From contig CABSMX010000001.1 of the NCBI GenBank assembly GCA_902478945.1, forward strand, positions 841 to 64,840: a DNA stretch of 64,000 nucleotides. The letters are read 5' to 3'. The position numbers and the translations under genes are program-made. A model generated the notes under the pieces. It did no database searches. It saw only the letters and a program-made list of their open reading frames with translations, and was not told where the DNA came from. Shown here piece after piece: positions 1 to 64,000 of this stretch (within the stretch, counting starts at the first letter, position 1; each line of letters opens with the position of its first letter). Origin of the DNA: an uncultured Collinsella sp. GTDB taxonomy: Bacteria > Actinomycetota > Coriobacteriia > Coriobacteriales > Coriobacteriaceae.

Positions 1-1176
1 GCGCTCGAGCACGGGGCGTCCGCCTCGTATGTCGACGAGAATCTCGACCTCGCGCGTGCCGACCCGGCGATGATGTTGCTGGGAGACCGTCCGCATATTA
101 TCGATGAGTGGCAGTGCGTTCCCCAGATTTGGGACTACGTTAGACACGAGGTCGACCGCACCCGGGGTACGCGCGGCGCCTATATCCTCACGGGTTCCGC
201 CACGCCTGCGTTTGGTTCAAAGGCGGAGGCGCCCGCGCATAGTGGAGCCGGCCGCATCGGCCGCGTCCGCATGCACCCCATGACGCTTGCCGAGACAGGT
301 GAGTCCAACGGCAAGGTGAGCCTGGCGGGCTTGTTTGAGCATCGTTTTGAGCCCTGCCGGTGCAATGGCGATACGCCGGGGCTTGTCGAAGCCGCTTGCC
401 GCGGCGGCTGGCCCGAGGCGATCGATATGGTTTCGGCTGACGCCCAGCTTATCGCCCGCGAATATCTCAACACCACGTTTTCGAGCAGCTTCCCGGCGGT
501 CGGTCTCGACCCCGATATTGCTCGTCGAGTCTCCGCATCGATCGCGCGCAATCTGGGACAGGCAACCACGTATAAAATGATTCTTATGGATATGTTCGGT
601 GCCGAGGAGGAACCCGCAGCGTTTGCCGATGAGACCAAGGTGCGCAGGTACCTGGATGCCCTCAAAGGCATGTTTATTCTCGAGGAGGTTCCCGGTTGGG
701 TTCCCGCCGCGCGCGACAAACGGCGCTTTACCGTCAAGCCCAAGCGCTATCTGGCAGATCCGAGCCTTGCTTGCGCCTTGCTAGGTATGTCCTCGCGGGC
801 GCTGCTTGCCGACTGGCAGACATTTGGTCTGGTGTTTGAGAATTTGGTCATACGCGACCTTTCGGTCTACGCACGTTCGCTCGACCTGCTGGATAGCACG
901 CCCGTGCGCTATTATCGCGACGATTCGGGCCTTGAGTGCGATGCTATCGTGCAGCTAGCCGACGGACGGTGGGCCGCCTTTGAGATTAAGGTGAGTGAAG
1001 ATAAAGCGAGCGCCGGCGTCGAGAGCCTCAAGCGCGTTCGCAAGAAGGTCTGTGGAAATCCTCGTTCACGCACACGCGAACCGGAGTTTATGGCCGTGAT
1101 TGTGGGGGTGGGTGAGTACGCCCGCGAGGTCGAGGACGGTATCTACGTGATACCCGTTCGCGCGTTGGGGTGTTAA
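1..1176 (+). CDS. AAA+ ATPase with C-terminal DUF4143 domain (COG1373-like); 5' end lies outside the window
   Basis: The frame of the 70..1176 ORF has no stop from nt 1 to the Met at 70, so the gene is cut by the window edge. Motifs such as IIDEWQ, YILTGSA, KRYLADPSL, FENLVIRDL and YYRDDSGLECDAIV..AFEIK match my memory of DUF4143 ATPases with a nuclease-fold tail. Confidence 0.7.
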   Translation, partial: ALEHGASASYVDENLDLARADPAMMLLGDRPHIIDEWQCVPQIWDYVRHEVDRTRGTRGAYILTGSATPAFGSKAEAPAHSGAGRIGRVRMHPMTLAETGESNGKVSLAGLFEHRFEPCRCNGDTPGLVEAACRGGWPEAIDMVSADAQLIAREYLNTTFSSSFPAVGLDPDIARRVSASIARNLGQATTYKMILMDMFGAEEEPAAFADETKVRRYLDALKGMFILEEVPGWVPAARDKRRFTVKPKRYLADPSLACALLGMSSRALLADWQTFGLVFENLVIRDLSVYARSLDLLDSTPVRYYRDDSGLECDAIVQLADGRWAAFEIKVSEDKASAGVESLKRVRKKVCGNPRSRTREPEFMAVIVGVGEYAREVEDGIYVIPVRALGC

Positions 1177-1215
1177 GGGGCGGCACGCCGTGTGTCCGCT
1201 GCCCGGTGCCACGGA

Positions 1216-1281
1216 TTGGTGCAAGGGGGCCAGGTTTGTTTGCACCATGTTGGTGCGAAGTAACCTGCCCCCTTGCACCAA
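1216..1281. promoter_or_regulatory. 19-bp near-perfect inverted repeat between the ATPase gene and the giant-protein operon
   Basis: TTGGTGCAAGGGGGCCAGGT (1216-1235) pairs with ACCTGCCCCCTTGCACCAA (1263-1281) with one bulged C. The loop holds a smaller palindrome, GCACCATGTTGGTGC. It could be a terminator for the upstream gene or an operator for the downstream operon. Confidence 0.4.
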
Positions 1282-1427
1282 GGGTTTGACTTTTAAGACA
1301 TCATTAAGGCTTGCGTTGTGGAGCAAGCCGCAGGTCAATGCTATTCTTTTACCTTATCGTATGGTGTTGTATTCTGCCTGAATTCTCTACCTGCGAACAA
1401 CGGATAAACGCGACCGAGCGGAAAAGG

Positions 1428-2498
1428 ATGGCACGCCCGCAAGCAGGGCAAACGCAAGCGATGAGTGGCATGGACCGACATAGCGAGCTCCAGCAGCACA
1501 AGACGGCGGCCGAGTACCGTCAAGCTGCCGACGAGCACGTGCGGACCCTCAAGGATTTCTGGAAGGATTTCCTGGTGAGTGGTCTGTTTGTGCTGGCCGC
1601 CATCGTTGCCATCTTTGCATGCTTGGCCTGGTTTGCCGCGAATAATCGAGTGAGCGCCACGGGGAGTACGATCGGGGCGAAGGCGGATCGGTATACGCTG
1701 ACCGCCGAGGGCGAGGGCGAGTCCGACGCCCACGTGGGCTATTACGAGCGTTCCGAGCGCACGCCCGAGGAAAAGGATGCCATCGATGGCTTGGATACGA
1801 CCGACGCCATGACGGTAACGCTCGGTTCCAACCTGAACAACGAGACCGCGGGCTCTCTGTACCCGGGTGCTCGCGGCAAGATTACATTTACGGTGAAGCC
1901 GCTGGTGAGTGACCTGGACGGGGTCACGATCAATCTGTCGCGCTTGCTTAAGGTCACGAACATTGTTGGCGTTGTTGGGGACGGGGGAACGCTGGCGCCC
2001 GAGGCGGAGGCGCTCCTTGGCTTGATCAAAGGCCACTTGCTGTTCTTTACGAGCTGCGACCAGAACGGGTATTACTCGGGCCGCGTGGTTGATAGCAAGA
2101 TCGAGATTCGCAAGAACGCATTTTGCGAAAACGGCGATGTGACCAAGCCAACGAACAGGCCCTTCACCATCAACCTGTACTGGGTGTGGCCGGAGTACTT
2201 CCAAAACTTCGTCCTTACCGGCAACACGAATTACTACAAGAACCTGTTTGCGGCGGCGGGCGACGCAAAGTCTGACTACGGCGCTTTGCAGGCGGACATG
2301 AACGAGCATAAAGCGAACTACTTCTATGGCGCGGCAAACGGCACGAGTGCTGCCAACGCCCCCGAGGTTTCGTCTAGCATGTCCTTCAGCGACACCGCCA
2401 TCTGCTCGGCGCTGTACAACAATGCCGACGAGCAGATCGGCAATAAGGTCAAATACATCCAACTTAGAATTAGCGCTCAGGAGGGCGTGAGCTCATGA
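1428..2498 (+). CDS. Signal-anchored secreted protein 1 of the giant-protein operon; possible TasA/camelysin-like fold
   Basis: The ATG at 1428 is preceded by GAAAAGGA; I judged the longer 1311 start unlikely because it adds a Cys/Trp-rich, non-protein-like leader. One hydrophobic helix (LVSGLFVLAAIVAIFACLAWFAANNRVSATGS) ends in a W-F-x-x-N motif resembling SipW-type signal peptides. LYPGARGKITFTV resembles the TasA-family L-x-PG-x-x-x-x-F strand. The coding call is solid; the product call is tentative. Confidence 0.6.
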   Translation: MARPQAGQTQAMSGMDRHSELQQHKTAAEYRQAADEHVRTLKDFWKDFLVSGLFVLAAIVAIFACLAWFAANNRVSATGSTIGAKADRYTLTAEGEGESDAHVGYYERSERTPEEKDAIDGLDTTDAMTVTLGSNLNNETAGSLYPGARGKITFTVKPLVSDLDGVTINLSRLLKVTNIVGVVGDGGTLAPEAEALLGLIKGHLLFFTSCDQNGYYSGRVVDSKIEIRKNAFCENGDVTKPTNRPFTINLYWVWPEYFQNFVLTGNTNYYKNLFAAAGDAKSDYGALQADMNEHKANYFYGAANGTSAANAPEVSSSMSFSDTAICSALYNNADEQIGNKVKYIQLRISAQEGVSS

Positions 2499-3295
2499 GC
2501 ACCATGCAAACGCGCCTCGGCGATGCCCGCAATTGGATAGAAAACCGCCGCGCACAGGCCCTTGCGGTCCTGATATTGCTGGCGGCAATCGCTCTTATCA
2601 TCGGCTTGTCGCTCTCGTGGTTTGTGGGCAGCAAAAGTCTGTCTACGGTGGGCAAGATCCAAACGCCCGCGCAGCTTAAGATCATGGGTCCCAACCAGAC
2701 GAGCATCGAGCCCATCGAGATTTCGTATGATGAGTCACGGGGCGATGTTAAAAACATAGACGGCACCGTGACCATTCGTCGCGCGTTTTGCGTGCGGAGC
2801 GACAATGGCGATCCCGCTGCCGGCGGTCAAGCGTTTGAGCTGCAGGTGGCAAATACCACGAATATCACGGGGCTGACAATCAACGTGTATCACGTGACGG
2901 TCAATAATCCGAACGATAAAAACGGCACCGTGGTCGGCCTCGACGGGCTCAACCGCACCTACTCATGGAGCAAGAAGAGCAGCACCCCGATTGAGTTTGC
3001 TTTTATCAACTCCGCGGACGGGACAAGTGCGTTGGCTAAAGAGCTTGAGGCAAACGACCCGACGTACGGCTCGTACGTGAATGTCCAGAAAAACGCCCGT
3101 CCGCTGTATCGGTACTACAAGTTCGCAGGGAGTGGGCTCGATGGCTGGAATGGCAAAACAGCCAACGCCGCCACGAACTTCATCATCGAATGTACGTGGA
3201 ATCCGGGCGTTGTGACCGTAAGCGGAAAGACGGTCTCCAACGTCAAAGAGACCGACATGGTTTATCTAATCGCTCGCGTCACGAGCGGCAACTAA
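2495..3295 (+). CDS. Signal-anchored secreted protein 2 of the giant-protein operon
   Basis: Its ATG overlaps the upstream stop (ATGA at 2495-2498). A single N-terminal helix (ALAVLILLAAIALIIGLSLSWFVGSKSLSTVGK) ends in the same W-F-x-x-S motif. The remainder is Asn/Thr/Gly-rich and looks like a beta-rich ectodomain. Confidence 0.6.
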   Translation: MSTMQTRLGDARNWIENRRAQALAVLILLAAIALIIGLSLSWFVGSKSLSTVGKIQTPAQLKIMGPNQTSIEPIEISYDESRGDVKNIDGTVTIRRAFCVRSDNGDPAAGGQAFELQVANTTNITGLTINVYHVTVNNPNDKNGTVVGLDGLNRTYSWSKKSSTPIEFAFINSADGTSALAKELEANDPTYGSYVNVQKNARPLYRYYKFAGSGLDGWNGKTANAATNFIIECTWNPGVVTVSGKTVSNVKETDMVYLIARVTSGN

Positions 3296-3319
3296 TAAGT
3301 AGGAGGGGAGGGGCGCCAG

Positions 3320-4318
3320 ATGCGAAAAGACAAGAACGAGCAAAATGAAATCGCGAGGCCTGTTGGTAAGCACTTTGCGCAGGTAGATAATTCTAAGACA
3401 GAGCCTTGCTGCACGGAGTCGGCGACCCCTACTTCTAAAGTGCGCAAGCGCCTATGGACGGTTGCGGTGCTGCTATGCGCCGTCGCGATTGTGGCGGGTA
3501 CCTACCTTACCTACACGGCCTTTTTGGCGGGTGACTTTCTTAAGTCGGTCGCTGTCTCGGGCACGTCGCAGGCGCTGTTTGCTTCGGACATGCTCACGGG
3601 TTACACGAATGAGACGCTGAATGACGAGGGTATTGCCGTCCGAAGTGTCATCGCCGACACGAGTGGGGAAAACTGCTTCTTTACCTTTCGCATTTACAAC
3701 CATCTGCTGGGCGACAAGAACAAGGTCAACGACAAGGACGTTAACGCGACGCTGAGCGTGGAGGCGACGGGAACGACGGGCACTTGGAGTGTTAACGGTA
3801 AGCCCACGCTGACGGCGGGCGGCACGGTCGACCTTTCCTTCCCTGCCAACAAGGCAACTATGTATACCTATAAGGTTACGTTTTCCAAGGCGGACCTCAA
3901 CAAAGCATCCTTCACCGTTAAAGCCAAGGTCGGCTCCAATAGCCCCGGCACCAACCTTAAATGGCTCGCCGCCAAGATTGCGCCTTCCGAACGTGCAGAG
4001 GTGACGGCTTCGGGCGTTTCGGGCGAGTGGGTCGACAAGAACAAGGATGATACGAATGTCGGCGACTTCGACGCCTACAACTATCGTGTGACCGTTACGG
4101 GCGCTACGACTAAGGTAAAGCTCACGTGGGGAAGCGGGGTCGAGCTCGATCCGTTCTTTGAGGCGAACCACAAGAACGGTAATGGGCAAGCAGCCGTCAG
4201 CGGCAACTCGATCACATACGATGCATCTCCTGGCTCGGAAATCATCACCTTTTACCGGAAGGGTGATTCGAAGCCGACCAGCTGGGAAGCCATTGGCGTT
4301 TCGTGTTCGGCCGCGTAG
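3320..4318 (+). CDS. Signal-anchored secreted protein 3 of the giant-protein operon
   Basis: A strong RBS (AGGAGGGGAGGGG) sits upstream. The N-terminal cytoplasmic tail is followed by one helix (LWTVAVLLCAVAIVAGTYLTYTAFLAGDFLKSVAVSGTS). The ectodomain is beta-rich (TFRIYN, YTYKVTF, FTVKAKV, YRVTVTG, KVKLTWG). Confidence 0.6.
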   Translation: MRKDKNEQNEIARPVGKHFAQVDNSKTEPCCTESATPTSKVRKRLWTVAVLLCAVAIVAGTYLTYTAFLAGDFLKSVAVSGTSQALFASDMLTGYTNETLNDEGIAVRSVIADTSGENCFFTFRIYNHLLGDKNKVNDKDVNATLSVEATGTTGTWSVNGKPTLTAGGTVDLSFPANKATMYTYKVTFSKADLNKASFTVKAKVGSNSPGTNLKWLAAKIAPSERAEVTASGVSGEWVDKNKDDTNVGDFDAYNYRVTVTGATTKVKLTWGSGVELDPFFEANHKNGNGQAAVSGNSITYDASPGSEIITFYRKGDSKPTSWEAIGVSCSAA

Positions 4319-4393
4319 GGCTAGCCGAAGCAATCCGCAAGCATAGATTTTGAGACCCCGCGCGGGGCATGAGATAGAACGAGGTAGGACCAG

Positions 4394-7300
4394 ATGAGAA
4401 CGGCAAAGCGCATAACAACCGCATGCCTGACTGCGATCATGATTTTCCAGGCGCTCGCGCCCTCCACAGAGGTGTTCGCGCAAGAGCTCGACACCGTTAT
4501 GGAGGCATCCGTCTCCGCCGCGCGCGCCGCGGGCAACACGGCGCGCTCCGTACAGGATGGCGTGGCCACCGCGCTGCAAGATGCTGACCAGGCTGCATCT
4601 GATGACGCCGCAACGACTCCGGGCGCCGACGCTGGCGCTACCGAGGGCGGCGACGGTTCTACCAACGCTGGCGAATCGCAGGACTCCACGACCGATGGAA
4701 CCACTAACGGCGATACCCCAACGGAGGGCGACGCGTCCCAAGATGATGCGGCTACCGATGAGGGCGCTGCTGACGAAGAACAAGCGGATGACGCGGACGC
4801 GGATGCTGCTGATCAGGCAGGCGCCAACTACCCCATCGCTACTGTCGAGGCTCTCAGGCACGCGTTGGGTGACGGCAATGTCATCACTGACGACTTGGGC
4901 GCCGTCACGGCCATTACCTTTGAGTCCAACGCCGACCTTATCGCCATCTCCAACACCGATCCCGCCATCTACCAGAACGCGAACATCTCCAAAGGTGGCT
5001 CGACCGGCATCGACTTCGACGTGTGCGGCGCGGAGATCGTGGACGGCTTGGGTAGCCTCACGTTCCAGGGCTTCGGCAGCGATGCCTACCCTTTCAAAGG
5101 CGCGCTCAACCTCGGCGACAGGACCCTGACCGTCAACAAGACGCTCTTCAACAACATCGAGCTCAGCGATGCCAACAGCACCGTAAAGCTCACCTGGAAG
5201 GGTACCGATGCCCAGCCCATCGTGGCCGCAAAGGTCACGGGCGCGGACAAGACGCTTGCTGCCACCGTTACCGTGGGCACGCCCAAGAGCGATACCGAAA
5301 AGGACATCTGCAAGCTCACCTCGCCGCTTGTGGGCGAGGTCACGGGCGCTCTCACGCTTAACGCCACCTACACGACAAGCGCGAACAGCCCCCTGGCAGT
5401 CGATATGCAATCGAGCGCAGGCAACATGGGCTTGCTTGTGAACACTCTTGCCGAAAAAGCATCGTTTACGCTTGCGGGCCTCGCCCTGCCGGACAACCTC
5501 GACGGTACGCCCACCATCAACGCGACAGCCGATGGCGCCAATGCAGGAGGCCTTATCGGCGAGGCGCAGGAGGGTGCCACCGTCGCCCTACCAACTGGCA
5601 TCGATGTCTCGGCGCTGAGCGTCGCAGGTAAAAACGCGGCGGGCGGTCTTATCGGTAAGGCGACTAAGCTCACGCTCACCGTGGGCAAGGATAACAGCGG
5701 AAAAGACGCCTCGGGCAAGGCTGTCGTCATCAAGCCCGCGCATGCGGTTGGATCGTCATCTGCCGGGACGTATGCAGGCGGCCTTATCGGCGACGCCTCG
5801 TTTGCCGACGCATTCACCATCAACAGCGGCATCTTCGACTTTGGCAAGGGCGTGGCGCTCAGTGTGTCCAACACGAGCGCTGCCCCTTCCGCCGGCGGAC
5901 TGTTCGGCGTGCTCGACATATCGAACGGCGACGCGGTCGTCAATGGCGGTTCGTATACAAGCACGCTGCAAAACGGCACGGACAACAGCAACAACAACGG
6001 CGTGCGCGGGAACTACGGCGGCTTGGTGGGCAAGCTGTGGGGGAAGAAGAACGGCGACGCGCTGCATGCCTTTACGGTGCAGGATGATACTGCGGTGTCG
6101 TTCGGCGTGGGCTCCAACGGCAAACTCACCTACGCGGGCGGCCTAGTAGGCTACCTTGGCGAAGGCGGCGGGAGTGCCAACGTGTCCGCCGTGGTCATCA
6201 GTGATGCAACAGTGACATGCTCAACCTCGGGCTACGCCAGTGCAAATGGCAAATACGGCGGCGCCGTGGGCGTCGTGGACACAAACAACGTTCTAGAAGT
6301 GCGCGGCCTGAAGGTCAAAACCGCCAGCGGCGCTAACATCGGCGGCACAAACGGCGGCTTTGCCGGAGTCGTTGGGTCGTCGTGGCTCGGCATCGTCAAG
6401 TTCAGCGGTATCACCGACCTGTCGGATGCCACCTTCGTGGAAAATGATCACACCGCGCAACTGATTTATGAGAACTTCAACTCGCTGATTTTTGCCGCCG
6501 GTAGCGGAAGCGATAGCGGCACCGCCGCAGGCGATACCATGAAATGGCAATATAAGCGCCCCTCTACGCCCGTCAAGATCGATGACGTGTACAGTTGCGG
6601 CCAAGTCATTCGCTTGGGCAACCCGTTGAGCGAGAACCTCATCTCCATCAACGAAGCGCACCGGTGGATCTTTAGCTCTAAGCTCGTAAAAACTGGCGAT
6701 GCATTTGCGCTGGCAAGTATCGACGATTTCGCAAAGCTGGCGATTACCTGGCAAACCAACGGCTACTACTCGATGGTTGACGGCGTTACCGAAAACAACC
6801 TTAACGGCTTGCAGTCCTTGACCATTACGGTGAGCGGCACTATTGATCTCAAGGGCACGGGCCTAACGGGTTTCACGCAGGATCGTGCAGACGGCTCGCA
6901 AGTTTTCTCGGGAACGTTGAACGGTGGCGGCACAAATGGCAACGGCACAATTAACCTTGCCGTCGGCGAGCCGTACGGCATGCGCGGTAAAGCTGTGCTC
7001 GACGGCAATGACACGAGCAACGGCAACGGCAAAATCTACCGCCACGGCCGCTTGGGCTTGTTCGCGGCCGTCAACGGCGCAACCATCTCCAACGTCACAA
7101 TCGCTGGCTCCATGAAGTTCGATAACGGTTCGGCTATCGATGCCGGGTCGCTTGCAGGTGCCATCGTCGGCAACCTGTCATTGTCTGGCGTAACGTGCAA
7201 AACGAATATCGCGTGTGATGATACGTTCAGCAACGAAGTGAACATTGGTGGTATTGCGGGCAGCGTGTCGGCGGCTTCTACGGTTGCGTTTGAGGGCGAC

Positions 7301-10300
7301 AGCAAGGCCCAGGCGACCATCACTAAAGCTCAAACGCTTAGCGGCAATATGCGCATTGGCGGCGCCATCGGCAATGTGGGCGACTATACCTCGACATTCA
7401 ATGTTACGCGCCTCGAAGTCGGCGGCAAAATCAAAACCGGCGATTGCGCCGGCGGCAAGATTGCCCAAGTCGGTGGCTTTATCGGCCGCATTGTGCAGGG
7501 ATCGAACGAGAAGCACGTTACCATTACCGGTCTTAGCTTTAGTGAATTCGCTATGACCGTGGGCAAGAACGGCGACAAGCTCAACGGCGCCGGTGGTCTT
7601 CTGGGCTACAGCTGGGGCAACGCCATCGTCACCATTGGCGATACTGCTGCGAATACCAGCGGCAGCGCCTACGCCCTCAAAACTTCCAACAACACGACCG
7701 TAACCGCAAATAGCTCTGCCGAGGTCGGCGGCCTCGTATACGCCGCCAGTGGCCACTGGATCGTCAATAATTATGCTATCAATTTGGCCAACGCTTCCTT
7801 CACCGCCAATAATGCAACCACGCTTGGCGTTCTTATTGCTCGCGGCGGTACATCCGATTCAAATAGCTTTGGTGCCGAGACCAACTATAACGGTCTATAT
7901 CTGGAGGACAGGGCTTCGTGGGACACCGCTTATGCTGTGAATGGCGTGTCTATAACCGCCCCAAAGGTAACGACATACGACGAATGGCTTGCAAATGGCG
8001 TGAAGCCCGAAAGCAATCTGATCGATAACGGCTGCAATGCGGTCGTCTCGCTTCATACCGAGGGCCAAAAGCTGGACATGAGCGGAAATCCCGCTAGAGA
8101 TAATAGTTATCAAAATCGCATTGCCCCCGCTAATTCTTCTGATGGCTTTCCACAATCAAATGGTTCTGTTCGCTACTACTACAATCTTGACAAAGCATAT
8201 GCGGAGGTAGGCAACAATCCGGAAAACGATAGCAAAGACAATTGGATGAACTCCGCAGAGTACTTATTACTTTGGTGTGCGTACCTGTATGCTCCTAGCG
8301 CGATTCAGGACTATATCATTCCGGGAAATCAGGCTATTTTCCAAGGAAACAATATTGGCACGAGCGACAGCGCGGGCGTGGAAATCAATTTAGATGGATA
8401 CAGTTTCTATCCTACTGACCCCGCGAAGGGCTCAACGGTTACTGTGAATAATGCAACGATTACGTTCCATTATTCCGACATTAAAGCTGAGCAAAAAGGT
8501 AACAAAAAGAATAGCGAAGCCACGCAGCACGAAAATATGCACTGCGCTCTCATCGGAACCCATACGGGCAGCCTCAAGGTTAAAAATGTCACGCTTGCAG
8601 GCACCGTGGGCTCTGTTGTGAACGATGAGGGAAGTTCGTCCGGCGCACTTGTGTGCCGCTGTATCTATGGACCCATCAATGAGACTAATGTGGCGCAGCT
8701 CGAGATAGATGGTCTGACACTCGACGGCTTGACGGTCGACGGTGTGAATGACGATACCAGTTACGCTCCTCTGCTTATCAACGAGATGCAGACATGCGTG
8801 AACCTGAGCGCTAAGAATATTTCAACCCGTAGCTACGCGAATGGGGCCACGGCGGCAACCTCGCTCTTCGGCAGACTCGGCGTGGGAAAAAATTCCGATC
8901 AGGTGACGGCGAAGTTTGAGCAAATCAGCTTGCCCAGCAAAAATAACGATACGATCTTCACCCATGCGAGCCTGCTGGAGAGTTTTGGCTACGGAAGCAC
9001 GAGCACGGGCTCTGCGGACTATACCTTTACTAAGGCCGAGGCCGATGCGGGCAAGGTGACATATGGAAGCGAAATCGATGCCAAGGACAAGGAATACTCT
9101 GGCAAGCAGCTTTGGTATTACGACAAAGAAACCTATGCCACCCCTAATGGCTTGGTGACGGTTGATAAAAAGCCGGCAGATGCCAAGAATCCTCGGTTTG
9201 GTGACTATCTTCCTTATGTTTACAAGGGAAAAGCCACCGAGGATGGCGTCCAGTATCACGAAATCAAGGTTAACCAGCGCATCCCTAACCTGATGACGGG
9301 ATGCGGTACGTATGGCGATCCGTACGCCGTTACGGACGCGACGGAAATGAACGCCATCGCTAACTACATCAACAACAGCGTGGCGTTGGATGGCTGGGAA
9401 GTCACTATTGCCGCCGATCAGTCCAGACTGTGCGAGCGGCGTAACAAAACGAAGATCGACAGCGCGAGGACCGACAACGAGGTCGTGTACGTCTATAAGC
9501 AGGCGAACGGTGCTGATAACAAATGGGAGAAGAAGAACGGCGATGCAACGACCGATCCCTCGCAGACGTTGAGCGACGAAACCATGCACCGCTATGTGCA
9601 GAGTGCGTATTACAGCATTGAGCCTCCTGAGGGCAATAAGATTACCGTCGATGCGGCCTCGTTTGGCGGATTTGGCAACAAGGCCAATCCGTTCCGTGGC
9701 GTAATTGTTGGCGACCTAGGCAAGTCAACTGCAGCAATTGAGATTGAAAATAACAAGGGCGAGCTTCGCGGTCTCATTCCCTATAGCTATGGCAGCGTGG
9801 TGCGCAATCTCAACATCAACTATGTGAATGCGCAGGCGACTATTACTTATTCTGATAAGGATGAGGACGGCGTTCCGACAGCGTTTTTCGGTGGCGTTAT
9901 CGGCTGCATTCTTGGCGGCGATAACATTATTGATGGCGTGGTCGTAAACAATCCAAATAACGGTTCGACAGCGTACGGCTTTACCGTTGTCAGCAACCCC
10001 GATGTCAGCAGATCGCATCTTGTTCCCATTGGCGGCTACGTTGGCGCTATTGCGGGTGGCGGCGTGATTTTCCGCCATACGGGCGATTCATGGCGTGGCG
10101 GCACAAAGGAAAAGTTCAAGCCCGTTGCGAAAGGCGGTGCCAACTCCCAACTGTACGACAACCCCTACGTTGGTCGTGTGATTGATGGCTATGCCTTTAG
10201 CGAGGGCTGTGCCGTAAAAAACGGCGATGCTAACTACAAGATTAACGAGCTCAAAGACAAGGGAACCCCCTGTGTCACCACCACGGGCACCGACAACAAG

Positions 10301-13300
10301 TACATCGGCACCAACGCTGAGGCGCCCGTGACTACGGTGGAAAACGCCCAGGGCCTTTTGGTGCTCTCGGCTATCATCAGCTCGGGTGCGGGCGCTGGCG
10401 CGGCGCAAACCGACTACGCCGATTATGGCGTGTTCCGCGGCTCCAAGGCGTACTGGGGCAACGACACGGAAGATCCGGCGATATGCGGCTATTTGTTTGG
10501 CAACAAGAACTATGGCAAGGTACGAAATGCCAACTACGACAGTGTGGGCAAGCCCGCGGGTGTCGCCAGCGATTTCGAAGCCGCCAAAAATGATGACCAG
10601 AAGGCTCCCGGTAAGCAGGGCTGGCACGGACCCCTCGACGCGGACAACGACGTGAACTCGCCCTACCTGGTGGCGTCTTATGCTGCCAACTACCAAACGG
10701 GCTACGTGTGCGCCTCGAAGTCGATTGGCATGAGCCTGGAGTTCAAACAGGGCGCCCCCTACGATATGACCGGTTACGGCACGGGATATGTGGGCCTTAA
10801 CGGCCGCTACTATTCCAATGCCTGCGACTCGAACGAGGCGACCACCGACCGCGACCGCATCACGCCGCACATAGCCACGATCGACGGTAACGGCGCCACC
10901 ATCACGGTGGGTACCGAAGACGCCGCCTACGGCGCCGTCGAATACGCCGACGACGACTATAAGGTCTCGGGCGTGGGTGGCCTATTCAGCACCGTGATGT
11001 TCACCTCCACCAATGTGGGGCAGAGCGTTACCGCGAACGACCGCGCGCAGGTCAAAGACCTCACCTTTAGCAACTGCAACGTAGCGCTCACCTATATCGA
11101 CACCAACGGCGAAGCCAAACCGGGACAGGCGACGAACGACCTTATCGGCACTGGTCTTTTGGCGGGCGCAACGGCCAACTACGACGTCTGGACGTGCGGC
11201 GTCTACCGCAACGTGCAGATGAAGAACTGCACCGTGTCGGGCGCTAAGAGCGTAGGAGGGCTTCTTGGCAGCTCGGGCCGCGCCAGCAGAAGTACGGACA
11301 GTGACGTGACCTATATGGTCAAATTCAGCTCCACGTGGGCACCCATGTATCTCTACGACTGCTCGTACACCGGTCTTAACGTCGCGGGCGAGAAGTACGT
11401 CGGCGGCTACGTGGGTACGGTCGCCTCGTCAAGCGGCGTGTGGACAACCGCGGCCAAAGGGATGAGCGAGAAGGCTGTTGGCGAAAGCTCGACCATAACC
11501 GCCACGGGGACAACGCCCTACGTGGGCGGTGTGATCGGCTTTGCCAAATCAAGTCATATCTCGGTCAACACCAACATCGGTGCCACAACAGCGGTCCCGT
11601 CGAGCACGGCAGTCATCTCTGGGGTGAATGTGCTTGCCACCGGGGAGAATACCGATAGGTATATGGGCGCCGGCGGCGTGGTCGGGCGCGTCGATGGCGG
11701 CGTTATTTCTATGAGCAACGTGCGCATTGATGCCGGGACCGGCACCAAGAACGCCGTCATCGGCGATGGTACCGGAAAGAACTTCAAAATCCGCAATGCG
11801 GGCGGACTGATTGGCGAGGTCACGAGCAGCGGCAGCCCTAACACGTACTGGTTCGAGGACTGCAACGTCAAGAACGTTAACATCGCCGGTACCGACCAAT
11901 GCTCGGGCGGGCTTATTGGCTACTACTTCAGCAATGTGAACATAACTTGCAACAACATCGCAATTGAGAACGCTGCGATCAATGGCAGCTGGAGCGGCGG
12001 TCTACTTGGCGCGATTAACAGCGGGTCCGATGTCATCAACGTCACCAACACAAAGGTTTCCAACACCACGTTTGGCGGAACATCCAACGGTGGCATCGCG
12101 GGCGACGGCCGCGGCCAGTTTCATCTGGTAAACGTGCTCATGGACAGCAATATCTATAAATCTGACGCTAAGCAGGGTGTGCTCTTGGGCGAGGTCGACA
12201 CAGGCGGCTATAGCCTTTCCGCAGCGGGCGTGGACGTAAAGCCCGGCAAGGGCAAGACCACGAGCGACCTGCCGCCGATGGTTTACACGACCAATACGGC
12301 CGCCGTTAACAAGAAAACCTACATCGCGTTCGGAGACTACAACGACAGGCTCGACGTACCCGGCAAGGACACCACGCTCTACGGTGCGGACGATACCGCT
12401 ACTACGGCTGCAAGCCCATACGTGACCACGAGCCCCGTGAGCACGCTGGCGGTGCGTGCCTCCAACGACGACACCACTGATCGCTATCTGTTTGGCGACG
12501 GTGTCGCCATTGACACCGCGACGACCATCCAGAGCGAGGCAGGCACCAGTGTTGCCGGCCGCTACACCTATACCAATATCGGCGGCATTAATGATGCCGG
12601 CGCGTACCAAAACACGAGCACCTATAGCGCGGACAGCCCAAGGCCCACTTTCAACACCAACAACGTTACATCGGACAAGAAGGCTGCAACCGACTTCCCT
12701 GTACTCATGATTCCCGGCAACGACACGACGACGGTCGAGAAGTATCTGAACATCGTGACTAACGGCGGCTTTTCCGATGCCCGTCGCCTCAACGGCAGCG
12801 CCAAGCACGTGACCGCCACCGCTGAGGTCTTCAATCTTGCCGATAACGGCGCCTTCGTCAAGGACGCAACCGCCTCGCAAACGCCCACGCTCAAGGTGCT
12901 CAACAACGGCACGAGCTCCATGGTTTTCCGCGCGAGTACCGACTGGGACAACGAGCGGGGCCGCTTCACGCTGCTCACGGTCACTTTTAGAGAGGCCGGC
13001 CAGAGCTATCGCGTGCAGGTGCCCATCATCGTTAAGCGCATGCTCGAGATCGACTTCACCGCCACCTACTCCGAGGGCGCGAACTTCAAGGCTGCCGACT
13101 TTGCGACTCAATACGACAATCACGTGCTTGTGAGCAGCGGCGATACCATGACCGGTTACCTTACCTGGACCTATGGCAGCGCCCGGGGTGAGGCGGTCGC
13201 TTACGGCTGGAACACGCTGCTCGAAGCCGGCGGCTCCATGGGCCCGCTCAACAAAAGCATCACCTTTGGTGCCACGCTGCCCAAGGGCACGCAGCTCACA

Positions 13301-15043
13301 CTCGTGGACACTGCAAACAACAACCGTGAATACCACTGCACGGTCGGCGCAGGCGGAGCAGCGTCGGTCAAGCTCACCGACTTTGTGGATGCCGGCAACA
13401 ATGCCTACGTCGAGCCATGGCTGAGTGAAACCGTGGGCGTGAAGGCCAAGGAGGATAAGGAAAACGGCGCTTGGGTCAAGCTCACCGATGACGAGGTTGC
13501 GAACAAGAGCCAGGTCGAGCTCGCGAAGACGGCTGGCGCCAAGGTTGATGGCGCGTACTACCGCGCGCGTACATCTTCCGACACGATGGGCACGTTCTAC
13601 ACCCTCTCCGTTGCCAAGGAAGAGCCCAAGAGTGAGAACTTCTACTTGGTGGTGCGCACGCCGGCGGGCTCTGCGGGTGTCAACGGCTACACCGCAACTA
13701 CGGTGGACACGAGCCTCAACGAGCACATCAACTACCTGCTGCGAGGCAAGAAAGCAGCCGACGGCAAGGCTGCCGAGGACGGGCACCAGAATACGCCCTC
13801 GACCTACAGCGTGACATCCAACTACACGCACGGCCTCATCGATAACAACAAGGACGGCATCAAACAGATGGAGCTTCACGATGTCACCTATCCGCTTACC
13901 ATGAAGGTAAGCGACACCGTGAAGTTCGACTCGAACCAGCAATACACGAGCTCAGACGAGCTGTACTACCAGCTGGATTCTTCGCTCGTGAACTACGAAG
14001 GCGGCAAGGCCGCGGGCGCGCATGGCTACCCGACCGGAACCCAGGGCACGTATTCGTTCTACGTGAAGGTGGGGGGCAAGTACTACACGTGGAATGGTTC
14101 TAAGTGGATTGATGCCGGCACGTCGCCAACGCCGGCTATTGCTGCCAAAGACTGGTCTGCAACGGGTGGCGACATGTCGCTTGTGCTTGCCGATGCCAGT
14201 GGCAAGGCCATCGACCTTTCCGGCATTCGCGAGATCGCTAAGAACCATGGCAGCGAGTTCACCATCACCATGGAGGCGAATCTCGCCATGACGGAGCCTG
14301 CGTGCCAGGCTGGTATTATCGCTTCGCAGAATGGCGGCACAGATAAGTACACAAAGCCCAACTACCGTGCGCACCTCTCTACGCATGCCGAAACGCTCAG
14401 CACCAGTAGCAACTCGGCATACATCGGCGGCATAGCTGGATACTACCGCATGGACGTGGGCTCCTCGACTATTGCGCTCGAGGCTTCAAAGAAGTCGCAG
14501 CTGGGCATCAACATCGATGACCTCAAGTCCGCCGACGGCGAAATCGCTTTGGTGGGAACGTATGATTTGTCCAAGCTCGCGGGTGCTGAGGCCATGATCT
14601 CCAATGCCAGCACGGTGACGTACACGCTGAGCTTGCAGAAGCGCCGCCAAGATGATGATCGTTATGATGCGGTCGACAACATCTCAAGCTACATTACGGT
14701 GCTCGGTAGCGACAAGTTGGCTAACGGCTCTTTGAGCGCCGATGGCAAGAATTACGTATTTACTGATAGCAAGGGGACTGGCGGCACGTTCGCCACGCGC
14801 GACGGCAACAGCCTTGCCTTTAAGCATGCCTTCCGCGTTAAGGTGAACACCGATGTTGAGGGCAAGGACCAAACTTATGCCAACTACCGCTTGGTGCTTA
14901 CGGCTCATATGTCCGGCGTCGGTGTCAACGACACGCCGGTTAACGTCAGCAGCCTCGCCGGCTATGCGAACTCCGACTACGTGACGTACACGCTAGCGCG
15001 CATCAACACCAAGGGCATTCCCCATGAGACGAAAACCAACTAG
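4394..15043 (+). CDS. Giant (3,549 aa) secreted GLUG-motif repeat protein with no recognisable cell-wall anchor
   Basis: A Sec-type signal peptide (MRTAKRITTACLTAIMIFQALAPSTEVFA/QE) is followed by an Asp/Ala/Thr-rich acidic spacer. There are many G-G-[LFV]-[IVAF]-G motifs (AGGLIGEA, AGGLIGKA, AGGLIGDA, AGGLFGV, YGGLVGK, AGGLVGY in the first block; VGGLLGS, VGGYVGT, VGGVIGF, AGGVVGR, AGGLIGE, SGGLIGY, SGGLLGA in a second block near nt 11250-12100). This is typical of the GLUG motif of large Gram-positive surface proteins. The C-terminus (..ARINTKGIPHETKTN) has no LPXTG or hydrophobic tail. Confidence 0.85.
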   Translation: MRTAKRITTACLTAIMIFQALAPSTEVFAQELDTVMEASVSAARAAGNTARSVQDGVATALQDADQAASDDAATTPGADAGATEGGDGSTNAGESQDSTTDGTTNGDTPTEGDASQDDAATDEGAADEEQADDADADAADQAGANYPIATVEALRHALGDGNVITDDLGAVTAITFESNADLIAISNTDPAIYQNANISKGGSTGIDFDVCGAEIVDGLGSLTFQGFGSDAYPFKGALNLGDRTLTVNKTLFNNIELSDANSTVKLTWKGTDAQPIVAAKVTGADKTLAATVTVGTPKSDTEKDICKLTSPLVGEVTGALTLNATYTTSANSPLAVDMQSSAGNMGLLVNTLAEKASFTLAGLALPDNLDGTPTINATADGANAGGLIGEAQEGATVALPTGIDVSALSVAGKNAAGGLIGKATKLTLTVGKDNSGKDASGKAVVIKPAHAVGSSSAGTYAGGLIGDASFADAFTINSGIFDFGKGVALSVSNTSAAPSAGGLFGVLDISNGDAVVNGGSYTSTLQNGTDNSNNNGVRGNYGGLVGKLWGKKNGDALHAFTVQDDTAVSFGVGSNGKLTYAGGLVGYLGEGGGSANVSAVVISDATVTCSTSGYASANGKYGGAVGVVDTNNVLEVRGLKVKTASGANIGGTNGGFAGVVGSSWLGIVKFSGITDLSDATFVENDHTAQLIYENFNSLIFAAGSGSDSGTAAGDTMKWQYKRPSTPVKIDDVYSCGQVIRLGNPLSENLISINEAHRWIFSSKLVKTGDAFALASIDDFAKLAITWQTNGYYSMVDGVTENNLNGLQSLTITVSGTIDLKGTGLTGFTQDRADGSQVFSGTLNGGGTNGNGTINLAVGEPYGMRGKAVLDGNDTSNGNGKIYRHGRLGLFAAVNGATISNVTIAGSMKFDNGSAIDAGSLAGAIVGNLSLSGVTCKTNIACDDTFSNEVNIGGIAGSVSAASTVAFEGDSKAQATITKAQTLSGNMRIGGAIGNVGDYTSTFNVTRLEVGGKIKTGDCAGGKIAQVGGFIGRIVQGSNEKHVTITGLSFSEFAMTVGKNGDKLNGAGGLLGYSWGNAIVTIGDTAANTSGSAYALKTSNNTTVTANSSAEVGGLVYAASGHWIVNNYAINLANASFTANNATTLGVLIARGGTSDSNSFGAETNYNGLYLEDRASWDTAYAVNGVSITAPKVTTYDEWLANGVKPESNLIDNGCNAVVSLHTEGQKLDMSGNPARDNSYQNRIAPANSSDGFPQSNGSVRYYYNLDKAYAEVGNNPENDSKDNWMNSAEYLLLWCAYLYAPSAIQDYIIPGNQAIFQGNNIGTSDSAGVEINLDGYSFYPTDPAKGSTVTVNNATITFHYSDIKAEQKGNKKNSEATQHENMHCALIGTHTGSLKVKNVTLAGTVGSVVNDEGSSSGALVCRCIYGPINETNVAQLEIDGLTLDGLTVDGVNDDTSYAPLLINEMQTCVNLSAKNISTRSYANGATAATSLFGRLGVGKNSDQVTAKFEQISLPSKNNDTIFTHASLLESFGYGSTSTGSADYTFTKAEADAGKVTYGSEIDAKDKEYSGKQLWYYDKETYATPNGLVTVDKKPADAKNPRFGDYLPYVYKGKATEDGVQYHEIKVNQRIPNLMTGCGTYGDPYAVTDATEMNAIANYINNSVALDGWEVTIAADQSRLCERRNKTKIDSARTDNEVVYVYKQANGADNKWEKKNGDATTDPSQTLSDETMHRYVQSAYYSIEPPEGNKITVDAASFGGFGNKANPFRGVIVGDLGKSTAAIEIENNKGELRGLIPYSYGSVVRNLNINYVNAQATITYSDKDEDGVPTAFFGGVIGCILGGDNIIDGVVVNNPNNGSTAYGFTVVSNPDVSRSHLVPIGGYVGAIAGGGVIFRHTGDSWRGGTKEKFKPVAKGGANSQLYDNPYVGRVIDGYAFSEGCAVKNGDANYKINELKDKGTPCVTTTGTDNKYIGTNAEAPVTTVENAQGLLVLSAIISSGAGAGAAQTDYADYGVFRGSKAYWGNDTEDPAICGYLFGNKNYGKVRNANYDSVGKPAGVASDFEAAKNDDQKAPGKQGWHGPLDADNDVNSPYLVASYAANYQTGYVCASKSIGMSLEFKQGAPYDMTGYGTGYVGLNGRYYSNACDSNEATTDRDRITPHIATIDGNGATITVGTEDAAYGAVEYADDDYKVSGVGGLFSTVMFTSTNVGQSVTANDRAQVKDLTFSNCNVALTYIDTNGEAKPGQATNDLIGTGLLAGATANYDVWTCGVYRNVQMKNCTVSGAKSVGGLLGSSGRASRSTDSDVTYMVKFSSTWAPMYLYDCSYTGLNVAGEKYVGGYVGTVASSSGVWTTAAKGMSEKAVGESSTITATGTTPYVGGVIGFAKSSHISVNTNIGATTAVPSSTAVISGVNVLATGENTDRYMGAGGVVGRVDGGVISMSNVRIDAGTGTKNAVIGDGTGKNFKIRNAGGLIGEVTSSGSPNTYWFEDCNVKNVNIAGTDQCSGGLIGYYFSNVNITCNNIAIENAAINGSWSGGLLGAINSGSDVINVTNTKVSNTTFGGTSNGGIAGDGRGQFHLVNVLMDSNIYKSDAKQGVLLGEVDTGGYSLSAAGVDVKPGKGKTTSDLPPMVYTTNTAAVNKKTYIAFGDYNDRLDVPGKDTTLYGADDTATTAASPYVTTSPVSTLAVRASNDDTTDRYLFGDGVAIDTATTIQSEAGTSVAGRYTYTNIGGINDAGAYQNTSTYSADSPRPTFNTNNVTSDKKAATDFPVLMIPGNDTTTVEKYLNIVTNGGFSDARRLNGSAKHVTATAEVFNLADNGAFVKDATASQTPTLKVLNNGTSSMVFRASTDWDNERGRFTLLTVTFREAGQSYRVQVPIIVKRMLEIDFTATYSEGANFKAADFATQYDNHVLVSSGDTMTGYLTWTYGSARGEAVAYGWNTLLEAGGSMGPLNKSITFGATLPKGTQLTLVDTANNNREYHCTVGAGGAASVKLTDFVDAGNNAYVEPWLSETVGVKAKEDKENGAWVKLTDDEVANKSQVELAKTAGAKVDGAYYRARTSSDTMGTFYTLSVAKEEPKSENFYLVVRTPAGSAGVNGYTATTVDTSLNEHINYLLRGKKAADGKAAEDGHQNTPSTYSVTSNYTHGLIDNNKDGIKQMELHDVTYPLTMKVSDTVKFDSNQQYTSSDELYYQLDSSLVNYEGGKAAGAHGYPTGTQGTYSFYVKVGGKYYTWNGSKWIDAGTSPTPAIAAKDWSATGGDMSLVLADASGKAIDLSGIREIAKNHGSEFTITMEANLAMTEPACQAGIIASQNGGTDKYTKPNYRAHLSTHAETLSTSSNSAYIGGIAGYYRMDVGSSTIALEASKKSQLGINIDDLKSADGEIALVGTYDLSKLAGAEAMISNASTVTYTLSLQKRRQDDDRYDAVDNISSYITVLGSDKLANGSLSADGKNYVFTDSKGTGGTFATRDGNSLAFKHAFRVKVNTDVEGKDQTYANYRLVLTAHMSGVGVNDTPVNVSSLAGYANSDYVTYTLARINTKGIPHETKTN

Positions 15044-15051
15044 CCACGCGA

Positions 15052-15087
15052 GGGGCGGCAACCACCCGGTTGCCGCCCTCTTTTCTT
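15052..15087 (+). terminator. Intrinsic terminator of the giant-protein operon
   Basis: GGGCGGCAAC-CACCCG-GTTGCCGCCC is followed by TCTTTTCTT, starting 9 nt after the stop codon. Confidence 0.8.
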
Positions 15088-15120
15088 GTTCGCCTGACCC
15101 GCTGCTGTCCCAGCTACCCA

Positions 15121-15217
15121 CCAACTTTCCAGCTTTCCACCCAACTTACCACCTAAGGTGGAAAGCTGGAAAGTTAAGTGGAAAGCTGGTAAGTTAGGTG
15201 GAAAGTTGGAAAGTTGG
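15121..15217. repeat. Composite TGGAAAG repeat module, upstream copy
   Basis: CCAACTTTCCAGCTTTCCAC / CCAACTTACCACC / TAA / GGTGGAAAGCTGGAAAGTTAA / GTGGAAAGCTGGTAAGTTAG / GTGGAAAGTTGGAAAGTTGG. That is two inverted and three direct ~20-bp units, with the TGGAAAG heptamer phased about every 10 bp. The module abuts the RBS of the 15228 gene. Confidence 0.9.
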
Positions 15218-15227
15218 GAGGTTCGGC

Positions 15228-16697
15228 ATGAATGAGGAGTGGTTGGCGCAGGTTATCCATCATCTGCGGGCAATAGGAAACGACACCCAGCAGTACGAAG
15301 TAAAAGAAGCCAAGGGCGCGCTCCCCAAAAGCATCGTCGAGACGCTTTCGGCATTTTCCAACGCGCAGGGCGGCTTTATCATCCTCGGCATTTCCGAAAA
15401 GAACGGGTTTATGCCCGTCGAGGGTTTTGATGCCCGCAAGATGCAAGACGCCCTCTCTTCTGCATGTGAAAAGCCGACGCCCGTTGTGAGGCCGGATATC
15501 CAAGTGCTCCCCTTCGAGGGTAAGCTGGTGCTTTGCGCGCGCATCAAAGAAATGCATCCACGCGATAAACCCTGCTATATTGCGGCACGCGGAATGTACG
15601 ATTCGTCCTTTATCCGTACGGGCGACGGCGACCGGCGCATGACTCCCTACGAAATCGATCGCTTTATGGAGGAGCATGTTCAGCCTACATACGACGACGA
15701 GCCGGTCGAAGGTGCCACGCTCGATGACCTTGACGCCGATCTTTTGCAAAGGTTTATAAAACGCCAGCGCGAGCTACACCCTAGGCTTTTGGGCACCAGA
15801 AGCGACGATGAGATTCTCCTTGATCTGCATGTGACCAAAAGGGTGGACGACGCAATCGTGCCGACGCTTGCTGCAATTGTCGCGATGGGACGGTTTCCGC
15901 AAAAGTTCTTCCCACGTCTCAATGTGACCTTTACGGCGTACCCCGGGACCACAAAAACGCAGCGAGTAAGTGATAACAAGCGTTTTGTGGATTCTCAGAC
16001 CATTTTGGGTCCGATCCCTTTCATGATTGAGGACGTGCTTGCCGCCGTTGCGAGAAACACCCGAAACGCAGCGGTTATCGAGGGCGCGTTCCGGAAAGAT
16101 GTGCCCGATTATCCGCCCGTGGCGCTGCGCGAGGCGGTGGCGAACGCGCTCATGCACCGCGACTACTCTTCCGCCGCGCGTGGCTCACAAGTGCAGGTCA
16201 ACCTGTATATCGACCGCGTCGAGATTCTCAATCCCGGCGGGCTGTACGGCGATGTAACGATCGATTTGCTGGGAGTTTCTGGGGTTCCGTCATCTAGAAA
16301 CCAGTTCCTTTCAAATATCCTCGAGACCACGCCGTACCCAGGCGGTGGCTACGTGGTCGAAAATCGCGGCACTGGTTATCAGGAAATAGGTGAGCAGCTC
16401 GAGCGGGCAAACATGCTGCCGCCCGAACCAAAGAACTCGACGGTTTCTTTTTCGCTGACGTTCGATAAGCGAAAGATAATGCGGGCGGAACAGGTGACAT
16501 CTGTGGGGCATGTGGACGAGGCAATCTTGGATTACCTGGCAACACATTCTTCGGCTTCGGCCAAGGAGCTCACCGACGCTTCGGGTTTGAGCAGGAGCGC
16601 CGTTTCCAACCACATAAAAGGCTTGATTGGTGCGGGCAAGATTGAGGCGATGGAGCCTCCGCGCAGCCCGCGACAGCGGTATCGACTCGCGAAGTAG
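15228..16697 (+). CDS. COG2865-type protein: AlbA_2 (Schlafen-like) DNA-binding domain + HATPase_c_4-like domain + C-terminal winged HTH
   Basis: The ATG at 15228 is preceded by GGGAGG. N-terminal YEVKEAKG..LSAFSNAQGGFIILGI is typical of the AlbA_2 domain. ALREAVANALMHRDY is typical of the HATPase_c_4 region. The C-terminus (ILDYLATHSSASAKELTDASGLSRSAVSNHIKGLIGAGKI) is a MarR/ArsR-like wHTH. Confidence 0.8.
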   Translation: MNEEWLAQVIHHLRAIGNDTQQYEVKEAKGALPKSIVETLSAFSNAQGGFIILGISEKNGFMPVEGFDARKMQDALSSACEKPTPVVRPDIQVLPFEGKLVLCARIKEMHPRDKPCYIAARGMYDSSFIRTGDGDRRMTPYEIDRFMEEHVQPTYDDEPVEGATLDDLDADLLQRFIKRQRELHPRLLGTRSDDEILLDLHVTKRVDDAIVPTLAAIVAMGRFPQKFFPRLNVTFTAYPGTTKTQRVSDNKRFVDSQTILGPIPFMIEDVLAAVARNTRNAAVIEGAFRKDVPDYPPVALREAVANALMHRDYSSAARGSQVQVNLYIDRVEILNPGGLYGDVTIDLLGVSGVPSSRNQFLSNILETTPYPGGGYVVENRGTGYQEIGEQLERANMLPPEPKNSTVSFSLTFDKRKIMRAEQVTSVGHVDEAILDYLATHSSASAKELTDASGLSRSAVSNHIKGLIGAGKIEAMEPPRSPRQRYRLAK

Positions 16698-16725
16698 GGC
16701 TGTCCGTCGCCCATGCTTCGGTCTC

Positions 16726-16825
16726 CCAACTTCTTTCCAGCTTTCCACTTAACTTACCACTTAAGGTGGAAAGCTGGAAAGTTAAGTGGAAAGCTGGAAA
16801 GTAAGTGGAAAGTTGACATGTTGGG
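16726..16825. repeat. Composite TGGAAAG repeat module, downstream copy (same orientation as 15121-15217)
   Basis: CCAACTTCTTTCCAGCTTTCCAC / TTAACTTACCAC / TTAAG / GTGGAAAGCTGGAAAGTTAA / GTGGAAAGCTGGAAAGTAA / GTGGAAAGTTGACATGTTGG. The architecture matches the upstream module. Confidence 0.9.
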
Positions 16826-17080
16826 TGCGGGCTGAAGAGGGGTTAATAATTGCACAAACCATACCAGCCAATCAAAAAGATACCAATCTGGTTGGTAAAA
16901 CACCGTCAATGAGCCGCGAGCCAACTAGCTGCGTAAATAAAACCTAAAGAACTGTTGCAAATGAATGGCAAATACCCAGATGCCGCCGTTGCGATTTTCA
17001 ATTAACTGTTACGCGGGAACAGCAAAATGCTACTATCTAACAAGCACGTAAGAAAGCAGATTAACGGTTAAGGCTAAGAA

Positions 17081-17485
17081 GTGGCAGGTATGTCGGAAGC
17101 AACTAGGACTCGCACGCATGCGCCCGAGGTTAGGCAGCGCGCCGTCGAGATCCTCCAAGAGGGGGTTGGTCACCGCGCCCTCGCCGCAAAGCTCGGCATT
17201 CCCCAGGCCACGGCTCGTCAGTGGGCCCGCGCATATGCCGTGGGCGGTGCCGACGCCGTGCTCAACGCGGGCGCTCGCCATCACACCTATTCGTACGACG
17301 TAAAGCTCGCCGTGGTTAAGGACCGTCTGGAAAACGGCCTGACGGTTCGCGAGGCCATGATCAAGCACAAGATCCCCAGCGAGTCTTCGGTCAAGGCTTG
17401 GTGCCGCCTGTACCGCGACGGCGGCGAGGCGGCGCTGGTCGATAAGCCGCGGGGTCGCAAGCCGCGCGTTAAAAAGGCGGAATAG
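17081..17485 (+). CDS. Orphan IS3-family OrfA-like helix-turn-helix protein
   Basis: APEVRQRAVEIL.. GIPQATARQWARAY.. and YSYDVKLAVVKDRLENGLTVREAMIKHKIPSESSVKAWCRLYRDGG resemble the double-HTH OrfA of IS3/IS150 elements. No OrfB/DDE gene or terminal inverted repeats follow. An alternative ATG start is at 17090. Confidence 0.6.
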   Translation: MAGMSEATRTRTHAPEVRQRAVEILQEGVGHRALAAKLGIPQATARQWARAYAVGGADAVLNAGARHHTYSYDVKLAVVKDRLENGLTVREAMIKHKIPSESSVKAWCRLYRDGGEAALVDKPRGRKPRVKKAE

Positions 17486-17497
17486 CGAACGGGATGG

Positions 17498-17522
17498 TGC
17501 GCCCGCGGGGGCGCATTTTTCT
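17498..17522 (+). terminator. Intrinsic terminator after the HTH gene
   Basis: TGCGCCC-GCGG-GGGCGCA is followed by TTTTTCT. Confidence 0.65.
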
Positions 17523-17665
17523 TGCCGCCCCACTGCTCCAAAGCGGACGTGCCCTTGCCCCGTACGCCTAAAACTCCCCAGTTGACCGAAAACCTGCCGC
17601 CGTTGCTCCTCAATTGAGCTATAACGTTAAACAATTGCAGCGTTTTTGCATGGGGGAGTGATGGT

Positions 17666-20548
17666 ATGACGCTACTGTATTTCCTTACCCTGTTTCCGCT
17701 GGTACCGGCGCTGGGCATGCTGCTTGCGCGCGGTGACTGCGCCCGCGATGCGGTGGGGCTCATAGGTTCCGGCATTATTATGGCGGTGACAGTTGTAGTC
17801 GCCGTCATGTTTTTTGTCACGGGTCCGCAGAGCTTTGAGGTTGCCCCCGGCACCTCGCATGTGCTCTCGATCATCAGCTCCGTCATCGACGTAATTCTGT
17901 GCGCCGTTATCCTGTACAACGCGTACAAATATAGGAACGCGCTTACCGGTGTGCTCGGCGTAGTACAGCTAGTGGGCTCCGTTGCCTTTGCAGCCATGAC
18001 GCTGCCCGCGGCCGAAGCCGTCACGGCGACGCCGCTCTACCTGGACTACATGAGCGTGATCATGGTGCTTGCCGTCGGCATCGTCGGCAGCCTGATCTGC
18101 GTGTACGCCCTGGGCTACATGAAGGACTTCCAGGCCCACGACGAGCACGAGGCAGCGCTGCGCGGGCAGACCGCGCCCGACCGTCGCCCGCAGTTCCTGG
18201 CGCTTATGTTCCTGTTCCTCTCGGCCATGTTCGTCATCGTGACGAGCGACAACCTTGAGTGGCTGTTCTGCGGCTGGGAAATCACCACCGTGTGCTCGTT
18301 CCTTATGATCGGCTACACGCGTACGCCCGAGGCCATTAAAAACGCCTTCACCCAGATCATCCTCAACATGCTGGGCGGCATCGCGTTTTTGGCCGGACTC
18401 ATGTACCTGCACGTTAACGGCATGCCGCTGACCATCTCGGGCATGATCGAGCTTTCCGGCGCCGGAACCGCGCAATCCGCGCTGCTGGTGATGCCGGTCA
18501 TCCTGCTGTCGCTCGCCGCACTCACCAAGGCCGCGCAGATGCCGTTCCATACCTGGCTGCTCGGTGCCATGGTTGCCCCCACCCCCACGAGCGCCCTGCT
18601 GCACTCGTCAACCATGGTCAAAGCCGGCGTGTTTCTGATGGTCAAGCTGAGCCCGCTCTATGCCATCTATCCCGTGACCGGCTTTATGGTCACGAGTGTG
18701 GGTGCCATCACGTTTTTGCTCGCTGCCCTCATGGCCATCTCGCAGAGCAACGCCAAGCGCGTGCTCGCGTACTCCACCATTTCCAACTTGGGCCTCATCA
18801 GTGCCTGCCTGGGCGTCGGCGCGCCCGAGGCCGTATGGGCGGCCATCTTCCTGATCCTGTTCCACACGGTGGCAAAGTCGCTGCTGTTCCTGTGCGTGGG
18901 CACGGCCGAGCATCATATCGGCAGCCGCAATATCGAGGACATGGACGGTATGTTCAGCCGCATGCCGCACCTGACGCGTCTGATGATGCTGGGCATCATG
19001 GGTATGTTTGTGGCGCCGTTTGGCATGCTCGTGTCCAAGTGGGGCGCCCTGGTGGCGTTTGCGCAGACCGGCAACGTGCTCATGATCATGGTGCTTGCCT
19101 TTGGCTCGGCCGCGACGTTTTACTTCTGGGGCAAGTGGCTTGCCAAGCTTTCGGGCGTCGACCCCACGGCTCAAAACGTTGAGGTCAATGTCCATAAGAC
19201 CGAATGGATGGCGCTCAACACCATCGCTGCGCTACTGATTCTGTGCTGCGTGGCGTTTCCGATTATCTCGAGCGGCCTGGTGTCGCCTTACTTGGCCATG
19301 GTGTTTGGCCGCGTACCGTACGTTATTGGCAAGGACGCCATGTATCTGATGGTGGTTATCGTGGCGTTTATCGCCGTGGTGCTGCTGACTTCATTCCGCG
19401 TGAGCAATAAGCCGCACGTCAACGTATATCTTTCGGGTGTGGGAACCGACAAATATCGCCATTTCCGCGGTTCGATGGGTCGCGAGGTGAAGGCCGAAAA
19501 GCGCAATTGGTACTCGGAGGACGCCCTTGGCGAGAAGCGTATTGGCCCCGCGGGTAGCGTCGTGTGCTGCAGCATTATCTTGTTTGCGCTGCTGTGTTGC
19601 GCGTGGATCGGACCCGAGCGGCTTGCCATGAGCGCGCCCTCGGTGCTGCGCGGCAAGTATTTTGAAGGTTCGGGCGTCGTGGGCATCTTTATTGGTACCG
19701 TGGCGTTTGCCTTGATTGCGCCGCTTGTGGGCGGCCTGATCGACGGCATCGACCGTAAGCTGTCCGCCCGCATGCAGGGCCGCGTGGGCCCGCGCCTGCT
19801 GCAGCCCTTCTACGATGTGGCCAAGCTGCTGCGCAAGGCCCCTGCCAGCGTAAACACCATGGACGATACCTACATGGCGTGCGCGCTCTTCTTTACCGTC
19901 GTGGGCGGCGGCATCTTTGTGTCGGGCTCCAACACGCTGCTGTGCGCTTTTATGGTGACGCTCGCCGCGATCTTTGTGGTGTTGGCGTCCGCCTCGACGC
20001 AAAGCCCGTTTGCCCAGGTCGGCGCCGACCGCGAGTTGCTGCAGGTTATGAGTTACGAGCCCGCCGTTCTGCTGATGAGTGTGGGCCTGTACCTTGCCAC
20101 CGACAGCTTCGATTCCATCGCCGTGACGGGGCAGTCGGCCCCCATCGTCGTGTACAGCGCACCCATTTTCCTCGCACTGCTCGCGGTGCTTACCATCAAG
20201 CTGCGCAAGTCGCCGTTTGACCTTTCGTACTCGCATCACGCGCATCAGGAGATTGTCCAGGGCGTCGCCACCGAGATGAGCGGCGGCACGCTGGCCAAGA
20301 TGACCCTTATGCACTGGTGCGAGACCGTGCTGTTTTTGATGTGGGTGGGCATGTTCTTTGTTTGGGACAACCCGGTGAGCTGGGTGGTCGCCTTGGTCGT
20401 GATGGCCGCGACGTATTTTGTCGAGGTGCTCATCGACAACACCTTCGCACGCAGCACCTGGCGCAGCTGCTTTAGGCTCGGATGGGGCGTGGCACTGGTG
20501 TTTGGCCTGCTCAACCTTATGCCCATCCTCGTCGACGTGTTTATTTAG
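17666..20548 (+). CDS. Fused membrane subunit of a group-4 [NiFe] hydrogenase: NuoL/HyfB/EchA-like antiporter module + NuoH/HycD/EchB-like module
   Basis: The N-terminal ~650 aa carries antiporter-subunit motifs (WEITTVCSFLMIGY, LHSSTMVKAGVFLMVKL, ISNLGLI). The C-terminal ~300 aa begins with the NuoH/HycD signature GLIDGIDRKLSARMQGRVGPRLLQPFYDVAKLLRK. One continuous ORF encodes 960 aa. Confidence 0.8.
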   Translation: MTLLYFLTLFPLVPALGMLLARGDCARDAVGLIGSGIIMAVTVVVAVMFFVTGPQSFEVAPGTSHVLSIISSVIDVILCAVILYNAYKYRNALTGVLGVVQLVGSVAFAAMTLPAAEAVTATPLYLDYMSVIMVLAVGIVGSLICVYALGYMKDFQAHDEHEAALRGQTAPDRRPQFLALMFLFLSAMFVIVTSDNLEWLFCGWEITTVCSFLMIGYTRTPEAIKNAFTQIILNMLGGIAFLAGLMYLHVNGMPLTISGMIELSGAGTAQSALLVMPVILLSLAALTKAAQMPFHTWLLGAMVAPTPTSALLHSSTMVKAGVFLMVKLSPLYAIYPVTGFMVTSVGAITFLLAALMAISQSNAKRVLAYSTISNLGLISACLGVGAPEAVWAAIFLILFHTVAKSLLFLCVGTAEHHIGSRNIEDMDGMFSRMPHLTRLMMLGIMGMFVAPFGMLVSKWGALVAFAQTGNVLMIMVLAFGSAATFYFWGKWLAKLSGVDPTAQNVEVNVHKTEWMALNTIAALLILCCVAFPIISSGLVSPYLAMVFGRVPYVIGKDAMYLMVVIVAFIAVVLLTSFRVSNKPHVNVYLSGVGTDKYRHFRGSMGREVKAEKRNWYSEDALGEKRIGPAGSVVCCSIILFALLCCAWIGPERLAMSAPSVLRGKYFEGSGVVGIFIGTVAFALIAPLVGGLIDGIDRKLSARMQGRVGPRLLQPFYDVAKLLRKAPASVNTMDDTYMACALFFTVVGGGIFVSGSNTLLCAFMVTLAAIFVVLASASTQSPFAQVGADRELLQVMSYEPAVLLMSVGLYLATDSFDSIAVTGQSAPIVVYSAPIFLALLAVLTIKLRKSPFDLSYSHHAHQEIVQGVATEMSGGTLAKMTLMHWCETVLFLMWVGMFFVWDNPVSWVVALVVMAATYFVEVLIDNTFARSTWRSCFRLGWGVALVFGLLNLMPILVDVFI

Positions 20549-20560
20549 GAGGCGGCATCC

Positions 20561-21127
20561 ATGGATCATAAAATGTCGCGCTCGCCGTGGGTTATTCATT
20601 ACGACGGCTCGAGCTGCAACGGATGCGATATCGAGGTGCTGGCCTCGCTCACGCCGCTGTTCGATGCGGAGCGCTTTGGCGTGGTCAATACCGGCAACCC
20701 CAAGCATGCGGACATCTTTTTGGTGACGGGCTCGGTCAATGCCCAGAACCTGCCCGTCGTGCGCCAGATCTACAACCAGATGCTCGAGCCCAAGTGCGTG
20801 GTGGCCTGCGGTATCTGCGCGTGCTCGGGCGGCGTGTTCCGCGATGCCTACAACGTGATCGGCGGCGTGGACCGCGCGATTCCCGTGGACGTGTACGCGC
20901 CCGGATGTGCCATTCGCCCCGAGACCGTGATCGATGCCATTGTGGAGGCATGCGGCATCCTGGACCAGAAGGAAGCCGTGATGCGTGCTGGCGGTGACCC
21001 GCTTACCGTGGGCGGCGCCGCTACCTGGGACGGTGGCGTTGAGCTGGGCGAGGACGGGTTTGTGGCTGTTGCGGAGGCCGGCGACACGCCCGCTGAGACG
21101 CCCGCCGCTGCAAAGGAGGCCGAGTAA
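20561..21127 (+). CDS. Hydrogenase small subunit, NuoB/EchC/HycG family
   Basis: Cys motifs are SCNGCDIE, CGICACSGG and APGCAIRPE. A C-terminal acidic extension follows. Confidence 0.85.
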   Translation: MDHKMSRSPWVIHYDGSSCNGCDIEVLASLTPLFDAERFGVVNTGNPKHADIFLVTGSVNAQNLPVVRQIYNQMLEPKCVVACGICACSGGVFRDAYNVIGGVDRAIPVDVYAPGCAIRPETVIDAIVEACGILDQKEAVMRAGGDPLTVGGAATWDGGVELGEDGFVAVAEAGDTPAETPAAAKEAE

Positions 21128-21843
21128 TGCAAAAGGCTATCTATACCACCGTCGGGATCGACGAGCTGTTGCCGCATGTGCAGGCGCTCAAGGGTGCCGG
21201 CGCGCGCTTTGTGCAGATGCATGCCGAGCGCAACGTTGACGACGGCACGTATCGCCTGCTCTATACGTTTATCAACGTTCGTGCTGCTCAGGAACATATT
21301 GCGCAGGACGGCAGCTATGCGATCGAGAACCTGGTGGTTGAGGGAATTGATCGGTACCAGGAGATTCCGTCCATCAGCTCGTATTACCCCGCGGTGTTCC
21401 CGTTTGAAAATGAGGCCCACGACCTGTTTGGTCTCGCCATTACCGATATGCAGATTGACTTTAAGGGCTTTTTCTACCAGGTTTCGACTGCCGAGCCCAT
21501 GAGCGTTATCACGCCCGGGGTGAAGGCCGCGCGCGAGAAGGCCATGAAGGTCCGTGCCGCCGCCGAGGCCAAGGCGCGCAAAGCCGCGGCCGAGAAGGAC
21601 GCCGCTGCTGCGGCTGCTGCAGGGGAGGGCGCCGCGGGCGCCGGCGATGCCGCAGGCGTCGCTGCTCAGCCCGCTGCAGCTGCCGGCTCCGATGCTCAGC
21701 ATGACGATGCCGCTGCCAAGGCTGCGCTCAAGGCTGCCGAGATGGAAGCAAAGCTCGCCGCTATGGATCCCGAGAAAGCGGCCAAGGTCCGCGCGGCGCT
21801 TGCCGCCAAGGCCGCCCGCGACAAGCAGAAAAAGGAGGCGTAG
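21127..21843 (+). CDS. NuoC/EchD-like hydrogenase subunit with a ~100-aa Ala/Lys-rich C-terminal tail
   Basis: YYPAVFPFENEAHDLFGL matches the NuoC-family P-x-x-x-W-x-ERE-x-x-D-x-FG region. The start overlaps the upstream stop. The tail is low complexity (KARKAAAEKDAAAAAAAGEGAAGAGD...AAKAARDKQKKEA). Confidence 0.75.
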   Translation: MQKAIYTTVGIDELLPHVQALKGAGARFVQMHAERNVDDGTYRLLYTFINVRAAQEHIAQDGSYAIENLVVEGIDRYQEIPSISSYYPAVFPFENEAHDLFGLAITDMQIDFKGFFYQVSTAEPMSVITPGVKAAREKAMKVRAAAEAKARKAAAEKDAAAAAAAGEGAAGAGDAAGVAAQPAAAAGSDAQHDDAAAKAALKAAEMEAKLAAMDPEKAAKVRAALAAKAARDKQKKEA

Positions 21844-21848
21844 GGTCC

Positions 21849-22937
21849 ATGGCACATCGCTCCGTCATTCCGTTTGGCCCGCAGCACCCGGTGCTGCCCG
21901 AGCCGCTTCATCTGGACCTGGTGATCGAGGACGATCGCGTTCTCGAGGCAATTCCGCAGATCGGCTTTGTGCACCGCGGACTCGAGAAGCTCACCGAAAA
22001 GCGCGATATGCATCAGTTTGGCTACATCGCCGAGCGCATCTGCGGCATTTGCGCCGTGGGTCACAGCTGCGGCTATGCCAGCGCCTGCGAGCGCATGCTC
22101 GACATCGAGGTGCCCGGCCGCGTGCAGTATATCCGCACCATTTTGCACGAGCTTTCGCGCATTCACTCGCATCTGCTGTGGCTGGGCCTGCTCGCCGACG
22201 CCTTTGGTTTTGAGGCGCTGTTCTATCGGTCGTGGACCCTGCGCGAGCAGATTCTCAAGATCTTTGAGAGCACTTGCGGCGGGCGCGTGATTCTGTCGAT
22301 TAACGAGATCGGCGGCCTTAAGCACGATATCGAGGACTCCGAGCTGGCGGGCATTGTCCAGACGCTCGATGCCATGCGTCCTGACTACGAGGCCCTGGTG
22401 CATACGTTTTTGGACGACGACAGCTGCGGCGAGCGCCTGCATGGCGTGGGCGTGATCAGCAAGAAAGACGCGCTGGATCTGTCGATGGTCGGTCCGTTTG
22501 GGCGCGCCTCGGGCGTGGACTACGATGTGCGCATGTTTGGCGACGGTGCCTATGCGGACCTGGCTGCGTTTGAGCCCATCGTTGCCGCCGATGGCGACTG
22601 CTATGCCCGCTGCCAGGTGCGCTGTGTCGAGGTCACGCAGGCCATGGACATCATTAAGGAGCTTGTGGGCAAGATCCCGCACGACGGTATCGGTGGGCGC
22701 ACCAAGCTCACGCCGGCCGACGGCGCGCGCGGCGAGGTTGTGATTGAGCAGCCGCGCGGCGAGGCATACTACTATGTGCGCGGCAACGGCACCAAGAACC
22801 TGGACCGCTTTCGCGTGCGCACGCCGACGTCGCAGAACCTGGCGGGTCTGACGCATGCGCTGCAGGGCGTGCTCCTTGCCAACGTGCCCATGATCATCCT
22901 GACCATCGACCCCTGCATTAGCTGCACGGAAAGGTAG
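21849..22937 (+). CDS. Group-4 [NiFe] hydrogenase large subunit (EchE/NuoD family)
   Basis: The N-terminal Ni-binding motif is RICGICAVGHS and the C-terminal motif is DPCISCTER. Only three residues (TER) follow the CxxC before the stop, so there is no maturation-protease extension, as in Ech-type enzymes. Confidence 0.9.
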   Translation: MAHRSVIPFGPQHPVLPEPLHLDLVIEDDRVLEAIPQIGFVHRGLEKLTEKRDMHQFGYIAERICGICAVGHSCGYASACERMLDIEVPGRVQYIRTILHELSRIHSHLLWLGLLADAFGFEALFYRSWTLREQILKIFESTCGGRVILSINEIGGLKHDIEDSELAGIVQTLDAMRPDYEALVHTFLDDDSCGERLHGVGVISKKDALDLSMVGPFGRASGVDYDVRMFGDGAYADLAAFEPIVAADGDCYARCQVRCVEVTQAMDIIKELVGKIPHDGIGGRTKLTPADGARGEVVIEQPRGEAYYYVRGNGTKNLDRFRVRTPTSQNLAGLTHALQGVLLANVPMIILTIDPCISCTER

Positions 22938-22944
22938 GCGCGGC

Positions 22945-23286
22945 ATGAGTTTACTGACATTCGCCAAGACGGCCTTGGGTTCTATGGTCAAGCAGCCGGT
23001 CACGGTTTGCTATCCGCAGGAGAAACTGACGGCGCCCGAGCGCTTGCGCGGGCATATCGTCAACGACATGGATGTGTGTATCTGCTGCGGCATGTGCGCG
23101 CGGCGTTGCCCGGCGGGCGCGCTCGCGGTCGATCGCAAGGGTGGAACGTGGTCGATCGACCCGTATGCCTGCGTGGTGTGCGGCGAGTGCATCGAGAGCT
23201 GCCCCAAACACTGCCTGACTATGGACACCGCCCGCACCCCAGTCGCAGCGGACAAGACCCCCACGGTAGAAACCAAACCGGAATAG
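22945..23286 (+). CDS. 2x[4Fe-4S] ferredoxin subunit (NuoI/EchF/HycF family)
   Basis: Two cluster motifs are present: CICCGMCARRCP and CVVCGECIESCP. Confidence 0.85.
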   Translation: MSLLTFAKTALGSMVKQPVTVCYPQEKLTAPERLRGHIVNDMDVCICCGMCARRCPAGALAVDRKGGTWSIDPYACVVCGECIESCPKHCLTMDTARTPVAADKTPTVETKPE

Positions 23287-23296
23287 AGCTGGAATA

Positions 23297-23330
23297 GGGG
23301 CCGGTGGGGCAAAAATGCCCCACCGGCCCC
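23297..23330 (+). terminator. Perfect 14-bp stem hairpin after the hydrogenase operon
   Basis: GGGGCCGGTGGGGC-AAAAAT-GCCCCACCGGCCCC. No U-tract follows, so terminator function is uncertain. Confidence 0.4.
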
Positions 23331-23361
23331 GCGCTTGAGCGCGCGGTTGTGCTGCCGCGAA

Positions 23362-23515
23362 CAAAACTATGCCGGATTACGGGGCTGGATAGCGAACCTC
23401 TGACCGTACTGAAAACCGCAAAAACAAAACCGCAGGTAGATAGCCTGCCGTTTTTCAAAAAATGAAGGTATGGATGAGGGCCTCGGCTTTAACCCCGTAA
23501 TCTGGCATAGTTTTG
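23362..23515. mobile_element. MITE-like nested-palindrome element, subfamily A (copy A1)
   Basis: 154 bp. The terminal inverted repeats are CAAAACTATGCCGGATTACGGGG ... CCCCGTAATCTGGCATAGTTTTG. The core carries AAAACCGCAGGTAGA, shared with subfamily B. Confidence 0.7.
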
Positions 23516-23542
23516 AAATGACACCATATACGTAACAGCCCT

Positions 23543-23580
23543 TGATCTCCCATGGACAGAGGAAAACGGATCATTTTGGC
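23543..23580. repeat. Short GATC-hairpin repeat (copy C1)
   Basis: TGATCTCCCATGGACAGAGGAAAACGGATCATTTTGG is one of four similar copies. Each of the four lies just to the right of an A or B element. Confidence 0.7.
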
Positions 23581-23608
23581 CTCGCGAGGGCCGCTGCGTG
23601 ACCCGTCT

Positions 23609-23768
23609 GCCACGAAATGGGCCCATCTACTACGTTTTGGCCGCTACCCTCAACCATGGCGAACAGCGCAAAAACAAAACCGCAGGTAGAACACTTGCGG
23701 TTTTTCATGAAACGCGGTTATGGTCGGGGGTACCGGACTAAACGTAGTAGATGGGCCAGTTTCGTGGC
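23609..23768. mobile_element. MITE-like nested-palindrome element, subfamily B (copy B1)
   Basis: 160 bp. The 28-bp terminal inverted repeats are GCCACGAAATGGGCCCATCTACTACGTT ... AACGTAGTAGATGGGCCAGTTTCGTGGC. There is a middle stem (CTACCCTCAACCAT / ATGGTCGGGGGTAC) and an inner hairpin (AAAACCGCAGGTAGAACACTTGCGGTTTT). Confidence 0.75.
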
Positions 23769-23780
23769 GAGCACCACCAA

Positions 23781-23820
23781 TTGATCCCCCGGGGACGGAG
23801 GAAAACGGATCATTTTGACC
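23781..23820. repeat. Short GATC-hairpin repeat (copy C2)
   Basis: TTGATCCCCCGGGGACGGAGGAAAACGGATCATTTTGACC. Confidence 0.7.
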
Positions 23821-23863
23821 TGTTGGCTCCGAGTCGCACCCGTTTTCCTGCGAAAACCCTCGT

Positions 23864-23942
23864 GTCTCAACTTTGGTGAGACATTTGTCTCACGCCCAAA
23901 ACCGAATCTGGAACGTGTGTCACCTGCCCAAATTGTGTCTCA
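23864..23942. promoter_or_regulatory. Cluster of TGTCTCA/TGAGACA motifs upstream of the adhesin gene
   Basis: TGTCTCA (23864), TGAGACA (23877, an inverted partner 6 bp away), TGTCTCA (23886), TGTGTCA (23916) and TGTGTCTCA (23934). All lie within 130 bp of the ATG at 23995. Confidence 0.45.
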
Positions 23943-23994
23943 TTCCGTAACTTTAGGCTGATGCAAGGTCTGAGACCGCGAGAAGGGAGACGCG

Positions 23995-26900
23995 ATGAGT
24001 AGGTACACGAGGGGTCTCTTGGCGGTGATACTGGCCGTAGTGCTGGTGTTGCCGGCTGCAGCATTTGCCATGCTGCCCGAGGCCAACGCCAGGTCCAGTA
24101 CCGGAATGGACGGACCGAAAGCGACAAAGGTAGTCGACCACGACACCAGTAACCATTGGAAGTTCTGGGCGGGCGGCTATGACGGCAGTAAGGTCACGAC
24201 GCAAAACGTCGGCCGAATTTGGACGGATAAGACGGTCCAAGCAATCGATGACGGGAAATCGGACTTTTTGACCACGCTTTCGGCGATGTCTTCGACATCC
24301 GACACAACGTCGCTGGTTTCCAAGCCACTCGACATCGTGATGGTGCTCGATGCCTCTGGCTCAATGGATGATCCTATGGGTGGTGGAGATTCTACCAAGC
24401 GTATCGATGCGCTCAAGAATGCTGCCAACCACTTTATCGACACCATTGCCGAGCAAAACAAGAGCATTGAGGACGCGAGCAAGCAGCACCAGGTTGCCAT
24501 CGTTAAGTTTGCAGGAAAGAAGACTGACTGGATCGGCAATGACACCTATCGCGATGGCCGCTATAGCTACAACTACTCGCAGACGATGCAGAAGTTGACG
24601 GCGTGCTCGGGTGATGGCGCAATGAGCCTCAAGTACACGGTTAATTCCATCAAACCTGCCGGCGCCACGCAGGCTGATTACGGCCTTGAGCTTGCTCGCG
24701 ATATATCGGGCCGCAAGGATGCCCAAAAGATCGTCGTGTTCTTCACCGATGGCTCACCTACGAGCTCTCGTGATTTTGAGCCCGCGGTCGCTAGGGACGC
24801 CATCAATACCGCCAAGACCATAAAGAGCGGCGGGGCGACCATTTATACCATCGGTATCTTCAACGGTGCGAAGCCGGACGACGATCCAACAAGCAGCGAC
24901 ACGAGCAATAAGAATAAGTTCATGCATGCCGTGTCGAGTAACTATCCGGAGGCCACATCGTCCGTAAGCCATGGCCTTTTTGGAAAGAAGTGGAATGTCA
25001 ATTTTGGCAACCCCATTGCCAGTGCCAGCTACTACAAGTCGGCGACCAACGCCGCCGAGCTTGATCAGGTCTTTAAGGACATCTCGAGTGCTATTACGTC
25101 GGGCAAGGGTTTCCCGACCAAGGTCGAGGGCAACAATCCCAACGGTTCCGGCTACATCACATTCGAGGACGAGCTGGGCGCCTTCATGCAGGTCGATAGC
25201 TTTACCGGTGCCGAGTACAACGGCAAGACCTATGGTGCCGCCACCAAGTCGACCGATGGCAATATTGATACCTATACGTTTGACGGCGAGCTCGCCCATC
25301 TCGTAATTACGGTCGATCGCGCGGACAAGAACAATCCACAGCGCGGCGACATCGTGACGGTCAAGATTCCCGCATCGCTCATTCCGCTGCGCCGCTTTAC
25401 CGTTGACAAGTCGGCGGGTACGTTTGTGGTTGACTCCACGGATGCTATTTCGCCTATCCGCGTGGTGTATGCATCGAGCGTAAAGTCTATTGCGCGCGCG
25501 AATCTGTTTACTCCCAATAACGTACCGGGGCTGCAGGATTATATCGACAAGCACAAGGACGCCGATTCCAATACCGTCAGCTTCTACGCCAACAAGTGGA
25601 CCGGCGACGATGTGGGCGATACGGTCGCAAGCTTTGAGCCTGCCGCCACGAACGGCTACTACTACTTCCAAAAGTTGACGCCCGTCTATACGGACGCAGC
25701 CTGCACCAAGCTTGCAACTGAAAAGCCTTCGGGCTCTAAGACTTATTGGTACAAAGACGAGTTTATGGCGCAGAACTCGTCGGGCGCGCCGTACGATGAT
25801 TCCGTTTCGATCCCGGTTAAGGGAAGCGAGCTTGAAAGCTTTGAAGGCGCTTTGGTAAAGGATGGCGATCACTGGTCGATTAAGGCTGGCACCGCGCGCC
25901 TCGCCTTTATCAATCAGCTCCACACCACCAAGGAGCGTGTGGGCGGAAACCCGACGGACACCGCACGCGACGTGATCAATCCCCAGTGGAACAACACGAA
26001 GGTTGTTTCTGGTGCGACGAAGGTCAATGTCTACCTGGGCAATAACGGCAAGATTAGCTTTACGCTCAATACCACGCCGGCAACGGTGGATACCAAGGCC
26101 AGCTTTGGCCTGACCAAGGTGCTCGAGGGCCGCGAGTGGACGGGTACGGATGCGTTTGAGTTTGAGCTCTCCGCGACGTCCGACAACAATGCCCCGATGC
26201 CCGACCCTGCGACCGTAACTGTGACCAATGCCGATCTCGACAAAGGCAAGGCAGCCATCAACTTTGGCAAGATTACTTATGCCGAGCCGGGCAAGTACAC
26301 CTATGAGGTCCGCGAGAAGAACGCTGGTCAAACTATCGATGGCATCACCTACAGCAAGAACGTTGCGAAGATCACCGTGACGGTGACGCCCAACAAGAAG
26401 GGTGAGCTGAGCGCTGAGGTGAAGGTGGCTTGGAGCGAAGCCGACGTGACCGAGTTCAGGAACACCTACGCTACGAATCCTGTTGAGTCCAGCGTTACCG
26501 ACCAGATTGCCGTGACCAAGGTCCTGACCGGGCGCGACCTTACGGCCGGCGAGTTCAGCTTTGAGTTGCGCGAGGTTAAGGGCGAGGACTCTGAGCTTAT
26601 CGAGACCGTCAAGAACGCCGCCGATGGCAACGTTACGTTCAGCCCCATCAAGTACACCGAGATAGGTCAGCACACCTATACGCTGCACGAGATTAAGGGC
26701 AACGCCGGTGGTATTGCCTATGACAACACGGTTTACACCATCGTGACGACCATTGCCGACAACGACAAGGGCCAGCTGGTGGCTACGCACGAGCTGAAGG
26801 GCGCCGAGGGCGTCAAGAGCATTAAGTTCGAGAACGCCTACAATTTGACCCCCAAGAGCTTCAGCGTCACCGACAAGATCAAGGCGACCAAGTCCCTGGC

Positions 26901-29892
26901 CGGGCGCAAGCTCAAGGACGGCGAGTTCTCCTTCGAGCTCGTCGAGGGTAACGATGTCGTCGCCACCGGCACTAACGCCGCCGACGGCAAGATCGCGATG
27001 ACTGCCATCGAGTACACCGAGGCCGGCGAGCACACCTACACGTTGCGCGAGGTCAACGGCGGAACCGCCAGCAACGGTATATCTTACGACGGCAAGACCT
27101 ATACCATCGTGACCACCATCACCGACAACGGCGACGGCACACTCAAGGCCGAGCATGTCCTGAAGGACGCCACGTCTGCGACCTTCAAGAACACCTATAG
27201 CGTGACCCCGCTCGATGCAGAGCTCGACTTTGGCCTGAGCAAGGCTGTCGATGGTCGCGCTTGGACGAGCTCCGACGAGTTCAGCTTTACCATTACCGCC
27301 GCCGAGGGCACCCCGCTGCCCGACCCCGCAACCGTGACCGTGAGCAAGAAGGACGCGAAGGACGGCATCGCAGCCATCAACTTCGGCAAGGTCCGCTACA
27401 CGGCTGCCGGAACCTACAAGTATGAGATCCGCGAGAACGCAGGCAACGCGGCAGGCATGACGTATGACGGACGTGTCGCGACCGCCGAAGTGACCGTGAC
27501 CGAGAACGGCGAGGGCAAGCTGACCGCCAACGTCACCAAGAAGGAAAACGGCCGCTTCACCAACACGTACCGCACTGAGCTCGATTACGCCGCGGCCGGC
27601 GGCCTTAAGCTCAGCAAGACCCTCTCCGGACGTCCCATGACCGAGGGCCAGTTCACCTTTACCGTGACGCCCGCCGACGAGGCTTCGGCCAACGCACTCG
27701 GCTTGCATGAGGGCGCCAACGTGTACAAGTCTCCTGCGACGGCAGAGGCAACGGTCGGTCTGATTGACATTCTGGCGGGCCATGAGGTCAAGTTTACGCA
27801 GGCTGACGCCGGCAAGACCTTCAAATACACCGTGGCCGAGAAGAACGACGGCAAGCCCGGTTACACCTACGACAACGCCGAGCGCACGGTGAAGATTGCT
27901 ATCGCCGACGATGGTGCCGGCACGCTTACCGCTACGACGACCGTCTCCGGCGGACCCGAGGGCACGCTGCCGACCGAGTACAAGACTGGTGTCGCTACGG
28001 TCGAAGGCGCCGTGGTCCCGTTCGTCAACAGCTATAGCGCCACGACTGATAGGCAGGGCGGCGCTCCCGCTCAGGTCGTTGCCACCAAGACCCTGACCGG
28101 CCGTCCGCTGGCCGACGGCGAGTTCTACTTTGGCATCGCCTATGCGGGCGAGACGGAAGCCATCAGTGGCACGCCGGCGTTCAACTATAACGGCCAGGTG
28201 AGCTTTGGCACGCTGCATTACGACACCAAGATGCTCGCTGACCTGGTAAGCACCGGGCGCGCCATCCGCACCGACACGGACGGCAAGCTTGCGTGGACTA
28301 TCAACTACACGGCCTATGAGTACACGAACTTGCTGGCCGACCAGGGCATTACCGCCGCGAAGTCGAGCTTTAGCTTTAAGGTCATCGTCGTCGACAACGG
28401 CGACGGTACCCTGACGGCAAAGCCTGACTACGGTGGCGTCGAGCCCGTGTTCGAGAACGTCTACGGCGCCGATGCCGTTGACGCCGCGCTCGCTGGTACC
28501 AAGAAGCTCCAGGCTGCCGAGGGCCTGACCCCGGCAGACATCGCGGGCAAGTTCACCTTTACCGTGACCGCCGACGAGGCGGGCGCCCCGATGCCCGAGC
28601 ATACGACCGCAACCAATGACGCGGCCGGCAACGTGGACTTTGGCAAGATCCACTTTACGCTCGAGGACTTCAACCGCGCCCTGGGCGTGACGACCGATGC
28701 TTCTGACGACGCATCGAGCGACGCCGAAGCCAACGCCGACGAGGCCGAGGTTGACGCCGACGCTGCCGAGACCGATGGGTCCAACGACGAGTCCGAGCCC
28801 GCGGCCCCCACCGCTCCGCGCTCGCACACCTTTACCTACACGGTGGCCGAGTCCGGTACCGCCCCCGGCGTGACTAACGACGCCAACACCGCGCGCAAGG
28901 TTTCCTACACCGTGACTGACGACGGTGCCGGACACCTGAGTGTCGTGCGCAACGGCGACGACGGTGCGGCTTTCACGTTCACCAACACCTACAGCGTGAC
29001 GCCCACCGATTCTGTCGTGACCGATCAGGTCAAGACGGTTAAGCGTCTGACCGGCCGCGACCTTGCAGCTGGCGAGTTCACGTTTGAGCTGCTCGAGGAC
29101 GGCGTGACTGTCGCTAGTGGCACCAACGACGCCAACGGCAACGTTACGCTGAGCCCGATCCGCTACGAGGCACCCGGCACGCACACGTACACGCTGCGCG
29201 AGGCTTGCCCCAACGCGCTCGGCCTGTACAAGGGCGTCACCTATGACGGCATGACCTACACCGTCGTGACCACCGTCTCCGACAACGGCGATGGCACGTT
29301 GGCCGCGACGCACAAGCTCGAGGGAACCACCGAGTCGGCTGGCTTTACCAACAAGTATCACGCCATGCCCACGCAGGTTTCCATCGGCGCCATCAAGGTG
29401 CTCGAGGGACGCGAACTCAAGAAGGACGAGTTTAGCTTTAAGCTCGTTGGCGAGGACGCCGAGTCCACCGTCACCAACGATGCCGACGGCAAGATCAGCT
29501 TCGACAAGTTCGAGTACGACGAGCCTGGTACGTACGTCTACACCATCAGCGAGGTCAAGGGCGACGAGGCCGGTATGACCTACGACAAGTCCGTCTTTAC
29601 CGCGACCGTCAACGTGGTCGACGACGGCGAGGGCAACCTCAAGGCGAGCGTTGCCTTTACCAAGGGCGACAAGAGTGTCGAGGGCATCGTGTTCAACAAC
29701 ACGTACAAGAAGCCCGAGGCGCCCGTGCCGACGCCCGATCCCGGCACGCCCAAGACCGTGACGAATATCGTCAAGACGGTTAAGGGCCTGCTGCCCACCA
29801 CGGGTGACCAGCAGGCCGCCGCACTGCTCATGGCATTCGTCATAGCCATGGCCGGCGTCGGAGCCCTAGTCTGGGGTATCCGTAAGCGCTAG
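23995..29892 (+). CDS. LPXTG-anchored adhesin: N-terminal vWA domain plus tandem pilin-type isopeptide/FctA-CnaB-like domains
   Basis: It has a signal peptide and the vWA MIDAS motif DIVMVLDASGSMDD. Repeated modules of the types FEFELSAT..PMPDPATVTV..INFGKITY..GKYTYEVRE and GEFSFEL..ADGN(K)V(I)..YTE(A)..HTYTL(R/H)E..YD..TYTIVTTI.DNGDG are present. The C-terminal sorting signal is LPTTG + hydrophobic helix + RKR. Confidence 0.9.
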   Translation: MSRYTRGLLAVILAVVLVLPAAAFAMLPEANARSSTGMDGPKATKVVDHDTSNHWKFWAGGYDGSKVTTQNVGRIWTDKTVQAIDDGKSDFLTTLSAMSSTSDTTSLVSKPLDIVMVLDASGSMDDPMGGGDSTKRIDALKNAANHFIDTIAEQNKSIEDASKQHQVAIVKFAGKKTDWIGNDTYRDGRYSYNYSQTMQKLTACSGDGAMSLKYTVNSIKPAGATQADYGLELARDISGRKDAQKIVVFFTDGSPTSSRDFEPAVARDAINTAKTIKSGGATIYTIGIFNGAKPDDDPTSSDTSNKNKFMHAVSSNYPEATSSVSHGLFGKKWNVNFGNPIASASYYKSATNAAELDQVFKDISSAITSGKGFPTKVEGNNPNGSGYITFEDELGAFMQVDSFTGAEYNGKTYGAATKSTDGNIDTYTFDGELAHLVITVDRADKNNPQRGDIVTVKIPASLIPLRRFTVDKSAGTFVVDSTDAISPIRVVYASSVKSIARANLFTPNNVPGLQDYIDKHKDADSNTVSFYANKWTGDDVGDTVASFEPAATNGYYYFQKLTPVYTDAACTKLATEKPSGSKTYWYKDEFMAQNSSGAPYDDSVSIPVKGSELESFEGALVKDGDHWSIKAGTARLAFINQLHTTKERVGGNPTDTARDVINPQWNNTKVVSGATKVNVYLGNNGKISFTLNTTPATVDTKASFGLTKVLEGREWTGTDAFEFELSATSDNNAPMPDPATVTVTNADLDKGKAAINFGKITYAEPGKYTYEVREKNAGQTIDGITYSKNVAKITVTVTPNKKGELSAEVKVAWSEADVTEFRNTYATNPVESSVTDQIAVTKVLTGRDLTAGEFSFELREVKGEDSELIETVKNAADGNVTFSPIKYTEIGQHTYTLHEIKGNAGGIAYDNTVYTIVTTIADNDKGQLVATHELKGAEGVKSIKFENAYNLTPKSFSVTDKIKATKSLAGRKLKDGEFSFELVEGNDVVATGTNAADGKIAMTAIEYTEAGEHTYTLREVNGGTASNGISYDGKTYTIVTTITDNGDGTLKAEHVLKDATSATFKNTYSVTPLDAELDFGLSKAVDGRAWTSSDEFSFTITAAEGTPLPDPATVTVSKKDAKDGIAAINFGKVRYTAAGTYKYEIRENAGNAAGMTYDGRVATAEVTVTENGEGKLTANVTKKENGRFTNTYRTELDYAAAGGLKLSKTLSGRPMTEGQFTFTVTPADEASANALGLHEGANVYKSPATAEATVGLIDILAGHEVKFTQADAGKTFKYTVAEKNDGKPGYTYDNAERTVKIAIADDGAGTLTATTTVSGGPEGTLPTEYKTGVATVEGAVVPFVNSYSATTDRQGGAPAQVVATKTLTGRPLADGEFYFGIAYAGETEAISGTPAFNYNGQVSFGTLHYDTKMLADLVSTGRAIRTDTDGKLAWTINYTAYEYTNLLADQGITAAKSSFSFKVIVVDNGDGTLTAKPDYGGVEPVFENVYGADAVDAALAGTKKLQAAEGLTPADIAGKFTFTVTADEAGAPMPEHTTATNDAAGNVDFGKIHFTLEDFNRALGVTTDASDDASSDAEANADEAEVDADAAETDGSNDESEPAAPTAPRSHTFTYTVAESGTAPGVTNDANTARKVSYTVTDDGAGHLSVVRNGDDGAAFTFTNTYSVTPTDSVVTDQVKTVKRLTGRDLAAGEFTFELLEDGVTVASGTNDANGNVTLSPIRYEAPGTHTYTLREACPNALGLYKGVTYDGMTYTVVTTVSDNGDGTLAATHKLEGTTESAGFTNKYHAMPTQVSIGAIKVLEGRELKKDEFSFKLVGEDAESTVTNDADGKISFDKFEYDEPGTYVYTISEVKGDEAGMTYDKSVFTATVNVVDDGEGNLKASVAFTKGDKSVEGIVFNNTYKKPEAPVPTPDPGTPKTVTNIVKTVKGLLPTTGDQQAAALLMAFVIAMAGVGALVWGIRKR

Positions 29893-29966
29893 GCGCGCTG
29901 ACAGCGCCCGGGGCCAAAAGGCCCCGGGCCGCTGGCGAAAAGCCAAAAATGTAGCCCCCACCCCCA

Positions 29967-30008
29967 GCCGCCACGGAGGTATCTCCCTCCTCCGTGGCGG
30001 CACTTTTG
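29967..30008 (+). terminator. Hairpin with T-rich tail downstream of the adhesin gene
   Basis: GCCGCCACGGAGG-TATCTCCCT-CCTCCGTGGCGGC is followed by ACTTTTGTG. A second GC hairpin (CCCGGGGCC-AAAA-GGCCCCGGG) lies at 29907-29928. Confidence 0.55.
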
Positions 30009-30020
30009 TGTGCCGGGGGC

Positions 30021-30179
30021 GCCACGAAACCGGCCCATCTACTACGTTTAGCCCTTACCCCCAACCATGCCAAAAAACGCGAAAACAAAACCGCAGGTAG
30101 AACGCCTGCGATTTTTCATGAAACGCGGTTATGGTCGGGGGTATCGAGTCAAACGTAGTAGATGGGCCGATTTCGTGGC
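30021..30179. mobile_element. MITE-like nested-palindrome element, subfamily B (copy B2, same orientation as B1)
   Basis: GCCACGAAACCGGCCCATCTACTACGTT ... AACGTAGTAGATGGGCCGATTTCGTGGC. The core is nearly identical to B1 (..AAAACAAAACCGCAGGTAGAAC..TTTTTCATGAAACGCGGTTATGGTCGGGGGTA..). Confidence 0.75.
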
Positions 30180-30191
30180 GGGCGCCGTCAG

Positions 30192-30231
30192 CCGATCTCC
30201 GCGAGCGGAAGAAAAGGGATCATTTTGGTCC
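30192..30231. repeat. Short GATC-hairpin repeat (copy C3)
   Basis: CCGATCTCCGCGAGCGGAAGAAAAGGGATCATTTTGGTCC. Confidence 0.65.
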
Positions 30232-30270
30232 CGCGAGGCTTGCGGAGGCACTCGTGCAAGGCCGCCCGAA

Positions 30271-30424
30271 CAAAACTATGCCGGTTTACTACGATGAATT
30301 CGACATTCCCGACCATGACTGCATTATTCTAATTATTGCAAGCGTTCTACCTGCGGTTTTGCAAGCGCGCAATTTGCCGTGGTCGAAGGTGGGCGATTCA
30401 TCGTAGTAAACCGGCATAGTTTTG
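30271..30424. mobile_element. MITE-like element, subfamily A variant (copy A2, core inverted)
   Basis: The ends are CAAAACTATGCCGGTTTACTACGATGAAT ... ATTCATCGTAGTAAACCGGCATAGTTTTG. The core contains GTTCTACCTGCGGTTTT, the reverse complement of the shared core motif. The TIR mixes A-type (CAAAACTATGCCGG) and B-like (TACTACG) sequence. Confidence 0.7.
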
Positions 30425-30426
30425 AG

Positions 30427-30469
30427 TTGATCCGTTGGGGACGGAGGAAAACGGATCATTCTTGGCTCC
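30427..30469. repeat. Short GATC-hairpin repeat (copy C4)
   Basis: TTGATCCGTTGGGGACGGAGGAAAACGGATCATTCTTGGCTCC. Confidence 0.65.
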
Positions 30470-30508
30470 GTACGGCTTGCGGGGTGTCGGTATGTGACCC
30501 CACTGTTC

Positions 30509-30662
30509 CAAAACTATGCCGGTTTACGGGGCCGAATCGCGAACCCCCAACCATGTCGATAGTTGCAAGAATAAAACCGCAGGTAGACGAGCCGTCATTT
30601 TGCAGAAAACGTGGGTATGGATGAGGGCCCCGACTTTAGCCCCGTAATTCGGCATAGTTTTG
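30509..30662. mobile_element. MITE-like nested-palindrome element, subfamily A (copy A3)
   Basis: The ends are CAAAACTATGCCGGTTTACGGGG ... CCCCGTAATTCGGCATAGTTTTG. The core AAAACCGCAGGTAGAC and GTATGGATGAGGGCC match A1. Confidence 0.7.
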
Positions 30663-30725
30663 AAATGGCGTTAAATCGGTAGCAGCCATTTTGCTATGCC
30701 GGGGGGGGGCTCGGTCTTTGGGCAA

Positions 30726-31355
30726 CTACCCTCGCAGGTAGGCGATGGCGATCTGCGTGCGGTTGCGCAGGCCCATTTTGGCAAGGATTGAGCTGATGTG
30801 GTTGCGCACGGTGCCTTCGCCCATATAGGCGGTGGCGGCAATCTCCTTGTTGTCGAGGCCGCGGGCGATGAGCTCGGCGACTTCGAACTCGCGGTCGGTC
30901 AGGCTGGCGAAGGCTGCGGGCCGGCGGGGCGTGCCCGCCTCGACGTCCGTTCCGTCAAAATCGATGTCCTCGATCGCCTTGCCCTCGAGTACGCGTTTGC
31001 CGTCCATGACTTGCGTCAATGCCGGAGGAATGGCGGCGACATCGGTTTTGATCAGGTAGCCGCGGGCGCCCAGTTTGAGCGCCGACACAATGTACTCGTC
31101 ATCCGAGAATGTCGTCAGAAACACCACGCGCGCCGAAGGGTCGCGCTCAAGGATCTCGCGTGCCGCCGAAAGTCCGTCGCGTCCCGGCATCTGAATGTCG
31201 AGCAGCGCGATATCGGGTGCGTGTTCGGCATAGAGCGCCACCGCATCGTCGCCATTGGCGCCGGTGCCCACCACCTCGATCTGCGGCTGGGCGCCCAGGA
31301 TAATCTTGAGCGAATCGACCACTAGGCGGTCGTCGTCGACAACGATGAGCCTCAT
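30726..31355 (-). CDS. Response regulator, NarL/FixJ (LuxR-type HTH) family
   Basis: The receiver domain (MRLIVVDDD..DIALLDIQMPGRDG) is followed by a LuxR HTH (LTDREFEVAELIARGLDNKEIAA..VRNHISSILAKMG). Confidence 0.9.
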   Translation of the reverse strand: MRLIVVDDDRLVVDSLKIILGAQPQIEVVGTGANGDDAVALYAEHAPDIALLDIQMPGRDGLSAAREILERDPSARVVFLTTFSDDEYIVSALKLGARGYLIKTDVAAIPPALTQVMDGKRVLEGKAIEDIDFDGTDVEAGTPRRPAAFASLTDREFEVAELIARGLDNKEIAATAYMGEGTVRNHISSILAKMGLRNRTQIAIAYLRG

Positions 31356-32497
31356 CGGCCCTCATCTCCTTGCTGTTTGGGAATGGTGGCAAACACACGC
31401 CAGGCGCCGGCGCCGGCGCGCGGGCCGGCGGTGAAGGTGCCGCCAAGTGCCTCGACGCGTTCGCGCATGGAGCTCAGCCCCATGCCCTCCGTGGCGCCGC
31501 GACCGTTTGCTTGGGCCCCGCCCGCGCCATCGTCGGTAACAATGAGCTGGTAAAACGACGGATGCTCCATGCACCGTACGGTGACGGTTTGGGCGCAAGC
31601 GTGGCGCATGGTATTGGAGAGCGCCTCGCGCAGGACCGCTGCAAAGCAGTTGGCGACGTTTGCGGGCGCATGTTCGGCCAAAACTTCAAGCTCAATCTGC
31701 GGGCCGCCGTCCGAGCGCGCGCCTTCAACAATACGTTCGAGCTGCACGGAAAGGTCGGCAGCGTTGTCGTTGAGTGCATGGACGCTGGTGCGCACAAGCT
31801 GGAGTGCCTCGTCAACCGTGCGTTTAACGTCGGCGAAATCGTCGGCGACGCCGGGCTCGTCGGCGTGGACCACGCGCAGGGCTTCGGCCTGCAGTGAGGC
31901 GCGCGTGAGCTGGTGACCGACGTTATCGTGGATCTCGCGCGCGATGCGGGCACGTTCGGCGAGTGTCGCGAGCTCGACTTCGTAGTCCTGGCGGTCGGCA
32001 AGATCGCGGTTGCGCGCCTCGAGCGCGAGGGCTCGTTCCTGCAGTTCGTCGCGGGTGCGGCGCATGCGCTGCTGCTCGCACTCCAGCTGGGCGGTACGTA
32101 GCGATAGCAAGATGGCGGCAACTGAAAGGACGGCGGTCAGCAGAAGCGTTCGGGCGGTGATCGCATCGGCACGAAGGTCTGCGACGAGCGCAAAGACAAA
32201 GGCGATGCCAATGCCCAGCGCGACCCAGGCGTGCTCGCGGCGCGCGCGTCGCGCGATGTCATAGAGGGCGAGGGGCGCAAACGGCACAAACGGCGGCACG
32301 AAGACGGCCGCGATGATGTAAGCGTAGCTCGCGGCCTCGCTTACACGGCGCGTGCGTTCTCCCTGTGCGACCTCGGCCAGCGAGGTGGCGATAACGCCAA
32401 GGCAAAACGCCGCGACCAGGCGAGCGTCCACAGCAAGGCCCATAGCGGCCGCAATGCAGCACGCCAGCACGATCGATTTGTCGAAAAGCCTGTTCAT
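31352..32497 (-). CDS. Sensor histidine kinase, HisKA_3 (DesK/LiaS/NarX-like) family
   Basis: The start is taken at MNRLFDK (32497). It has a multi-helix membrane N-terminus, the H-box IAREIHDNVGHQLT and a HATPase_c tail. It overlaps the response-regulator gene by 4 nt. Confidence 0.85.
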   Translation of the reverse strand: MNRLFDKSIVLACCIAAAMGLAVDARLVAAFCLGVIATSLAEVAQGERTRRVSEAASYAYIIAAVFVPPFVPFAPLALYDIARRARREHAWVALGIGIAFVFALVADLRADAITARTLLLTAVLSVAAILLSLRTAQLECEQQRMRRTRDELQERALALEARNRDLADRQDYEVELATLAERARIAREIHDNVGHQLTRASLQAEALRVVHADEPGVADDFADVKRTVDEALQLVRTSVHALNDNAADLSVQLERIVEGARSDGGPQIELEVLAEHAPANVANCFAAVLREALSNTMRHACAQTVTVRCMEHPSFYQLIVTDDGAGGAQANGRGATEGMGLSSMRERVEALGGTFTAGPRAGAGAWRVFATIPKQQGDEGR

Positions 32498-32695
32498 ACG
32501 GGTATTGTACGCGAACCCGCGCGTGGTGGAGGAGCCGCCCACGCAACCGTGACATTCCTCCCGTGCGGCAAAGCGGGGGCGTCGGCGGGCCGCACGACCA
32601 AGACCCCGCACTCGTGACAAAGCTCACTGGTGCGCGCCGGCGGTTCCTGCGATGATGCAATCGTACCGGGCCGCAATCAACAGAAGGGCCGCCTC

Positions 32696-33634
32696 ATGAC
32701 AGACATCGTCCACGTCGAAAATCTCGTCAAGCGCTACGACGATCTTATCGCGCTCGACCACTTTAATCTGAGCATCGCCCCCGGCGAGATCTTTGGCCTG
32801 CTGGGCCCCAACGGCTCGGGCAAGACCACGTCCATCAACTGCATTCTGCAGCTGCTCGCCTACGACAAAGGCACCATCGAGCTGTTCGGTGAACCCATGA
32901 CGCCCACGCGCTACGACCTCAAGCGCCGCATCGGCGTGGTCCCGCAGCAAGTTGCGGTGTTCGACGAGCTCACCGTGCGCGAGAACATCGACTATTTCTG
33001 CAGTCTCTACGTCAACGACCGCAAGCGCCGCCGTGCGCTGGTCGACGAGGCCATCGACTTTGTCGGGCTGGGCGACTTTACCAAGTTCCGCCCCGGCAAG
33101 CTCTCGGGCGGCCTGGCGCGTCGTCTCAACATTGCCTGCGGCATCGCGCACAAGCCCGAGCTCATCTTTTTTGACGAGCCCACGGTGGCGGTCGACCCGC
33201 AGAGCCGCAACGCCATCCTGGAGGGTATTTGCCGCCTGCGCGACGAGGGCGCCACGGTGGTGTATACCAGCCATTACATGGAGGAAGTCGAGCAGATTTG
33301 CAGCCGCATCATGATCGTGGACGGCGGCCGCGTGCTGGCGCAGGGCACCAACGACGAGCTCAAGCGCATGATTCAGATGGGCGAGCGCGTGACGGTCGAG
33401 GTCGGCGCCGTCGAGACCGCCACGGTCGAGCGGCTGCGCGCCCTCGAGCACGTGCTTTCGGTTGAGCTTTCCGGCGGCGAGCTCGTCTGCACCTGCGAAG
33501 CGAGCCCGCACAACCTGGTCGACATCCTCGACACGCTGCGTGCCGCCGACGTGGCACTCGGCCGCGTGTGGAGCGAGCCGCCGACCCTCAACGACGTGTT
33601 CCTCGAGATCACCGGCCGCGAGCTGCGCGACTAG
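32696..33634 (+). CDS. ABC transporter ATP-binding protein (ABC-2 / DrrA-like)
   Basis: Walker A is GPNGSGKTT, the signature motif is LSGGLARRL and Walker B is LIFFDEPT. The start is taken at MTDIVHVENL. It is divergent from the kinase gene. Confidence 0.9.
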   Translation: MTDIVHVENLVKRYDDLIALDHFNLSIAPGEIFGLLGPNGSGKTTSINCILQLLAYDKGTIELFGEPMTPTRYDLKRRIGVVPQQVAVFDELTVRENIDYFCSLYVNDRKRRRALVDEAIDFVGLGDFTKFRPGKLSGGLARRLNIACGIAHKPELIFFDEPTVAVDPQSRNAILEGICRLRDEGATVVYTSHYMEEVEQICSRIMIVDGGRVLAQGTNDELKRMIQMGERVTVEVGAVETATVERLRALEHVLSVELSGGELVCTCEASPHNLVDILDTLRAADVALGRVWSEPPTLNDVFLEITGRELRD

Positions 33635-33643
33635 GGGGCAGCC

Positions 33644-34831
33644 ATGTTCAACACCATTATCATTACGGTCAAGACGCTGCTGCGCCGGCCGAGCACGTGG
33701 GTCTGGGGCGCGATCTTTCCCGTCGCGCTTTCTACGATGTTCATGTTTATGTTTGCGAACCTCGGCTCCGACGGCACGGTCGACCCGGTGCCGGTGGCCG
33801 TCGTAGAGGATGAGGCCTGGGGCGCTTCGTCCTTTAAGGACGTGGCGACGTCGCTTGCCAAGGAAGGCGACGACCAACTGCTCGAGATCCACGAGTGCGA
33901 CGACGCAGCCGATGCGAACCGTGCGCTCAAGGCCGGCGAGGTCGCGGGCATCTATACGGTCGACGATGTGGGCACGCCCAAACTCACGTTGCTTTCGAGC
34001 TATGACAGCTCTCGTGCGTCGTCGGTGCTCACCGACCGCAGCATCCTTGAGACGGTGGCGAGCTCGTATACGCAAAATGCCGAGCTCATGTCCCAGATTG
34101 TCCAGGACAACCCGGCGGCGCTCGCCGACCCCGAGGCGGTTGCGCGCGCCCTGTCGCTCGAGGGCGACACCCGCCGCGTAAGCCTGACACGCACCACGCC
34201 CGATGGCACGGTCATCTACTATTACGCGCTTTTTGGCCTGGTCGCGATGATGTCTGCCGAGTTTGCCGCCTTGAGCGTCGTCGATTTGCAGCCCAATCTG
34301 TCCGGCCTTGGCGCACGCCGCTGCGCGGGCGGCCTTTCCAAGACGGCGTCGCTGGCCGGCATTTTTGTCGGCTCGTGGCTGGTCTCCTTCGCCTCGATGA
34401 CGGTTGCGATTTGCTACGTGCGCCTGGTCGTGGGCGTCGACTTTGGCGGGCGCGAGGGACTGTGTTTGGTGGGCGCCGCCGCTTCCGCGCTTGCCGCCAC
34501 GGGCTTGGGGCTCTTTGTGGGCACGCTTCCCGTTAAGGGCGGCAAGGCGTCCAAGTCGGGCATCCTCACAGGCTTTGCTACCACGTGCGCCCTGTTCGCC
34601 GGCCTCTACGGCGAGCCGGCGATGGCACTTGCCGACGACGTCGCCCGCGCCTGCCCGGCCGAGTGCTGGTTCAACCCTGTCAAGCTCATCTGCGACATGT
34701 TCAACCGCCTGTATTTCTTTGAGGACCTGGGCCCCTTTGCCGTTCGCGCCGGCGCGCTGGTCCTTATGGCGCTGCTGTTCGTTGCCGCCGCCACGCTGAT
34801 CTTTGGAAGGAGCCGCTATGAGCACCTTTAA
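33644..34831 (+). CDS. ABC-2 type transporter permease
   Basis: An N-terminal TM helix is followed by a large extracytoplasmic loop and then 5 C-terminal TM helices. It directly follows the ATPase gene. Confidence 0.75.
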   Translation: MFNTIIITVKTLLRRPSTWVWGAIFPVALSTMFMFMFANLGSDGTVDPVPVAVVEDEAWGASSFKDVATSLAKEGDDQLLEIHECDDAADANRALKAGEVAGIYTVDDVGTPKLTLLSSYDSSRASSVLTDRSILETVASSYTQNAELMSQIVQDNPAALADPEAVARALSLEGDTRRVSLTRTTPDGTVIYYYALFGLVAMMSAEFAALSVVDLQPNLSGLGARRCAGGLSKTASLAGIFVGSWLVSFASMTVAICYVRLVVGVDFGGREGLCLVGAAASALAATGLGLFVGTLPVKGGKASKSGILTGFATTCALFAGLYGEPAMALADDVARACPAECWFNPVKLICDMFNRLYFFEDLGPFAVRAGALVLMALLFVAAATLIFGRSRYEHL

Positions 34832-36023
34832 GACTGCGCTTCGCATGGCGTTCGCGCACCCGTTCTACCTGCTCATCTATACGGTGTTCATCTCGCTCAT
34901 GGGCGTATTCATCGCGGCCTCGGTGAGCTGGAACTCGTCGCAGCTCACCGAGTACAAGCCCTACGACGCCAACGTGATCGTGGTCGACCGCGACGACAGC
35001 GACCTTTCGCGTGCGCTTACCAAGCATCTGGGGTCGCGTTTTGAGCTGGTCACGGGCATCGGCGACGATACGTACGATCTTGCGGACGCGCTCTCCAAGA
35101 GCAATAGCGCCAAGGGCAGCGCCGACTGCGTGTTCTTTATCCCGGAGGGGTTTGAGGGCGACCTTGTTGCAGCCGCCCGCGTGGGGGAGTCCCTGCCCAA
35201 GCTCGATGTGACCTACGGTGCCGGCACCATGGCGGCGGCGCTTTCGTCTGCCGAGGCCTCGCGCTGGATCTCGCTCGCGGGCGCTGCGGCGGCCCTAGAG
35301 CCTGCCGCCTCTAACGGCAGCGTCGCCAAGGCCGCCGAGCATGCCGCCGCAAAGCGCGCGGAGGTCGAGATTGAGCAGGTCAAGGTCGACTCGACTGCCG
35401 CCGCCACACTCGAGTCGTACTTCAACTTTGGCGCGTACGCGATCATCTCGTCGGTCATCGTGTCGGTAGGGCTGGTGTTCTCGGGCATGAGCGAGCCCGA
35501 GCGCGTGCGCCGCATGGAGGCCGGCCCAATCTCCGAGCGCCGGCGTTCGCTCGCCGTGTTTGCGGCCGCCGCCGTGCTTACCGTCTGCATCTGGTTTGTA
35601 TCGAGCATGATGGGCGTCGTGGGCTTTGCCGGCGCGGTCGCCGAGGTCGGTGTGGGCCGTGTGTGCCTGGCGCTGGCGGCGACATTTGCCCTGGCGTGCA
35701 CGCCGCTGGCCGTTGGCTTTGCGCTTTCGAGTCTGGGTGCGCGCGAGGAGCTGCTCAACGGTGTGGGCAACCTGCTTGGCATGCTCATGACGTTTTTGGG
35801 TGGCGCCTGGATGCCGCTGTCGCTCATGGGCTCGGCCGTGCAGACCGTGGCGCATTTTGTGCCGACGTTTTGGGTGAACGACGCGATCGGCAAGGCGCTC
35901 GCCGCGGACCTGACGTCCACCGTGCTGGGCGACATCGCCTGCGATCTGGGCGTCACGGTGCTCTTTGCCGCGGCCATCGCCGCCGTAGGCCTAGCCCTCT
36001 CGCGCACCAAATCCCGTGCTTAG
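34818..36023 (+). CDS. ABC-2 type transporter permease (second subunit)
   Basis: The topology matches the preceding gene. The start at MSTFKTAL overlaps the upstream gene end by 14 nt. Confidence 0.75.
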   Translation: MSTFKTALRMAFAHPFYLLIYTVFISLMGVFIAASVSWNSSQLTEYKPYDANVIVVDRDDSDLSRALTKHLGSRFELVTGIGDDTYDLADALSKSNSAKGSADCVFFIPEGFEGDLVAAARVGESLPKLDVTYGAGTMAAALSSAEASRWISLAGAAAALEPAASNGSVAKAAEHAAAKRAEVEIEQVKVDSTAAATLESYFNFGAYAIISSVIVSVGLVFSGMSEPERVRRMEAGPISERRRSLAVFAAAAVLTVCIWFVSSMMGVVGFAGAVAEVGVGRVCLALAATFALACTPLAVGFALSSLGAREELLNGVGNLLGMLMTFLGGAWMPLSLMGSAVQTVAHFVPTFWVNDAIGKALAADLTSTVLGDIACDLGVTVLFAAAIAAVGLALSRTKSRA

Positions 36024-36027
36024 CCAC

Positions 36028-36058
36028 CTGGTCATTTAAGAACGTCCCCAATGACCAG
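36028..36058. repeat. Conserved-loop hairpin (copy E1)
   Basis: CTGGTCATT-TAAGAACGTCCCC-AATGACCAG, starting 5 nt after the stop codon at 36023. Confidence 0.85.
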
Positions 36059-36151
36059 TCTGAAATAAAGCCCAAGCCTCGCTCCAAAATAGTTCGCCAA
36101 GGTTTACTATTACGCTCATAAAGTAGTACGGGGCTAACAATGGGGGATAGC

Positions 36152-36865
<714 letters not shown>

Positions 36866-36873
36866 GCGGCACC

Positions 36874-39540
36874 ATGACACCTCTCGCAAAACGTCTCCCG
36901 CGCGAGCTGCGCCGCAATATCGGCAAGTACCTGGGCATCTTTTTGCTTATGTGCGGAAGCATCGCCCTTACCTCGGGCTTTTTGCTCGCGGCCCACTCCA
37001 TCGGCTGCCTCATCGACGGCATGCGCGACGAGTACATCATCGAAGACGGCCGCGTGACCACCTCCTTCGAGGCTACCGACAATCAACTCAAAGCAGCCGA
37101 GGGCGCAGCTGACGATGCCGGCGGCGTCACGCTCTACAAGAATTTCTCCATCGACGCCATCATCAAAAAGACCGCCGGCGACGACGGCACCAAGCGCACG
37201 CTGCGCACCTATGCGCACCGCACCAAGGTCGATATCGCGTCCTACTGTGAGGGCAAGGAGCCCAAGGCGGACGACGAGGTAGCAATCGACCGCGTTTTTG
37301 CCACCAACAACGACCTCGCCGTGGGCGATAAGGTCGAGCTCGAGGGGCGCACCTACACCATCTGCGGCATCATGACCCAGCCCGACAGCCAGGCGCTGTT
37401 CCTCAACAATTCGGACTTTACGGTGAACACCATCACCTATGGCGTGGCCGAGGTCACCGACGCCGGCTTTGCCGCGCTCGAGGATGCCGGTGGCGCACCC
37501 GCCTACACCTACTCCTTCACCTTTGCCAATCGCGATCTCTCCACTGCAGACCGCATCGACGCCGAGCAAGATATGGTCGAGGCGCTCACCGATGCCGATG
37601 CGCGCGTGGACGATCTGATCGATGTCGATTCCAATCAGGGCATTGGCTATGCGCGCGACGACGTGGACGGCGACTCCATGATGTGGATGACGCTGCTCGA
37701 CATCATCATCGTGATCATGGCGTTTGTCTTTGTGGTCCTTACCGGCGCCACCATCGAGGAGGAGAGCGCCATCATCGGCACGCTGCTCGCCAGCGGCTAT
37801 CGTCGACGCGAGATCGCCCTGCACTACCTGGCGCTTCCCGCCATCGTGGGTGTGCTCGCGGCGCTTTTGGGCACCGCGCTCGGCATTGCGTTCTTTACCG
37901 AGCCCATGCGCAGCCTGTATTACGGCTCGTACAGCCTGCCGCCCTTCCAGGTGTGCTGGAGCTGGGAGATCTTTGTGAAGTGCGCCGTGGTTCCCGCCGC
38001 CGCGCTCATCCTCATCACGCTGGTGGGCCTGCTTCGCAAAATGGGCAAGACGCCGTTGCAGTTCCTTCGTTACGAGGCGAGCGGCAAATCGGGCACCAAG
38101 CGCGGTATGCAACTGCCGGAGCGCATGGGTTTTGTTTCCCGCTTCCGCCTGCGTATCTTCCTGCGCAACCTGGGCAACTTCGCCACGCTCTTCGTGGGCA
38201 TCGCGTTTGCGTCGCTGCTACTGCTCTTTGGCCTGGCGATTCTGCCCACGATGACGCACTATGCGGACAACCTCGAGACAAGCCTGGTCGCCGAGCACCA
38301 GTACACGCTCAAGGCGCCACTGGAGCTCGAGGGCACTGCCGAGGAGCGTGAGCAGTGGTCAGCACTCGAGCGCTTGCAGTCGGTTGACGGCGCGCTGCTT
38401 TCCGCCGCCCAGGATGCCGATGACGAGCTTGACGACGCGGCCGATGCGGCGCGGGCGGCAGCCGATGCCGCGACCGCATCTCCGTCTGCCGAGAGCCTAA
38501 CCGCAGCGCAGGACGCACTTGCCAAGGTTCAGGACAAGAAGGATGCGCTTTATGCGCGCCTCGATGACCTTGCCGATGCCCTCGGCTGCAACCGCGACGA
38601 GGCTATCGACCTGATCGACAAGGCCTCTAAGATTGACGCTGACAACGACGATATCCACCCGGTCAATACGATCGACAATGGTGCAAGCGCAATCGCGCAG
38701 GCCGAGAAATACGCCGTCTACCAGCTGCAATACGACCGCGGCGATGGAAATGGGCAGGAGACGATTTCCGTCTACGGCATTTCATCCGATTCGCGCTATT
38801 GGAAAGGCCTCAACGTCGGCGACGGACACGTCGTCTTTGGCGGCGGCCTGCTCGACAAGTTTGGCTGGAGCGAGGGGCAGAAGGTCACGTTCCACGACAA
38901 GTATGAGGGCGAGAATTATTCCCTTGAGTATGCGGGCAAGGACTGTGCCTGGGGCTCCAAGTCGGACATGAATATCTATATGAGTATCGAAGACTTTAAC
39001 GAGCTGTTCGACAACGACGCCGCCTACTTTAACGGCTGTGTGAGCGACGAGAAGCTCGACCTCGACGCGCGCTACTTTGCCGGCGACACCACGCCCGACG
39101 ACATGCGCGCCGTGGGCGACCAGTTCATCGGCATGATGAGCAAAATGATCGGCATGATGGTCGGGCTCGCGGTGTTTATCTTCCTGCTGTTTATGTACCT
39201 GCTGACCAAGGCTGTGATCGACCACAGCGCCCGTTCGATTAGCTACATGAAGGTCTTTGGCTATCGCGATGGCGAGATCTCGCATCTGTACATCCGCTCG
39301 ATCACGCTGTGCGTGGTGGCGTCGCTCGTGCTGAGCCTGCCGGTCATTATTGGCTCGCTCACGGCCATCTTCCGCTCGATGTTGCTCGCCTACAACGGCA
39401 ATATCGAGATCTACGTGCCCGCTTGGTCCATGGCGGCGTGCGCAGGAATCGGCTTTGCGACCTACCTGGTCGTGGCACTGCTGCACACGCGCTCCATCAA
39501 GCGCGTCAGCTTGGCCGAAGCCCTCAAAGTGCAGGAGTAG
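36874..39540 (+). CDS. FtsX/MacB-type ABC permease with two FtsX modules and large extracytoplasmic inserts
   Basis: 888 aa. The N-terminal helix and a large loop are followed by 3 TM helices. An acidic coiled insert (DADDELDDAADAARAAADAA..) comes next, then a second loop and 3 more TM helices. This arrangement is typical of peptide/antimicrobial exporters. Confidence 0.8.
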   Translation: MTPLAKRLPRELRRNIGKYLGIFLLMCGSIALTSGFLLAAHSIGCLIDGMRDEYIIEDGRVTTSFEATDNQLKAAEGAADDAGGVTLYKNFSIDAIIKKTAGDDGTKRTLRTYAHRTKVDIASYCEGKEPKADDEVAIDRVFATNNDLAVGDKVELEGRTYTICGIMTQPDSQALFLNNSDFTVNTITYGVAEVTDAGFAALEDAGGAPAYTYSFTFANRDLSTADRIDAEQDMVEALTDADARVDDLIDVDSNQGIGYARDDVDGDSMMWMTLLDIIIVIMAFVFVVLTGATIEEESAIIGTLLASGYRRREIALHYLALPAIVGVLAALLGTALGIAFFTEPMRSLYYGSYSLPPFQVCWSWEIFVKCAVVPAAALILITLVGLLRKMGKTPLQFLRYEASGKSGTKRGMQLPERMGFVSRFRLRIFLRNLGNFATLFVGIAFASLLLLFGLAILPTMTHYADNLETSLVAEHQYTLKAPLELEGTAEEREQWSALERLQSVDGALLSAAQDADDELDDAADAARAAADAATASPSAESLTAAQDALAKVQDKKDALYARLDDLADALGCNRDEAIDLIDKASKIDADNDDIHPVNTIDNGASAIAQAEKYAVYQLQYDRGDGNGQETISVYGISSDSRYWKGLNVGDGHVVFGGGLLDKFGWSEGQKVTFHDKYEGENYSLEYAGKDCAWGSKSDMNIYMSIEDFNELFDNDAAYFNGCVSDEKLDLDARYFAGDTTPDDMRAVGDQFIGMMSKMIGMMVGLAVFIFLLFMYLLTKAVIDHSARSISYMKVFGYRDGEISHLYIRSITLCVVASLVLSLPVIIGSLTAIFRSMLLAYNGNIEIYVPAWSMAACAGIGFATYLVVALLHTRSIKRVSLAEALKVQE

Positions 39541-39545
39541 CCATC

Positions 39546-39601
39546 GGGGACAGTCCTTGCCATTCGTCGGCTCGCCGGCCGGGCTGGCAAGGACTGTCTC
39601 C
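39546..39601. terminator. 17-bp stem hairpin after the FtsX permease gene
   Basis: GGGGACAGTCCTTGCCA ... TGGCAAGGACTGTCTCC (one mismatch). No clear U-tract follows. Confidence 0.45.
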
Positions 39602-39633
39602 AACTGCCGGGCGGCGAAAGAGTGTCCCTTGCG

Positions 39634-39665
39634 ACTAGTCATTTAAGAACGTTCCCAATGACTAG
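39634..39665. repeat. Conserved-loop hairpin (copy E2)
   Basis: ACTAGTCATT-TAAGAACGTTCCC-AATGACTAGG. Confidence 0.85.
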
Positions 39666-39747
39666 GTGCCGTACTTGACTTTAACTCTGCTTTAACTGGT
39701 ACCATCCTCTATGTCTGTAACGCCATATAGACCGAGGGGATAGATCT

Positions 39748-40953
39748 ATGACCGCAACTACACCCGCAGCACCCGCTAAGGTGTACTTCACCAACCTGCG
39801 CACGCATGCTCGCGAGAGCCAGCTCGACAAGCTCAAGCGCCTCATCCGTCACGCCGGTATCGAGCAGATCGACTTTGAGAACAAGTTCGTCGCCATCAAG
39901 ATTCACTTTGGCGAGCTGGGCAACCTGAGCTTTTTGCGCCCCAACTACGCCCGCGCCGTCGCGGACGTCGTGAAGGAGCTGGGCGGCAAGCCCTTCCTCA
40001 CCGACTGCAATACGCTCTATGTCGGTAGCCGCAAAAACGCGCTCGAGCACATCGATACCGCCTACCAGAACGGCTTTACCCCGTATGCTACGGGTTGCCA
40101 GATCATCATTGCCGACGGTCTCAAGGGCACCGACGAGGCGCTCGTCCCGGTCGAGGGCGGCGAGTACGTGCACGAGGCCAAGATCGGTCAGGCGCTCATG
40201 GACGCCGACATTGTGATCAGCCTCACCCACTTTAAGGGCCATGAGCAGGCCGGTTTTGGCGGCGCCATGAAGAACCTGGGCATGGGAGGCGGCAGCCGTG
40301 CCGGCAAGATGGAGCAGCATGCCGCTGGCAAGCCGAACGTCGCGACCGAGCACTGCGTTGGCTGCCGTGCCTGCGAAAAGATCTGCGCGCACAACGCCAT
40401 CTCGTTTGACGATACCCGCGAGCGCGAGCTTGCCAGCGGCAACACTCGCACGGTGCACGTGGCTGCCATCGACCACGATCGCTGCGTGGGCTGCGGACGC
40501 TGCATTGCGGCATGCAACCAGGACTGCATCAAGCCCGGCTATGAGGCCGCGGCCGACGTGCTCAACTGCAAGATCGCCGAGTACACCAAGGCCGTTGTCC
40601 AGGATCGTCCCAGCTTCCACATTTCGCTGGCTATGGATATCAGCCCCAACTGCGATTGCCATCCCGAAAACGACACGCCTATCGTCAACGATATCGGCAT
40701 GTTCGCGAGCTTCGACCCGGTCGCCATCGACCAGGCCTGCGCCGATGCCGTCATGGCATCCGAGCCGCTGCCCAACACCGAGCTCACCGATAGCGCCGCC
40801 AAGATGGAGCATAACCACGAGCATCTGGAGGGCGAGCAGGCCAAGGACCCCTTCTGCATCACGCATCCCGACACCGACTGGCGCACCTGTATCGCACACG
40901 CCGAGAAGATCGGCCTGGGCACGAGCAAGTACGAGCTCATCGAGGTCAAGTAG
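39748..40953 (+). CDS. DUF362 domain protein with 2x[4Fe-4S] ferredoxin insert
   Basis: The N-terminus KVYFTNLR...FVAIKIHFGELGN..RPNY is typical of DUF362. Two cluster motifs are present: CVGCRACEKIC and CVGCGRCIAAC. Confidence 0.75.
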   Translation: MTATTPAAPAKVYFTNLRTHARESQLDKLKRLIRHAGIEQIDFENKFVAIKIHFGELGNLSFLRPNYARAVADVVKELGGKPFLTDCNTLYVGSRKNALEHIDTAYQNGFTPYATGCQIIIADGLKGTDEALVPVEGGEYVHEAKIGQALMDADIVISLTHFKGHEQAGFGGAMKNLGMGGGSRAGKMEQHAAGKPNVATEHCVGCRACEKICAHNAISFDDTRERELASGNTRTVHVAAIDHDRCVGCGRCIAACNQDCIKPGYEAAADVLNCKIAEYTKAVVQDRPSFHISLAMDISPNCDCHPENDTPIVNDIGMFASFDPVAIDQACADAVMASEPLPNTELTDSAAKMEHNHEHLEGEQAKDPFCITHPDTDWRTCIAHAEKIGLGTSKYELIEVK

Positions 40954-41000
40954 CGTCGTCCTATTGGATAAAGAACGCGATTTTGTTGCGTAACTCAATC

Positions 41001-41039
41001 AAAAACCGCCTGTGAGCACGGTGCTCGCAGGCGGTTTTT
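41001..41039. terminator. Bidirectional intrinsic terminator between convergent genes
   Basis: AAAAACCGCCTGTGAGCAC-GGTGCTCGCAGGCGGTTTTT has an A-tract and a T-tract flanking a GC-rich stem. Confidence 0.8.
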
Positions 41040-41163
41040 CGGAAGTATGCGGCAAATTCTGAGACTGCCGAGCACACGACGTTTTTTGACAACAAAACCC
41101 CTGATAAATTGTTGGTAAAACTGCGGTCTGGTTGGCAGTTCCGGATTTTGCCGCATACTTCCG
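41040..41163. mobile_element. 124-bp element bounded by 17-bp perfect inverted repeats (MITE-like)
   Basis: CGGAAGTATGCGGCAAA (41040-41056) pairs with TTTGCCGCATACTTCCG (41147-41163). The interior is AT-richer and non-coding. Confidence 0.5.
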
Positions 41164-41203
41164 AAAATAGGGGTTAGATAAATCCCTAGACGCCGCTTTT
41201 TCC

Positions 41204-42169
41204 CTAAAAATACTCGTCGAGGAAGTTGTTGACTGTGTTCCAGTAGAGCTCGGGGTCAACTTGCGCACTCTTGGCGTGGGTGGCGCCATGGATGGTGAGC
41301 TTTTGCTTGACCTTGCTGGCGCACGCCTCGTAGTTTTGGTCGAGCATACTGTACGGCACAAAGGTGTCCTGGTCGCCGTGGATAAACAGCATGGGAACCG
41401 TCGCGTGTTTGAGTTGCTCCACACTGCTCGCCTTATGAAAGTCGTAGCCCGCGCGCACGTTGCACACCAAGTTTGCTACATCGAGCAAGGGAAAGCTGGG
41501 CAGGCCGAACACATCCTTGAGCTGCAGGGAAAACTCGTCCCAAACGCTCGTATAACCGCAGTCCTCGATAATGCATTTCACGTTTGCGGGCAGAGATTCC
41601 CCCGCGACGTTCATGGCGGTTGCTGCACCCATCGACTCGCCAAAGACCAGGATGCGCGCCTCGGGGTCAGCCTGAACGATCCGCCCAATCCATGTAACAA
41701 CATCGAGCCGCTCGGGCCAGCCCATGCCGATATAGTCGCCGCCGGAGCGCTCGTGGGCGCGGGCGGCAGGCGCGAGCACGTTCATGCCGCGGTCGTGGAA
41801 TCGTTTGACGTATCGGGCCATACCGATGGGCTCGTTAGTATATCCATGCAGGCAGACGGCGTAGTCGTGCGTGCTCTCCGACGCAGCAAAATACCAGGCG
41901 GCAAGCTCGGTCCCGTCGTCCGCGGTGAGGTTGCTGCTCTCGCGGTTTTCCTTAAACCACGCCCGCGCTTCGGTGTCCTCGGCATCCGGCTGCTCACCTT
42001 CTTTGTCGTTCTTGCTATCCTGCATCATCTTCATGGTGTACGGCGCTTGGGGGTTCAGGGCAAAGTCAAACAAAAAGTTGCCGGCAAATCCGAGCAACGT
42101 GACAACGAGTGCCAGCGCAACAACGACGGTTATCTTGAGCTTTCGATGGGAACGTGCGTTTTGAGACAT
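41204..42169 (-). CDS. Membrane-anchored alpha/beta-fold hydrolase
   Basis: It has an N-terminal TM helix, the nucleophile elbow GESMG and the downstream motifs HGDQD and GATH. Confidence 0.8.
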   Translation of the reverse strand: MSQNARSHRKLKITVVVALALVVTLLGFAGNFLFDFALNPQAPYTMKMMQDSKNDKEGEQPDAEDTEARAWFKENRESSNLTADDGTELAAWYFAASESTHDYAVCLHGYTNEPIGMARYVKRFHDRGMNVLAPAARAHERSGGDYIGMGWPERLDVVTWIGRIVQADPEARILVFGESMGAATAMNVAGESLPANVKCIIEDCGYTSVWDEFSLQLKDVFGLPSFPLLDVANLVCNVRAGYDFHKASSVEQLKHATVPMLFIHGDQDTFVPYSMLDQNYEACASKVKQKLTIHGATHAKSAQVDPELYWNTVNNFLDEYF

Positions 42170-42187
42170 TTGCGGTTCTCCTTAAAG

Positions 42188-42248
42188 ATGTTGATACATC
42201 AACATTTAAAACAAGCGCATTATGGATGTTCGCCGTTGATGCGTCAAC
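42188..42248. promoter_or_regulatory. Two related palindromes in the divergent promoter region
   Basis: ATGTTGATACATCAACAT (42188-42205) and GTTGATGCGTCAAC (42235-42248) have centres 45 bp apart. They lie in an AT-rich intergenic region between divergent genes. Confidence 0.45.
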
Positions 42249-42355
42249 AGGCAAAGAATGGGTAAACAAAGGGCCACATATGGTGCAAATTTCGCACGTA
42301 CCCAGACGCTTTGATATAGTGTTGAGAACTATTTACATTGGAGGATGTAACCGGC

Positions 42356-43039
42356 ATGTCCGATTCGAGCGACAGTTCCAAGCCGCGACCTGGGGCCGCG
42401 GCCGTTCCGCACTACACGGTGGGCGAGGAGATCATGAACTCCGTCACCCATGGTGTCGGTTGCCTGCTGGGCATCGCAGGCCTTGTGCTCCTGATCGTAT
42501 TTGCCGCTCTTCGCGGTGGCGGTCCGGCGCATATGGCCGCGGCAATCGTCTACGGCGCCAGCATTATTCTCGAATACCTTGCCTCCACGCTCTACCATGC
42601 GATTCAGCCCGCGGGCGCCAAGCGCGTGTTTCGCATTATCGACCACAGCTGCATCTACCTGCTCATTGCCGGCAGCTATACGCCGTTTTGCCTCATCACG
42701 CTGGCAAACGACGGTGGCCCCGTGCTGTTTTTTGCCGTATGGGCCATCGCCATTATCGGCATCGCCCTCGAGTGCTTTTTGCGCGAGCGTCAGCCGCACT
42801 GGGTAAGCGGCCTGGTCTATCTGCTGATGGGCTGGCTCGTCGTTTTTAAGCTGCCCGAGCTCGTGTCGCTGCTCAACCCCGTGGCACTTGCCCTGCTCGC
42901 TGTCGGCGGCGTGTGCTACACCGTGGGCGTGCCGTTCTACATCGCCAAAAACGTGCGCTACCTGCACAGTGTGTTTCACCTGTGGGTGCTCGCCGGCAGT
43001 ATCTTCCAGTTCATGGCGGTGATCCTCTTCGTAATCTAG
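42356..43039 (+). CDS. Hemolysin III / PAQR family membrane protein
   Basis: Seven predicted TM helices. EEIMNSVTHGVG, STLYHA, DHSCIYLLIAGSYTPF and HLWVLAGS match the HlyIII family. GGAGGA lies 10 nt upstream of the ATG. Confidence 0.85.
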   Translation: MSDSSDSSKPRPGAAAVPHYTVGEEIMNSVTHGVGCLLGIAGLVLLIVFAALRGGGPAHMAAAIVYGASIILEYLASTLYHAIQPAGAKRVFRIIDHSCIYLLIAGSYTPFCLITLANDGGPVLFFAVWAIAIIGIALECFLRERQPHWVSGLVYLLMGWLVVFKLPELVSLLNPVALALLAVGGVCYTVGVPFYIAKNVRYLHSVFHLWVLAGSIFQFMAVILFVI

Positions 43040-43153
43040 CGATCGCGTCTGTGCCCGCGGACCTATCCAAGCGGCCGCCGGGCGCAACTGCCCTATCCGT
43101 CATCTACGCTTACTACCTAACGTCCCGAATCTTGGAGGTTCGAGAAACTCCCG

Positions 43154-44527
43154 ATGGACATAACCATCTCCCTTATCACTACCCTCGTTTTGACTCTCAT
43201 CAACGGCTACTTCTCTATGTCTGAGATGGCGCTCACCACGGCCAAGCGCGCCGTGCTGGAGCACGAGGCCGAGGAGGGCGACAAGCGCGCCGAGCGCGCC
43301 ATTAAGCTGGCTGCCGACTCCGACCAGCTGCTCGCCACCATCCAGGTTGCCATCACGCTCGTGGGCTTTGCCTCGTCCGCCGTCGCCTCGACGAGCCTGT
43401 CCGACCCGCTCGCCGCTTGGCTCACGAGCTTTGGCATCGCGCCGCTCTCCGCCATCGCGCGCGGCCTGGCGCCGGTCATCATCACCGTCGCGGTCGCCTT
43501 CGTGTCCATCGTGATTGGCGAGCTGGTGCCCAAGCGCATTGGTCTGGCCAATGCCGAAGGCGTGTCCAAGCAGGTCGTGGGGCCGCTTTCCGTGTTCCAA
43601 AAGATCGCCCGTCCGCTCGTGTGGCTGACCGGCGCCTGCTCCGATGGTCTGGCTCGCATCCTGCGCATCAAGAGTGCCGACGATCGCCAGAACGTCTCGG
43701 AGGAAGAAATCAAGTACATGGTCTCGGAGCAGGACGACCTGCTCGACGAGGAAAAGCGCATGATCCACGAGATCTTCGACCTGGGCGACACCGTTGCCCG
43801 CGAGGTCATGGTGCCGCGCGTGGACACCACCATGTGCGAGGACGACGAGACGGTCGCCGACGTGCTGTCCACCATGCGCCAGACCGGCTTTAGCCGCATT
43901 CCCGTCTATCACGAGGATCCCGACAACGTCGCGGGCATCGCGCACATCAAGGACCTGATTCAGCCCGCGCTCGACGGCAAGGGCGACCAGCCCATCGCCG
44001 GCTTTTTGCGCGACGCCACCTTTGTGCCCGACACCAAGGACATCCTGCCGCTGCTGTCCGAGATGCAGACCTCGCACGACCAGATCGTGGTGGTCGTGGA
44101 CGAGTACGGCGGCACGGCCGGCATTATCACTATCGAGGACATCGTCGAGGAGATCGTCGGCGAGATCGAGGACGAGTTCGACCCCGACAACAAGTATCTC
44201 ACGCGCCTTTCGCGCCGCGAGTGGCTCGTTGATGGGCGTTTTTCGTGCGATGACGCGATTGAGCTTGGTTGGCCGCTTGAGGAAAGCGATGATTATGAGA
44301 CCATCGCCGGCTGGATTTTGGAGCTTTGCGACTCGGTGCCCGACATCGGAGAGGTGTTTGAGGTCGCGGGGTACAAGTTCAAGGTGCAGTCGATGCGTGG
44401 CCAGCGCATCTCGCTCATTCGCGTGATTGCTCCGGCCGAAACCGATAAGAAGGATTCCGAGTCTTCGGTAGACGAGCCGACGACGCCGGGTGCGGGTTCC
44501 GCGAATCCGCACGACGGCGACGAGTAG
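43154..44527 (+). CDS. CNNM/DUF21-CBS-CorC_HlyC family protein (TlyC/CorB-like)
   Basis: The DUF21 membrane domain is followed by a CBS pair (VMVPRVD.., IPVYHEDPDNVAGIAHIKDL, VVVVDEYGGTAGIITIEDIVEEIVGEI) and a CorC_HlyC C-terminal domain. Confidence 0.9.
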   Translation: MDITISLITTLVLTLINGYFSMSEMALTTAKRAVLEHEAEEGDKRAERAIKLAADSDQLLATIQVAITLVGFASSAVASTSLSDPLAAWLTSFGIAPLSAIARGLAPVIITVAVAFVSIVIGELVPKRIGLANAEGVSKQVVGPLSVFQKIARPLVWLTGACSDGLARILRIKSADDRQNVSEEEIKYMVSEQDDLLDEEKRMIHEIFDLGDTVAREVMVPRVDTTMCEDDETVADVLSTMRQTGFSRIPVYHEDPDNVAGIAHIKDLIQPALDGKGDQPIAGFLRDATFVPDTKDILPLLSEMQTSHDQIVVVVDEYGGTAGIITIEDIVEEIVGEIEDEFDPDNKYLTRLSRREWLVDGRFSCDDAIELGWPLEESDDYETIAGWILELCDSVPDIGEVFEVAGYKFKVQSMRGQRISLIRVIAPAETDKKDSESSVDEPTTPGAGSANPHDGDE

Positions 44528-44551
44528 GACAAGGAAGAGTAGGGGAGAGTT

Positions 44552-45397
44552 ATGGCAGGCCTGTTCAACATCCTTAAGGTCACCGTCAGCGAGGACAAGA
44601 TCTGCGCGCATGTGCTGGTGAACCCCGGCATGCCGCTCATGACCTCGGAGGACATCGAGGCCACGGCGCGCGTGTACTACCTGGTGCCGGCGATTGCCAA
44701 GCACCTGTGCCTGGGCGATTCCGGTCGCGAGTTCCAGGACTGCATGGGCCAGACCGAGCTCTGCCACCTGCTGGAGCACGTGACGGTTGAGCTCATGAAC
44801 GAGACCGGTCTTGCCGGTAGCATCTCGTGCGGCCGCACGCGCGTAAGCGAGCACGACGAGCGCGTCTTTGAGGTCGAGCTTTCGTGCCCCGACGACGCGC
44901 TGGCCATCGGCGCGCTGTCTTCGGCCACCTTTATGATGGACTGGGCCTATCTGCACGCCGACCAGCCTGCCCCTGACGTGGAAGGCACGGTCGCGGGCCT
45001 GCGCAACCTGGTGCTGGGCATGCGTGCCGAGGCCGAGGGCAAAGATCCGCACGAGGCCGTCGCCGCCGCGAATGGCGAGGGCGTGGCAGAGGATGCTGTT
45101 GAGGACGACGCCGCTGTTGACGGTGAAACCGCCGCCGAGCCCGTTTCCGATACGGTCGCCGGGCCTGAGTCCGAGCCTGCCGAACACCAGGGCGTTCCCA
45201 GTTTTGACGACGAGCCGCAGGTGGCTATTGATACCGAAGGCGCGACCGTCGAGAGCCACGAGGTCCCCGCTGCCGTCTTTGGCGGTGCGGCAACGGTTCC
45301 GGCAGGACCTGCGCACGAGGGCAGCCTGCCGCTCGTGGACGGCTCCGGCGAGGACCCTGCCGCCACGGTGGCCATGCCGGCCCTGCCGCAGGAGTAA
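44552..45397 (+). CDS. Hypothetical protein; N-terminal part faintly resembles the cyanophycin-synthetase N-domain; acidic disordered tail
   Basis: Codon usage is coding-like and spacing to the upstream gene is tight. CHLLEHVTVELMNETG recalls the HxxEHVALELQ segment of CphA N-domains. This similarity is weak and recalled from memory only. Confidence 0.45.
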   Translation: MAGLFNILKVTVSEDKICAHVLVNPGMPLMTSEDIEATARVYYLVPAIAKHLCLGDSGREFQDCMGQTELCHLLEHVTVELMNETGLAGSISCGRTRVSEHDERVFEVELSCPDDALAIGALSSATFMMDWAYLHADQPAPDVEGTVAGLRNLVLGMRAEAEGKDPHEAVAAANGEGVAEDAVEDDAAVDGETAAEPVSDTVAGPESEPAEHQGVPSFDDEPQVAIDTEGATVESHEVPAAVFGGAATVPAGPAHEGSLPLVDGSGEDPAATVAMPALPQE

Positions 45398-45527
45398 GCT
45401 CACGCGTTTATCACCGCCGTCTACCTGCGCTTTTACCGTACGCAGATGAGCGGGGCGGCAAGTGTTGCGCTGCGGGTATAATGGACAGCATTCAAACGGT
45501 GGGCACCGAGGTGCCCGCAGGAGAGGA

Positions 45528-45923
45528 ATGATCATGGGAAAGACTTTCAGCTTTGTCTCCGGCGCGCTCTTTGGTGCTGCCGCCGGCGCTATCATCGGCG
45601 TTGCCCTGGCCCCGCGTTCGGGTGCCGAGACCCGCGCCATGGCTGCCGATATCGCCAACGATGCTTGGGATAACATGCGCGACACCTACGAGCACGGTGC
45701 CGAGGAGGCCCGCGCCGCGGTTAGTGACTTCGGCCCGATGGTCGACGCCAAGACCGATGACCTGCGTGCCAAGGTCGACTTGGCCCGTGAGCGCATGGAC
45801 CAACTGCGCGAGCAGCTCAACGATGCCATCTCGGGTGGCAACGTGACGCCCGCCGCCGATGTCGTGGTCGAGAACGCCGTCGAGGCCGACGCCGAGGCTG
45901 CGGAGCCTTCGACCGAGGCATAA
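45528..45923 (+). CDS. YtxH domain protein
   Basis: FVSGALFGAAAGAIIGVALAPRSGAETRA is the canonical YtxH N-terminus. GGAGAGG lies upstream of the ATG at 45528. Confidence 0.8.
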   Translation: MIMGKTFSFVSGALFGAAAGAIIGVALAPRSGAETRAMAADIANDAWDNMRDTYEHGAEEARAAVSDFGPMVDAKTDDLRAKVDLARERMDQLREQLNDAISGGNVTPAADVVVENAVEADAEAAEPSTEA

Positions 45924-46678
45924 TGCGCACCGGGGATTTTGTCGGCATCAAGGTTTACCGCAAGCCCGCCGAGGACAAGCGTACTAAAAAGGACGGCACG
46001 CCGCGCAGCCCCAAAAAGCTCGGTAAGATTCACTTTCCGGTCTTTTCGCCGGGCGGCACGCGCGTGGTGGGATTTATGGTTCGCCAGTCCGATATCGCGG
46101 GCATGATCGAGCGCCCCGACCGGTTTGTGGCGCTCGATGCCATCGGTGTCTACGAGGGCGCCATCGCGGTCGATGACGCCAAGGGCACCTACGATGCCGC
46201 CGCTGCCAAGCGCCTCGATATCAACCTGGACGACTGCATTATCTGGGTCGGTATGGATGTGCGCACGGAATCGGGCGATGTCGTGGGCTATTGCTCGGAT
46301 GTTGAGTTCAAACCGCGTTCGGGCATTGTGCAGACGTTCTATGTGACCGCCAGCGCCGCATCGAGCATGTTGGTGGGCGACACGCAGGTGCCGCCGACGA
46401 TGCTGCGCGGCTACGATAACGGCGCGATGATCGTCTCGGATGAGGTCAAGACGCTCGGGTATTCGGGCGGTGTAGCCGCCAAGGCTGCCGAGGCGAGTGT
46501 CGTGGTGGGCGATAAGGTCAAAAAGGGTGCCAGGGTGCTCGACGACAAGGGTTCGGTTGCCGTTGACAAGGGCAGTCGCGCACTGGGCAAGCAGCTCGGC
46601 AAGACGCGCGGCATGTTCAAGGCCTTTAAGGATGAATATCAAAAGGCGAGCGGGAGCTCGTCGAAAGCTAACAAATAG
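45923..46678 (+). CDS. PRC-barrel domain protein (probable)
   Basis: The start overlaps the upstream stop (TAATG). Two repeats of a G-x-V-x-D-x-x-x-D..G-x-V segment suggest tandem PRC barrels. Assignment is from memory only. Confidence 0.5.
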   Translation: MRTGDFVGIKVYRKPAEDKRTKKDGTPRSPKKLGKIHFPVFSPGGTRVVGFMVRQSDIAGMIERPDRFVALDAIGVYEGAIAVDDAKGTYDAAAAKRLDINLDDCIIWVGMDVRTESGDVVGYCSDVEFKPRSGIVQTFYVTASAASSMLVGDTQVPPTMLRGYDNGAMIVSDEVKTLGYSGGVAAKAAEASVVVGDKVKKGARVLDDKGSVAVDKGSRALGKQLGKTRGMFKAFKDEYQKASGSSSKANK

Positions 46679-46750
46679 CGACATACCAAACGATGGGAGG
46701 CGAGCCGGAGACATGTAACTCCGGCTCGCTGTGTTTATGGGGGAGGGCAC

Positions 46751-48154
46751 ATGCGCCAAAACGGATCCAATATTAACGGGCGATCGAGTGCGCGTCCGAC
46801 GGCGCGTCGCGACTTGGGGCAGCTGCCCAGCGGCCAGCGCCGTCGTCGTAAGCCCGGCGCGGTGTACCTCAACCACAGCCGTGGGTTTAGCGATCGCAGT
46901 GCACGCATCGGCAACGGGCGTTCGCCCCGCCGTTCGTCTCGCCTGCCCTACGCGCTCATCGCCGTGGGCTGCGCATTCGTACTGTTTGTCGCCGCCGTCG
47001 TGGGCTACATCAACCGTAGCGTGGACGTCGTGCTCAACGGAGAGCAGACCGCGGTGCGCGTGGGCTCTACGCTACAGACGCTTATCGACGATCAGGAGCT
47101 GACCGACACCTATTCCGCCGGCGACCTGCTGGCGGTCGACGACAGTGTGCTCAAACGCCATGGCGGCGAAAAGCTATCGGTGAAGGTTGACGGCAAGCGT
47201 GTAAAGCAGGGCAAGTGGGATAGCCGCGAGCTTACCGGCGGCGAGAAGATTACGATTAAGGATGGCCGCAACGTCTACGAGAGGCACGAGGTGCAGGCTA
47301 CGACCATCGAACCCAAGCTCAAAGTCGAGGGCACGGGTGCCATCGAGTACGTGCAAACCTGGGGCGTCCAGGGTCGTTCCGAGGTATGGGTCGGCGAACA
47401 GTCGGGTAAGACGCAGGACCGCGGCGAGGTCGTGCCCGCCACCGATTGCATCGTCGCCTGTGCCAGCGTGGCGCCCAAGGGCAATGAGAAGGTCGTGGCT
47501 CTGACGTTTGACGAGGGCCCCAGTGGCGCCACCAAACAGATTTTGCAGGTGCTCAAAGAGAAGGGCGTCGCTGCAACGTTCTTCCTCTCAGGCGATAGCG
47601 TGGAGGGCAACCCCGCTACGGCCAAGGCAATTGTCGATGCCGGATGTGAGATCGGTTCCAACAGCTACAGCGACGATTCGCTCAAGGGCGAGGACCGCGA
47701 GACGGTGCGCAAGCAAATTTCGAAGGGCACCGACGCCATCAAGTCGGCGACCGGCGTGAAGACGATGCTGCTGCGTGCCCCGTACGCCGCCTTTGACGAG
47801 CAAAACTGGATCGACTCGATGGATTTGGTGTCCGCGGTGGTCTCGTGGAATATCGATTCGGGCGATTGGCTGCTTAACGGTGCCGACGAGCAGGTCTCGA
47901 CGGTGCTGAATTCGGTGACGCCGGGCAATATCGTGCTGCTCACCGATAGCGATGAGTGCTCCGAGCAGACGCTCGAGGCGCTGCCGCAGATTATCGACGG
48001 GCTTATTGCCGACGGCTACAAAATCGTGACGTTGAGCGACCTGGTCAAGACGGATACATCGCTGAGCAAAAAGCTCACCTCGCTGACGAAGGTCACCATG
48101 CCCAAAAACGCCGTGTTCCCCCAGCTCGCCGAAAATGACGACACCACGGAATAG
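46751..48154 (+). CDS. Membrane-anchored polysaccharide deacetylase (NodB/CE4 domain)
   Basis: A basic N-tail, a TM helix and DUF348/G5-like spacers precede the NodB motifs VALTFDEGPS and EIGSNSYSD. Confidence 0.85.
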   Translation: MRQNGSNINGRSSARPTARRDLGQLPSGQRRRRKPGAVYLNHSRGFSDRSARIGNGRSPRRSSRLPYALIAVGCAFVLFVAAVVGYINRSVDVVLNGEQTAVRVGSTLQTLIDDQELTDTYSAGDLLAVDDSVLKRHGGEKLSVKVDGKRVKQGKWDSRELTGGEKITIKDGRNVYERHEVQATTIEPKLKVEGTGAIEYVQTWGVQGRSEVWVGEQSGKTQDRGEVVPATDCIVACASVAPKGNEKVVALTFDEGPSGATKQILQVLKEKGVAATFFLSGDSVEGNPATAKAIVDAGCEIGSNSYSDDSLKGEDRETVRKQISKGTDAIKSATGVKTMLLRAPYAAFDEQNWIDSMDLVSAVVSWNIDSGDWLLNGADEQVSTVLNSVTPGNIVLLTDSDECSEQTLEALPQIIDGLIADGYKIVTLSDLVKTDTSLSKKLTSLTKVTMPKNAVFPQLAENDDTTE

Positions 48155-48181
48155 TCGTTTAAGAACGTCCCCAATGACTAT
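48151..48181. repeat. Conserved-loop hairpin (copy E3); its left arm contains the deacetylase stop codon
   Basis: ATAGTCGTT-TAAGAACGTCCCC-AATGACTAT. The TAG stop is at 48152-48154. Confidence 0.85.
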
Positions 48182-48474
48182 GTCACGGATGCGTCAGCGT
48201 TTGGTATACCTGCAATGTGCAACGCATAAATTCGGCGCCACGGCGTGATGCTGATGCTATAGTTACTGCGGATAACAAGGGTCAAGAGAAAGGTTACAGG
48301 TGAAATCCAAACCTCGACCATACAGTCGATGACCCCTTGCAGGTGCTTCTTGCGCATGCACGGGGTGTGAGCGCCGAGCGGCGTGCCGCCCGCGCATGCG
48401 TATACATATCCAGAAGTCCACGGAGTGCGCGCCATCACGGCCGCAGCCCGAAGGAATAATGATGGGGAGCACCA

Positions 48475-50319
48475 TTGAATTATCTGAGTGAGATGCTCAA
48501 GTTGCCGGTCTTGGACGTCGATGGCGAAAAGCTTGGCGTAGTGAACGATTTTGGCATTGCCACCGGCGAAGTTTTTCCGCACGTGACGTCGCTCGCGTTC
48601 CGCGGTCCCGGCAAGACGCCGTTTATGATCAGCTGGCGCAAATGGGTCGACCGTATCGACGAGACGGGCGTGTACCTCAATACATCTGCGACCAATATTC
48701 GCTTTTCGTATCTGCAACCGACCGAGCTGCTGCTTGCGCGTGACGTGCTCAACAAGCAGATTGTCGACACGCAGGGCATGAAGGTCGTGCGCGTAAACGA
48801 CATCAAGTTTTCCATGTCGGGCGAAAATCAGCTGCGTTTGCTGGGTGCCGAGGTGGGCGCTCGCGGCCTGCTGCGCGCGATTAGCCCCGCGCTCGAGCAT
48901 GTCGTCGAGGGCTTTATGAAGCATCTGGGCAAGCCGCTTGGCGAGGACATCATCGCTTGGTCCTACATGGACCTGCTCGACCGCTCGACTAAGAACATTC
49001 AGCTTTCGGTGTCGCACAAGACGCTCGGCGAGCTGCACCCTGCCGATATTGCCGACATTATCGAGCAACTCGACCCGCGCCTGCGTGCGCAGGTATTTGC
49101 GCAGCTCGACACCGCCCAGGCCGCCGAGGCCATCTCGGAGTTCGATGACGACGAGCTTATGACCGAGATGCTCGAGGGCCTGTCCGACACGGACGCATCG
49201 TCGATGCTGGCCATGATGGACCCGGACGATGCAGCTGACCTGATCGACGAGCTCGATTACGAGAAGGCCGAGAAGCTCCTGCGCCTGATGGGCGTCAAGG
49301 AGGAGAAGGCGATTCGTAACCTGCTGGGGTATGAGGACAACACCGCCGGCCGCATCATGACCTCGGAGTTTGTCTCCCTGCCCGCCACGGCAACGGTCGG
49401 TGACGCCATCGAGGCGATTCGCGAGCTCGACGAGGACTTCGAGAGCGTCTACTACGTCTATACCGAGGATCCGAGCGGCATGCTGACGGGCGTGCTTTCG
49501 CTGCGCACGCTGATCGTAGCTGACCGCGATGCCACGCTGGGACAGCTGGCCTATCGCGACCTGGTCTATGTGTCGCCCGACGAGGACCAGGAAGACGTGA
49601 CGGACGAGATGACCAAGTACGACCTGGTTGCCATCCCTGTCTGCGACGAGAACCGTCATATCCTGGGTATCGTGACCTTCGATGACGCCATGGACGTTAT
49701 CGCCGAGGAGCACCAGGAGGACCTGCAGATCGCCGGTGTCGGCTCGGGCGATAGCGCGTCGGACGACTCGACGAACGTGCTCAGCTGGTTCGTGCATCGC
49801 CAGTACTGGGTTGTTGTATGGGGCATCGCGTCGTGCATCATGGCGACCGTGCTGGGAACGGCGCTCGGCTCCGCGCATCTGGTGGTGTTCCCCATGTGCG
49901 CCATGCCGCTCGTGCTGCTTGCTGCCTCGCGCATGGTGTCGTTCGTCAAGAACTACTTCCTCGAGTACGACGGCCACGACGACGAGCCCAAACCGTACCT
50001 GGGATTCTTCTTCCAGAGCACGGGTATGGGCCTGATCCTTTCGCTCGTGACCTACCTGTGCGCGCAGCTGGTGCGCACCGCTGCATTCCCCGATGCGTCC
50101 ATGTTTGAGGAGCAACTCTTTACCGGGTGTTTTAACATCGCGGCCATCATCTGCCTGGTTGGCAACATGAGCGCCGTGATTTACCTGATGGTGTTGTTCT
50201 GGCGTGACGAGCATGACCTCAACACGTCGGGCACCGCCATGAACGTTATTGCCGTCATGATCTCGTGCGTAGCGTACTGCGCCGCTGCGGTGCTGCTCAC
50301 CATGTCGGTCATTGGCTAG
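48475..50319 (+). CDS. PRC-barrel + MgtE-N + CBS-pair protein fused to a non-MgtE membrane domain
   Basis: The MgtE intracellular N-domain signature (DIADIIEQLD...AEAISEFDDDELMTEMLEGL...LAMMDPDDAADLIDEL) is followed by a CBS pair (IMTSEFVSL.., LVAIPVCDENRHILGIVTFDD). The ~180-aa C-terminal TM region lacks the MgtE pore motifs I remember. The start is TTG 48475 or ATG 48493. Confidence 0.7.
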   Translation: MNYLSEMLKLPVLDVDGEKLGVVNDFGIATGEVFPHVTSLAFRGPGKTPFMISWRKWVDRIDETGVYLNTSATNIRFSYLQPTELLLARDVLNKQIVDTQGMKVVRVNDIKFSMSGENQLRLLGAEVGARGLLRAISPALEHVVEGFMKHLGKPLGEDIIAWSYMDLLDRSTKNIQLSVSHKTLGELHPADIADIIEQLDPRLRAQVFAQLDTAQAAEAISEFDDDELMTEMLEGLSDTDASSMLAMMDPDDAADLIDELDYEKAEKLLRLMGVKEEKAIRNLLGYEDNTAGRIMTSEFVSLPATATVGDAIEAIRELDEDFESVYYVYTEDPSGMLTGVLSLRTLIVADRDATLGQLAYRDLVYVSPDEDQEDVTDEMTKYDLVAIPVCDENRHILGIVTFDDAMDVIAEEHQEDLQIAGVGSGDSASDDSTNVLSWFVHRQYWVVVWGIASCIMATVLGTALGSAHLVVFPMCAMPLVLLAASRMVSFVKNYFLEYDGHDDEPKPYLGFFFQSTGMGLILSLVTYLCAQLVRTAAFPDASMFEEQLFTGCFNIAAIICLVGNMSAVIYLMVLFWRDEHDLNTSGTAMNVIAVMISCVAYCAAAVLLTMSVIG

Positions 50320-50327
50320 GTGGTCGC

Positions 50328-51590
50328 GTGCAAAATACCAAGCAAAAGTCGGGCACCAAGCAAAAGTTGACCATCGCGGCCATCTTTGGCGCTATGGGCC
50401 CCGGTCTGCTGGCGGCGCTTTCGGGCAATGACGCCGGCGGCATTGCAACGTATTCCAGTGCGGGCGCCAGCTATGGCTACAAGATGCTCTGGATGCTTCC
50501 CGTCATGACTGTGCTGCTCATCGTGACGCAGGAGACCGCGGCGCGCTGCGGCTGCGTCACGGGCAAGGGCCTGGCATCGCTCATCCGCGAGCGCTTTGGC
50601 GTGCGCAAGAGTGTACTTGCTATGGCGGCGCTGTTGATCGCCAACACGGCTGTGACCATTTCGGAGTTTGCGGGTATCGCCAGCGGCCTTGCTCTCTTTG
50701 GCGTGCCGGCGAGCATCTCGGTGCCTTTGGTGGCGCTGCTGGTGTGGATGCTTACCATGTCGGGTAGTTTCCAGCGCATCGAGAAGATTCTGCTGCTGGT
50801 AAGCTGCGTCTTCGTGACCTATATTGTCGCCGCGTTTATGGCTGGCCCCAACTGGGGTGAGGTCGCGGTCGACCTGGTCGTGCCTAACATTCAAAATGAC
50901 CCCAGCTACGTGTCGCTCGTGGTCGCAACGATCGGTACCACCATCGCGCCGTGGATGATTTTCTTGGCGCAGAACAACGTGGTCGACAAGAACGCGGGCG
51001 AGGACGACATCGTGCTGCAGCGTATTGATACCGTGAGCGGCTCGATCGCTGCTGATATCATTGCGGGCTTCATTATCATCACGACCGGTACGGTGCTGTT
51101 CCCGGCGGGTATTCAGATTAGCGATGCCGCCGATGCTGCCCGCGCGCTGGAGCCTATTGCGGGTCAGTGGTCCACGGTACTGTTTGCCTCGGGCCTGGTC
51201 GCGGCGAGCTTCTTGGCCGCCTGCGTGTTGCCGGGCGTTACGTCGAGCGCTATCTGCGAGGCATTTGGCTGGGAGCGCGGCGCCGACCGCAGCTGGGACG
51301 AGGCTCCGGTCTATCGCGGCATCATTACGGCCATCATTGGCATTTCTGCCGTGCTGGTGCTTATGCCCGGCGTCGATTTGTTCCAGATTATGATGACCTC
51401 GCAGGTCATTAACGGTGTGCTGCTGCCCGTAGTACTGGTGTTTCAAGTGGTTATCGCTGCCGATCGCCATATTATGGGCGGCAACCGTAACGGCCGCGTG
51501 TGGAATGTGCTCACGTGGGCGACCATTGGTGTGATTACGGTGCTGACGGTTGTTATGTTTGTCCTGCAGGCGATGGGCTACAGCGCGTAG
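50328..51590 (+). CDS. SLC11/NRAMP-family transporter with NRMT-type (Mg2+) metal-site substitutions
   Basis: The GTG at 50328 lies 9 nt after the upstream stop. The TM1 motif is DAGG (50430-50441) instead of the canonical DPGN. The TM6 motif is T-T-I-A-P-W (50937-50954) instead of A-x-x-M-P-H. These are the substitutions reported for NRAMP-related Mg2+ transporters of Eggerthella. Confidence 0.7.
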   Translation: MQNTKQKSGTKQKLTIAAIFGAMGPGLLAALSGNDAGGIATYSSAGASYGYKMLWMLPVMTVLLIVTQETAARCGCVTGKGLASLIRERFGVRKSVLAMAALLIANTAVTISEFAGIASGLALFGVPASISVPLVALLVWMLTMSGSFQRIEKILLLVSCVFVTYIVAAFMAGPNWGEVAVDLVVPNIQNDPSYVSLVVATIGTTIAPWMIFLAQNNVVDKNAGEDDIVLQRIDTVSGSIAADIIAGFIIITTGTVLFPAGIQISDAADAARALEPIAGQWSTVLFASGLVAASFLAACVLPGVTSSAICEAFGWERGADRSWDEAPVYRGIITAIIGISAVLVLMPGVDLFQIMMTSQVINGVLLPVVLVFQVVIAADRHIMGGNRNGRVWNVLTWATIGVITVLTVVMFVLQAMGYSA

Positions 51591-51600
51591 CGCCTCTTTT

Positions 51601-51647
51601 GGACTCTAAACAGGCCGCCGCCATGGGCTGCGGCCTGTTTAGAGTCC
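51601..51647. terminator. 18-bp perfect-stem hairpin between convergent genes
   Basis: GGACTCTAAACAGGCCGC ... GCGGCCTGTTTAGAGTCC. No U-tract is present. Confidence 0.5.
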
Positions 51648-51794
51648 ACGGCCTCTCGGAGTCGGCTCGAAAAGAGTGATTTTGGGTTGTTTGCTGCGGG
51701 TGTGGGCTTGGAAACAACGCTCGGGGTGGCGAGGCGCCCAGAATTCGGTCGCAAGGAGGGCGTTCCGCTGCTGTGTCAGGAGTGTCCCTGGGTG

Positions 51795-51825
51795 CCGGCA
51801 CATAAGGAACGTCCCTAACTGCCGG
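51795..51825. repeat. Conserved-loop hairpin, diverged copy (E5)
   Basis: CCGGCA-CATAAGGAACGTCCCTAAC-TGCCGG. The loop core AAG(G)AACGTCCC is retained with a completely different stem. The upstream AGTGTCCCT is shared with the E2 flank. Confidence 0.55.
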
Positions 51826-51882
51826 AGGGGGTGTCTGCCGTGGCAGGTATCCCCTCCGGATGTGGGAGGCTTGCGCTGCAGG

Positions 51883-53865
51883 TTACTTGTCGCCGCCGAG
51901 CTTGTGCGGCTTGTAGGCGAGAGCGTTGACGAGCGCGTCGCCGGCGGACTTGACGGCTGCCGGTTGCGGATCGCTAGCGTGGTCCTCGGGGTGCACGGGC
52001 AGGTCTTTCTTGACTGCATCGTGGATGAGATTGAGGTACTCGGTCACGCCGGTAGTCGACAGGTGCGTGCCGTCGCCGTCGAACAGGTCGTTGCGGTTGG
52101 CACTGTATCCGTACCAGTCGATAACGCGCACGTTCTTGTAGCGCGTGGCGGCATTTGCGATAGCCTGGTTGGTGGAACCCACCCACGGCTGCGGACTGCG
52201 TGTGTTCACAAATACGACGGTACGCTTGTTGCCGGCATCGGCCATGATGGCATCGATCTGATCATCAGTTACCAAGCCATTGGTGCCCAGTGCAAAGACC
52301 ACGACCTTGCCGGCAAGGTTCTGTTGGAGATAGCCCTCAAATGTTGTGCGGCCTGCATCGAACTGGCGGCCCTTTTCGGCATCGATGTGACTGTGGGGGA
52401 AAACGCCGTCAAAGGAATCGACGGCGCGCAGCGACACGGAGTCGCCGATCATCAGCAGGTCGTAGGATCCGTCGGGAAAGCCGTCGTTGTCCTTGTCGGT
52501 GTCGTCGGCTGCCTGCTGGTCTTTGGGTGCGGTGTTCTTGGCTTCTTTGTTGAGGATCTCGGCGCCTTCACCACTCAACGCGGAGGTCTCCGGCACAAAG
52601 ATGAGGCCTCCTAGGGCAATGATCAGCACGACGCCGCAAGTGGCGCACACGGGAATATGCGCACGCACCCAGCTTGCGGGCGTGGTGGTTCCGTCGCGGA
52701 ATTCGGAAACGGTGCGCCCAAAGGCGCCCTTCCTAAACGGAGTCTCGATAAAGCGATAGCAGCACTCTGCCACGGCGACCGCCACAAGTACCTGCAAGAT
52801 GTACTGCCACCAGGGCGTATCGTTGATGTTGGCGACCGGGTTCATAAGCAGCAGCAGCGGATAGTGCCACAGATAGATACTGTACGAGCGCTTGCCGACC
52901 CACACGAGCGGCTCGGCGGCAAGAGCGCGCGCGACCAAGCCCTGGGGCTGTACGCAGGCGGCGATGACCATGAGCGTGAGGATGGAGCACAGCAGCGTGC
53001 CCCCGCGATATTGGAAAGCGGTGTAACCGTTGGTGAGCGCGACCATGGCCGCAAGGCCGACCAGGCCCACAACGCCCATCACGTCGATGGACGCAGGCGA
53101 GGACCAAAAGCGTGTGAGCGCACTCGGCTGAGCTGGGGCGGTCTCGGCTGCGGAATCGGTTTTCTCGCCATGCCCGCCCTTGGCGTTCTTGTCGAGCTTA
53201 CCGCGCTTGGCAGCGCTCACTAGGCGGTCGAGTCCCAGGCGACGGGCAAGGCGAACCGGCGCCAGGTCGCGATCGGGGATAAATGCCATCCATGCACCCA
53301 ACAGCAGCGAGAACACGCGGGTATCCGTGCCGTAGTACACACGGCTGGGGTCGGCGGCGGGGTTGTAGAGCACCATCATAGCAAGGGCGGATACCGCTGC
53401 GAGCCCCAGGACCACACGGCGCGTGTTGGGTTTGCTCATATGCATGGATACCATGGCAAACAACAGCGGTGGCCAAATCAGATAGAACTGCTCCTCGATG
53501 GCGAGCGACCAGAAGTGCGTGAGCGGCGAGGGGTCGCCCAGAGCATTAAAGTACGAAATATCCTGCGCAATCTGCCACCAGTTGTTAAAGAACAGCAGCG
53601 ACGGCAGGATATCGGGGCGCATCTTGGTGAGCATCACGTGGTTAAAGATGGTGCACAACGCGCAGGTCACCACGACAACGGTTGCCACGGCGGGGAATAG
53701 GCGGCGAATGCGGCGGATCCAGAAGCTCTTGAGGTCGATACGGCCGGTCTTGGCTACTTCGTTGAGCAGCAGGCGCGTGATCAGATAGCCCGAAAGCACA
53801 AAGAAAATCGTGACGCCGAGCAGGCCGCCCTGTGCCCAAGTGAGGTTGAGATGATAGAGCACCAC
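51883..53865 (-). CDS. OatA-like O-acyltransferase (Acyl_transf_3 membrane domain + C-terminal SGNH domain); start uncertain or disrupted
   Basis: LYHLNLTWAQGGLLGVTIFFVLSGYLIT and multiple TM helices form the membrane domain. The C-terminal SGNH domain has LLMIGDSVS ... DGTHLS. The conserved RYIPALDGLRTLAVVA segment is encoded in frame upstream of the first usable start codon. Confidence 0.75.
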   Translation of the reverse strand: MVLYHLNLTWAQGGLLGVTIFFVLSGYLITRLLLNEVAKTGRIDLKSFWIRRIRRLFPAVATVVVVTCALCTIFNHVMLTKMRPDILPSLLFFNNWWQIAQDISYFNALGDPSPLTHFWSLAIEEQFYLIWPPLLFAMVSMHMSKPNTRRVVLGLAAVSALAMMVLYNPAADPSRVYYGTDTRVFSLLLGAWMAFIPDRDLAPVRLARRLGLDRLVSAAKRGKLDKNAKGGHGEKTDSAAETAPAQPSALTRFWSSPASIDVMGVVGLVGLAAMVALTNGYTAFQYRGGTLLCSILTLMVIAACVQPQGLVARALAAEPLVWVGKRSYSIYLWHYPLLLLMNPVANINDTPWWQYILQVLVAVAVAECCYRFIETPFRKGAFGRTVSEFRDGTTTPASWVRAHIPVCATCGVVLIIALGGLIFVPETSALSGEGAEILNKEAKNTAPKDQQAADDTDKDNDGFPDGSYDLLMIGDSVSLRAVDSFDGVFPHSHIDAEKGRQFDAGRTTFEGYLQQNLAGKVVVFALGTNGLVTDDQIDAIMADAGNKRTVVFVNTRSPQPWVGSTNQAIANAATRYKNVRVIDWYGYSANRNDLFDGDGTHLSTTGVTEYLNLIHDAVKKDLPVHPEDHASDPQPAAVKSAGDALVNALAYKPHKLGGDK

Positions 53866-54321
53866 CGCGACGACGGCGAGTGTGCGCAGGCCATCGAGGG
53901 CGGGGATATAGCGGGACTTGGGGCGACCGGGCGTCTGCTGGTCGGCGGCCGACGGGCGGGCGCCGTCGTTGGCGCTGGCGTGCGCGGGCTTGCTGGAGGA
54001 TGCGGGCGTACGACGTGAGTCCGCATCACGGTGCGCCTCGTTGGCGCGGCGTTTGCCCTGCGGACGTTCGTGCGGAGTCTGCGCCTGGGCCGTGCGGCGT
54101 CGGCCGCGTGAGCTCGATTGCGGGAGTTGTTACATAAAAAATCATCCAATGACGAGAATAGTCAGCACATATTCATTGTAGCCGCCTGCTCCTGTGAATG
54201 CTTGCTGCTGGCGTAACCTCAAGCGCGTGTCCACATCAAAGTGAACTAAAGTTATAGGGGGTGCGAAGGCGCACGATCGACGGTCGACGTGGGTGCAAAG
54301 CTCGCAGACGAGGAGGTTTCC

Positions 54322-55293
54322 ATGGCAGATAACGGCATTGTTGCGGTGTTCGGCAGTATGAACATGGACCTTTCGGTGGCGTGCGAGCGCATGCCGCGTG
54401 CGGGCGAGACCGTCGGCGGTAGCGGCTTTATCACCAATGCCGGCGGCAAGGGCGCCAACCAGGCTGTGGCAGCTGCGCGCATGGGCGCGCGCGCGTGCAT
54501 GATCGGCGCGGTCGGGCGCGATGCGTTTGGCGATGCGCTGGTGGCGGGACTTCAGGATGCCGGCGTGGGCGTTGAGCTCGTGGCGCATCGTGATGACGTG
54601 GAGACGGGAACGGCGACCATCATTCGCTGTGAGGGCGACAACCGCATCGTACTGTCACCGGGCGCCAACCATGCGCTTGCGGGCGAGGACGTTGCCCGCG
54701 CGCTGAGGCGTCTGGTGGCCGATGAGCTCGACGGCGATGCCAGCGAGATCGCTCCGGCTGCCGGAAGCGTCTTTATCGCCCAGGGCGAATGTGACCTTGC
54801 GGCGACGGCCGAGGCGCTTGTTTGCGCTCACGAGCTGGGGTTCTATACGGTCTTTAATCCAGCGCCTGTCTGCGAGTTGCCTGCGGGTGCGTGGTCCGCA
54901 GTCGACCTGGTCTGTCCCAACGAGACCGAATGCCAGGCGCTGACGGGCATTCTGCCCGCGGATGACGCGAGTTGTGCCGAAGCGCTTAATGCCCTGCTCG
55001 GCAAAGGCGCTGGTGCCGCGGTCATCACGCTGGGCGGTGCCGGTTCGGTTACGCTTGGTGATGATGGCGAGCTGCTGCGCATACCGGCGCTTTCGAGCTC
55101 GGTGGTCGATACCACGGCGGCCGGCGATACGTTTATCGGCGCACTTGCAGCTGCCCGTCTGGAGGGCCTGCCGCTCTTTGAGTGCATGGCCGCGGGCGCT
55201 CGCGCCTCGGCGGTGACGGTGTCGCGCTTGGGTGCTCAGCAATCGATTCCCACGCGTGCCGAAGTTGAGCGCGTGTTTGATTTAGACGATTAA
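54322..55293 (+). CDS. rbsK: Ribokinase (PfkB family)
   Basis: [26 protein letters not shown] and the C-terminal [14 protein letters not shown] anion-hole motif are present. GAGGAGG lies upstream of the ATG. Confidence 0.8.
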
Positions 55294-55321
55294 GTACAAG
55301 ACGGAGAAGCGGAGTAGAACA

Positions 55322-56296
55322 ATGGTAACCAAGAAGCTGATCCTTGATCTGGATATGGGTGTGGACGACGCCATGGCGCTCGCCTATGCCATCGCGAGCC
55401 CCGAGGTGGAGCTCGTCGGCATTACCACGTGCTTTGGCAACGTGCGCGTCGAGCAGTCGGCGCACAACTGCCTGGCGGTGCTTGACCTGCTGGGCCGCCC
55501 CGAGGTTCCGGTGTACCTGGGTGCCGACCGCCCCATAAAGGCGAGCGAGCCCTATACGCCGCCGGCGTCAACCACGCTCATCCACGGCAAGAACGGCATC
55601 GGTGGCGCGAGCGTGCCCGCGTCGCCCTATGAGCCGGTGGGGGCAACGTCTGCCGACGGCAATGCGGCGGTCGATTACCTGATCGATGCTGCGCGCACCT
55701 ATGGCCCCGACCTGGTCTATGTGGCGACCGGTCCGCTTTCCAACTTGGCGCTTGCCCTGGAGCGCGACGCGGCAGCGATGATGTCCATCGGCCGCGTGGT
55801 GGTGATGGGTGGCGCCCTGACCGTGCCCGGCAACGTGAGCGCGGGCGCCGAGGCCAACATGGCGAGCGATCCCGAGGCTGCCGATGCGGTGCTGCGTTCG
55901 GGCCGCAAGCTCACCATGGTTGGTCTGGACGTGACGCATCGCGTGGTGCTCACGCGCCGCGATATTGCCGGCTGGACGGGCTCGGGCACTATGGCCGGCT
56001 GCGCGTTTGGGAGCATGGTCGAGCACTACATTGGCTCGTACGAGATGAACGCACCTTACCTGGGTGGTTGTGCGCTGCACGATCCGCTGGCCGTTGCCGC
56101 GGCGATCGACCCCACGCTCGTGGGTGCGCTCGGCTGCAATCTGCGTGTTGATCTGCTGGGCGAGTACCGCGGTCGCACCATCTGCGATGAGCGCCGCGTG
56201 GCAGATCCCGACAAGAGCGCGCTTGTGGCACTGACTGTGGATGCCCCGCGCTTCCTTTCCGAGTTCAAGGCACGCATGGCCCGCGTCCTGGGCTAA
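55322..56296 (+). CDS. Nucleoside hydrolase (IUNH family)
   Basis: The N-terminal signature is LILDLDMGVDDAMALAYA (DxDxxxDD). Downstream motifs include GPLSNLALAL and LHDPLAVA. Confidence 0.85.
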   Translation: MVTKKLILDLDMGVDDAMALAYAIASPEVELVGITTCFGNVRVEQSAHNCLAVLDLLGRPEVPVYLGADRPIKASEPYTPPASTTLIHGKNGIGGASVPASPYEPVGATSADGNAAVDYLIDAARTYGPDLVYVATGPLSNLALALERDAAAMMSIGRVVVMGGALTVPGNVSAGAEANMASDPEAADAVLRSGRKLTMVGLDVTHRVVLTRRDIAGWTGSGTMAGCAFGSMVEHYIGSYEMNAPYLGGCALHDPLAVAAAIDPTLVGALGCNLRVDLLGEYRGRTICDERRVADPDKSALVALTVDAPRFLSEFKARMARVLG

Positions 56297-56398
56297 GTTG
56301 TCTTTTTGGGACGGGGCTTTTTTGACTGGTATGATTGGTGCGACCATTCGAATCAGCTAAAAGAGCCCGTCCCAAATTGACTACCGAGAGGATCTGCC

Positions 56399-56887
56399 AT
56401 GGAGCGCATCGCGAGTTTTTCCGTTGACCATCTGCTGCTTGAACCCGGCGTGTATGTGAGCCGCATCGACCGCGATCCGGCGACCGGCGCCGCCGTCACC
56501 ACCTTTGACCTGCGCCTGACCACGCCCAATAAGGAACCGGTTATGAACACGGCCGAGTGCCACACTATCGAGCATCTGGGCGCGACGTTCCTCCGCAATC
56601 ATGCCGAGTGGTCGAGCCGCATTGTCTACTTTGGCCCCATGGGCTGCCGCACGGGCTTTTACCTTGTCGTTTTTGGTGAGCTGACGAGCGAGGAAATCTT
56701 GCCGCTCGTGCGCGAGCTGTTCGAGTTTGTCGCCGGTTTTGAGGGCGATGTCCCCGGTGCCGCTCCCGAGGAATGCGGTAACTACCTGGACCAGAACCTT
56801 CCCATGGCAAACTGGCTCGCGCGCCGCTACCTCGACCGCGACCTGGCCGATATCGATGAGAAGCACCTGCACTATCAGCAGGCATAA
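56399..56887 (+). CDS. luxS: S-ribosylhomocysteine lyase
   Basis: SFSVDH, the metal-binding HTIEHL and GCRTGFY are LuxS hallmarks. The length is 162 aa. Confidence 0.9.
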   Translation: MERIASFSVDHLLLEPGVYVSRIDRDPATGAAVTTFDLRLTTPNKEPVMNTAECHTIEHLGATFLRNHAEWSSRIVYFGPMGCRTGFYLVVFGELTSEEILPLVRELFEFVAGFEGDVPGAAPEECGNYLDQNLPMANWLARRYLDRDLADIDEKHLHYQQA

Positions 56888-57020
56888 GGCCCTTGCGGGA
56901 ATAACGCTTGTACCAGAAGCGCCCCCGCTCTTTGCGGAGCGCTTTTTATACCGAGCGCTCAAAACATAAAAAGATTGTTCTAGAATGTTTATACTGTCAC
57001 ATAAACGAACAGGAGCGAAC

Positions 57021-57665
57021 ATGCATATTTATTCTGTTGAGGATCCCGAGTTCAAGTCCTATGGCAACGTTTGGGATAACGTTCCGTCCGAGCTTACGTC
57101 GCCCGTGCTCGAGGCGCTTGCCTCCACGCCCATCCCTGAGGGCAGCAAATACGTGGCGAGCGCGCCCGAGCTCGAGGGCGTTAAGGATGCCAATAAGCTG
57201 GGCTTTCTCATGTTTGGCGGTCGTCCCTTCCAGCTCGGCTGGTGCAACGGCCACAACACGCGCCTCAACTGCCTGGAGTACCACCGCGCGAGCGAGTTCA
57301 ACCTGGGTGCTCGCGATTTTATCCTGCTCGTGGCGCATCGCTGGGAGATCGAGGACGGCAAGCTCGACACCGCGTGCGTCAAGGCGTTCCGCGTACCGGC
57401 CGGCACGCTTGTTGAGGTTTTCAACACCACGCTTCACTACACGCCGTGCATGGTCGACGATGGGGGCTTCCAGGTGATGGTGGCACTGCCCGCCGGCACC
57501 AACGGTCCGCGCCCCGAGGCTGCGGCCGACATGCCCACGGCCGGCGACAGCTACTGCTACTGGAAGGCCGACAAGTGGGTTCTCTGCCATGCTGACAGCC
57601 CCAAGGCTGCCGAGGGCGGCTACGTAGGCCTCATCGGCAAGAACCTCGATATCGCCTGCGACTAG
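57021..57665 (+). CDS. DUF4867 family protein
   Basis: MHIYSVEDPEFKSYG and GWCNGHNTRLNCLEYHR match my memory of DUF4867 hallmarks. Confidence 0.7.
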   Translation: MHIYSVEDPEFKSYGNVWDNVPSELTSPVLEALASTPIPEGSKYVASAPELEGVKDANKLGFLMFGGRPFQLGWCNGHNTRLNCLEYHRASEFNLGARDFILLVAHRWEIEDGKLDTACVKAFRVPAGTLVEVFNTTLHYTPCMVDDGGFQVMVALPAGTNGPRPEAAADMPTAGDSYCYWKADKWVLCHADSPKAAEGGYVGLIGKNLDIACD

Positions 57666-57673
57666 CATCTTCC

Positions 57674-57810
57674 ATCTCGATCTGTAACATCTAGCGGGCT
57701 AAATCGTCTCTACTTGTTACAGATTTAGACAAACCATAGGGGACAGACCGAAAATCTCGATCTGTAACACCGGGCCCGGTTTTGGCTGCCTACCTGTTAC
57801 AGATCGAGAC
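57674..57810. repeat. Two tandem ~80-bp hairpin units
   Basis: ATCTCGATCTGTAACA occurs at 57674 and 57754. Each copy is followed about 25 nt later by its inverted partner TGTTACAGAT(T/C)(T/G)AGACAAACC, at 57715 and 57795. Confidence 0.8.
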
Positions 57811-57849
57811 AAACCGCCCCCAACCACCACAAAGGCGCCTGTCCCCTTT

Positions 57850-58050
57850 GTGGTGGATTGGGCAGGCGGGTATCAAAAAGTGTCAGACGGGGCGGCTGCC
57901 GAGCGCCTGCGCGCGAAAAGAAGTATCGGCCTGCGTCAGCATGTCGCCGCGATGCGCGACGCGGTGACCGAGGACGGCGTTGACCTGCTGAGCTACACCA
58001 CCTGGGGCCCGATCGCTGCGCTTCGCAAGTCCTGCTTTATAACGTCCTAA
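57850..58050 (+). pseudogene. Remnant of a glycoside hydrolase family 1 (6-phospho-beta-glucosidase-like) gene
   Basis: LRQHVAAMRDAVTEDGVDLLSYTTWGPI matches the C-terminal GH1 block (YL..H......A...DGVDL.GYT.WG.ID). Only about 45 aa of similarity remain. The N-terminal ~400 aa and the extreme C-terminus are missing. Confidence 0.6.
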
Positions 58051-58052
58051 TC

Positions 58053-58095
58053 AAAGCGCCCGGCGAGAAGTTAATGCTCGCCGGGCGCTTTTTTG
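58053..58095 (+). terminator. Intrinsic terminator
   Basis: AAAGCGCCCGGCGAG-AAGTTAATG-CTCGCCGGGCGCTTT is followed by TTTT. Confidence 0.8.
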
Positions 58096-58133
58096 ACTAG
58101 TCGTTTAAGAACGTCCCCAACGACTAGTCAAAA
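58091..58133. repeat. Conserved-loop hairpin (copy E4, extended stem)
   Basis: TTTTGACTAGTCGTT-TAAGAACGTCCCC-AACGACTAGTCAAAA. Confidence 0.85.
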
Positions 58134-58247
58134 ATGAGCCATGTGTCCCAGTTGTGGAGACTCGTTGAGCCGTCTGGGTATCGTGAAAGATCGCGCGCTC
58201 GCCCATCATCAAAAGTGACACACGCTACCAGTTGATGGGAGGCAGCT

Positions 58248-58985
58248 ATGGGCTTCTTTGACAAGATGTTCGAGAAGAAAGAGTGCGCGATTTGCGGTAC
58301 CGAGCTGGGACTTTTGGGAAAGACCAAAATCAACGAAGGCTACCTGTGCAAAGAGTGCGCCGGCAAGCTCTCCCCCTACTTCCACGGCTATCGCTCCAGC
58401 ACCGCGGACGATATCCGCGAGCAACTCGCCTACCGCGAGGCCAATGCCGAGCGCCTGGCCTCGTTCAACCCCACGCGCACGCTCTCTGCCGGGCGCACCA
58501 ACATCATGCTCGACGAAGACGCGGGCCTGCTGATCATTACCTCGCAGAGCCGTTGGCGCGATGCCAACCCCGACATCATCGAGTTCTCACAGGTACTCGG
58601 CTGCGATATGGATATCGACGAGCATCGCACCGAGATCTATCGCGAGACCAAGGACGGCGAGCGCGAGAGCTACAACCCACCGCGTTACGACCTGGATTAC
58701 GACTTTAACCTGACTATCCACGTCAACACGCCGTACTTTACCGAGATCAACCTGCGCGTGAACGACTCCACCATCGATCAGCGCGGGTCCATCGAGTACC
58801 GCGAGGCCAAGCGCCAGGCAACCGAAGTCCGCGATGCGTTGATGCAGCTGCGCCAGGAGACGCGTGACAGCGTCGTGGCCGCTAAGGCCCCCAAGACCGC
58901 GGTCACCTGTCCATTCTGCGGTGCAACCACCATTCCCGATGCTAGTGGGCGCTGCGAATACTGCGGCGGTGCCATCGGCGCATAG
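58248..58985 (+). CDS. Zinc-ribbon protein (DUF4428-like N-terminus, C-terminal zinc ribbon)
   Basis: The N-terminal motif is CAICG..x..CKECAGKL and the C-terminal motif is CPFCG..x..CEYCGG. It is the first gene of a 4-gene same-strand cluster. Confidence 0.6.
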   Translation: MGFFDKMFEKKECAICGTELGLLGKTKINEGYLCKECAGKLSPYFHGYRSSTADDIREQLAYREANAERLASFNPTRTLSAGRTNIMLDEDAGLLIITSQSRWRDANPDIIEFSQVLGCDMDIDEHRTEIYRETKDGERESYNPPRYDLDYDFNLTIHVNTPYFTEINLRVNDSTIDQRGSIEYREAKRQATEVRDALMQLRQETRDSVVAAKAPKTAVTCPFCGATTIPDASGRCEYCGGAIGA

Positions 58986-59009
58986 CCTCCGGCACGGAAA
59001 GGACCGATC

Positions 59010-60332
59010 ATGGCCTTCGAGAGCGTCAACTATCAGTGCCCCGCGTGTGGTGGCCCCCTTCACTTTGCCAGTGCCGAGCAAAAGCTCGTCTGCGACTACT
59101 GCGATTCGCGTTTTGAAGTCGAAGAAGTCGAGGCCCTCTATCGCGAACGCCAGGACAAGGCCGATGCCAAAGCCGATGCCGCAGCCGTGGCTCCCAAACC
59201 TGCTGTCGACGATGCCGTGCAGGAGCTGGCTCAAAACGCCGGCTACATCTGCTCGTCGTGCGGCGCCGAGCTCGTGTCCGACGGCACCGTCGCCGTCACC
59301 ACCTGCCCGTACTGCGGTAACTCCGCCGTGGCACCTGGCCAGCTCTCGGGCGACTTCTCACCCGACCTGGTGATTCCGTTTAAGCTCGGGCGCGACGATG
59401 TCATGGCCGCGCTCAAAGAGCACTACAAAGGCAAGATTCTGCTGCCCAAGAGCTTTGTCACCGACAACCACATCGACGAGGTCCAAGGCGTCTACGTGCC
59501 GTTTTGGCTCTACGGTGCCCGCGTGGACGGCGAAGTGTGCTTCGACGCAACCAACGAGACCGTGACTGAGGAATCCGATCGCACCGTCACGACCACCGAC
59601 CACTACGACGCCTACCGTAAGGGCAATATCTCGTTTGAGCGCGTACCCGTCGACGGATCGTCCAAGATGCCCGACGGCCACATGGACGCCATCGAGCCGT
59701 TTGACTACGATGCCCTGCGCCCGTTCTCGGTCGCGTATATGCCCGGCTACATCGCCAACCGCTACGACGAGGACTGCGAAACCTGCAAGGCGCGCGCCGA
59801 ACGCCGCATGGAGGAGAGCACGATCTCGGCCCTGCGCGAAACCGTCGTCGACGAATATGACGATGCCACGGTCGAAAGCAAGCAGCTCGACTACACCTGG
59901 GAAAACAGCGATTATGCCCTGTTCCCCGTGTGGATGCTCTCTACCTCATGGAACGGCAAGAGTTACCTGTTTGCTATGAACGGCCAAACCGGCCGCATGG
60001 TCGGCGAGCTTCCCTGCTCCAAGCCCAAGCTCGCTATCGCCTCGGTGCTGTTCTTTGCGATCGGATTTGTCCTTTCCCAGATTCTCTTTATGGGCGAGAA
60101 CGCCTTCGATCCGGATTACCTCACCTTTGATGTCGAGGGCATCCTCATCAACATCGTCGCGCCGCTGATCATCGTGATCATCGCGGACGTGTTGCTGGTA
60201 GGCCAGCTCAAGACGGCCAACGAGGCCACCCACGCCGACTGCTACTGCGGCGAGCTCGACCTGACCGAGAAGCACGACACCTTCAGCCACACCGAGACCA
60301 CCGTTGTCATGAAGGACAACAAGGACGATTAG
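59010..60332 (+). CDS. YdjG-like double zinc-ribbon membrane protein
   Basis: The two zinc ribbons are CPACGG..CDYCDS and CSSCGA..CPYCGN. A soluble domain and two C-terminal TM helices follow. Confidence 0.6.
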   Translation: MAFESVNYQCPACGGPLHFASAEQKLVCDYCDSRFEVEEVEALYRERQDKADAKADAAAVAPKPAVDDAVQELAQNAGYICSSCGAELVSDGTVAVTTCPYCGNSAVAPGQLSGDFSPDLVIPFKLGRDDVMAALKEHYKGKILLPKSFVTDNHIDEVQGVYVPFWLYGARVDGEVCFDATNETVTEESDRTVTTTDHYDAYRKGNISFERVPVDGSSKMPDGHMDAIEPFDYDALRPFSVAYMPGYIANRYDEDCETCKARAERRMEESTISALRETVVDEYDDATVESKQLDYTWENSDYALFPVWMLSTSWNGKSYLFAMNGQTGRMVGELPCSKPKLAIASVLFFAIGFVLSQILFMGENAFDPDYLTFDVEGILINIVAPLIIVIIADVLLVGQLKTANEATHADCYCGELDLTEKHDTFSHTETTVVMKDNKDD

Positions 60333-60380
60333 CCATTCTGACCAATACCACCCGGCCTTTGACGAGAAAGGAAGATCACC

Positions 60381-61622
60381 ATGGGACTCTTGAAAGCTGG
60401 ATTGGGTGCTGCCGGCGGCGTCATGGCCGACCAGTGGAAGGAATTTATCTATTGCGAATCGATGCCCGCTGACGTCTTGGCCTGCAAGGGCAGCAAGCGC
60501 ACCGGCGGCCGCAGCTCCAACACGCGCGGCGAGGACAACGTCATCTCCAACGGCTCGGTCATCGCCGTCAACGACGGCCAGGGCATGCTCGTGGTGCAAA
60601 ACGGCAAGATCATCGAGGTTGCGCTGGAGCCTGGCGAGTTCGTCTTCGATACCGGCAGCGAGCCGAGCGTCTTCAGCGGCAACCTGGGCGACTCCATCAA
60701 GGAGACCTTCGCCAATATCGGCAGCCGTTTTACCTTTGGCGGCGATGCAGGCAAAGACCAGCGCGTCTACTTCATCAACACAAAAGAGATCATCGGCAAC
60801 AAGTACGGCACCGCCTCTCCCGTGCCCTTCCGCGTAGTCGATAACAACATTGGCCTGGACGTCGACATCTCCGTGCGCTGCAACGGCGAGTATTCGTACC
60901 GTATCACCAACCCGCTGCTGTTCTACACCAACGTGTGCGGCAACGTGACCGATAGCTACACGCGCGATAAGATCGACAGCCAGCTTAAGTCCGAGCTGCT
61001 CACCGCTCTGCAGCCCGCCTTTGCCAAGATCTCGGAGATGGGCATCCGCTACAGTGCCATTCCCGGTCACACCACCGAGCTCGCGCGCGCACTCAACGAA
61101 GTCCTCTCGGCCGATTGGCGCGACCTGCGCGGTGTCGAGATCGTGAGCTTTGGCGTCAACTCCATCGCCGCCTCGCAAGAAGACGAACAGATGATCAAGG
61201 ACCTGCAGAAAGCCGCGGTCATGCGCGATCCCACCATGGCGGCCGCCAACATCGCCAGCGCCCAGAGCGACGCGATGCGCGCCGCGGCGGCCAACCCCAA
61301 CGGCGCGATGGCCGGCTTTATGGGCATGGGCATGGCGGGCGGCATGGGCGGCATGAACGCCAGCCAGCTGTTCGCCGCCGGCCAGGCACAGCAGCAGGCC
61401 GCCCCGCAGCCAGCTCCGGCACCCGCCCCCGCACCGGCTCCTGCCGCTGCCCCCGCGGCCGGTGCATGGACCTGCAGCTGCGGTGCCACCAACACCGGCA
61501 AGTTCTGCTCCGAGTGCGGTAGTCCCGCACCCGCCCCGGCACCGGCCAAGTGGTTCTGCCCCAACTGCGGTAGCGAAAACGGCGGCAAGTTCTGCAGCAA
61601 CTGCGGAACGCCCAGGCCCTAG
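60381..61622 (+). CDS. SPFH-domain protein with C-terminal zinc ribbons (COG4260 / YdjI-like)
   Basis: The N-terminus GLLKAGLGAAGGVMADQWKEFIYC is typical of the YdjI family. An SPFH body and a Gly/Met and Pro/Ala linker follow. Two ribbons close the protein: WTCSCGATNTGKFCSECG and WFCPNCGSENGGKFCSNCG. Confidence 0.75.
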   Translation: MGLLKAGLGAAGGVMADQWKEFIYCESMPADVLACKGSKRTGGRSSNTRGEDNVISNGSVIAVNDGQGMLVVQNGKIIEVALEPGEFVFDTGSEPSVFSGNLGDSIKETFANIGSRFTFGGDAGKDQRVYFINTKEIIGNKYGTASPVPFRVVDNNIGLDVDISVRCNGEYSYRITNPLLFYTNVCGNVTDSYTRDKIDSQLKSELLTALQPAFAKISEMGIRYSAIPGHTTELARALNEVLSADWRDLRGVEIVSFGVNSIAASQEDEQMIKDLQKAAVMRDPTMAAANIASAQSDAMRAAAANPNGAMAGFMGMGMAGGMGGMNASQLFAAGQAQQQAAPQPAPAPAPAPAPAAAPAAGAWTCSCGATNTGKFCSECGSPAPAPAPAKWFCPNCGSENGGKFCSNCGTPRP

Positions 61623-61701
61623 CCCCTCTATCTGGTAATTGGCGGGGGTCCGCCACCCCCGCATTTGCTTCTATGGGTTTCGTTCGATAAAGGAGGACAC
61701 C

Positions 61702-62544
61702 ATGAAGACAACGTTCAAAAAGTCCGTACTCGCATTTCTGACATGCGTCCTGGCGCTCGCCTTTGCCCTGACGGGCTGCAGCGGCGGGGGCAAAGACCCC
61801 AAGGCCAACTTCGTCGGCAGCTGGGAACTCTCGGGTGGAACCTTGGAGGGCGAAGAGCTGACCGATGAGTACATGAAGATGCTCGAGGATTGGGGTGTCC
61901 ACTGCGTCCTGATTCTCGATGAGGACGGCACAGGCGCCCTCGACCTGTTCCTTGAAGTCATGGACCTTAAATGGGAGGCAAAGGACGCCACCACTGTAAC
62001 CATCACCGCCGAAGACGAGTCGCATGACATGAAGCTCAAGGACGGCAAACTCATCCTCGAAGAAGATGACGGCAATCTTGTCTTTACCAAGTCCGACAAG
62101 GACCTGTCCGGTACGGTGAAGAAGGATCGCGAGGCGGCCGAGAAGGAAGAGGAGATCGATGAGGCCGTCGAAGACGACGATGTCCAAAGTGTCGAAATCT
62201 CCCCCGCCGTCACCGTCGCCGATGACGATCTGTGCACCATCACCATCACCGAGAAGTTCAAGGACGACTGGGGCGACATCGGCTTTGTCGTCAACATCAC
62301 CAACAAGAGCGACAAGGACCTGACCTTCTACGCTCCTTCCGGCAAGACCAACGTCAACGGCACCATGAAGGAACCCTGGTTCTCGGCTCACCTGATGCCC
62401 GGCACCAACGCCACCGAGGAATTCACCTTCTCGAAGGGCACGCTCGATAGCCTTGACGACCTCGTCAACACGACCATCGGCATCGACGCCTACCTGACCG
62501 ATTCCTACGAGGACGTCGCCTCCTACAGCGCAACCATCGCGTAG
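61702..62544 (+). CDS. Lipoprotein of unknown function
   Basis: AGGAGG lies upstream of the ATG at 61702. The lipobox is LALAFALTGC. The mature domain is acidic. Confidence 0.7.
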   Translation: MKTTFKKSVLAFLTCVLALAFALTGCSGGGKDPKANFVGSWELSGGTLEGEELTDEYMKMLEDWGVHCVLILDEDGTGALDLFLEVMDLKWEAKDATTVTITAEDESHDMKLKDGKLILEEDDGNLVFTKSDKDLSGTVKKDREAAEKEEEIDEAVEDDDVQSVEISPAVTVADDDLCTITITEKFKDDWGDIGFVVNITNKSDKDLTFYAPSGKTNVNGTMKEPWFSAHLMPGTNATEEFTFSKGTLDSLDDLVNTTIGIDAYLTDSYEDVASYSATIA

Positions 62545-62660
62545 CGGCACGTAACATCAGCCGCGGATTGGCGGACACATCCGCGCACATGTCAGGCGGG
62601 GCCGCAGGAAATGATCATGCGGCCCCGTCGCCTTGCGCCGACAGCACTGCCCATACAAGC

Positions 62661-62703
62661 AGGCCGCCCACCGTTTTTTTAGATGCGAAACGGTGGGCGG
62701 CCT
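62661..62703. terminator. Bidirectional intrinsic terminator
   Basis: AGGCCGCCCACCGTTT-TTTTAGATGCG-AAACGGTGGGCGGCCT lies between convergent genes. Confidence 0.75.
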
Positions 62704-62739
62704 ATCTTTACGGCGCCGGAACACGGGTGAGCGCGTCGA

Positions 62740-63363
62740 TTACGGGCGCTCCATGTTGGGAACGATGCTGCCCTCGGTCACTGCATGCACGGCCAGGCGC
62801 ATGATGTTGTCGTAACCGGTCTTGCTCAGAATCTCCGAGATGCGACGCTTGATGGTGCCCTCACTCATAAACAGCTCGGCCGCGATCTCGCGGCGGCTCT
62901 TGCCCTCGCAGGCAAGGCGCAAAATCGACAGCTCGACATCGTCGAGGGCTGCCGTGCCCGAAAAAATGCTCTCGGGCGGCTTGGGAAACGTGCAGTAGCC
63001 CGCCAGCGTGGAGCGCATCACGGCGAACAGCTCGTCGATGCCGACGTTCTTGTACACAAAGCTGTCGACGCCCGCCTCGCGGGCCTGATCGACAAAGGTG
63101 ATCTCGGGCATGCCGGTCATGATAATGATGCGACACTCGGGCAGTTGCTCCTTGATGCGCGCCGCCGCCACGATGCCGTTTGAATCGTGTTCGGTGCACA
63201 CGTCCATCAGTATCATGTCCGGGCGCTCCTTGAGCGCGACACCCAAGGCCTCGGAGGCATCGGCGAGCGCGGCGACGACGGTCATATCGGGCTGGTCGCC
63301 AACGGAGCGCGCCAGGCTCTCGCGCAGAATGGCCTGGTCTTCGACTATAAGGACGCGGATCAT
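62740..63363 (-). CDS. Response regulator, NarL/FixJ (LuxR-type HTH) family
   Basis: The receiver domain (MIRVLIVEDQ..DMILMDVCT) is followed by a LuxR HTH (LSILRLACEGKSRREIAAELFMSEGTIKRRISEILSKTG). Confidence 0.9.
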   Translation of the reverse strand: MIRVLIVEDQAILRESLARSVGDQPDMTVVAALADASEALGVALKERPDMILMDVCTEHDSNGIVAAARIKEQLPECRIIIMTGMPEITFVDQAREAGVDSFVYKNVGIDELFAVMRSTLAGYCTFPKPPESIFSGTAALDDVELSILRLACEGKSRREIAAELFMSEGTIKRRISEILSKTGYDNIMRLAVHAVTEGSIVPNMERP

Positions 63364-64000
63364 GAACTTCTCCTTTGGACCGTGGCGTTGGAGCTCAGCG
63401 GGATGGACACCGCAAGCGTAAAGGGCTGGGCAGCATGGACCTCTAGGCTGCCACCCAGATCTTGCGCGACATGCCTCATACCTGGGATACCCGTTCCCTC
63501 GCGATACGATACGGGGGCCGGGGACCCGTCGTTAGAAATCGTCATGCGCGCGATGCCGTCAGCATCCGCCCCCTCCCGCCACAGGCGCACATGGACCCGA
63601 TGCGCCTGCGCATGCTTGGTGGCATTGGTCGAGGCCTCGCGAATAATCTGCAAAAATGCGGCGGCAACACGCGCGTCCTCAGGCAGCGCACCCTCAACAT
63701 CGATCTGCACACTCACCAGGCCAAAAGCATGGACGATATCACCCAGCTGCTCTGCAGGCTCGCTAGCACCGCCGCTGCGCAAATCGGCGGCGATTGAGCG
63801 CAGCAACGGGTCAATCTGCTCGAGCGACTCATCGTCCAGACGTCCCTCCTCCAAATAGCGATGAAGAATGGACAGGCGCTGCCCGATCACGTCGTGCACG
63901 CGGGCACGCATACGTAGGTAGGCCGCATTGTCGGCAACCTTTTTAACTTCTTCGATCTGGGCCTGGAGCTCTTGGCCCGCAAGCTCAAGCAGGTGGTTGG
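63360..64000 (-). CDS. Sensor histidine kinase, HisKA_3 family; N-terminus outside the window
   Basis: The frame stays open to nt 64000 (..ELQAQIEEVKKVADNAAYLRMRARVHDVIGQRLS..). It has an H-box and a HATPase_c tail, and overlaps the regulator gene by 4 nt. Confidence 0.85.
   Translation of the reverse strand, partial: NHLLELAGQELQAQIEEVKKVADNAAYLRMRARVHDVIGQRLSILHRYLEEGRLDDESLEQIDPLLRSIAADLRSGGASEPAEQLGDIVHAFGLVSVQIDVEGALPEDARVAAAFLQIIREASTNATKHAQAHRVHVRLWREGADADGIARMTISNDGSPAPVSYREGTGIPGMRHVAQDLGGSLEVHAAQPFTLAVSIPLSSNATVQRRSS

Follow-up and report, generated by a model that had tools for sequence, protein, structure and literature searches.

A gut Collinsella carries a tightly packed operon of three small membrane-targeted proteins (P1, P2 and P3) and a giant protein of 3,549 residues with a Sec-type signal peptide; the same four-gene set recurs in unrelated gut Firmicutes, has no match among Pfam, NCBIfam or PDB sequences and is probably an undescribed cell-surface display or fibre system. 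The operon lies in a stretch of 64 kb of Collinsella DNA, here called the window. The original prediction described four same-strand genes sharing a terminator, with one hydrophobic helix and an aromatic motif in each small protein and no anchor on the giant, and this observation is confirmed. Its interpretation, that the small proteins are TasA/camelysin-like and may polymerise or form a pedestal for the giant, is supported only in part: TasA-like processing is plausible, but membership of the TasA family is not supported. The features of the operon are the following.

1428..2498 (+), P1, 356 amino acids (345 if translation starts at the ATG at 1461): cytoplasmic tail, one transmembrane helix, then the ectodomain.
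1563..1634 (+), P1 transmembrane helix (residues 46-67) and the invariant Trp68-Phe69 that follows Cys-Leu-Ala; putative signal-peptidase site A|WF.
1857..1895 (+), P1 motif LYPGARGKITFTV (residues 144-156).
2495..3295 (+), P2, 266 amino acids: short tail, transmembrane helix (residues 22-41), invariant W42 followed by F43, then a predicted beta-sandwich ectodomain with invariant polar motifs (T121-T122-N123; Q198..P203..Y205; K251-E252-T253-D254..Y257).
3320..4318 (+), P3, 332 amino acids: tail of 42 residues, transmembrane helix (residues 43-66), then T-Y-T|A67-F68, aligned with the G-S/T-F-A|A-Y of Firmicutes orthologues.
4394..15043 (+), giant exoprotein, 3,549 amino acids: Sec-type signal peptide (residues 1-29, nucleotides 4394-4480), acidic linker (residues 31-150, pI 4.05) and a long Gly/Asn/Thr-rich body, without anchor motif.
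5543..6151 (+), first cluster of GG[LIV]xG ('GLUG-like') motifs in the giant (residues 384-586).
8525..8557 (+), conserved QHxxMHxxL motif in the giant (QHENMHCALIG, residues 1378-1388).
11669..12010 (+), second cluster of GG[LIV]xG motifs in the giant (residues 2426-2539).
15052..15079 (+), intrinsic terminator closing the operon.

The genes of P1 and P2 overlap by ATGA at 2495-2498, and gaps of 24 and 75 nucleotides separate the following genes. The terminator is the strongest terminator-like hairpin of the region, with a stem of 12 base pairs, nine of them G-C, followed by CTTTTCTTGT. The start of P1, taken by the original prediction to give 356 residues, is ambiguous, as public gene calls use the ATG at 1461 and Met12 is the conserved start in homologues. 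Each small protein has exactly one hydrophobic helix, with Kyte-Doolittle windows above 1.6 at residues 44-73 of P1, 17-49 of P2 and 41-70 of P3; the giant has none. The giant contains no [LIVS]PxTG motif anywhere, no hydrophobic tail (its C-terminus reads KGIPHETKTN) and no Pfam wall-binding domain, making it unlike a sortase substrate and confirming the lack of a recognisable anchor. No ORF of the window matches a profile built from four SipW homologues, and Pfam scans of most of its larger ORFs, some of which had no hit at all, showed no sortase or secretion ATPase, in agreement with the original prediction.

The order P1-P2-P3-giant holds in 78 of 80 Collinsella genome loci, the other two running out of sequence. 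In 80 further Coriobacteriia-like metagenome loci, whose P2 is 43-97% identical to that of the window, the order P1-P2-P3 holds wherever the DNA extends, and the giant follows in the 69 loci long enough to reach it. The same order is found in all 13 Firmicutes loci (L085-L097; Blautia and Oscillospiraceae), where all four proteins are orthologous. P1 has orthologues in the two Firmicutes clades, called A and B here (BLASTP E 1e-10 to 1e-27; profile E 6e-41 and 1e-28); P3 was matched in clade A by profile search (E 2e-28) and in clade B by hhalign (99.8% over 273 columns); and the giant is 26-30% identical to the Firmicutes giants over 2,400-3,100 amino acids (E from 0 to 1e-140). The P2 family comprises 139 clusters at 50% identity. 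That the small genes and the giant are merely neighbours is therefore very unlikely, even though no direct interaction data exist: the gene order is fixed, with translational coupling, across two phyla at 24-32% protein identity, while the surrounding genes differ completely between lineages. These data support the four genes being a functional unit.

The three small proteins are not paralogues. By BLASTP and hhalign only about 46 N-terminal columns align (hhalign 95% over 46 columns for P1 with P2, and 82% for P2 with P3), and this shared N-terminal module is the only similarity between the families. It consists of basic residues, a helix of 20-23 residues, small residues at positions -3 and -1, and then the aromatic motif (A|W-F in P1 and P2; A|A-Y or T|A-F in P3). 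The motifs quoted in the original prediction are present and conserved well beyond chance. In 62 P2 representatives, only 21-64% identical to the window protein, position -1 is Ala in 47, Ser in seven, Thr in six and Gly in two; position -3 is small or neutral (Thr in 28, Ser in 17, Val in nine); position +1 is Trp in all 62; and position +2 is Phe in 47 and Leu in 11. P1 reads C/S/T/G-x-A/G|W-F, with W68 and F69 invariant in nine sequences from three clades, and P3 reads S/T/V/A-x-A/G/T|A-Y/F. These are the sequence features of substrates of an ER/archaeal-type signal peptidase; TasA needs SipW because of the Phe at P2' (PMC10269814). The TasA donor strand, residues 28-38, directly follows the cut, and TapA shares that N-terminal similarity (PMC9674648).

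In five of the six clade B loci (L089, L090, L092, L095 and L096), the P1-P3 of which have diverged to 40-73% identity, a gene for an archaeal-type signal peptidase I lies two small genes upstream of P1 (TIGR02228, 92-94 bits against a cut-off of 51.85), although its substrate could be another protein of the locus, including the giant. No such gene was found in the window, in any of 160 Coriobacteriia-type flanks or in the clade A flanks, the searches being limited to these regions. Three of the six clade A loci (L085, L093 and L094) carry PilZ upstream, L093 and L094 also an HD-GYP-type gene, together with further proteins with STYAWF/YAWY N-termini, suggesting a c-di-GMP-controlled surface or biofilm role. 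None of the accessory genes of clades A and B (PilZ, McrB-like AAA, DUF2357, TM-140, cc-87 and SipW) is present in the window; the only hits are two weak N-terminal matches of the extra clade A proteins to P1. No c-di-GMP or other riboswitch was found upstream of P1 in the window or in seven Firmicutes loci.

AlphaFold models were calculated for P2 (pLDDT 70.6) and P1 (pLDDT 63.9, with residues of about 150-350 confident). The P1 model rests on a shallow alignment, as a search with the P1 profile returned almost only Collinsella variants. The P2 model has a helix of residues 4-49 followed by 11 strands, and in P1 the helix comprises residues 27-72; in both, one continuous helix thus runs through the proposed cut site. 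The 20-25 residues after this site are the best-conserved stretch of P2 and P3 and better conserved than the ectodomain in P1 (95-99.7% within Collinsella, against 86-92% for the ectodomains); their pLDDT is below 50 in both models. Across 118 Collinsella variants, the tail and transmembrane helix of P1 are 98-99.7% conserved, against 88% for its ectodomain, which is unusual for a disposable signal peptide.

The analysis itself establishes the joint occurrence and fixed order of the four genes in Collinsella and relatives and in Lachnospiraceae-type and Oscillospiraceae-type Firmicutes, the common N-terminal module of three families otherwise unrelated in their ectodomains, and the conservation and predicted poor order of the segment behind it. 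What follows is inferred, including export, cleavage, polymerisation, strand exchange and retention of the giant. In the explanation we favour, though only tentatively, all four proteins leave through Sec, and P1, P2 and P3 are cut at the aromatic site by a SipW-like signal peptidase, the enzyme class that handles aromatic P2' sites. The freed, strand-prone N-termini would then let the small proteins assemble with each other into a short hetero-oligomeric fibre or pedestal on the cell surface, holding or presenting the anchor-less giant, which in this view is the outward-facing, fast-evolving adhesin or matrix component.

A somewhat less favoured but possible alternative is that P1, P2 and P3 stay in the membrane as uncleaved type II (N-in, C-out) bitopic proteins, together forming a dedicated platform that receives the giant after Sec export and holds it non-covalently at the membrane or wall, or helps it fold and mature. 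The helices are long enough to span a membrane, the models run through the motif, and a Trp or Phe at the end of a helix is also typical of uncleaved bitopic proteins, where it would simply be the interfacial end of the helix. The P1 tails are long, charged and conserved between Collinsella and clade A, suggesting a cytoplasmic partner, and the only PDB sequence hits of the P2 profile are the N-terminal helices of FliL and an archaeal flagellin. The lack of a SipW gene near the Coriobacteriia and clade A cassettes, and of an anchor on the giant, also fits this alternative. On the other hand, anchoring alone does not require the strict rule at -3 and -1 before an invariant Trp in 62 divergent sequences, a SipW gene is adjacent in five of the six clade B loci, and a conserved, predicted disordered stretch just outside the membrane fits an interaction strand better than a stalk.

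That the small proteins are divergent homologues of TasA/CalY with the same jellyroll fold, forming TasA-type donor-strand fibres, is very unlikely. The resemblance is one of pattern, in the end of the signal peptide and in the 'PG..G.I.F' strand of P1, of which P146, G147 and F154 are invariant across three clades. The Peptidase_M73 profile (PF12389) gave no hit at E≤1 for P1, P2 or P3, none at E≤0.1 among 62 P2 relatives and none at E≤1 for Firmicutes P1 and P3. The profile of SipW-dependent-type signal peptide proteins (TIGR04088) gave no hit at E≤1 for the window proteins and matched four of 42 P1, P2, P3 and extra proteins of relatives (best E 0.0021); the two listed scores, both of Firmicutes P3 proteins, are 13.1 and 14.9 bits, below the cut-off of 19. 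Family profiles found no TasA chain among PDB sequences, and the three ectodomains are unrelated to each other. Foldseek searches, as the original prediction had proposed, with the P1 and P2 models, which are of moderate quality, gave no hit with E below 0.03, and neither TasA (PDB 5OF1, 5OF2 and 8AUR) nor archaeal bundling pilins appeared in the top 50; a search of P1 against viral structures gave nothing significant.

Equally unlikely is a type IV pilin-like or pseudopilin set, in which the helix would be retained as the filament core after a prepilin-type cut ahead of it, and the trio would form a pseudopilus exporting or presenting the giant. Three small, N-terminally hydrophobic proteins in a row recall minor-pilin operons, and the N-terminal helices gave weak profile hits to an archaeal pilin and an archaeal flagellin (E 1.4-1.5). 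However, no class III motif (G/A|F/M-x-x-x-E) precedes the helix, no prepilin peptidase, assembly ATPase or platform gene appears in any of the loci examined, and the helix is not packed on the beta domain in the P2 model.

Among described systems, the tapA-sipW-tasA operon of Bacillus subtilis and sipW-tasA-calY of B. cereus share with the cassette secreted subunits with an atypical cleavage site (here putative) with an aromatic residue at P2', a dedicated signal peptidase encoded next to the substrates (here only in clade B relatives, next to putative substrates), several different substrates (here putative) with a similar post-cleavage N-terminus, as in TasA and TapA, and a biofilm or surface role (here suggested by the PilZ/c-di-GMP neighbours of clade A). 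The cassette differs in having no sequence or detectable fold homology to TasA, TapA or CalY, three unrelated ectodomains in a fixed order rather than one major subunit plus an accessory, obligatory coupling to a conserved giant of about 3,000-3,900 amino acids, no sipW gene near the Collinsella or clade A cassettes, and long, conserved cytoplasmic tails on P1. In the sipW-bsaABCRSD matrix operon of Clostridium perfringens (PMC7395162), sipW comes first, as in the clade B loci, followed by several secreted proteins (BsaA, B, C and D), and BsaA needs SipW to reach the outside and polymerises without sortase. That operon has no giant, its proteins are unrelated in sequence, BsaA is a 23-kDa homopolymer, and regulation is by a two-component system encoded in the operon.

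Donor-strand pili with a large tip adhesin (chaperone-usher class 5 CFA/I and CS17; archaeal bundling pili and threads) have small beta-sandwich subunits and share the idea of minor subunits carrying a large distal adhesin. The most probable Foldseek neighbours of P2 are the pilins CS17 (probability 0.94) and CfaB (0.80), but the similarity is not significant (E at or above 0.05, TM 0.3-0.5), there is no usher or chaperone, and the host has a Gram-positive envelope. Sortase-anchored giant adhesins of Gram-positive bacteria, such as the protein with a VWA and nine FctA domains at 23995-29892 of the window, are likewise very large secreted surface proteins; the 3,549-residue giant, however, has no LPXTG, C-terminal helix, isopeptide (FctA/Cna-B) domain or any Pfam domain, and is accompanied instead by three dedicated small proteins.

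Within Collinsella the cassette is hypervariable (41-100% identity), with median identities of 93% for P1, 88% for P2, 84% for P3 and 75-88% for the giant, beside a flanking DUF4143 gene that is 95-99% identical in loci where P2, P3 and the giant fall to 41-46% (Collinsella locus L108). One of the most variable loci next to a nearly invariant neighbour is the signature of a structure seen by hosts, phages or competitors, and suggests surface exposure. Collinsella, Blautia and Oscillospiraceae are abundant human gut bacteria whose surface biology is almost unknown, and the cassette, spending about 13.6 kb on four proteins that match no curated family, provides candidates for strain typing and for adhesion or immune recognition in microbiome studies. 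If the small proteins are processed by a SipW-type enzyme and hold the giant, a dedicated signal peptidase plus strand-mediated assembly, as in the TasA paradigm, would extend to a new, heteromeric, giant-carrying architecture, explaining how anchor-less giant proteins stay on Gram-positive cells. A bolder reading, unlikely on present evidence, is that of a previously undescribed, cross-phylum class of Gram-positive surface apparatus, in which three mutually unrelated subunits with a private export and processing signal form a heteromeric pedestal or fibre that non-covalently carries a giant of 3,000-3,900 amino acids with no known domains, replacing sortase anchoring, the whole cassette evolving as a recombining, 'serotype-like' locus.

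Three large proteins (P0132, P0135 and P0139) seemed to match P2, but these matches are artefacts of 16-19 perfect tandem repeats of 92 amino acids adding up a chance match of 27 residues. In the giant, profiles of P1, P2 and P3 find nothing, self-BLAST at E<1e-3 reveals no internal repeats, and Tandem Repeats Finder detects none inside the operon. The label of GLUG protein given by the original prediction is not backed by Pfam, as PF07581 gave no hit with the whole protein (E≤1) or with its thirds (E≤10). The giant does contain ten [AGS]GG[LIVF][VILAF]G motifs, against about 0.1 expected from its composition by our own estimate, with five in the first cluster, at residues 384, 416, 461, 500 and 581, and four in the second, at residues 2426, 2469, 2504 and 2534. 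Its single HENMH site is not the HExxH of a zincin metalloprotease (for example an M26 IgA1 protease), the Glu being replaced by Val, Ala or Tyr in orthologues; the Gln, both His and the Met of the QHxxMHxxL motif are kept in 16 of the 17 orthologous loci compared, locus L086 having Gln in place of the second His.

The region contains four open reading frames on the same strand, closely packed and followed by a single strong hairpin:

1428-2498, same strand as the other three, P1 (the open reading frame opens at 1311)
2495-3295, same strand, P2
3320-4318, same strand, P3
4394-15043, same strand, the 3,549-residue giant protein
15052-15079, the best terminator-like hairpin in 17 kb

P1 and P2 overlap by the sequence ATGA, the following gaps are 24 and 75 nt, and Shine-Dalgarno-like purine runs precede P2, P3 and the giant. 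Each of the small proteins has one hydrophobic helix near its amino-terminus, while the giant has none strong enough to span a membrane. The sequence motifs on which the original prediction was based are present, and the giant has a Sec-type leader and an acidic linker, but no LPXTG motif and no carboxy-terminal helix. The observation as originally made is therefore correct, with two caveats. Translation of P1 may start at the ATG at 1461, and the name GLUG protein, given to the giant in the original prediction, reflects only a recurring GG[LIV]xG pattern (10 copies, against about 0.1 expected by our own calculation) and not a match to a Pfam model. The giant also contains a QHxxMHxxL motif at 8525-8557 (residues 1378-1388), retained in 16 of the 17 orthologous giant loci compared, which come from all three clades defined below; in one of them, L086, a Gln replaces the second His. 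The two histidines are otherwise conserved, but the motif is not a zincin HExxH site.

None of the four proteins matches Pfam or NCBIfam at E ≤ 1, and none matches sequences in the PDB, searched either as single sequences (P1 and the giant) or as family profiles (P1, P2 and P3). The neighbouring genes are unrelated. Upstream, at 70-1176, is a DUF4143/AAA_14 ATPase gene; downstream are an AlbA_2/HATPase_c_4/wHTH regulator gene (15198-16697) and then hydrogenase-4-like genes (17666-23003), in which a fused Proton_antipo_M and NADHdh protein of 960 residues and a Complex1_49kDa/NiFeSe subunit indicate a hydrogenase-4/Ech-type membrane complex. Between the operon terminator and the start of the regulator gene, two adjacent arrays of 20-nt tandem repeats are found at 15110-15215 (CCAGCTACCCACCCAACTTA, 2.3 copies, and GTGGAAAGCTGGAAAGTTAA, 2.9 copies).

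The window is from Collinsella, and its P2 is 100% identical to MGYG-HGUT-04374. P2 defines a family of 139 clusters at 50% identity, with invariant Trp42, Pro58, Thr121/Asn123, Gln198/Pro203/Tyr205 and Lys251-Glu-Thr-Asp...Tyr257. Three clades emerge: clade C, with Collinsella and other Coriobacteriia-like contigs; clade A, which includes Blautia sp. MSJ-19; and clade B, which is of the Oscillospiraceae type. A contig labelled as a Treponemataceae bacterium (CAVCKO010000036.1, locus L081) carries a Collinsella-type cassette whose P2 matches at the same identity and E-value as those of loci L082 and L083; this is probably a binning error.

The order P1-P2-P3-giant is intact in 78 of 80 Collinsella genome loci, and the other two end early. 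In 80 further metagenome loci (GC content 53-62%, with P2 43-97% identical to that of the window), the order P1-P2-P3 is kept wherever the DNA extends, and the giant follows in the 69 loci long enough to reach it. All 13 Firmicutes loci (L085-L097) show the same four genes in the same order and with similar sizes, about 330-425, 221-254, 299-337 and at least 2,875-3,933 residues. Orthology to the window proteins is solid, with E-values of 1e-10 to 1e-27 for P1 and 1e-18 to 1e-29 for P2, and 26-30% identity over 2,400-3,100 residues for the giant; for P3, it rests on an HMM match with E 2e-28 in clade A and an hhalign probability of 99.8% over 273 columns in clade B. The surrounding genes differ between lineages, so the cassette itself is the conserved unit. 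In two contigs with identical P1-P3, the giant is split into two open reading frames (1,599 and at least 2,332 residues) in one (L087, 11881-20765) and intact (3,933 residues) in the other (L088, 11881-20765). Their upstream context also differs, with a transposase and a GGDEF gene in one and Mob_Pre/TnpV mobile-element genes in the other.

The ectodomains of P1, P2 and P3 are unrelated. Profile-profile comparison aligns only the tail, the helix and the first residues after it, with a probability of 95% over 46 columns for P1 and P2, and 82% for P2 and P3. In 62 divergent P2 sequences, the residue before the invariant Trp is Ala, Ser, Thr or Gly in every case, position -3 is Thr, Ser, Val, Ile, Cys, Ala or Met, and position +2 is Phe or Leu in 58 of the 62. 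P1 (C/S/T/G-x-A/G|W-F) and P3 (x-x-A/G/T|A-Y/F) obey the same rule. This is the (-3,-1) signature of a type I signal peptidase site, with aromatic residues at P1'/P2'. TasA has a Phe at P2', which bacterial LepB handles poorly, and needs the archaeal-like SipW (PMC10269814). The residues just after the TasA cleavage site (28-38) form the donor strand of the fibre, and TapA shares that amino-terminal similarity (PMC9674648). In the cassette, the 20-25 residues after the motif are the most conserved stretch of P2 and P3 within Collinsella, and in P1 they are better conserved than the ectodomain (95-99.7% against 86-92%). In the models of P1 and P2, they are predicted with pLDDT values below 50, which is what an inter-subunit strand would look like in a model of a monomer.

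The gene context provides further support. In clade B, five of six loci place a gene for a peptidase of 222-228 residues two small genes upstream of P1 (L089, L090, L092, L095 and L096). The L089 copies score 92-94 bits on TIGR02228 (archaeal-type signal peptidase I, cut-off 51.85) and also hit the SipW equivalog, below its cut-off. These loci are not near-identical, P1-P3 being 40-73% identical between them. The SipW-type peptidase gene is part of a conserved upstream block (L089, 74-5877; L092, 2-4182; L095, 1-2665; L096, 190-3648; L090, 71-1479), which also encodes a small transmembrane protein of 140-158 residues and a highly conserved charged protein of 86-89 residues (80-97% identity). 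Further upstream is a DUF2357 protein of 671-680 residues (L089, L092, L096, and a partial copy in L095), with a long Glu/Arg/Lys-rich coiled-coil and no recognisable nuclease domain, preceded in L089 and L092 by a membrane-anchored McrB-like AAA protein of 534 residues (Walker A GTGKT, LDEMN). The cytoplasmic parts are more conserved (59-97%) than P1-P3, and the block may be part of the system rather than an inserted restriction module.

In clade A, three of six loci have a PilZ protein upstream, in a block at 4215-8572 of L093, 4579-8742 of L094 and 1-3233 of L085, and L093 and L094 also have an HD-GYP-type response regulator next door. All three add three more proteins, none of which matches Pfam. 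Two of these begin, like P1, with STYAWFVSNNKV or ATYAWYVVNNRV (TasA-like amino-termini reading STYAWFVSNNKVTG or ATYAWYVVNNRVQG), and two share a carboxy-terminal IWMEG(D/T)D..C motif. This points to surface or biofilm biology linked to c-di-GMP. In Blautia sp. MSJ-19 (L085), a drum sRNA (Rfam RF02958, 92.5 bits) lies at 3837-3948, between the PilZ block and the cassette.

Other results speak against the TasA reading. No SipW-like open reading frame occurs in the 64-kb window, in the 160 Coriobacteriia-type flanks or in the clade A flanks. TIGR04088 matched only four of the 42 members scanned; it gave no match to the window proteins, and the two scores listed (13.1 and 14.9 bits) are below its cut-off of 19. 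Peptidase_M73 did not match in any of our searches. The predicted structure of P2 (130-sequence alignment, pLDDT 70.6, pTM 0.63) is a long helix followed by a beta-sandwich; its Foldseek hits are weak (E at or above 0.03) and comprise carbohydrate-binding modules, the CS17/CfaB donor-strand pilins (probability up to 0.94, TM about 0.5) and Gram-positive pilins, with TasA not among them. The P1 model, built from a shallow alignment (pLDDT 63.9, with the carboxy-terminal half confident), has no significant neighbour in the PDB or BFVD. Both models run the helix straight through the proposed cleavage site, the tail and helix of P1 are 98-99.7% conserved, and the amino-terminal profile of P2 weakly resembles uncleaved bitopic proteins such as FliL. 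A model in which the three small proteins are uncleaved anchors therefore remains a serious rival.

Within Collinsella, the upstream DUF4143 gene is 95-99% identical across loci, while the cassette beside it ranges widely, with identities of 63-99% for P1, 46-100% for P2, 43-100% for P3 and 41-97% for the giant. The flank stays this similar also in loci in which the adjacent cassette drops to 41-46% (the Collinsella loci L108, L130 and L172 were compared with the window). In L108, the flank is 95% identical, while P2, P3 and the amino-terminus of the giant are 46%, 43% and 41% identical, respectively. Identity is mosaic between P1, P2, P3 and parts of the giant: in locus L017, P3 is 100% identical but the amino-terminus of the giant 80%, and in locus L139, P3 is 100% identical but the giant 75-88%. 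This implies recombination, inside the cassette, between old allelic lineages at a fixed chromosomal site, a pattern typical of exposed surface structures under diversifying selection.

What the sequence comparisons establish is a real, conserved and uncharacterised four-gene module, probably of the cell surface, with an amino-terminal module shared by its three small proteins; we found no paper describing this cassette. Its mechanism is inferred. In the best-supported view, which we put forward tentatively, Sec export of all four proteins would be followed by a SipW-like cut at the aromatic site of the three small proteins, and their conserved new amino-termini would then drive assembly into a heteromeric surface structure that retains or presents the anchor-less, fast-evolving giant. 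The main rival, possible but somewhat less favoured, is that the trio stays uncleaved as a membrane platform for the giant. The original interpretation, in which the small proteins are TasA/camelysin-like and may polymerise or form a pedestal for the giant, is partly supported: membership of the TasA family is not supported, but working like the tapA-sipW-tasA and sipW-bsa systems is plausible.

The window also encodes a second very large surface protein, of 1,965 residues (23995-29892), with a VWA domain and nine Spy0128-like isopeptide (FctA) domains, that is, an adhesin of the sortase-pilus type; no sortase gene was seen among the neighbouring open reading frames that were scanned. Finally, a cluster at 58248-62544 contains genes for a DUF4428 zinc-ribbon protein, a Trm112-like zinc-finger protein of 440 residues and an SPFH/Band_7_1 protein, together with an unannotated open reading frame of 301 residues.

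What the first reader, a model, noticed from the sequence alone, without database searches (positions are those of the whole stretch)
15121..16825. COG2865 (AlbA_2-HATPase-wHTH) gene bracketed by two near-identical ~100-bp TGGAAAG-repeat modules
Both flanks of the 15228-16697 gene carry the same composite structure in the same orientation. Each has two inverted units (CCAACTT(C)TTTCCAGCTTTCCAC, then a half unit), a short centre (TAA/TTAAG), and three direct ~20-bp units (GTGGAAAGCTGGAAAGTTAA, GTGGAAAGCTGG(T/A)AAGT(T)A(G/A), GTGGAAAGTTG..). The TGGAAAG heptamer is spaced about every 10 bp, one helical turn, which is typical of cooperative one-face protein binding. The upstream module ends exactly at the RBS of the gene. 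I see three non-exclusive readings. (i) The modules are operator arrays bound by the C-terminal wHTH of the enclosed protein, giving autoregulation with looping between the two ends. (ii) The ~100-bp direct repeats make the gene an excisable or deletable cassette. (iii) The modules are an iteron-like array next to the AT-rich stretch at 16826-17080. COG2865 proteins are common but functionally uncharacterised, so a cognate repeat architecture would be informative.
Basis: seen in the sequence. Interest (0 to 1): 0.7.

Follow-up and report, generated by a model that had tools for sequence, protein, structure and literature searches.

The report
Binding-site arrays bracketing a Schlafen-ATPase regulator gene
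A Collinsella gene for an uncharacterised Schlafen-nuclease/ATPase/DNA-binding protein is flanked by two copies of its own probable binding-site array; relatives carry the same layout with different motifs, and recombination between the two copies has repeatedly deleted the gene.

Summary
Two ~100-nt modules (15104-15219 and 16698-16827) bracket gene 15228-16697, which encodes AlbA_2/Schlafen + GHKL ATPase + winged helix. The defining 17-mer occurs only in these modules within the 64-kb window (7 hits, 0.08 expected).

- **Not a dispersed repeat.** Every Collinsella hit in 185,579 species genomes lies at this one locus.
- **Not tied to the neighbouring regulator/hydrogenase operon.** Homologues of that regulator elsewhere lack the array.
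- **It follows the gene family.** Homologues at 48-75% identity, in unrelated contexts, carry an inverted-plus-direct array just before the start codon. About a dozen lineages also carry a near-identical second copy just after the stop codon.
- **The motif changes with the lineage** and tracks the HTH more than the rest of the protein.
- **The two copies differ in one respect.** The upstream copy holds a promoter-like TGGAAA-N17-TAAGTT, 32 nt before the ATG, in 33 of 34 variants. No downstream copy has it.
- **The gene is often missing.** 48 Collinsella species have one chimeric module and no gene; 25 are occupied; at least 9 state changes are needed.

Best reading: these are cognate operator arrays giving autorepression, possibly with looping. 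The direct repeats also make the gene recurrently deletable. The iteron/origin reading is not supported. No binding experiment exists.

The parts
15052..15079 (+). Intrinsic terminator of the upstream 3549-aa gene. It marks the left limit of the unit, so read-through from that gene is unlikely.
   Evidence: 12-bp stem with 9 GC pairs, followed by a T run. Conserved in empty and occupied loci.
15104..15219 (+). Upstream module (U): the duplicated segment. It holds three inverted heptamers (15125-15151), the centre CCACCTAAGGTGG (15149-15161) and six direct TGGAAAG/TGGTAAG heptamers (15160-15213), alternately 8 and 12 bp apart.
   Evidence: As a single strand it folds as a long hairpin, z = -7.8.
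15167..15195 (+). Promoter-like element inside the right arm of U: TGGAAA (15167-15172), a 17-nt spacer, then TAAGTT (15190-15195). It ends 32 nt before the ATG.
   Evidence: present at the same distance in 33 of 34 distinct Collinsella U modules, in 0 of 34 D modules and in 0 of 30 solo modules. The generic sigma-70 scan did not call it, so it is a candidate only.
15216..15221 (+). Ribosome-binding site GGGAGG, formed by the right end of U.
   Evidence: Read directly from the sequence. Invariant in all U modules.
15228..16697 (+). Gene for a 489-aa Schlafen/AlbA_2 - GHKL ATPase - winged-HTH protein (COG2865; 'Schlatpase' with a C-terminal HTH).
   Evidence: Pfam hits. Motifs invariant among 16 homologues: D19-x4-E24-x-K26, S41-A-F-S-N45, E302/N306, N335-P-G-G. 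Fold matches to 3LMM, 2KYY and SLFN13/SLFN11.
16698..16827 (+). Downstream module (D). It holds three inverted heptamers (16733-16759), the centre CCACTTAAGGTGG (16757-16769) and five direct heptamers (16767-16812). It lacks the promoter-like element.
   Evidence: Hairpin z = -7.5.
16835..17089 (+). AT-rich conserved leader and promoter region of the next gene. It includes GGGGTTAATAATT and an extended -10-like TGCTACTAT (17028-17036). It is context, not part of the module.
   Evidence: Conserved in all Collinsella loci, and in the outgroup L124, which has no array.
17090..17485 (+). Neighbouring 131-aa double-HTH protein (IS3 OrfA-like, no catalytic domain), followed by a hydrogenase operon. 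It is context and is not the partner of the module.
   Evidence: Homologues at 71-77% identity lack any such array.

Best explanation
The two modules are arrays of binding sites for the C-terminal winged helix of the protein encoded between them. That protein is a Schlafen-type nuclease domain fused to a GHKL ATPase and a wHTH.

The upstream array overlaps the gene's own promoter, so the protein most likely represses its own synthesis. The inverted left arm and the direct right arm would hold a symmetric, cooperative multimer: 9 sites upstream and 8 downstream.

The downstream array is a second operator without a promoter. It most likely cooperates with the first, either by looping out the 1.6-kb gene or by acting as a second loading platform or roadblock.

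Because the two arrays are ~100-bp direct repeats, recombination between them deletes the gene and leaves one chimeric array. This has happened repeatedly in Collinsella.

Shown here by comparison:
- the array belongs to the gene family;
- its motif co-varies with the protein;
- the upstream and downstream copies differ at the promoter-like element;
- the gene has been lost repeatedly, leaving chimeric solo arrays.

Inferred, not shown:
- physical binding;
- repression;
- looping.
For: 1. Specificity. The 17-mer occurs only in the two modules of the window. In the species-genome collection, every Collinsella/Coriobacteriaceae hit is at this one locus. The other hits are single chance matches in unrelated phyla.

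2. The array travels with the gene family, not with the locus.
- Homologues at 75%, 69% and 65% identity (L131, L133, L137) lie in different contexts, yet each has its own bracketing pair.
- Bracketing pairs also occur in Paratractidigestivibacter (L162/L165), Bifidobacterium (L168-L172), L166/L167, L176, L177, L180/L185 and L189.
- Nearly all other homologues at 48-54% identity have an upstream array only.
- A canonical 7-mer occurs at least 4 times per 170 nt in 16 of 27 upstream flanks and 9 of 27 downstream flanks, against 4 of 763 control windows.

3. The motif is lineage-specific: TGGAAAG, GTGGTAAGT, TGTTAAGTT/GCGAAGTT, GTTGAGAG, TAGTCAAATAG, GAATAAGTG, TGTAGTGTT, GCTTTCAT, CTAGTTA.

4. 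The motif tracks the HTH.
- Mantel r = 0.42, p = 2e-4.
- Partial, given the rest of the protein: r = 0.26, p = 2e-4.
- The reverse partial: r = 0.16, p = 0.01.
- Example: the Paratractidigestivibacter protein is 72% identical to the window protein but has a different helix and motif. It shares both helix and motif with Bifidobacterium proteins that are only about 63% identical to it.

5. There is no room for a promoter between the array and the RBS. TGGAAA-N17-TAAGTT sits 32 nt before the ATG in 33 of 34 U modules and in 0 of 34 D modules.

6. Deletion.
- 25 species are occupied and 48 are clearly empty.
- Empty sites keep the left flank of U and the right flank of D.
- The L067-type solo module joins the U-specific unit GGGTAGAAAG to a D-specific right end.
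- At least 9 state changes are needed.
- Divergence of the gene (94-100%) follows that of the flanks, and the locus never changes.

7. In SLFN-pAgo, ATP binding by the homologous GHKL domain drives tetramerisation (bioRxiv 10.64898/2026.05.29.728809). That makes bridging of two DNA-bound dimers plausible.
Against: - No binding, expression or looping data exist for any member.
- The promoter is only a sequence match, and the generic scan did not call it.
- The helix/motif correlation is imperfect. L202/L207 use GTGGGAAG with a quite different helix. The correlation is also confounded by shared ancestry.
- The near-identity of U and D (90-98%), including the order of variant units, goes beyond what shared binding specificity requires. 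It needs gene conversion or a recombination cycle.
- Solo arrays keep 2-7 intact heptamers in species that lack the gene, so the array can persist without the local protein.
- About half of the lineages have no downstream copy, so a downstream copy is not essential to the family.
Confidence: 0.65

Rival explanations
1. Site-specific excisable and re-integrating cassette. Each palindromic module acts as an att/lox-like recombination site with its crossover at the centre (TAA). The 1.6-kb unit of gene plus one module leaves as a circle and can return to a solo module. The reaction would be catalysed by the encoded protein or by a host recombinase.
For: - Presence/absence polymorphism with a single module left behind, and at least 9 state changes.
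- The ORF exactly fills the space between the repeats; D begins 1 nt after the stop codon.
- U and D stay 90-98% identical within a locus while diverging completely between lineages.
- The borders of the duplicated segment are sharp.
- Isolated occupied loci sit inside otherwise empty clades.
Against: - No recombinase or transposase domain is found in the protein.
- No recombinase gene lies inside the bracket.
- All 70+ Collinsella copies sit at one chromosomal position.
- Gene divergence follows flank divergence, as expected for vertical descent with losses.
- The family is nearly absent from plasmids and phages.
- About half of the family has only an upstream array.
- Ordinary recombination between 100-bp direct repeats is enough to explain the losses.
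Confidence: 0.12
2. The modules act as RNA hairpins rather than DNA sites. The downstream module would form a 3' stem-loop that stabilises or ends the mRNA. The upstream one would be a 5' structure. The similarity of the two copies would be a by-product of duplication.
For: All modules fold into long hairpins well beyond shuffled controls, with z from -4.6 to -12.9. Rfam returned only generic hairpin (miRNA-precursor) matches, all below threshold. D lies 1-110 nt after the stop codon in every bracketed lineage.
Against: - No U-tract follows D.
- If the promoter lies in the right arm of U, the 5' end of the mRNA lacks the left arm and cannot form the hairpin.
- Hairpins do not need units of 8-12 nt with a fixed motif, nor the extra direct units that have no partner. 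U has 6 direct against 3 inverted heptamers.
- Co-variation of the motif with the HTH is not expected for an RNA structure.
Confidence: 0.08
3. The module belongs to the neighbouring double-HTH gene and hydrogenase operon. It would be an upstream regulatory array bound by that IS3-OrfA-like protein, and the COG2865 gene would merely have been inserted into it.
For: In Collinsella a module always lies about 270 nt upstream of that gene, whether or not the COG2865 gene is present. The neighbouring protein has two HTH motifs, which would fit a 20-bp unit made of two half-sites.
Against: - Homologues of the double-HTH protein at 71-77% identity have no such array. This includes one in front of the same hydrogenase genes, with the same conserved AT-rich promoter region.
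- COG2865 homologues carry arrays in contexts that lack that gene.
Confidence: 0.03
4. Iteron-type replication or partition element: arrays flanking an initiator-like gene next to an AT-rich unwinding region.
For: Formally it resembles the iteron arrays that flank rep in P1 and F replicons (my own knowledge). An AT-rich stretch lies downstream of D. The wHTH gives weak fold matches to centromere-binding AspA.
Against: - The locus is chromosomal, between core genes, in more than 70 species.
- The AT-rich stretch is the conserved promoter region of the next gene and exists without any array in an outgroup.
- Other bracketed loci have no AT-rich stretch beside D.
- Only 4 distant plasmid hits were found.
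- The protein has no Rep or ParB domain.
Confidence: 0.02

Closest known systems
Phage lambda CI with the OL and OR operator arrays (my own knowledge)
   Same: A regulator gene lies between two arrays of its own operators, a few kb apart. One array overlaps the regulator's own promoter. Cooperative multimers could bridge the two arrays by looping.
   Different: Here each array has 8-9 sites in an inverted-plus-direct arrangement. The two arrays are near-identical ~100-bp direct repeats placed tightly against the ORF. The protein also carries a nuclease-like domain and an ATPase domain. No looping has been shown.
'Schlatpase' supradomain proteins: SLFN_AlbA_2 + GHKL ATPase, studied in SLFN-pAgo (bioRxiv 10.64898/2026.05.29.728809)
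   Same: The same two Pfam domains in the same order. The nuclease motif, the Schlafen box and the GHKL ATP-binding residues are all conserved. That paper notes that most members are small proteins, some with a short C-terminal HTH.
   Different: There is no Argonaute sensor; a winged HTH takes the C-terminal position. The loci seen here are not in defence islands. That paper says nothing about cognate flanking DNA repeats. RNase activity, ATP-driven tetramerisation and defence are untested for this subfamily.
Iteron-controlled replicons such as P1 (incC-repA-incA) and F (my own knowledge)
   Same: A winged-helix protein gene is bracketed by two arrays of about 20-bp repeats. The upstream array overlaps the gene's promoter and autoregulates it.
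   Different: The locus is chromosomal. There is no Rep fold, no origin features and no plasmid association. The arrays here are palindromic composites rather than purely direct iterons.
Solo-LTR formation, and deletion between direct repeats in general (my own knowledge)
   Same: Recombination between two flanking direct repeats removes the internal gene and leaves one chimeric repeat. Occupied and solo states coexist among relatives.
   Different: There is no retroelement and no evidence of transposition to new sites. The repeats are probable operator arrays.
Repressors that bind arrays of short repeats in direct and inverted orientation, such as omega of pSM19035 (7-bp heptads) and centromere-binding AspA (my own knowledge; AspA was a weak fold match)
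   Same: Many contiguous short sites in mixed orientation are bound cooperatively, which suggests a nucleoprotein filament.
   Different: The fold of the binding domain differs (omega is ribbon-helix-helix). The period here is 8/12 or 11-12 bp. The protein is much larger, with enzymatic domains.

Membership tests
COG2865 / Schlatpase with C-terminal HTH | N-terminal SLFN_AlbA_2 domain (PF04326) | tested here: met
   E 1.2e-14, residues 20-139. Fold matches to 2KYY and to the SLFN13/SLFN11 N-domains.
COG2865 / Schlatpase with C-terminal HTH | GHKL-type ATPase domain (PF13749) following the SLFN domain | tested here: met
   E 2.9e-20, residues 319-412. E302, N306 and N335-P-G-G are invariant in 16 homologues. 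The AlphaFold model of this part is poor (pLDDT 30-60).
COG2865 / Schlatpase with C-terminal HTH | SLFN nuclease motif E(x)4(D/E)xK and the Schlafen box SAFAN, as defined in bioRxiv 10.64898/2026.05.29.728809 | tested here: met
   The protein has D19-TQQY-E24-V-K26 (D in place of the first E) and S41-A-F-S-N45. D19, E24, K26, S41, A42, F43 and N45 are invariant.
COG2865 / Schlatpase with C-terminal HTH | C-terminal winged helix-turn-helix | tested here: met
   HTH_24, HTH_IclR, MarR_2 and HTH_5 at residues 430-480. pLDDT is 79-89 for this part. Fold matches to ArsR/MarR-type wHTH proteins.
COG2865 / Schlatpase with C-terminal HTH | tRNA/RNA cleavage and ATP-driven oligomerisation | not testable with these tools
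   Shown only for SLFN-pAgo in the cited preprint.
Autoregulatory operator array of a DNA-binding protein | Sites lie next to or over the regulator's own promoter | tested here: met
   The array ends at the RBS. TGGAAA-N17-TAAGTT lies inside the array, 32 nt before the ATG, in 33 of 34 U variants. It is a promoter candidate by sequence only.
Autoregulatory operator array of a DNA-binding protein | The site sequence co-varies with the DNA-reading part of the protein across relatives | tested here: met
   Mantel r = 0.42, p = 2e-4; partial r = 0.26, p = 2e-4. There are exceptions (L202/L207).
Autoregulatory operator array of a DNA-binding protein | Physical binding and repression | not testable with these tools
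   Needs EMSA, DAP-seq, ChIP or a reporter assay.
Dispersed repeat (REP/BIME, MITE) | Many copies scattered through the genome | tested here: not met
   Two copies in the 64-kb window. All Collinsella hits in the species-genome scan are at this single locus.
Transposon or insertion sequence | A recombinase/transposase gene, and near-identical copies at different genomic sites | tested here: not met
   No such domain was found. The gene is always at the same site in Collinsella.
Integron gene cassette / attC | A neighbouring integron integrase with attI, and varied cargo ORFs each followed by an attC hairpin | tested here: not met
   The genes flanking the bracket are a giant surface protein and a double-HTH protein. 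The cargo is always the same gene family. The wider window was not scanned for an integrase.
Iteron replicon | A Rep initiator, an adjacent origin, and a plasmid or other extrachromosomal location | tested here: not met
   No Rep domain. The locus is a conserved chromosomal site. The AT-rich stretch is conserved without arrays in an outgroup. Only 4 distant plasmid hits.

The most novel reading that the evidence does not exclude
The arrays are more than operators. They would be a DNA scaffold on both sides of the gene that stores the Schlafen-type nuclease/GHKL protein as an inactive, site-bound multimer. Some trigger would release it or let ATP re-assemble it: loss of DNA integrity, a phage factor, or a change in ATP. 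That would switch on RNA cleavage.

This would be a one-gene, DNA-licensed counterpart of the RNA-guided filament/tetramer switch described for SLFN-pAgo. The bracket would also make the toxic gene easy to lose.
Probability: 0.15. Interest if true: 0.85.

Novelty: new variant of a known kind. Interest (0 to 1): 0.62.

Why it matters
COG2865/'Schlatpase' proteins number in the tens of thousands (60,692 SLFN+GHKL proteins according to bioRxiv 10.64898/2026.05.29.728809). The small HTH-bearing majority has no known ligand or function.

This analysis assigns each lineage a specific, predicted DNA target next to its own gene. That turns an uncharacterised family into one that can be tested directly by EMSA, DAP-seq, reporters and loop assays. 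It also gives a handle for asking how a Schlafen-type nuclease is kept in check in bacteria.

It further documents a clean natural case in which regulatory direct repeats make a gene recurrently deletable. This explains a presence/absence polymorphism across the abundant gut genus Collinsella.

Tried and rejected
1. **Module tied to the neighbouring double-HTH gene and hydrogenase operon.** This was my working idea. I dropped it when homologues of that gene proved to lack arrays and COG2865 homologues elsewhere proved to have them.
2. **Dispersed repeat.** Rejected.
3. **Transposition.** I compared the flanks of all near-identical gene copies. The only mismatches were short contigs or allelic classes of the giant gene.
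4. **Known RNA family.** Rfam gave only sub-threshold miRNA-precursor hits, meaning generic hairpins.
5. **Defence-system membership.** PADLOC hits were pAgo-associated models that share the SLFN+GHKL part, and Csa3/CARF models that share the HTH. No system was identified.
6. **Plasmid or phage association.** Four distant plasmid hits and five small unannotated 'Bacteriophage sp.' contigs.
7. **Structure.** The AlphaFold2 model from 16 sequences was mediocre (mean pLDDT 66.6; the GHKL part was poor). It confirmed only domain identities.
8. **Literature.** Searches for COG2865, AlbA_2/HATPase_c_4 and Schlatpase found no description of the flanking repeats.
9. **Generic sigma-70 scan.** It found no promoter in the module.
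10. **First tree attempt.** It timed out and was rerun with faster settings.
11. **Not done.** A search for empty sites at the other bracketed loci, and for paralogues in the empty Collinsella genomes.
Full report
**1. The observation**

Reading 14800-17300 shows two composite modules in the same orientation around ORF 15228-16697. The repeat finder reports an 81-nt family with copies at 15117-15197 and 16725-16805, 90% identical without gaps. It also reports, inside each module, inverted arms with perfect stems of 16-19 nt.

The 17-mer GTGGAAAGCTGGAAAGT (up to 3 mismatches) has 7 matches in the 64-kb window. All are inside the two modules, with 0.08 expected.

The upstream module (U) has three inverted and six direct heptamers. 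The downstream module (D) has three and five.

Heptamer starts lie 104, 96, 84 | 69, 61, 49, 41, 29, 21 nt before the ATG. The spacing therefore alternates 8 and 12 bp within a 20-bp unit, rather than a uniform 10.

Aligned across 34 distinct Collinsella variants, the duplicated segment runs from GCTGYCC to GTTGGG. In the window this is 15104-15219 and 16698-16827. D therefore begins one base after the stop codon, and U ends in the RBS GGGAGG.

An intrinsic terminator (15052-15079) separates U from the preceding 3549-aa gene.

**2. The gene**

The 489-aa product has three parts:
- SLFN_AlbA_2 (PF04326);
- HATPase_c_4 (PF13749);
- a C-terminal winged HTH.

A 2026 preprint (bioRxiv 10.64898/2026.05.29.728809) names the first two domains together 'Schlatpase'. 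It counts 60,692 such proteins and notes that most are small, some with a C-terminal HTH.

For the Argonaute-fused members, that preprint shows three things:
- the SLFN domain is a tRNA nuclease, with motif E(x)4(D/E)xK and the box SAFAN;
- the system causes abortive infection.

The window protein keeps D19-x4-E24-x-K26, S41-AFS-N45 and the GHKL residues E302, N306 and N335-PGG. All are invariant in 16 homologues down to 50% identity.

PDB matches by sequence and by fold are the uncharacterised DIP2311 (3LMM), 2KYY, SLFN13/SLFN11 N-domains and ArsR/MarR-type wHTH proteins. The model is mediocre in the ATPase part.

No recombinase, transposase, Rep or ParB signature was found.

**3. Where the module occurs**

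A scan of one genome per species (185,579 species) for the exact 17-mer identified the organism as Collinsella.

Every Collinsella/Coriobacteriaceae hit is at the same locus:
giant surface-protein gene - module - [gene - module] - 131-aa double-HTH gene - hydrogenase operon.

The remaining hits are single matches in unrelated phyla with no heptamer cluster. The module is therefore not a dispersed repeat.

Among the species representatives, 25 carry the gene between two modules. Another 48 clearly carry one module and no gene, and 9 are ambiguous. The intergenic distance is about 390-450 nt in most empty sites and about 2040 nt in occupied ones.

**4. A wrong turn, and the correction**

A module always lies about 270 nt before the double-HTH gene. 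I therefore first suspected that it belongs to that gene.

Homologues of that protein at 71-77% identity refute this. One lies in front of the same hydrogenase genes (L124), one before an ABC transporter (L126) and one stands alone (L129). They share the AT-rich promoter region (GGGGTTAATAATT; AATGCTACTATCTAAC), but none has an array.

Conversely, homologues of the Schlafen-ATPase protein at 75%, 69% and 65% identity sit in different contexts: near HSP20, between Rce1-like and a Na/H exchanger, and between DnaJ-like and BipA. Each is bracketed by its own pair of modules with the same anatomy:

| Locus | Upstream copy | Downstream copy | Identity |
|---|---|---|---|
| L131 | 3869-3965 | 5503-5599 | 98% |
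| L137 | 3855-3945 | 5502-5592 | 96% |
| L133 | 3909-3978 | about 5495-5564 | not computed |

**5. The rule holds across the family**

A metagenome scan with an alignment of 16 homologues gave 80 loci at 48-99% identity.

Local alignment of the upstream against the downstream flank found bracketing pairs in these further lineages:
- Paratractidigestivibacter faecalis (L162/L165);
- Bifidobacterium (L168-L170, L172);
- L166/L167, L176, L177, L180/L185 and L189;
- weakly, L190, L191 and L201.

The similarity is confined to the array, with sharp borders. U ends 14-72 nt before the start codon. D starts 1-110 nt after the stop codon.

Most remaining homologues have an array only upstream, sometimes two arrays about 100 nt apart.

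As a control I counted windows in which a canonical 7-mer occurs at least four times per 170 nt:

| Region | Windows meeting the criterion |
|---|---|
| Upstream flanks | 16 of 27 |
| Downstream flanks | 9 of 27 |
| Other windows of the same loci | 4 of 763 |

**6. The motif follows the protein**

| Helix type | Array motif |
|---|---|
| SNHIKG / SNHVKK / SSHIKK | TGGAAAG |
| TSHVRS / TSHLRT | TGTTAAGTT plus GCGAAGTT |
| RRIINEL / RRILQEL | TGTAG(A)GTGTT |
| KYIRQ | GAATAAGTG |

Others use GTTGAGAG, TAGTCAAATAG, GCTTTCAT, CTAGTTA or TTGGACAG.

Over 23 lineages, similarity of the array 6-mer spectrum correlates with identity of the HTH segment:
- Mantel r = 0.42, p = 2e-4;
- the correlation persists when the rest of the protein is held constant (r = 0.26, p = 2e-4);
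- the reverse partial is weaker (r = 0.16, p = 0.01).

The test does not remove shared ancestry. There is also an exception: L202/L207 use GTGGGAAG with a different helix.

**7. U and D are not equivalent**

TGGAAA-N17-TAAGTT (window 15167-15195) ends exactly 32 nt before the ATG in 33 of 34 distinct U modules. It occurs in 0 of 34 D modules and 0 of 30 solo modules.

Only 14 nt separate the last heptamer from the ATG, and a terminator lies upstream. The gene's promoter must therefore overlap the array, and this element is the obvious candidate. The generic scan did not call it.

The number of units varies in both U and D, from 2 to 5 units.

**8. Loss of the gene**

Empty sites keep the left flank of U and the right flank of D.

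Solo modules of the L067 type are chimeras, as expected from recombination between U and D:
- they carry the U-specific variant unit GGGTAGAAAG and the U-type centre;
- these are joined to the D-specific right end GGAAGACTGACATGCTAGC.

On a neighbour-joining tree of the adjacent 1.85 kb (67 loci), occupancy needs at least 9 changes.

Gene identity (94-100%) falls with flank divergence, and the position never changes. This fits vertical descent with many losses better than transfer.

Six of 51 fully covered copies have disrupted reading frames, though several of those are on low-coverage contigs.

**9. Interpretation**

The best-supported model is that the arrays are the cognate operators of the encoded protein.
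- U controls the gene's own promoter.
- D is a second operator without a promoter.
- As direct repeats, the two arrays make the gene recurrently deletable.

The near-identity of U and D within a locus includes the order of variant units. It points to gene conversion or a recombination cycle on top of shared binding specificity.

Looping is plausible because the homologous GHKL domain tetramerises with ATP. It is an inference.

Closest precedents, from my own knowledge:
- lambda CI between OL and OR;
- iteron arrays flanking repA in P1;
- heptad arrays of the omega repressor;
- solo-LTR formation, for the deletion.

**10. What remains open**

- No binding or expression data exist.
- A site-specific excision/integration cycle cannot be excluded.
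- The function of the Schlafen-type nuclease and the ATPase in this subfamily is unknown.
- Solo arrays persist in species that lack the gene.

I found no paper describing these flanking repeats.

Noticed in passing
window 4394-15043: A 3549-aa ORF with no Pfam family on record. Its C-terminal 400 aa fall into discrete allelic classes (42-47%, 66-91%, 100% identity) among Collinsella species at the same locus.
   Followed up: partly
window 17090-17485 (also L123, L124, L126, L129): A stand-alone 131-aa protein with two HTH motifs of the IS3/IS481/IS630 transposase N-terminal type and no catalytic domain. It is 91-100% conserved and always precedes a fused Proton_antipo_M+NADHdh gene and NiFe-hydrogenase genes. 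Homologues at 71-77% identity sit before other operons and share an extended -10-like TGCTACTAT (window 17028-17036). It looks like a domesticated transposase DNA-binding domain used as a regulator.
   Followed up: partly
L067 ~85-295, L078 ~85-290, L068 ~60-1260, L005 ~70-640 (region between the giant gene and the module): The same intergenic region is an insertion hot spot in other species. There is a ~275-nt MITE-like insert with terminal inverted repeats CTGGACAGTTAGTTCAGATACGTAT. There is a ~1.2-kb element with the same ends and a 245-aa minus-strand ORF. There is also an IS200/IS605-type TnpA fragment.
   Followed up: no
L131 2292-3732: Between the giant gene and the COG2865 homologue lie three diverged tandem copies (spacing about 360 and 781 nt, 66-84% identical). 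Each holds a hairpin and a small minus-strand ORF.
   Followed up: no
window ~55000-56000: The cumulative GC skew of the window rises to a maximum near 55-56 kb and then falls. This may be a switch of replication strand bias.
   Followed up: no
window 23995-29892: A second very large ORF (1965 aa) with VWA and FctA (pilin-type) domains lies downstream of the hydrogenase operon. A similar gene lies beside the double-HTH homologue in L129.
   Followed up: no
L012 (CAVCKO010000036.1): A contig labelled Treponemataceae carries the complete Collinsella-type locus: the gene at 94.7% identity, both modules and the double-HTH gene. It is probably mis-binned.
   Followed up: no

What the first reader, a model, noticed from the sequence alone, without database searches (positions are those of the whole stretch)
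23362..30662. Five 154-160-bp nested-palindrome (MITE/Correia-like) elements in two terminal-repeat subfamilies bracket the 6-kb adhesin gene
The elements are A1 (23362-23515), B1 (23609-23768), B2 (30021-30179), A2 (30271-30424) and A3 (30509-30662). Subfamily A ends in CAAAACTATGCCGG(A/T)TTAC... and subfamily B ends in GCCACGAAA..GGCCCATCTACTACGTT. Both share a homologous core (..CAACCATG..AAAACCGCAGGTAGA..(G)GTATGG(A/T)(T/C)G(A/G)GGG..). Each copy can fold into one long hairpin with outer, middle and inner stems. A2 has a hybrid terminal repeat and an inverted core, which suggests recombination between family members. All five copies in this 64-kb window sit in the two intergenic regions flanking the LPXTG adhesin. 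B1 and B2 are direct repeats on either side of it. This suggests either that the adhesin is carried as a composite unit, or that B1 x B2 recombination can delete it, acting as an irreversible off switch for a surface antigen. The elements could also be transcribed into highly structured RNAs affecting adhesin mRNA stability. I do not recognise them as any named repeat family.
Basis: seen in the sequence. Interest (0 to 1): 0.7.

Follow-up and report, generated by a model that had tools for sequence, protein, structure and literature searches.

The report
Collinsella palindromic repeats flank adhesin
The five hairpin-forming repeats are real members of an apparently undescribed family of small palindromic DNA elements scattered through the genomes of the gut bacterium Collinsella, and recombination between the copies flanking a surface adhesin gene has removed that gene in several natural lineages.

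Summary
Five 154-160-bp elements sit exactly where stated, and each folds into one long hairpin (z -6.5 to -13.7).

They are not specific to the adhesin. No transposase lies next to them, no target-site duplication was seen, and there is no Rfam or literature match.

The arms pair in 87% of cells with many compensatory changes but show no strand bias. An invariant 15-mer, AAAACCGCAGGTAGA, is about ten times less diverse than 4-fold sites in orthologous copies.

A second conserved module ("S", about 40 nt) accompanies the elements at some sites.

Nine related loci lack the adhesin, with four junction architectures. In the two examined at base level, the single B element is a clean B1-left/B2-right chimera with its crossover in the right arm. 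That indicates homologous recombination.

A2 is inverted in place between strains. The number of units also varies.

Verdict: a new ERIC/Correia/MITE-like repeat family that acts as a recombination substrate around a hypervariable adhesin. These are lineage-level losses, not a demonstrated fast switch. RNA-level roles and the function of the 15-mer remain untested.

The parts
23362..23515 (+). Element A1. Subfamily 'Ag': outer arm CAAAACTATGCCGG, inner arm TACGGGG. Its 15-mer core lies at 23426-23440.
   Evidence: nhmmer E 5e-43. 23-nt arms are 96% complementary. Hairpin fold has z -8.7.
23542..23582 (+). S module copy 1. A short stem TGATC/GATCA encloses the conserved purine-rich GGACAGAGGAAAAC, followed by ATTTTG.
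   Evidence: Direct-repeat families D16 and D18, motif scan, S profile.
23609..23768 (+). Element B1. Subfamily 'Bt': outer arm GCCACGAAA..GGCCCATCTACTACG. Its 15-mer core lies at 23676-23690.
   Evidence: nhmmer E 1e-43. 49-nt arms are 86% complementary. Fold z -13.7.
23781..23821 (+). S module copy 2. It is the last repeat module before the adhesin promoter and 5' region.
23995..29892 (+). LPXTG surface adhesin of 1965 aa: a VWA domain, nine FctA isopeptide domains, then LPTTG, a transmembrane segment and RKR. It is the gene bracketed by the repeat arrays, and it is hypervariable and present or absent between lineages.
   Evidence: Pfam, C-terminus. Length is 1701-2819 aa in related loci and the gene is absent in nine of them. 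N-terminal identity is 61-72% while the flanks are 96-99% identical.
29968..30000 (+). Terminator-like hairpin after the adhesin: CCGCCACGGAGG..CCTCCGTGGCGG, followed by CACTTTTGT. Its 3' arm shares the 8-nt CGTGGCGG with the end of B2.
   Evidence: Read from the sequence. L003 and L010 lack B2, with the deletion bounded by CGTGGCGG.
30021..30179 (+). Element B2 (subfamily Bt), a direct repeat of B1. Its 15-mer core lies at 30087-30101. Its right interior is B1-type, which indicates gene conversion.
   Evidence: nhmmer E 3e-43. B1/B2 comparison.
30191..30231 (+). S module copy 3, a diverged variant: CGATCTCCGCGAGCGGAAGAAAAGGGATCATTTTG.
30271..30424 (-). Element A2. Subfamily 'At': A-type outer arm, TACG inner arm, and perfect 29-nt arms. 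Its 15-mer lies on the minus strand at 30346-30360. The interior is inverted in place relative to L003 and L010.
   Evidence: nhmmer best on the minus strand, E 8e-42. 29-nt arms are 100% complementary. In-place inversion shown.
30427..30467 (+). S module copy 4, with a 9-bp stem TGATCCGTT/AACGGATCA.
30509..30662 (+). Element A3 (subfamily Ag). Its 15-mer core lies at 30573-30587. It abuts the 3' end of the response-regulator gene (30726-31355, minus strand).
   Evidence: nhmmer E 2e-42. Fold z -6.5.

Best explanation
The five elements belong to an apparently undescribed family of small (about 150-166 bp), non-coding, almost fully palindromic interspersed repeats. By this scan the family is restricted to Collinsella, and it is of the ERIC/Correia/MITE kind. 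Copies sit in intergenic regions across the chromosome, mostly between convergent genes. Each has conserved outer ends, a poorly conserved interior and an invariant asymmetric 15-mer (AAAACCGCAGGTAGA) at the centre. At some sites a second conserved module (S, about 40 nt) accompanies them.

In this window two arrays flank a hypervariable LPXTG adhesin: A-S-B-S upstream and B-S-A-S-A downstream.

What is shown: the copies act as portable stretches of homology and as inverted repeats, and recombination uses them. It has deleted (or reinserted) the adhesin through B1 x B2, leaving a chimeric B. It has produced other adhesin-less junctions. It has added or removed 238-bp units, made A/B chimeras, converted part of B2 to B1 sequence, and flipped the interior of A2 between its 29-nt arms.

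What is inferred: the family originally spread by some transposition-like process that is no longer visible. The constraint on the 15-mer and the element ends points to a sequence-specific reader, either a protein or a termination function. Transcribed copies would form long double-stranded RNA that could terminate or be processed.
For: - Reality and structure. The outer helix has 33 pairs, is 87% paired, has 540 double-change cells, and no shuffle out of 500 reaches it. Slid controls pair at 33-40%.
Only 18 of the 120 are the adhesin locus. There are at least 17 distinct sites beside xth, rho/argS, recN/rpiR, folC/pepQ, tex, rsmB, PTS genes and others. Five places occur in a 0.9-Mb replicon of a finished C. 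aerofaciens assembly.
- Not coding. Not in Rfam. No literature hit.
- Constraint in orthologous copies from loci not chosen by the pattern: diversity (pi) is 0.143 at 4-fold sites, 0.013 and 0.000 in the 15-mer, 0-0.05 at the outermost arm ends, and 0.16-0.20 in the interiors. A genuine terminator hairpin used as control gives 0.02-0.06.
- Recombination: nine adhesin-less loci show four architectures. L099 and L119 are clean B1/B2 chimeras, with 29 B1-type diagnostic columns followed by about 24 B2-type ones and the crossover in the right arm. Other events are in-place inversion of A2, unit gain or loss and an A/B chimera in L009, and a 32-nt identical run with gene conversion between B1 and B2.
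Against: - No target-site duplication, clean empty site or cognate transposase was found, so the 'mobile element' part rests on analogy.
- Deletion and insertion of the adhesin through B x B recombination leave the same junction, so the direction of the event is inferred from parsimony.
- Strong conservation of the 15-mer and the ends in old orthologous copies is not expected of purely selfish, decaying MITEs. It points to a host-level function that this explanation does not identify.
- The samples that give the frequency of adhesin-less alleles are biased. The look-up reads the longest contigs first, and an 8-kb genome chunk can span both flanks only when the adhesin is absent.
Confidence: 0.75

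Rival explanations
1. The elements work mainly as RNA. They would be structured 3'-UTR or intergenic modules, such as bidirectional intrinsic terminators, insulators or RNase III substrates, that set the stability and read-through of neighbouring mRNAs including the adhesin mRNA. This need not exclude the recombination role.
For: - Most sites lie at gene 3' ends: 8 convergent against 2 divergent.
- At the recN/rpiR site the element is essentially the whole intergenic region, 28 and 30 nt from the two stop codons.
- The centre is an A-tract, a stem-loop and a T-tract, and several copies are scored terminator-like on both strands.
- The central helix is 92% paired and shows a strong G:U over A:C excess on the core strand, 140 against 19.
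- S modules start at or just after the stop codon of the upstream gene and are always sense to it.
Against: - The long arms show no strand bias: G:T 141 against A:C 121.
- Orientation relative to transcription is mixed: 5 tandem sites antisense, 2-3 sense, and it differs between strains at argS-rho.
- A2 exists in both orientations.
- Only the 5' half and loop of the central hairpin is invariant. The 3' half drifts at a near-neutral rate, which is not how a simple hairpin evolves.
- No expression data were available.
Confidence: 0.3
2. The elements are sites for a dedicated site-specific recombinase. This would be a cassette or inverton-type system in which the invariant 15-mer is the crossover or binding site, and in which adhesin excision, adhesin integration and A2 inversion are programmed reactions.
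For: - The 15-mer is invariant and strongly constrained, as are the element ends.
- The adhesin indel is bounded exactly by repeat modules.
- A2 is inverted precisely between its arms.
Against: - The B1/B2 crossover lies in the right arm, downstream of B1-type diagnostic positions that follow the 15-mer, so it is not at the 15-mer.
- Other adhesin-less alleles join at S or elsewhere, giving four architectures.
- One deletion uses an 8-nt microhomology with the adhesin terminator.
- No recombinase, integrase or invertase is among the annotated neighbours in the window or in 20 related loci.
- The adhesin-less states are old and lineage-specific.
- The integron attC core sites (RYYYAAC / GTTRRRY) are absent from the ends (read).
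Confidence: 0.1
3. The elements are currently active MITEs mobilised in trans by a transposase elsewhere in the genome, and the adhesin with its flanking B copies is, or was, a composite transposon.
For: - Terminal inverted repeats whose outermost roughly 12 nt are the best conserved part of the arms.
- Several subfamilies with matched ends.
- Dispersal to at least 17 sites.
- Different subfamilies at the same site in different species, for example recN/rpiR and galM/PTS.
- Tiny unplaced contigs ending in the element in a finished assembly.
Against: - No target-site duplication at any of about 110 inspected copies.
- No clean filled-versus-empty site.
- No transposase beside any copy.
- Most sites are shared by many species, so the insertions are old.
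- B1 and B2 are direct, not inverted, repeats. The adhesin is found only at this one locus in the data, apart from a 28%-identical match at a different site in L025.
Confidence: 0.1

Closest known systems
ERIC / IRU elements of Enterobacteriaceae (about 127-bp imperfect palindromes). This comparison rests on my own knowledge of the family.
   Same: Both are small, non-coding and almost wholly palindromic. Both sit in intergenic regions, often co-transcribed with flanking genes, in either orientation, at tens of copies per genome. Many sites are shared between related species. No transposase lies inside or next to them.
   Different: There is no sequence relationship, and the host is a different phylum (Actinomycetota, Coriobacteriia). 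These elements are longer (150-166 bp). They have mosaic subfamilies with different arm sequences, an invariant asymmetric 15-mer and an accessory S module. No TA duplication was seen.
Correia elements (NEMIS) of Neisseria. This comparison rests on my own knowledge of the family.
   Same: The size range is similar (about 100-155 bp). Both have terminal inverted repeats and a central site thought to bind a protein (IHF in Correia). Both lie next to surface-protein genes, form long RNA hairpins that RNase III can cut, and take part in genome rearrangements.
   Different: Correia elements have 26-bp terminal repeats, a TA target duplication and a non-palindromic interior, at hundreds of copies per genome. 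Here the palindrome runs almost to the centre, no duplication was found, and copy number is low: about 5 places per 0.9 Mb.
REP/BIME and REPIN elements with their RAYT transposases. This comparison rests on my own knowledge of the family.
   Same: Both are extragenic palindromes at gene 3' ends with mosaic arrangements of palindromic units and linkers. BIMEs carry a central protein-binding motif, and they are known substrates for recombination and targets for insertions.
   Different: REP units are 20-40 nt with a 5' GTAG, and they occur at hundreds of copies. No RAYT gene was seen in about 1.4 Mb of fetched Collinsella DNA next to the elements, though whole genomes were not searched.
Repeat-flanked variable surface-gene islands that are lost or exchanged by homologous recombination, for example the minimal mobile elements of Neisseria. 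This comparison rests on my own knowledge.
   Same: Conserved flanks (the hydrogenase operon and a two-component system) enclose a gene that is present, absent or allelically very different. The junctions lie in repeated sequence.
   Different: Here the recombining sequences are copies of a genome-wide palindromic repeat family arranged as tandem arrays. One of them also inverts in place.

Membership tests
Bacterial MITE | Small (under about 300 bp) and non-coding | tested here: met
   Elements are 150-166 bp. No reading frame is consistently open through 80 diverse copies.
Bacterial MITE | Terminal inverted repeats | tested here: met
   Arms of 23-49 nt, 73-100% complementary. The outer helix is 87% paired over 80 copies.
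Bacterial MITE | Target-site duplication flanking each copy | tested here: not met
   Flanks of about 110 copies at their palindrome ends show no direct repeat. Instead, subfamily-specific flanking sequence (for example GAAATGGCAC after A-type ends) is conserved across sites.
Bacterial MITE | Multiple dispersed copies in one genome | tested here: met
   At least 17 distinct sites across the genus. Several contigs of one assembly are hit. Five places occur in a 0.9-Mb replicon.
Bacterial MITE | Ends shared with an autonomous insertion sequence or transposase | not testable with these tools
   No transposase lies next to any copy. Whole genomes could not be scanned for 1-2-kb elements with the same ends.
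Bacterial MITE | Insertion polymorphism with a precise empty site | tested here: inconclusive
   At folC/pepQ the element is absent in L062 and present in five genomes, but the flanks are too diverged to define an empty site. The polymorphism at the adhesin locus is explained by recombination.
Correia element (NEMIS) | TA target duplication and 26-bp Correia terminal repeats | tested here: not met
   There is no TA duplication. The terminal sequences CAAAACTATGCCGG and GCCACGAAA are not Correia ends; that comparison is from memory.
Integron attC site | R'' RYYYAAC and R' GTTRRRY core sites at the ends, with an integrase or array context | tested here: not met
   The ends read ACAAAAC...GTTTTGA and GCCACGA...TCGTGGC, which do not fit the core-site consensus. 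No integrase is among the neighbours.
Inverton (invertible promoter switch) | A segment flanked by inverted repeats and found in both orientations | tested here: met
   The A2 interior of about 96 bp is reverse-complemented between the window, L004, L005 and L009 on one side and L003 and L010 on the other. Flanks and the 29-nt arms are identical.
Inverton (invertible promoter switch) | A promoter inside the invertible segment and an invertase gene nearby | tested here: not met
   Only one weak 9-of-12 promoter-like match was found (TCGACA-16-CATTAT), against 0.5 expected by chance. It points at the 3' end of a convergent gene. No recombinase lies within about 10 kb.
Any Rfam RNA family (release 15) | Covariance-model score at or above the gathering threshold | tested here: not met
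   No hits at gathering thresholds in the whole window. Only chance-level microRNA matches appear at E of 0.2 or more in 23000-31000.
Intrinsic (Rho-independent) terminator | A G+C-rich stem-loop followed by a T-run, at a gene's 3' end | tested here: inconclusive
   The centres of A1 and B2 score on both strands. The central 6-bp helix is 92% paired. In many copies it is weak, with two G:U pairs. A2 and A3 lack a good hairpin or T-run. Termination itself was not measurable.

The most novel reading that the evidence does not exclude
The elements are not just decaying selfish repeats. They would be domesticated cis-acting chromosomal modules whose invariant 15-mer (AAAACCGCAGGTAGA) and conserved ends are read by an unidentified Collinsella factor. 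That factor could be a DNA- or RNA-binding protein involved in termination, insulation, nucleoid organisation or recombination. If so, this would be a new class of sequence-specific intergenic element in Coriobacteriia that also shapes where surface-protein genes are gained and lost.
Probability: 0.2. Interest if true: 0.7.

Novelty: new member of a known kind. Interest (0 to 1): 0.45.

Why it matters
Collinsella is one of the most prevalent Actinomycetota of the human gut and is linked to several host phenotypes. Its genomes are mostly known from fragmented assemblies.

A genus-wide palindromic repeat family matters in three ways:
- It explains assembly breaks.
- It gives a marker for strain typing.
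- It shows a concrete route by which a large surface adhesin is repeatedly lost, resized or exchanged between otherwise conserved flanks. That bears on colonisation and on immune recognition.

The ten-fold constraint on a 15-nt core in old orthologous copies is a testable lead to an unknown sequence-specific function in a poorly studied class of bacteria.

Tried and rejected
- Coding potential: an apparent small ORF runs from the S module into B1 and stops at the TAG of the 15-mer. Other subfamilies read the core in other frames, and no frame is open in most copies. Rejected.
- Known RNA families: Rfam at gathering and at permissive thresholds gave nothing. The 'Collinsella-1' motif of Weinberg et al. 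2010 is mentioned only in PMC2864571, and no Rfam family of any name reached threshold.
- Target-site duplications: none found.
- Clean empty site at folC/pepQ: the flanks are too diverged.
- Empty sites elsewhere in the window: no fetched locus with an element aligns to another part of the window.
- Phage or plasmid origin: there is no phage match. The only 'plasmid' matches are mislabelled chromosome pieces of C. aerofaciens. One IMG/VR contig carries a copy between tRNA genes.
- Promoter inside A2: only one weak match.
- Resemblance of the central hairpin to 16S rRNA helix 45 (AACCGYAGG..CCUGCGGUU): the match is to my recollection of the E. coli sequence, not to the actinobacterial form. 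I dropped it as coincidence, and it was not tested with a tool.
- Orientation rule relative to transcription: mixed.
- A full 0.9-Mb census of the finished replicon was started and abandoned as too costly. The BLAST count of places was used instead.
- Literature searches for a described Collinsella or Coriobacteriia repeat family found nothing.

Full report
**Observation.** The sequence at 23362-23768 and 30021-30662 contains five elements as described. The repeat finder recovers the A1/A3 and B1/B2 direct pairs and the internal inverted arms, which are 23-49 nt long and 73-100% complementary. A profile built from the five copies finds exactly those five in the 64-kb window (E 1e-42 to 1e-44) and nothing else better than E = 0.09. 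Every copy folds into one long hairpin on either strand, with z between -6.5 and -13.7 against dinucleotide shuffles. The gene between the arrays encodes a 1965-aa protein with a VWA domain, nine FctA domains and an LPTTG sorting signal. A hydrogenase/complex-I-like operon lies upstream, and a LuxR-type two-component system converges downstream.

- A2 is best matched on the minus strand. Its whole interior, not just a 'core', is inverted relative to the other copies.
- A second conserved module, S, follows A1, B1, B2 and A2 on the plus strand. Its conserved 27-mer is GGGGACGGAGGAAAACGGATCATTTTG, inside a short TGATCC/GGATCA stem. It gives the arrays a period of about 238 bp, so the layout is A-S-B-S-[adhesin]-B-S-A(inverted)-S-A.

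**Organism and distribution.** A scan of one genome per GTDB species used the invariant core plus a degenerate arm motif. The profile finds 196 copies in the 130 loci then held.
- Only 18 of the 120 genome loci are the adhesin locus.
- The rest lie in at least 17 other intergenic sites beside ordinary genes. These include xth, argS-rho, recN-rpiR, folC-pepQ, rsmB-glgX/malQ, tex, galM-PTS IIB and an ABC-F gene.
- The configurations are 8 convergent sites, 2 divergent, 5 tandem with the element antisense and 2-3 tandem with it sense.
- No transposase or recombinase lies beside any copy.
- A 0.9-Mb chromosome piece of a finished C. aerofaciens assembly (filed as a plasmid in PLSDB) has five matching places. 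Three tiny unplaced contigs of the same assembly match the element.
- There is no match among phage genomes. One copy lies on an IMG/VR contig between tRNA genes.
- Rfam has no matching family, and four literature searches found no description.

So this is a dispersed family that this scan found only in Collinsella, not an adhesin-specific device.

**Anatomy and constraint.** Subfamilies are mosaics of arm segments:
- an A-type outer end (CAAAACTATGCCGG) or a B-type outer end (GCCACGAAA..GGCCCATC);
- an inner segment of TACGGGG or CTACG;
- further variants at other sites.

In every variant the two arms match each other. Over 80 diverse copies the outer helix of 33 pairs is 87% paired and has 540 cells changed on both sides. 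No shuffle out of 500 reaches that, and slid controls pair at 33-40%. RNAalifold keeps only this outer helix in the consensus.

Wobble counts show no strand bias in the arms (G:T 141 against A:C 121). They show a strong bias in the small central helix (140 against 19).

The centre carries the asymmetric 15-mer AAAACCGCAGGTAGA, which is invariant or nearly so in all copies.

Diversity (pi) was measured among orthologous copies upstream of the adhesin in ten loci that were not selected by the pattern (the full set is):

| Region | pi |
|---|---|
| 4-fold degenerate sites of the adjacent genes | 0.143 |
| 15-mer | 0.013 and 0.000 |
| Outermost arm ends | 0-0.05 |
| Arms overall | 0.08-0.11 |
| Interiors | mostly 0.16-0.20 (0.07 for B1's right interior) |
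| Nearby genuine terminator hairpin (control) | 0.02-0.06 |

The 15-mer and the ends are therefore under constraint, or continuously homogenised, long after insertion. The 3' half of the central hairpin is not. That argues for a sequence-specific reader rather than a simple hairpin.

No reading frame is conserved. No target-site duplication is visible at about 110 copies. Instead, short subfamily-specific flanks are conserved across sites. The one site with presence and absence in the fetched data (folC-pepQ) is too diverged to define an empty site.

**Population evidence at the adhesin locus.** Exact-protein look-ups with the response regulator and with the ferredoxin-like protein brought in 20 human-gut metagenome contigs that share the window's gene order around the locus. 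Together with the genome loci they show extensive structural polymorphism.

*Size and integrity of the adhesin.*
- Its length ranges from 1701 to 2819 aa.
- It is split into two ORFs in two loci.
- Its N-terminal part is only 61-72% identical between loci whose flanking NuoD is 96-99% identical.

*Array composition.*
- Upstream arrays are Ag-S-Bt-S, At-S-Bt-S, At-S or Ag-S.
- Downstream arrays are Bt-S-At(inverted)-S-Ag, Bt-S-At(inverted), Bt-S-Ag or S-At-S-Ag.

*Loss of the adhesin.* The gene is absent from nine loci, with four architectures:
- Ag-S-Bt-S-At(inverted) in L099, L119, L134, L138 and L141;
- Ag-S-Bt-S-Ag in L140;
- At-S-At(inverted) in L006 and L136;
- Bt-S-At(inverted) in L132.

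In L099 and L119 the single B was scored at 54 columns that distinguish B1 from B2. It is B1-type at the first 29 or so and B2-type at the rest. The switch falls in the right arm, after B1-type positions that lie downstream of the 15-mer. The At-S-At alleles correspond to recombination between S copies in a background with a single upstream element.

*Other recombination events.*
- L003 and L010 lack B2 through an 8-nt microhomology (CGTGGCGG) between the adhesin terminator and the end of B2.
- L009 carries an A/B chimera upstream.
- In the window itself B2's right interior has been converted to B1 sequence. This gives a 32-nt identical run at 23701-23732 and 30112-30143.
- A2 lies between identical flanks and identical 29-nt arms in both orientations: one in the window, L004, L005 and L009, the other in L003 and L010.

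*Age of the events.* Adhesin-less loci fall into three or four groups whose flanks differ by 5-9% from each other and from adhesin-bearing loci. These are old, lineage-level events rather than a demonstrated rapid switch. Their frequency in my samples is inflated by ascertainment. The look-up reads the longest contigs first, and an 8-kb genome chunk can span both flanks only when the adhesin is missing.

**Interpretation.** The best-supported account has two parts.
- The elements are a new family of the ERIC/Correia/REP/MITE kind: small, non-coding, palindromic, intergenic and dispersed.
- At this locus they serve as portable homology and as inverted repeats. General recombination uses them to delete or reinsert the adhesin, change unit number, build chimeras, convert sequence and flip one element.

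The composite-transposon reading is not supported. A dedicated site-specific system is unlikely, because the junctions are heterogeneous, they map to homologous stretches, and no recombinase is nearby.

An RNA-level role (bidirectional termination, insulation or RNase III processing) is compatible with several features:
- the preference for 3' ends;
- the A-tract/stem/T-tract centre;
- the wobble bias of the central helix;
- S starting at stop codons in the sense orientation.

However, orientation relative to transcription is not fixed, and nothing could be measured.

How the family spread, and what reads the 15-mer, remain unknown. The constraint on the 15-mer is the most interesting open point.

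**Verdict.** I rate it a new member of a known kind, of moderate interest.

Noticed in passing
window 23542-23582, 23781-23821, 30191-30231, 30427-30467; also L012, L013, L037, L042, L092 and others: A second conserved module, S, has the 27-mer core GGGGACGGAGGAAAACGGATCATTTTG inside a short TGATCC/GGATCA stem. It accompanies the palindromic elements at only a few sites: the adhesin locus, xth, PTS IIB-galM, the PHP-hisE site and argS-rho in some strains. It starts at or overlaps the stop codon of the upstream gene and is always sense to it. Its function is unknown.
   Followed up: partly
window 41040-41163: A different palindromic element of 124 bp has a perfect 17-nt inverted repeat (CGGAAGTATGCGGCAAA). 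It sits in the convergent intergenic region 40953/41204, just after a terminator hairpin. Related loci are dimorphic: the long allele is in the window, L004, L006, L007 and L138. A short allele lacking the left half was confirmed by alignment in L001, L002, L005 and L009, and is inferred for L003, L008 and L010 from their ~164-bp intergenic length and the absence of the motif. Another copy occurs at a different site in L015.
   Followed up: partly
L062:6165-6287, L110:4720-4850, L071, L036 (folC-pepQ intergenic region): A third small palindromic family (GTTGCGGTGAAATAGTTCC...GGAACTATTCCACCGCAAC, about 75 bp) lies next to or instead of the main element. Collinsella intergenic regions seem to carry several families of palindromic repeats, sometimes nested.
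   Followed up: no
window 4394-15043 (+): A giant 3549-aa ORF has no Pfam domain. In related contigs this gene is either present or replaced by a pantothenate-kinase/Oxidored_FMN region. In my small sample its presence goes with absence of the adhesin: 6 of 7 giant-positive contigs lack the adhesin, against 1 of 5 giant-negative ones. This may be a lineage effect.
   Followed up: no
window 17081-17485 (+): A stand-alone 134-aa protein has two transposase-type helix-turn-helix domains (HTH_28, HTH_Tnp_1) and no catalytic domain. It is conserved upstream of the hydrogenase operon in every related locus that extends that far upstream. It could be a regulator, or a domesticated transposase DNA-binding domain, and is a speculative candidate reader of the repeat ends.
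   Followed up: no
L135:11011-17291 and L139:11012-17306: The adhesin is split into two ORFs (202 + 1883 aa, and 659 + 1456 aa). This suggests inactivation by frameshift or stop codon in some lineages, in addition to whole-gene loss.
   Followed up: no
window 23653-26842 compared with 26863-30317: The 5' half of the adhesin gene (the VWA, ligand-binding end) is about 72% identical to several related genomes, while the 3' half is about 86% and the flanks are 88-93% identical. The drop in identity begins at the upstream S/B1 modules. The repeat arrays therefore mark the edge of a hypervariable region.
   Followed up: partly
NZ_OY725714.1, NZ_OY725716.1, NZ_OY725722.1, NZ_OY725717.1 (PLSDB): Records filed as plasmids of C. 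aerofaciens TSDC17.2-1.1 are a 0.9-Mb chromosome piece with housekeeping genes (recA, ftsK, rho, argS) and tiny 423-1785-bp contigs that match the repeat element. The repeats probably break assemblies, and these records are mislabelled.
   Followed up: partly
L131:402-566: One B-type element lies between two tRNA genes at the edge of an IMG/VR 'viral' contig. This is probably host DNA flanking a prophage integrated at a tRNA.
   Followed up: no
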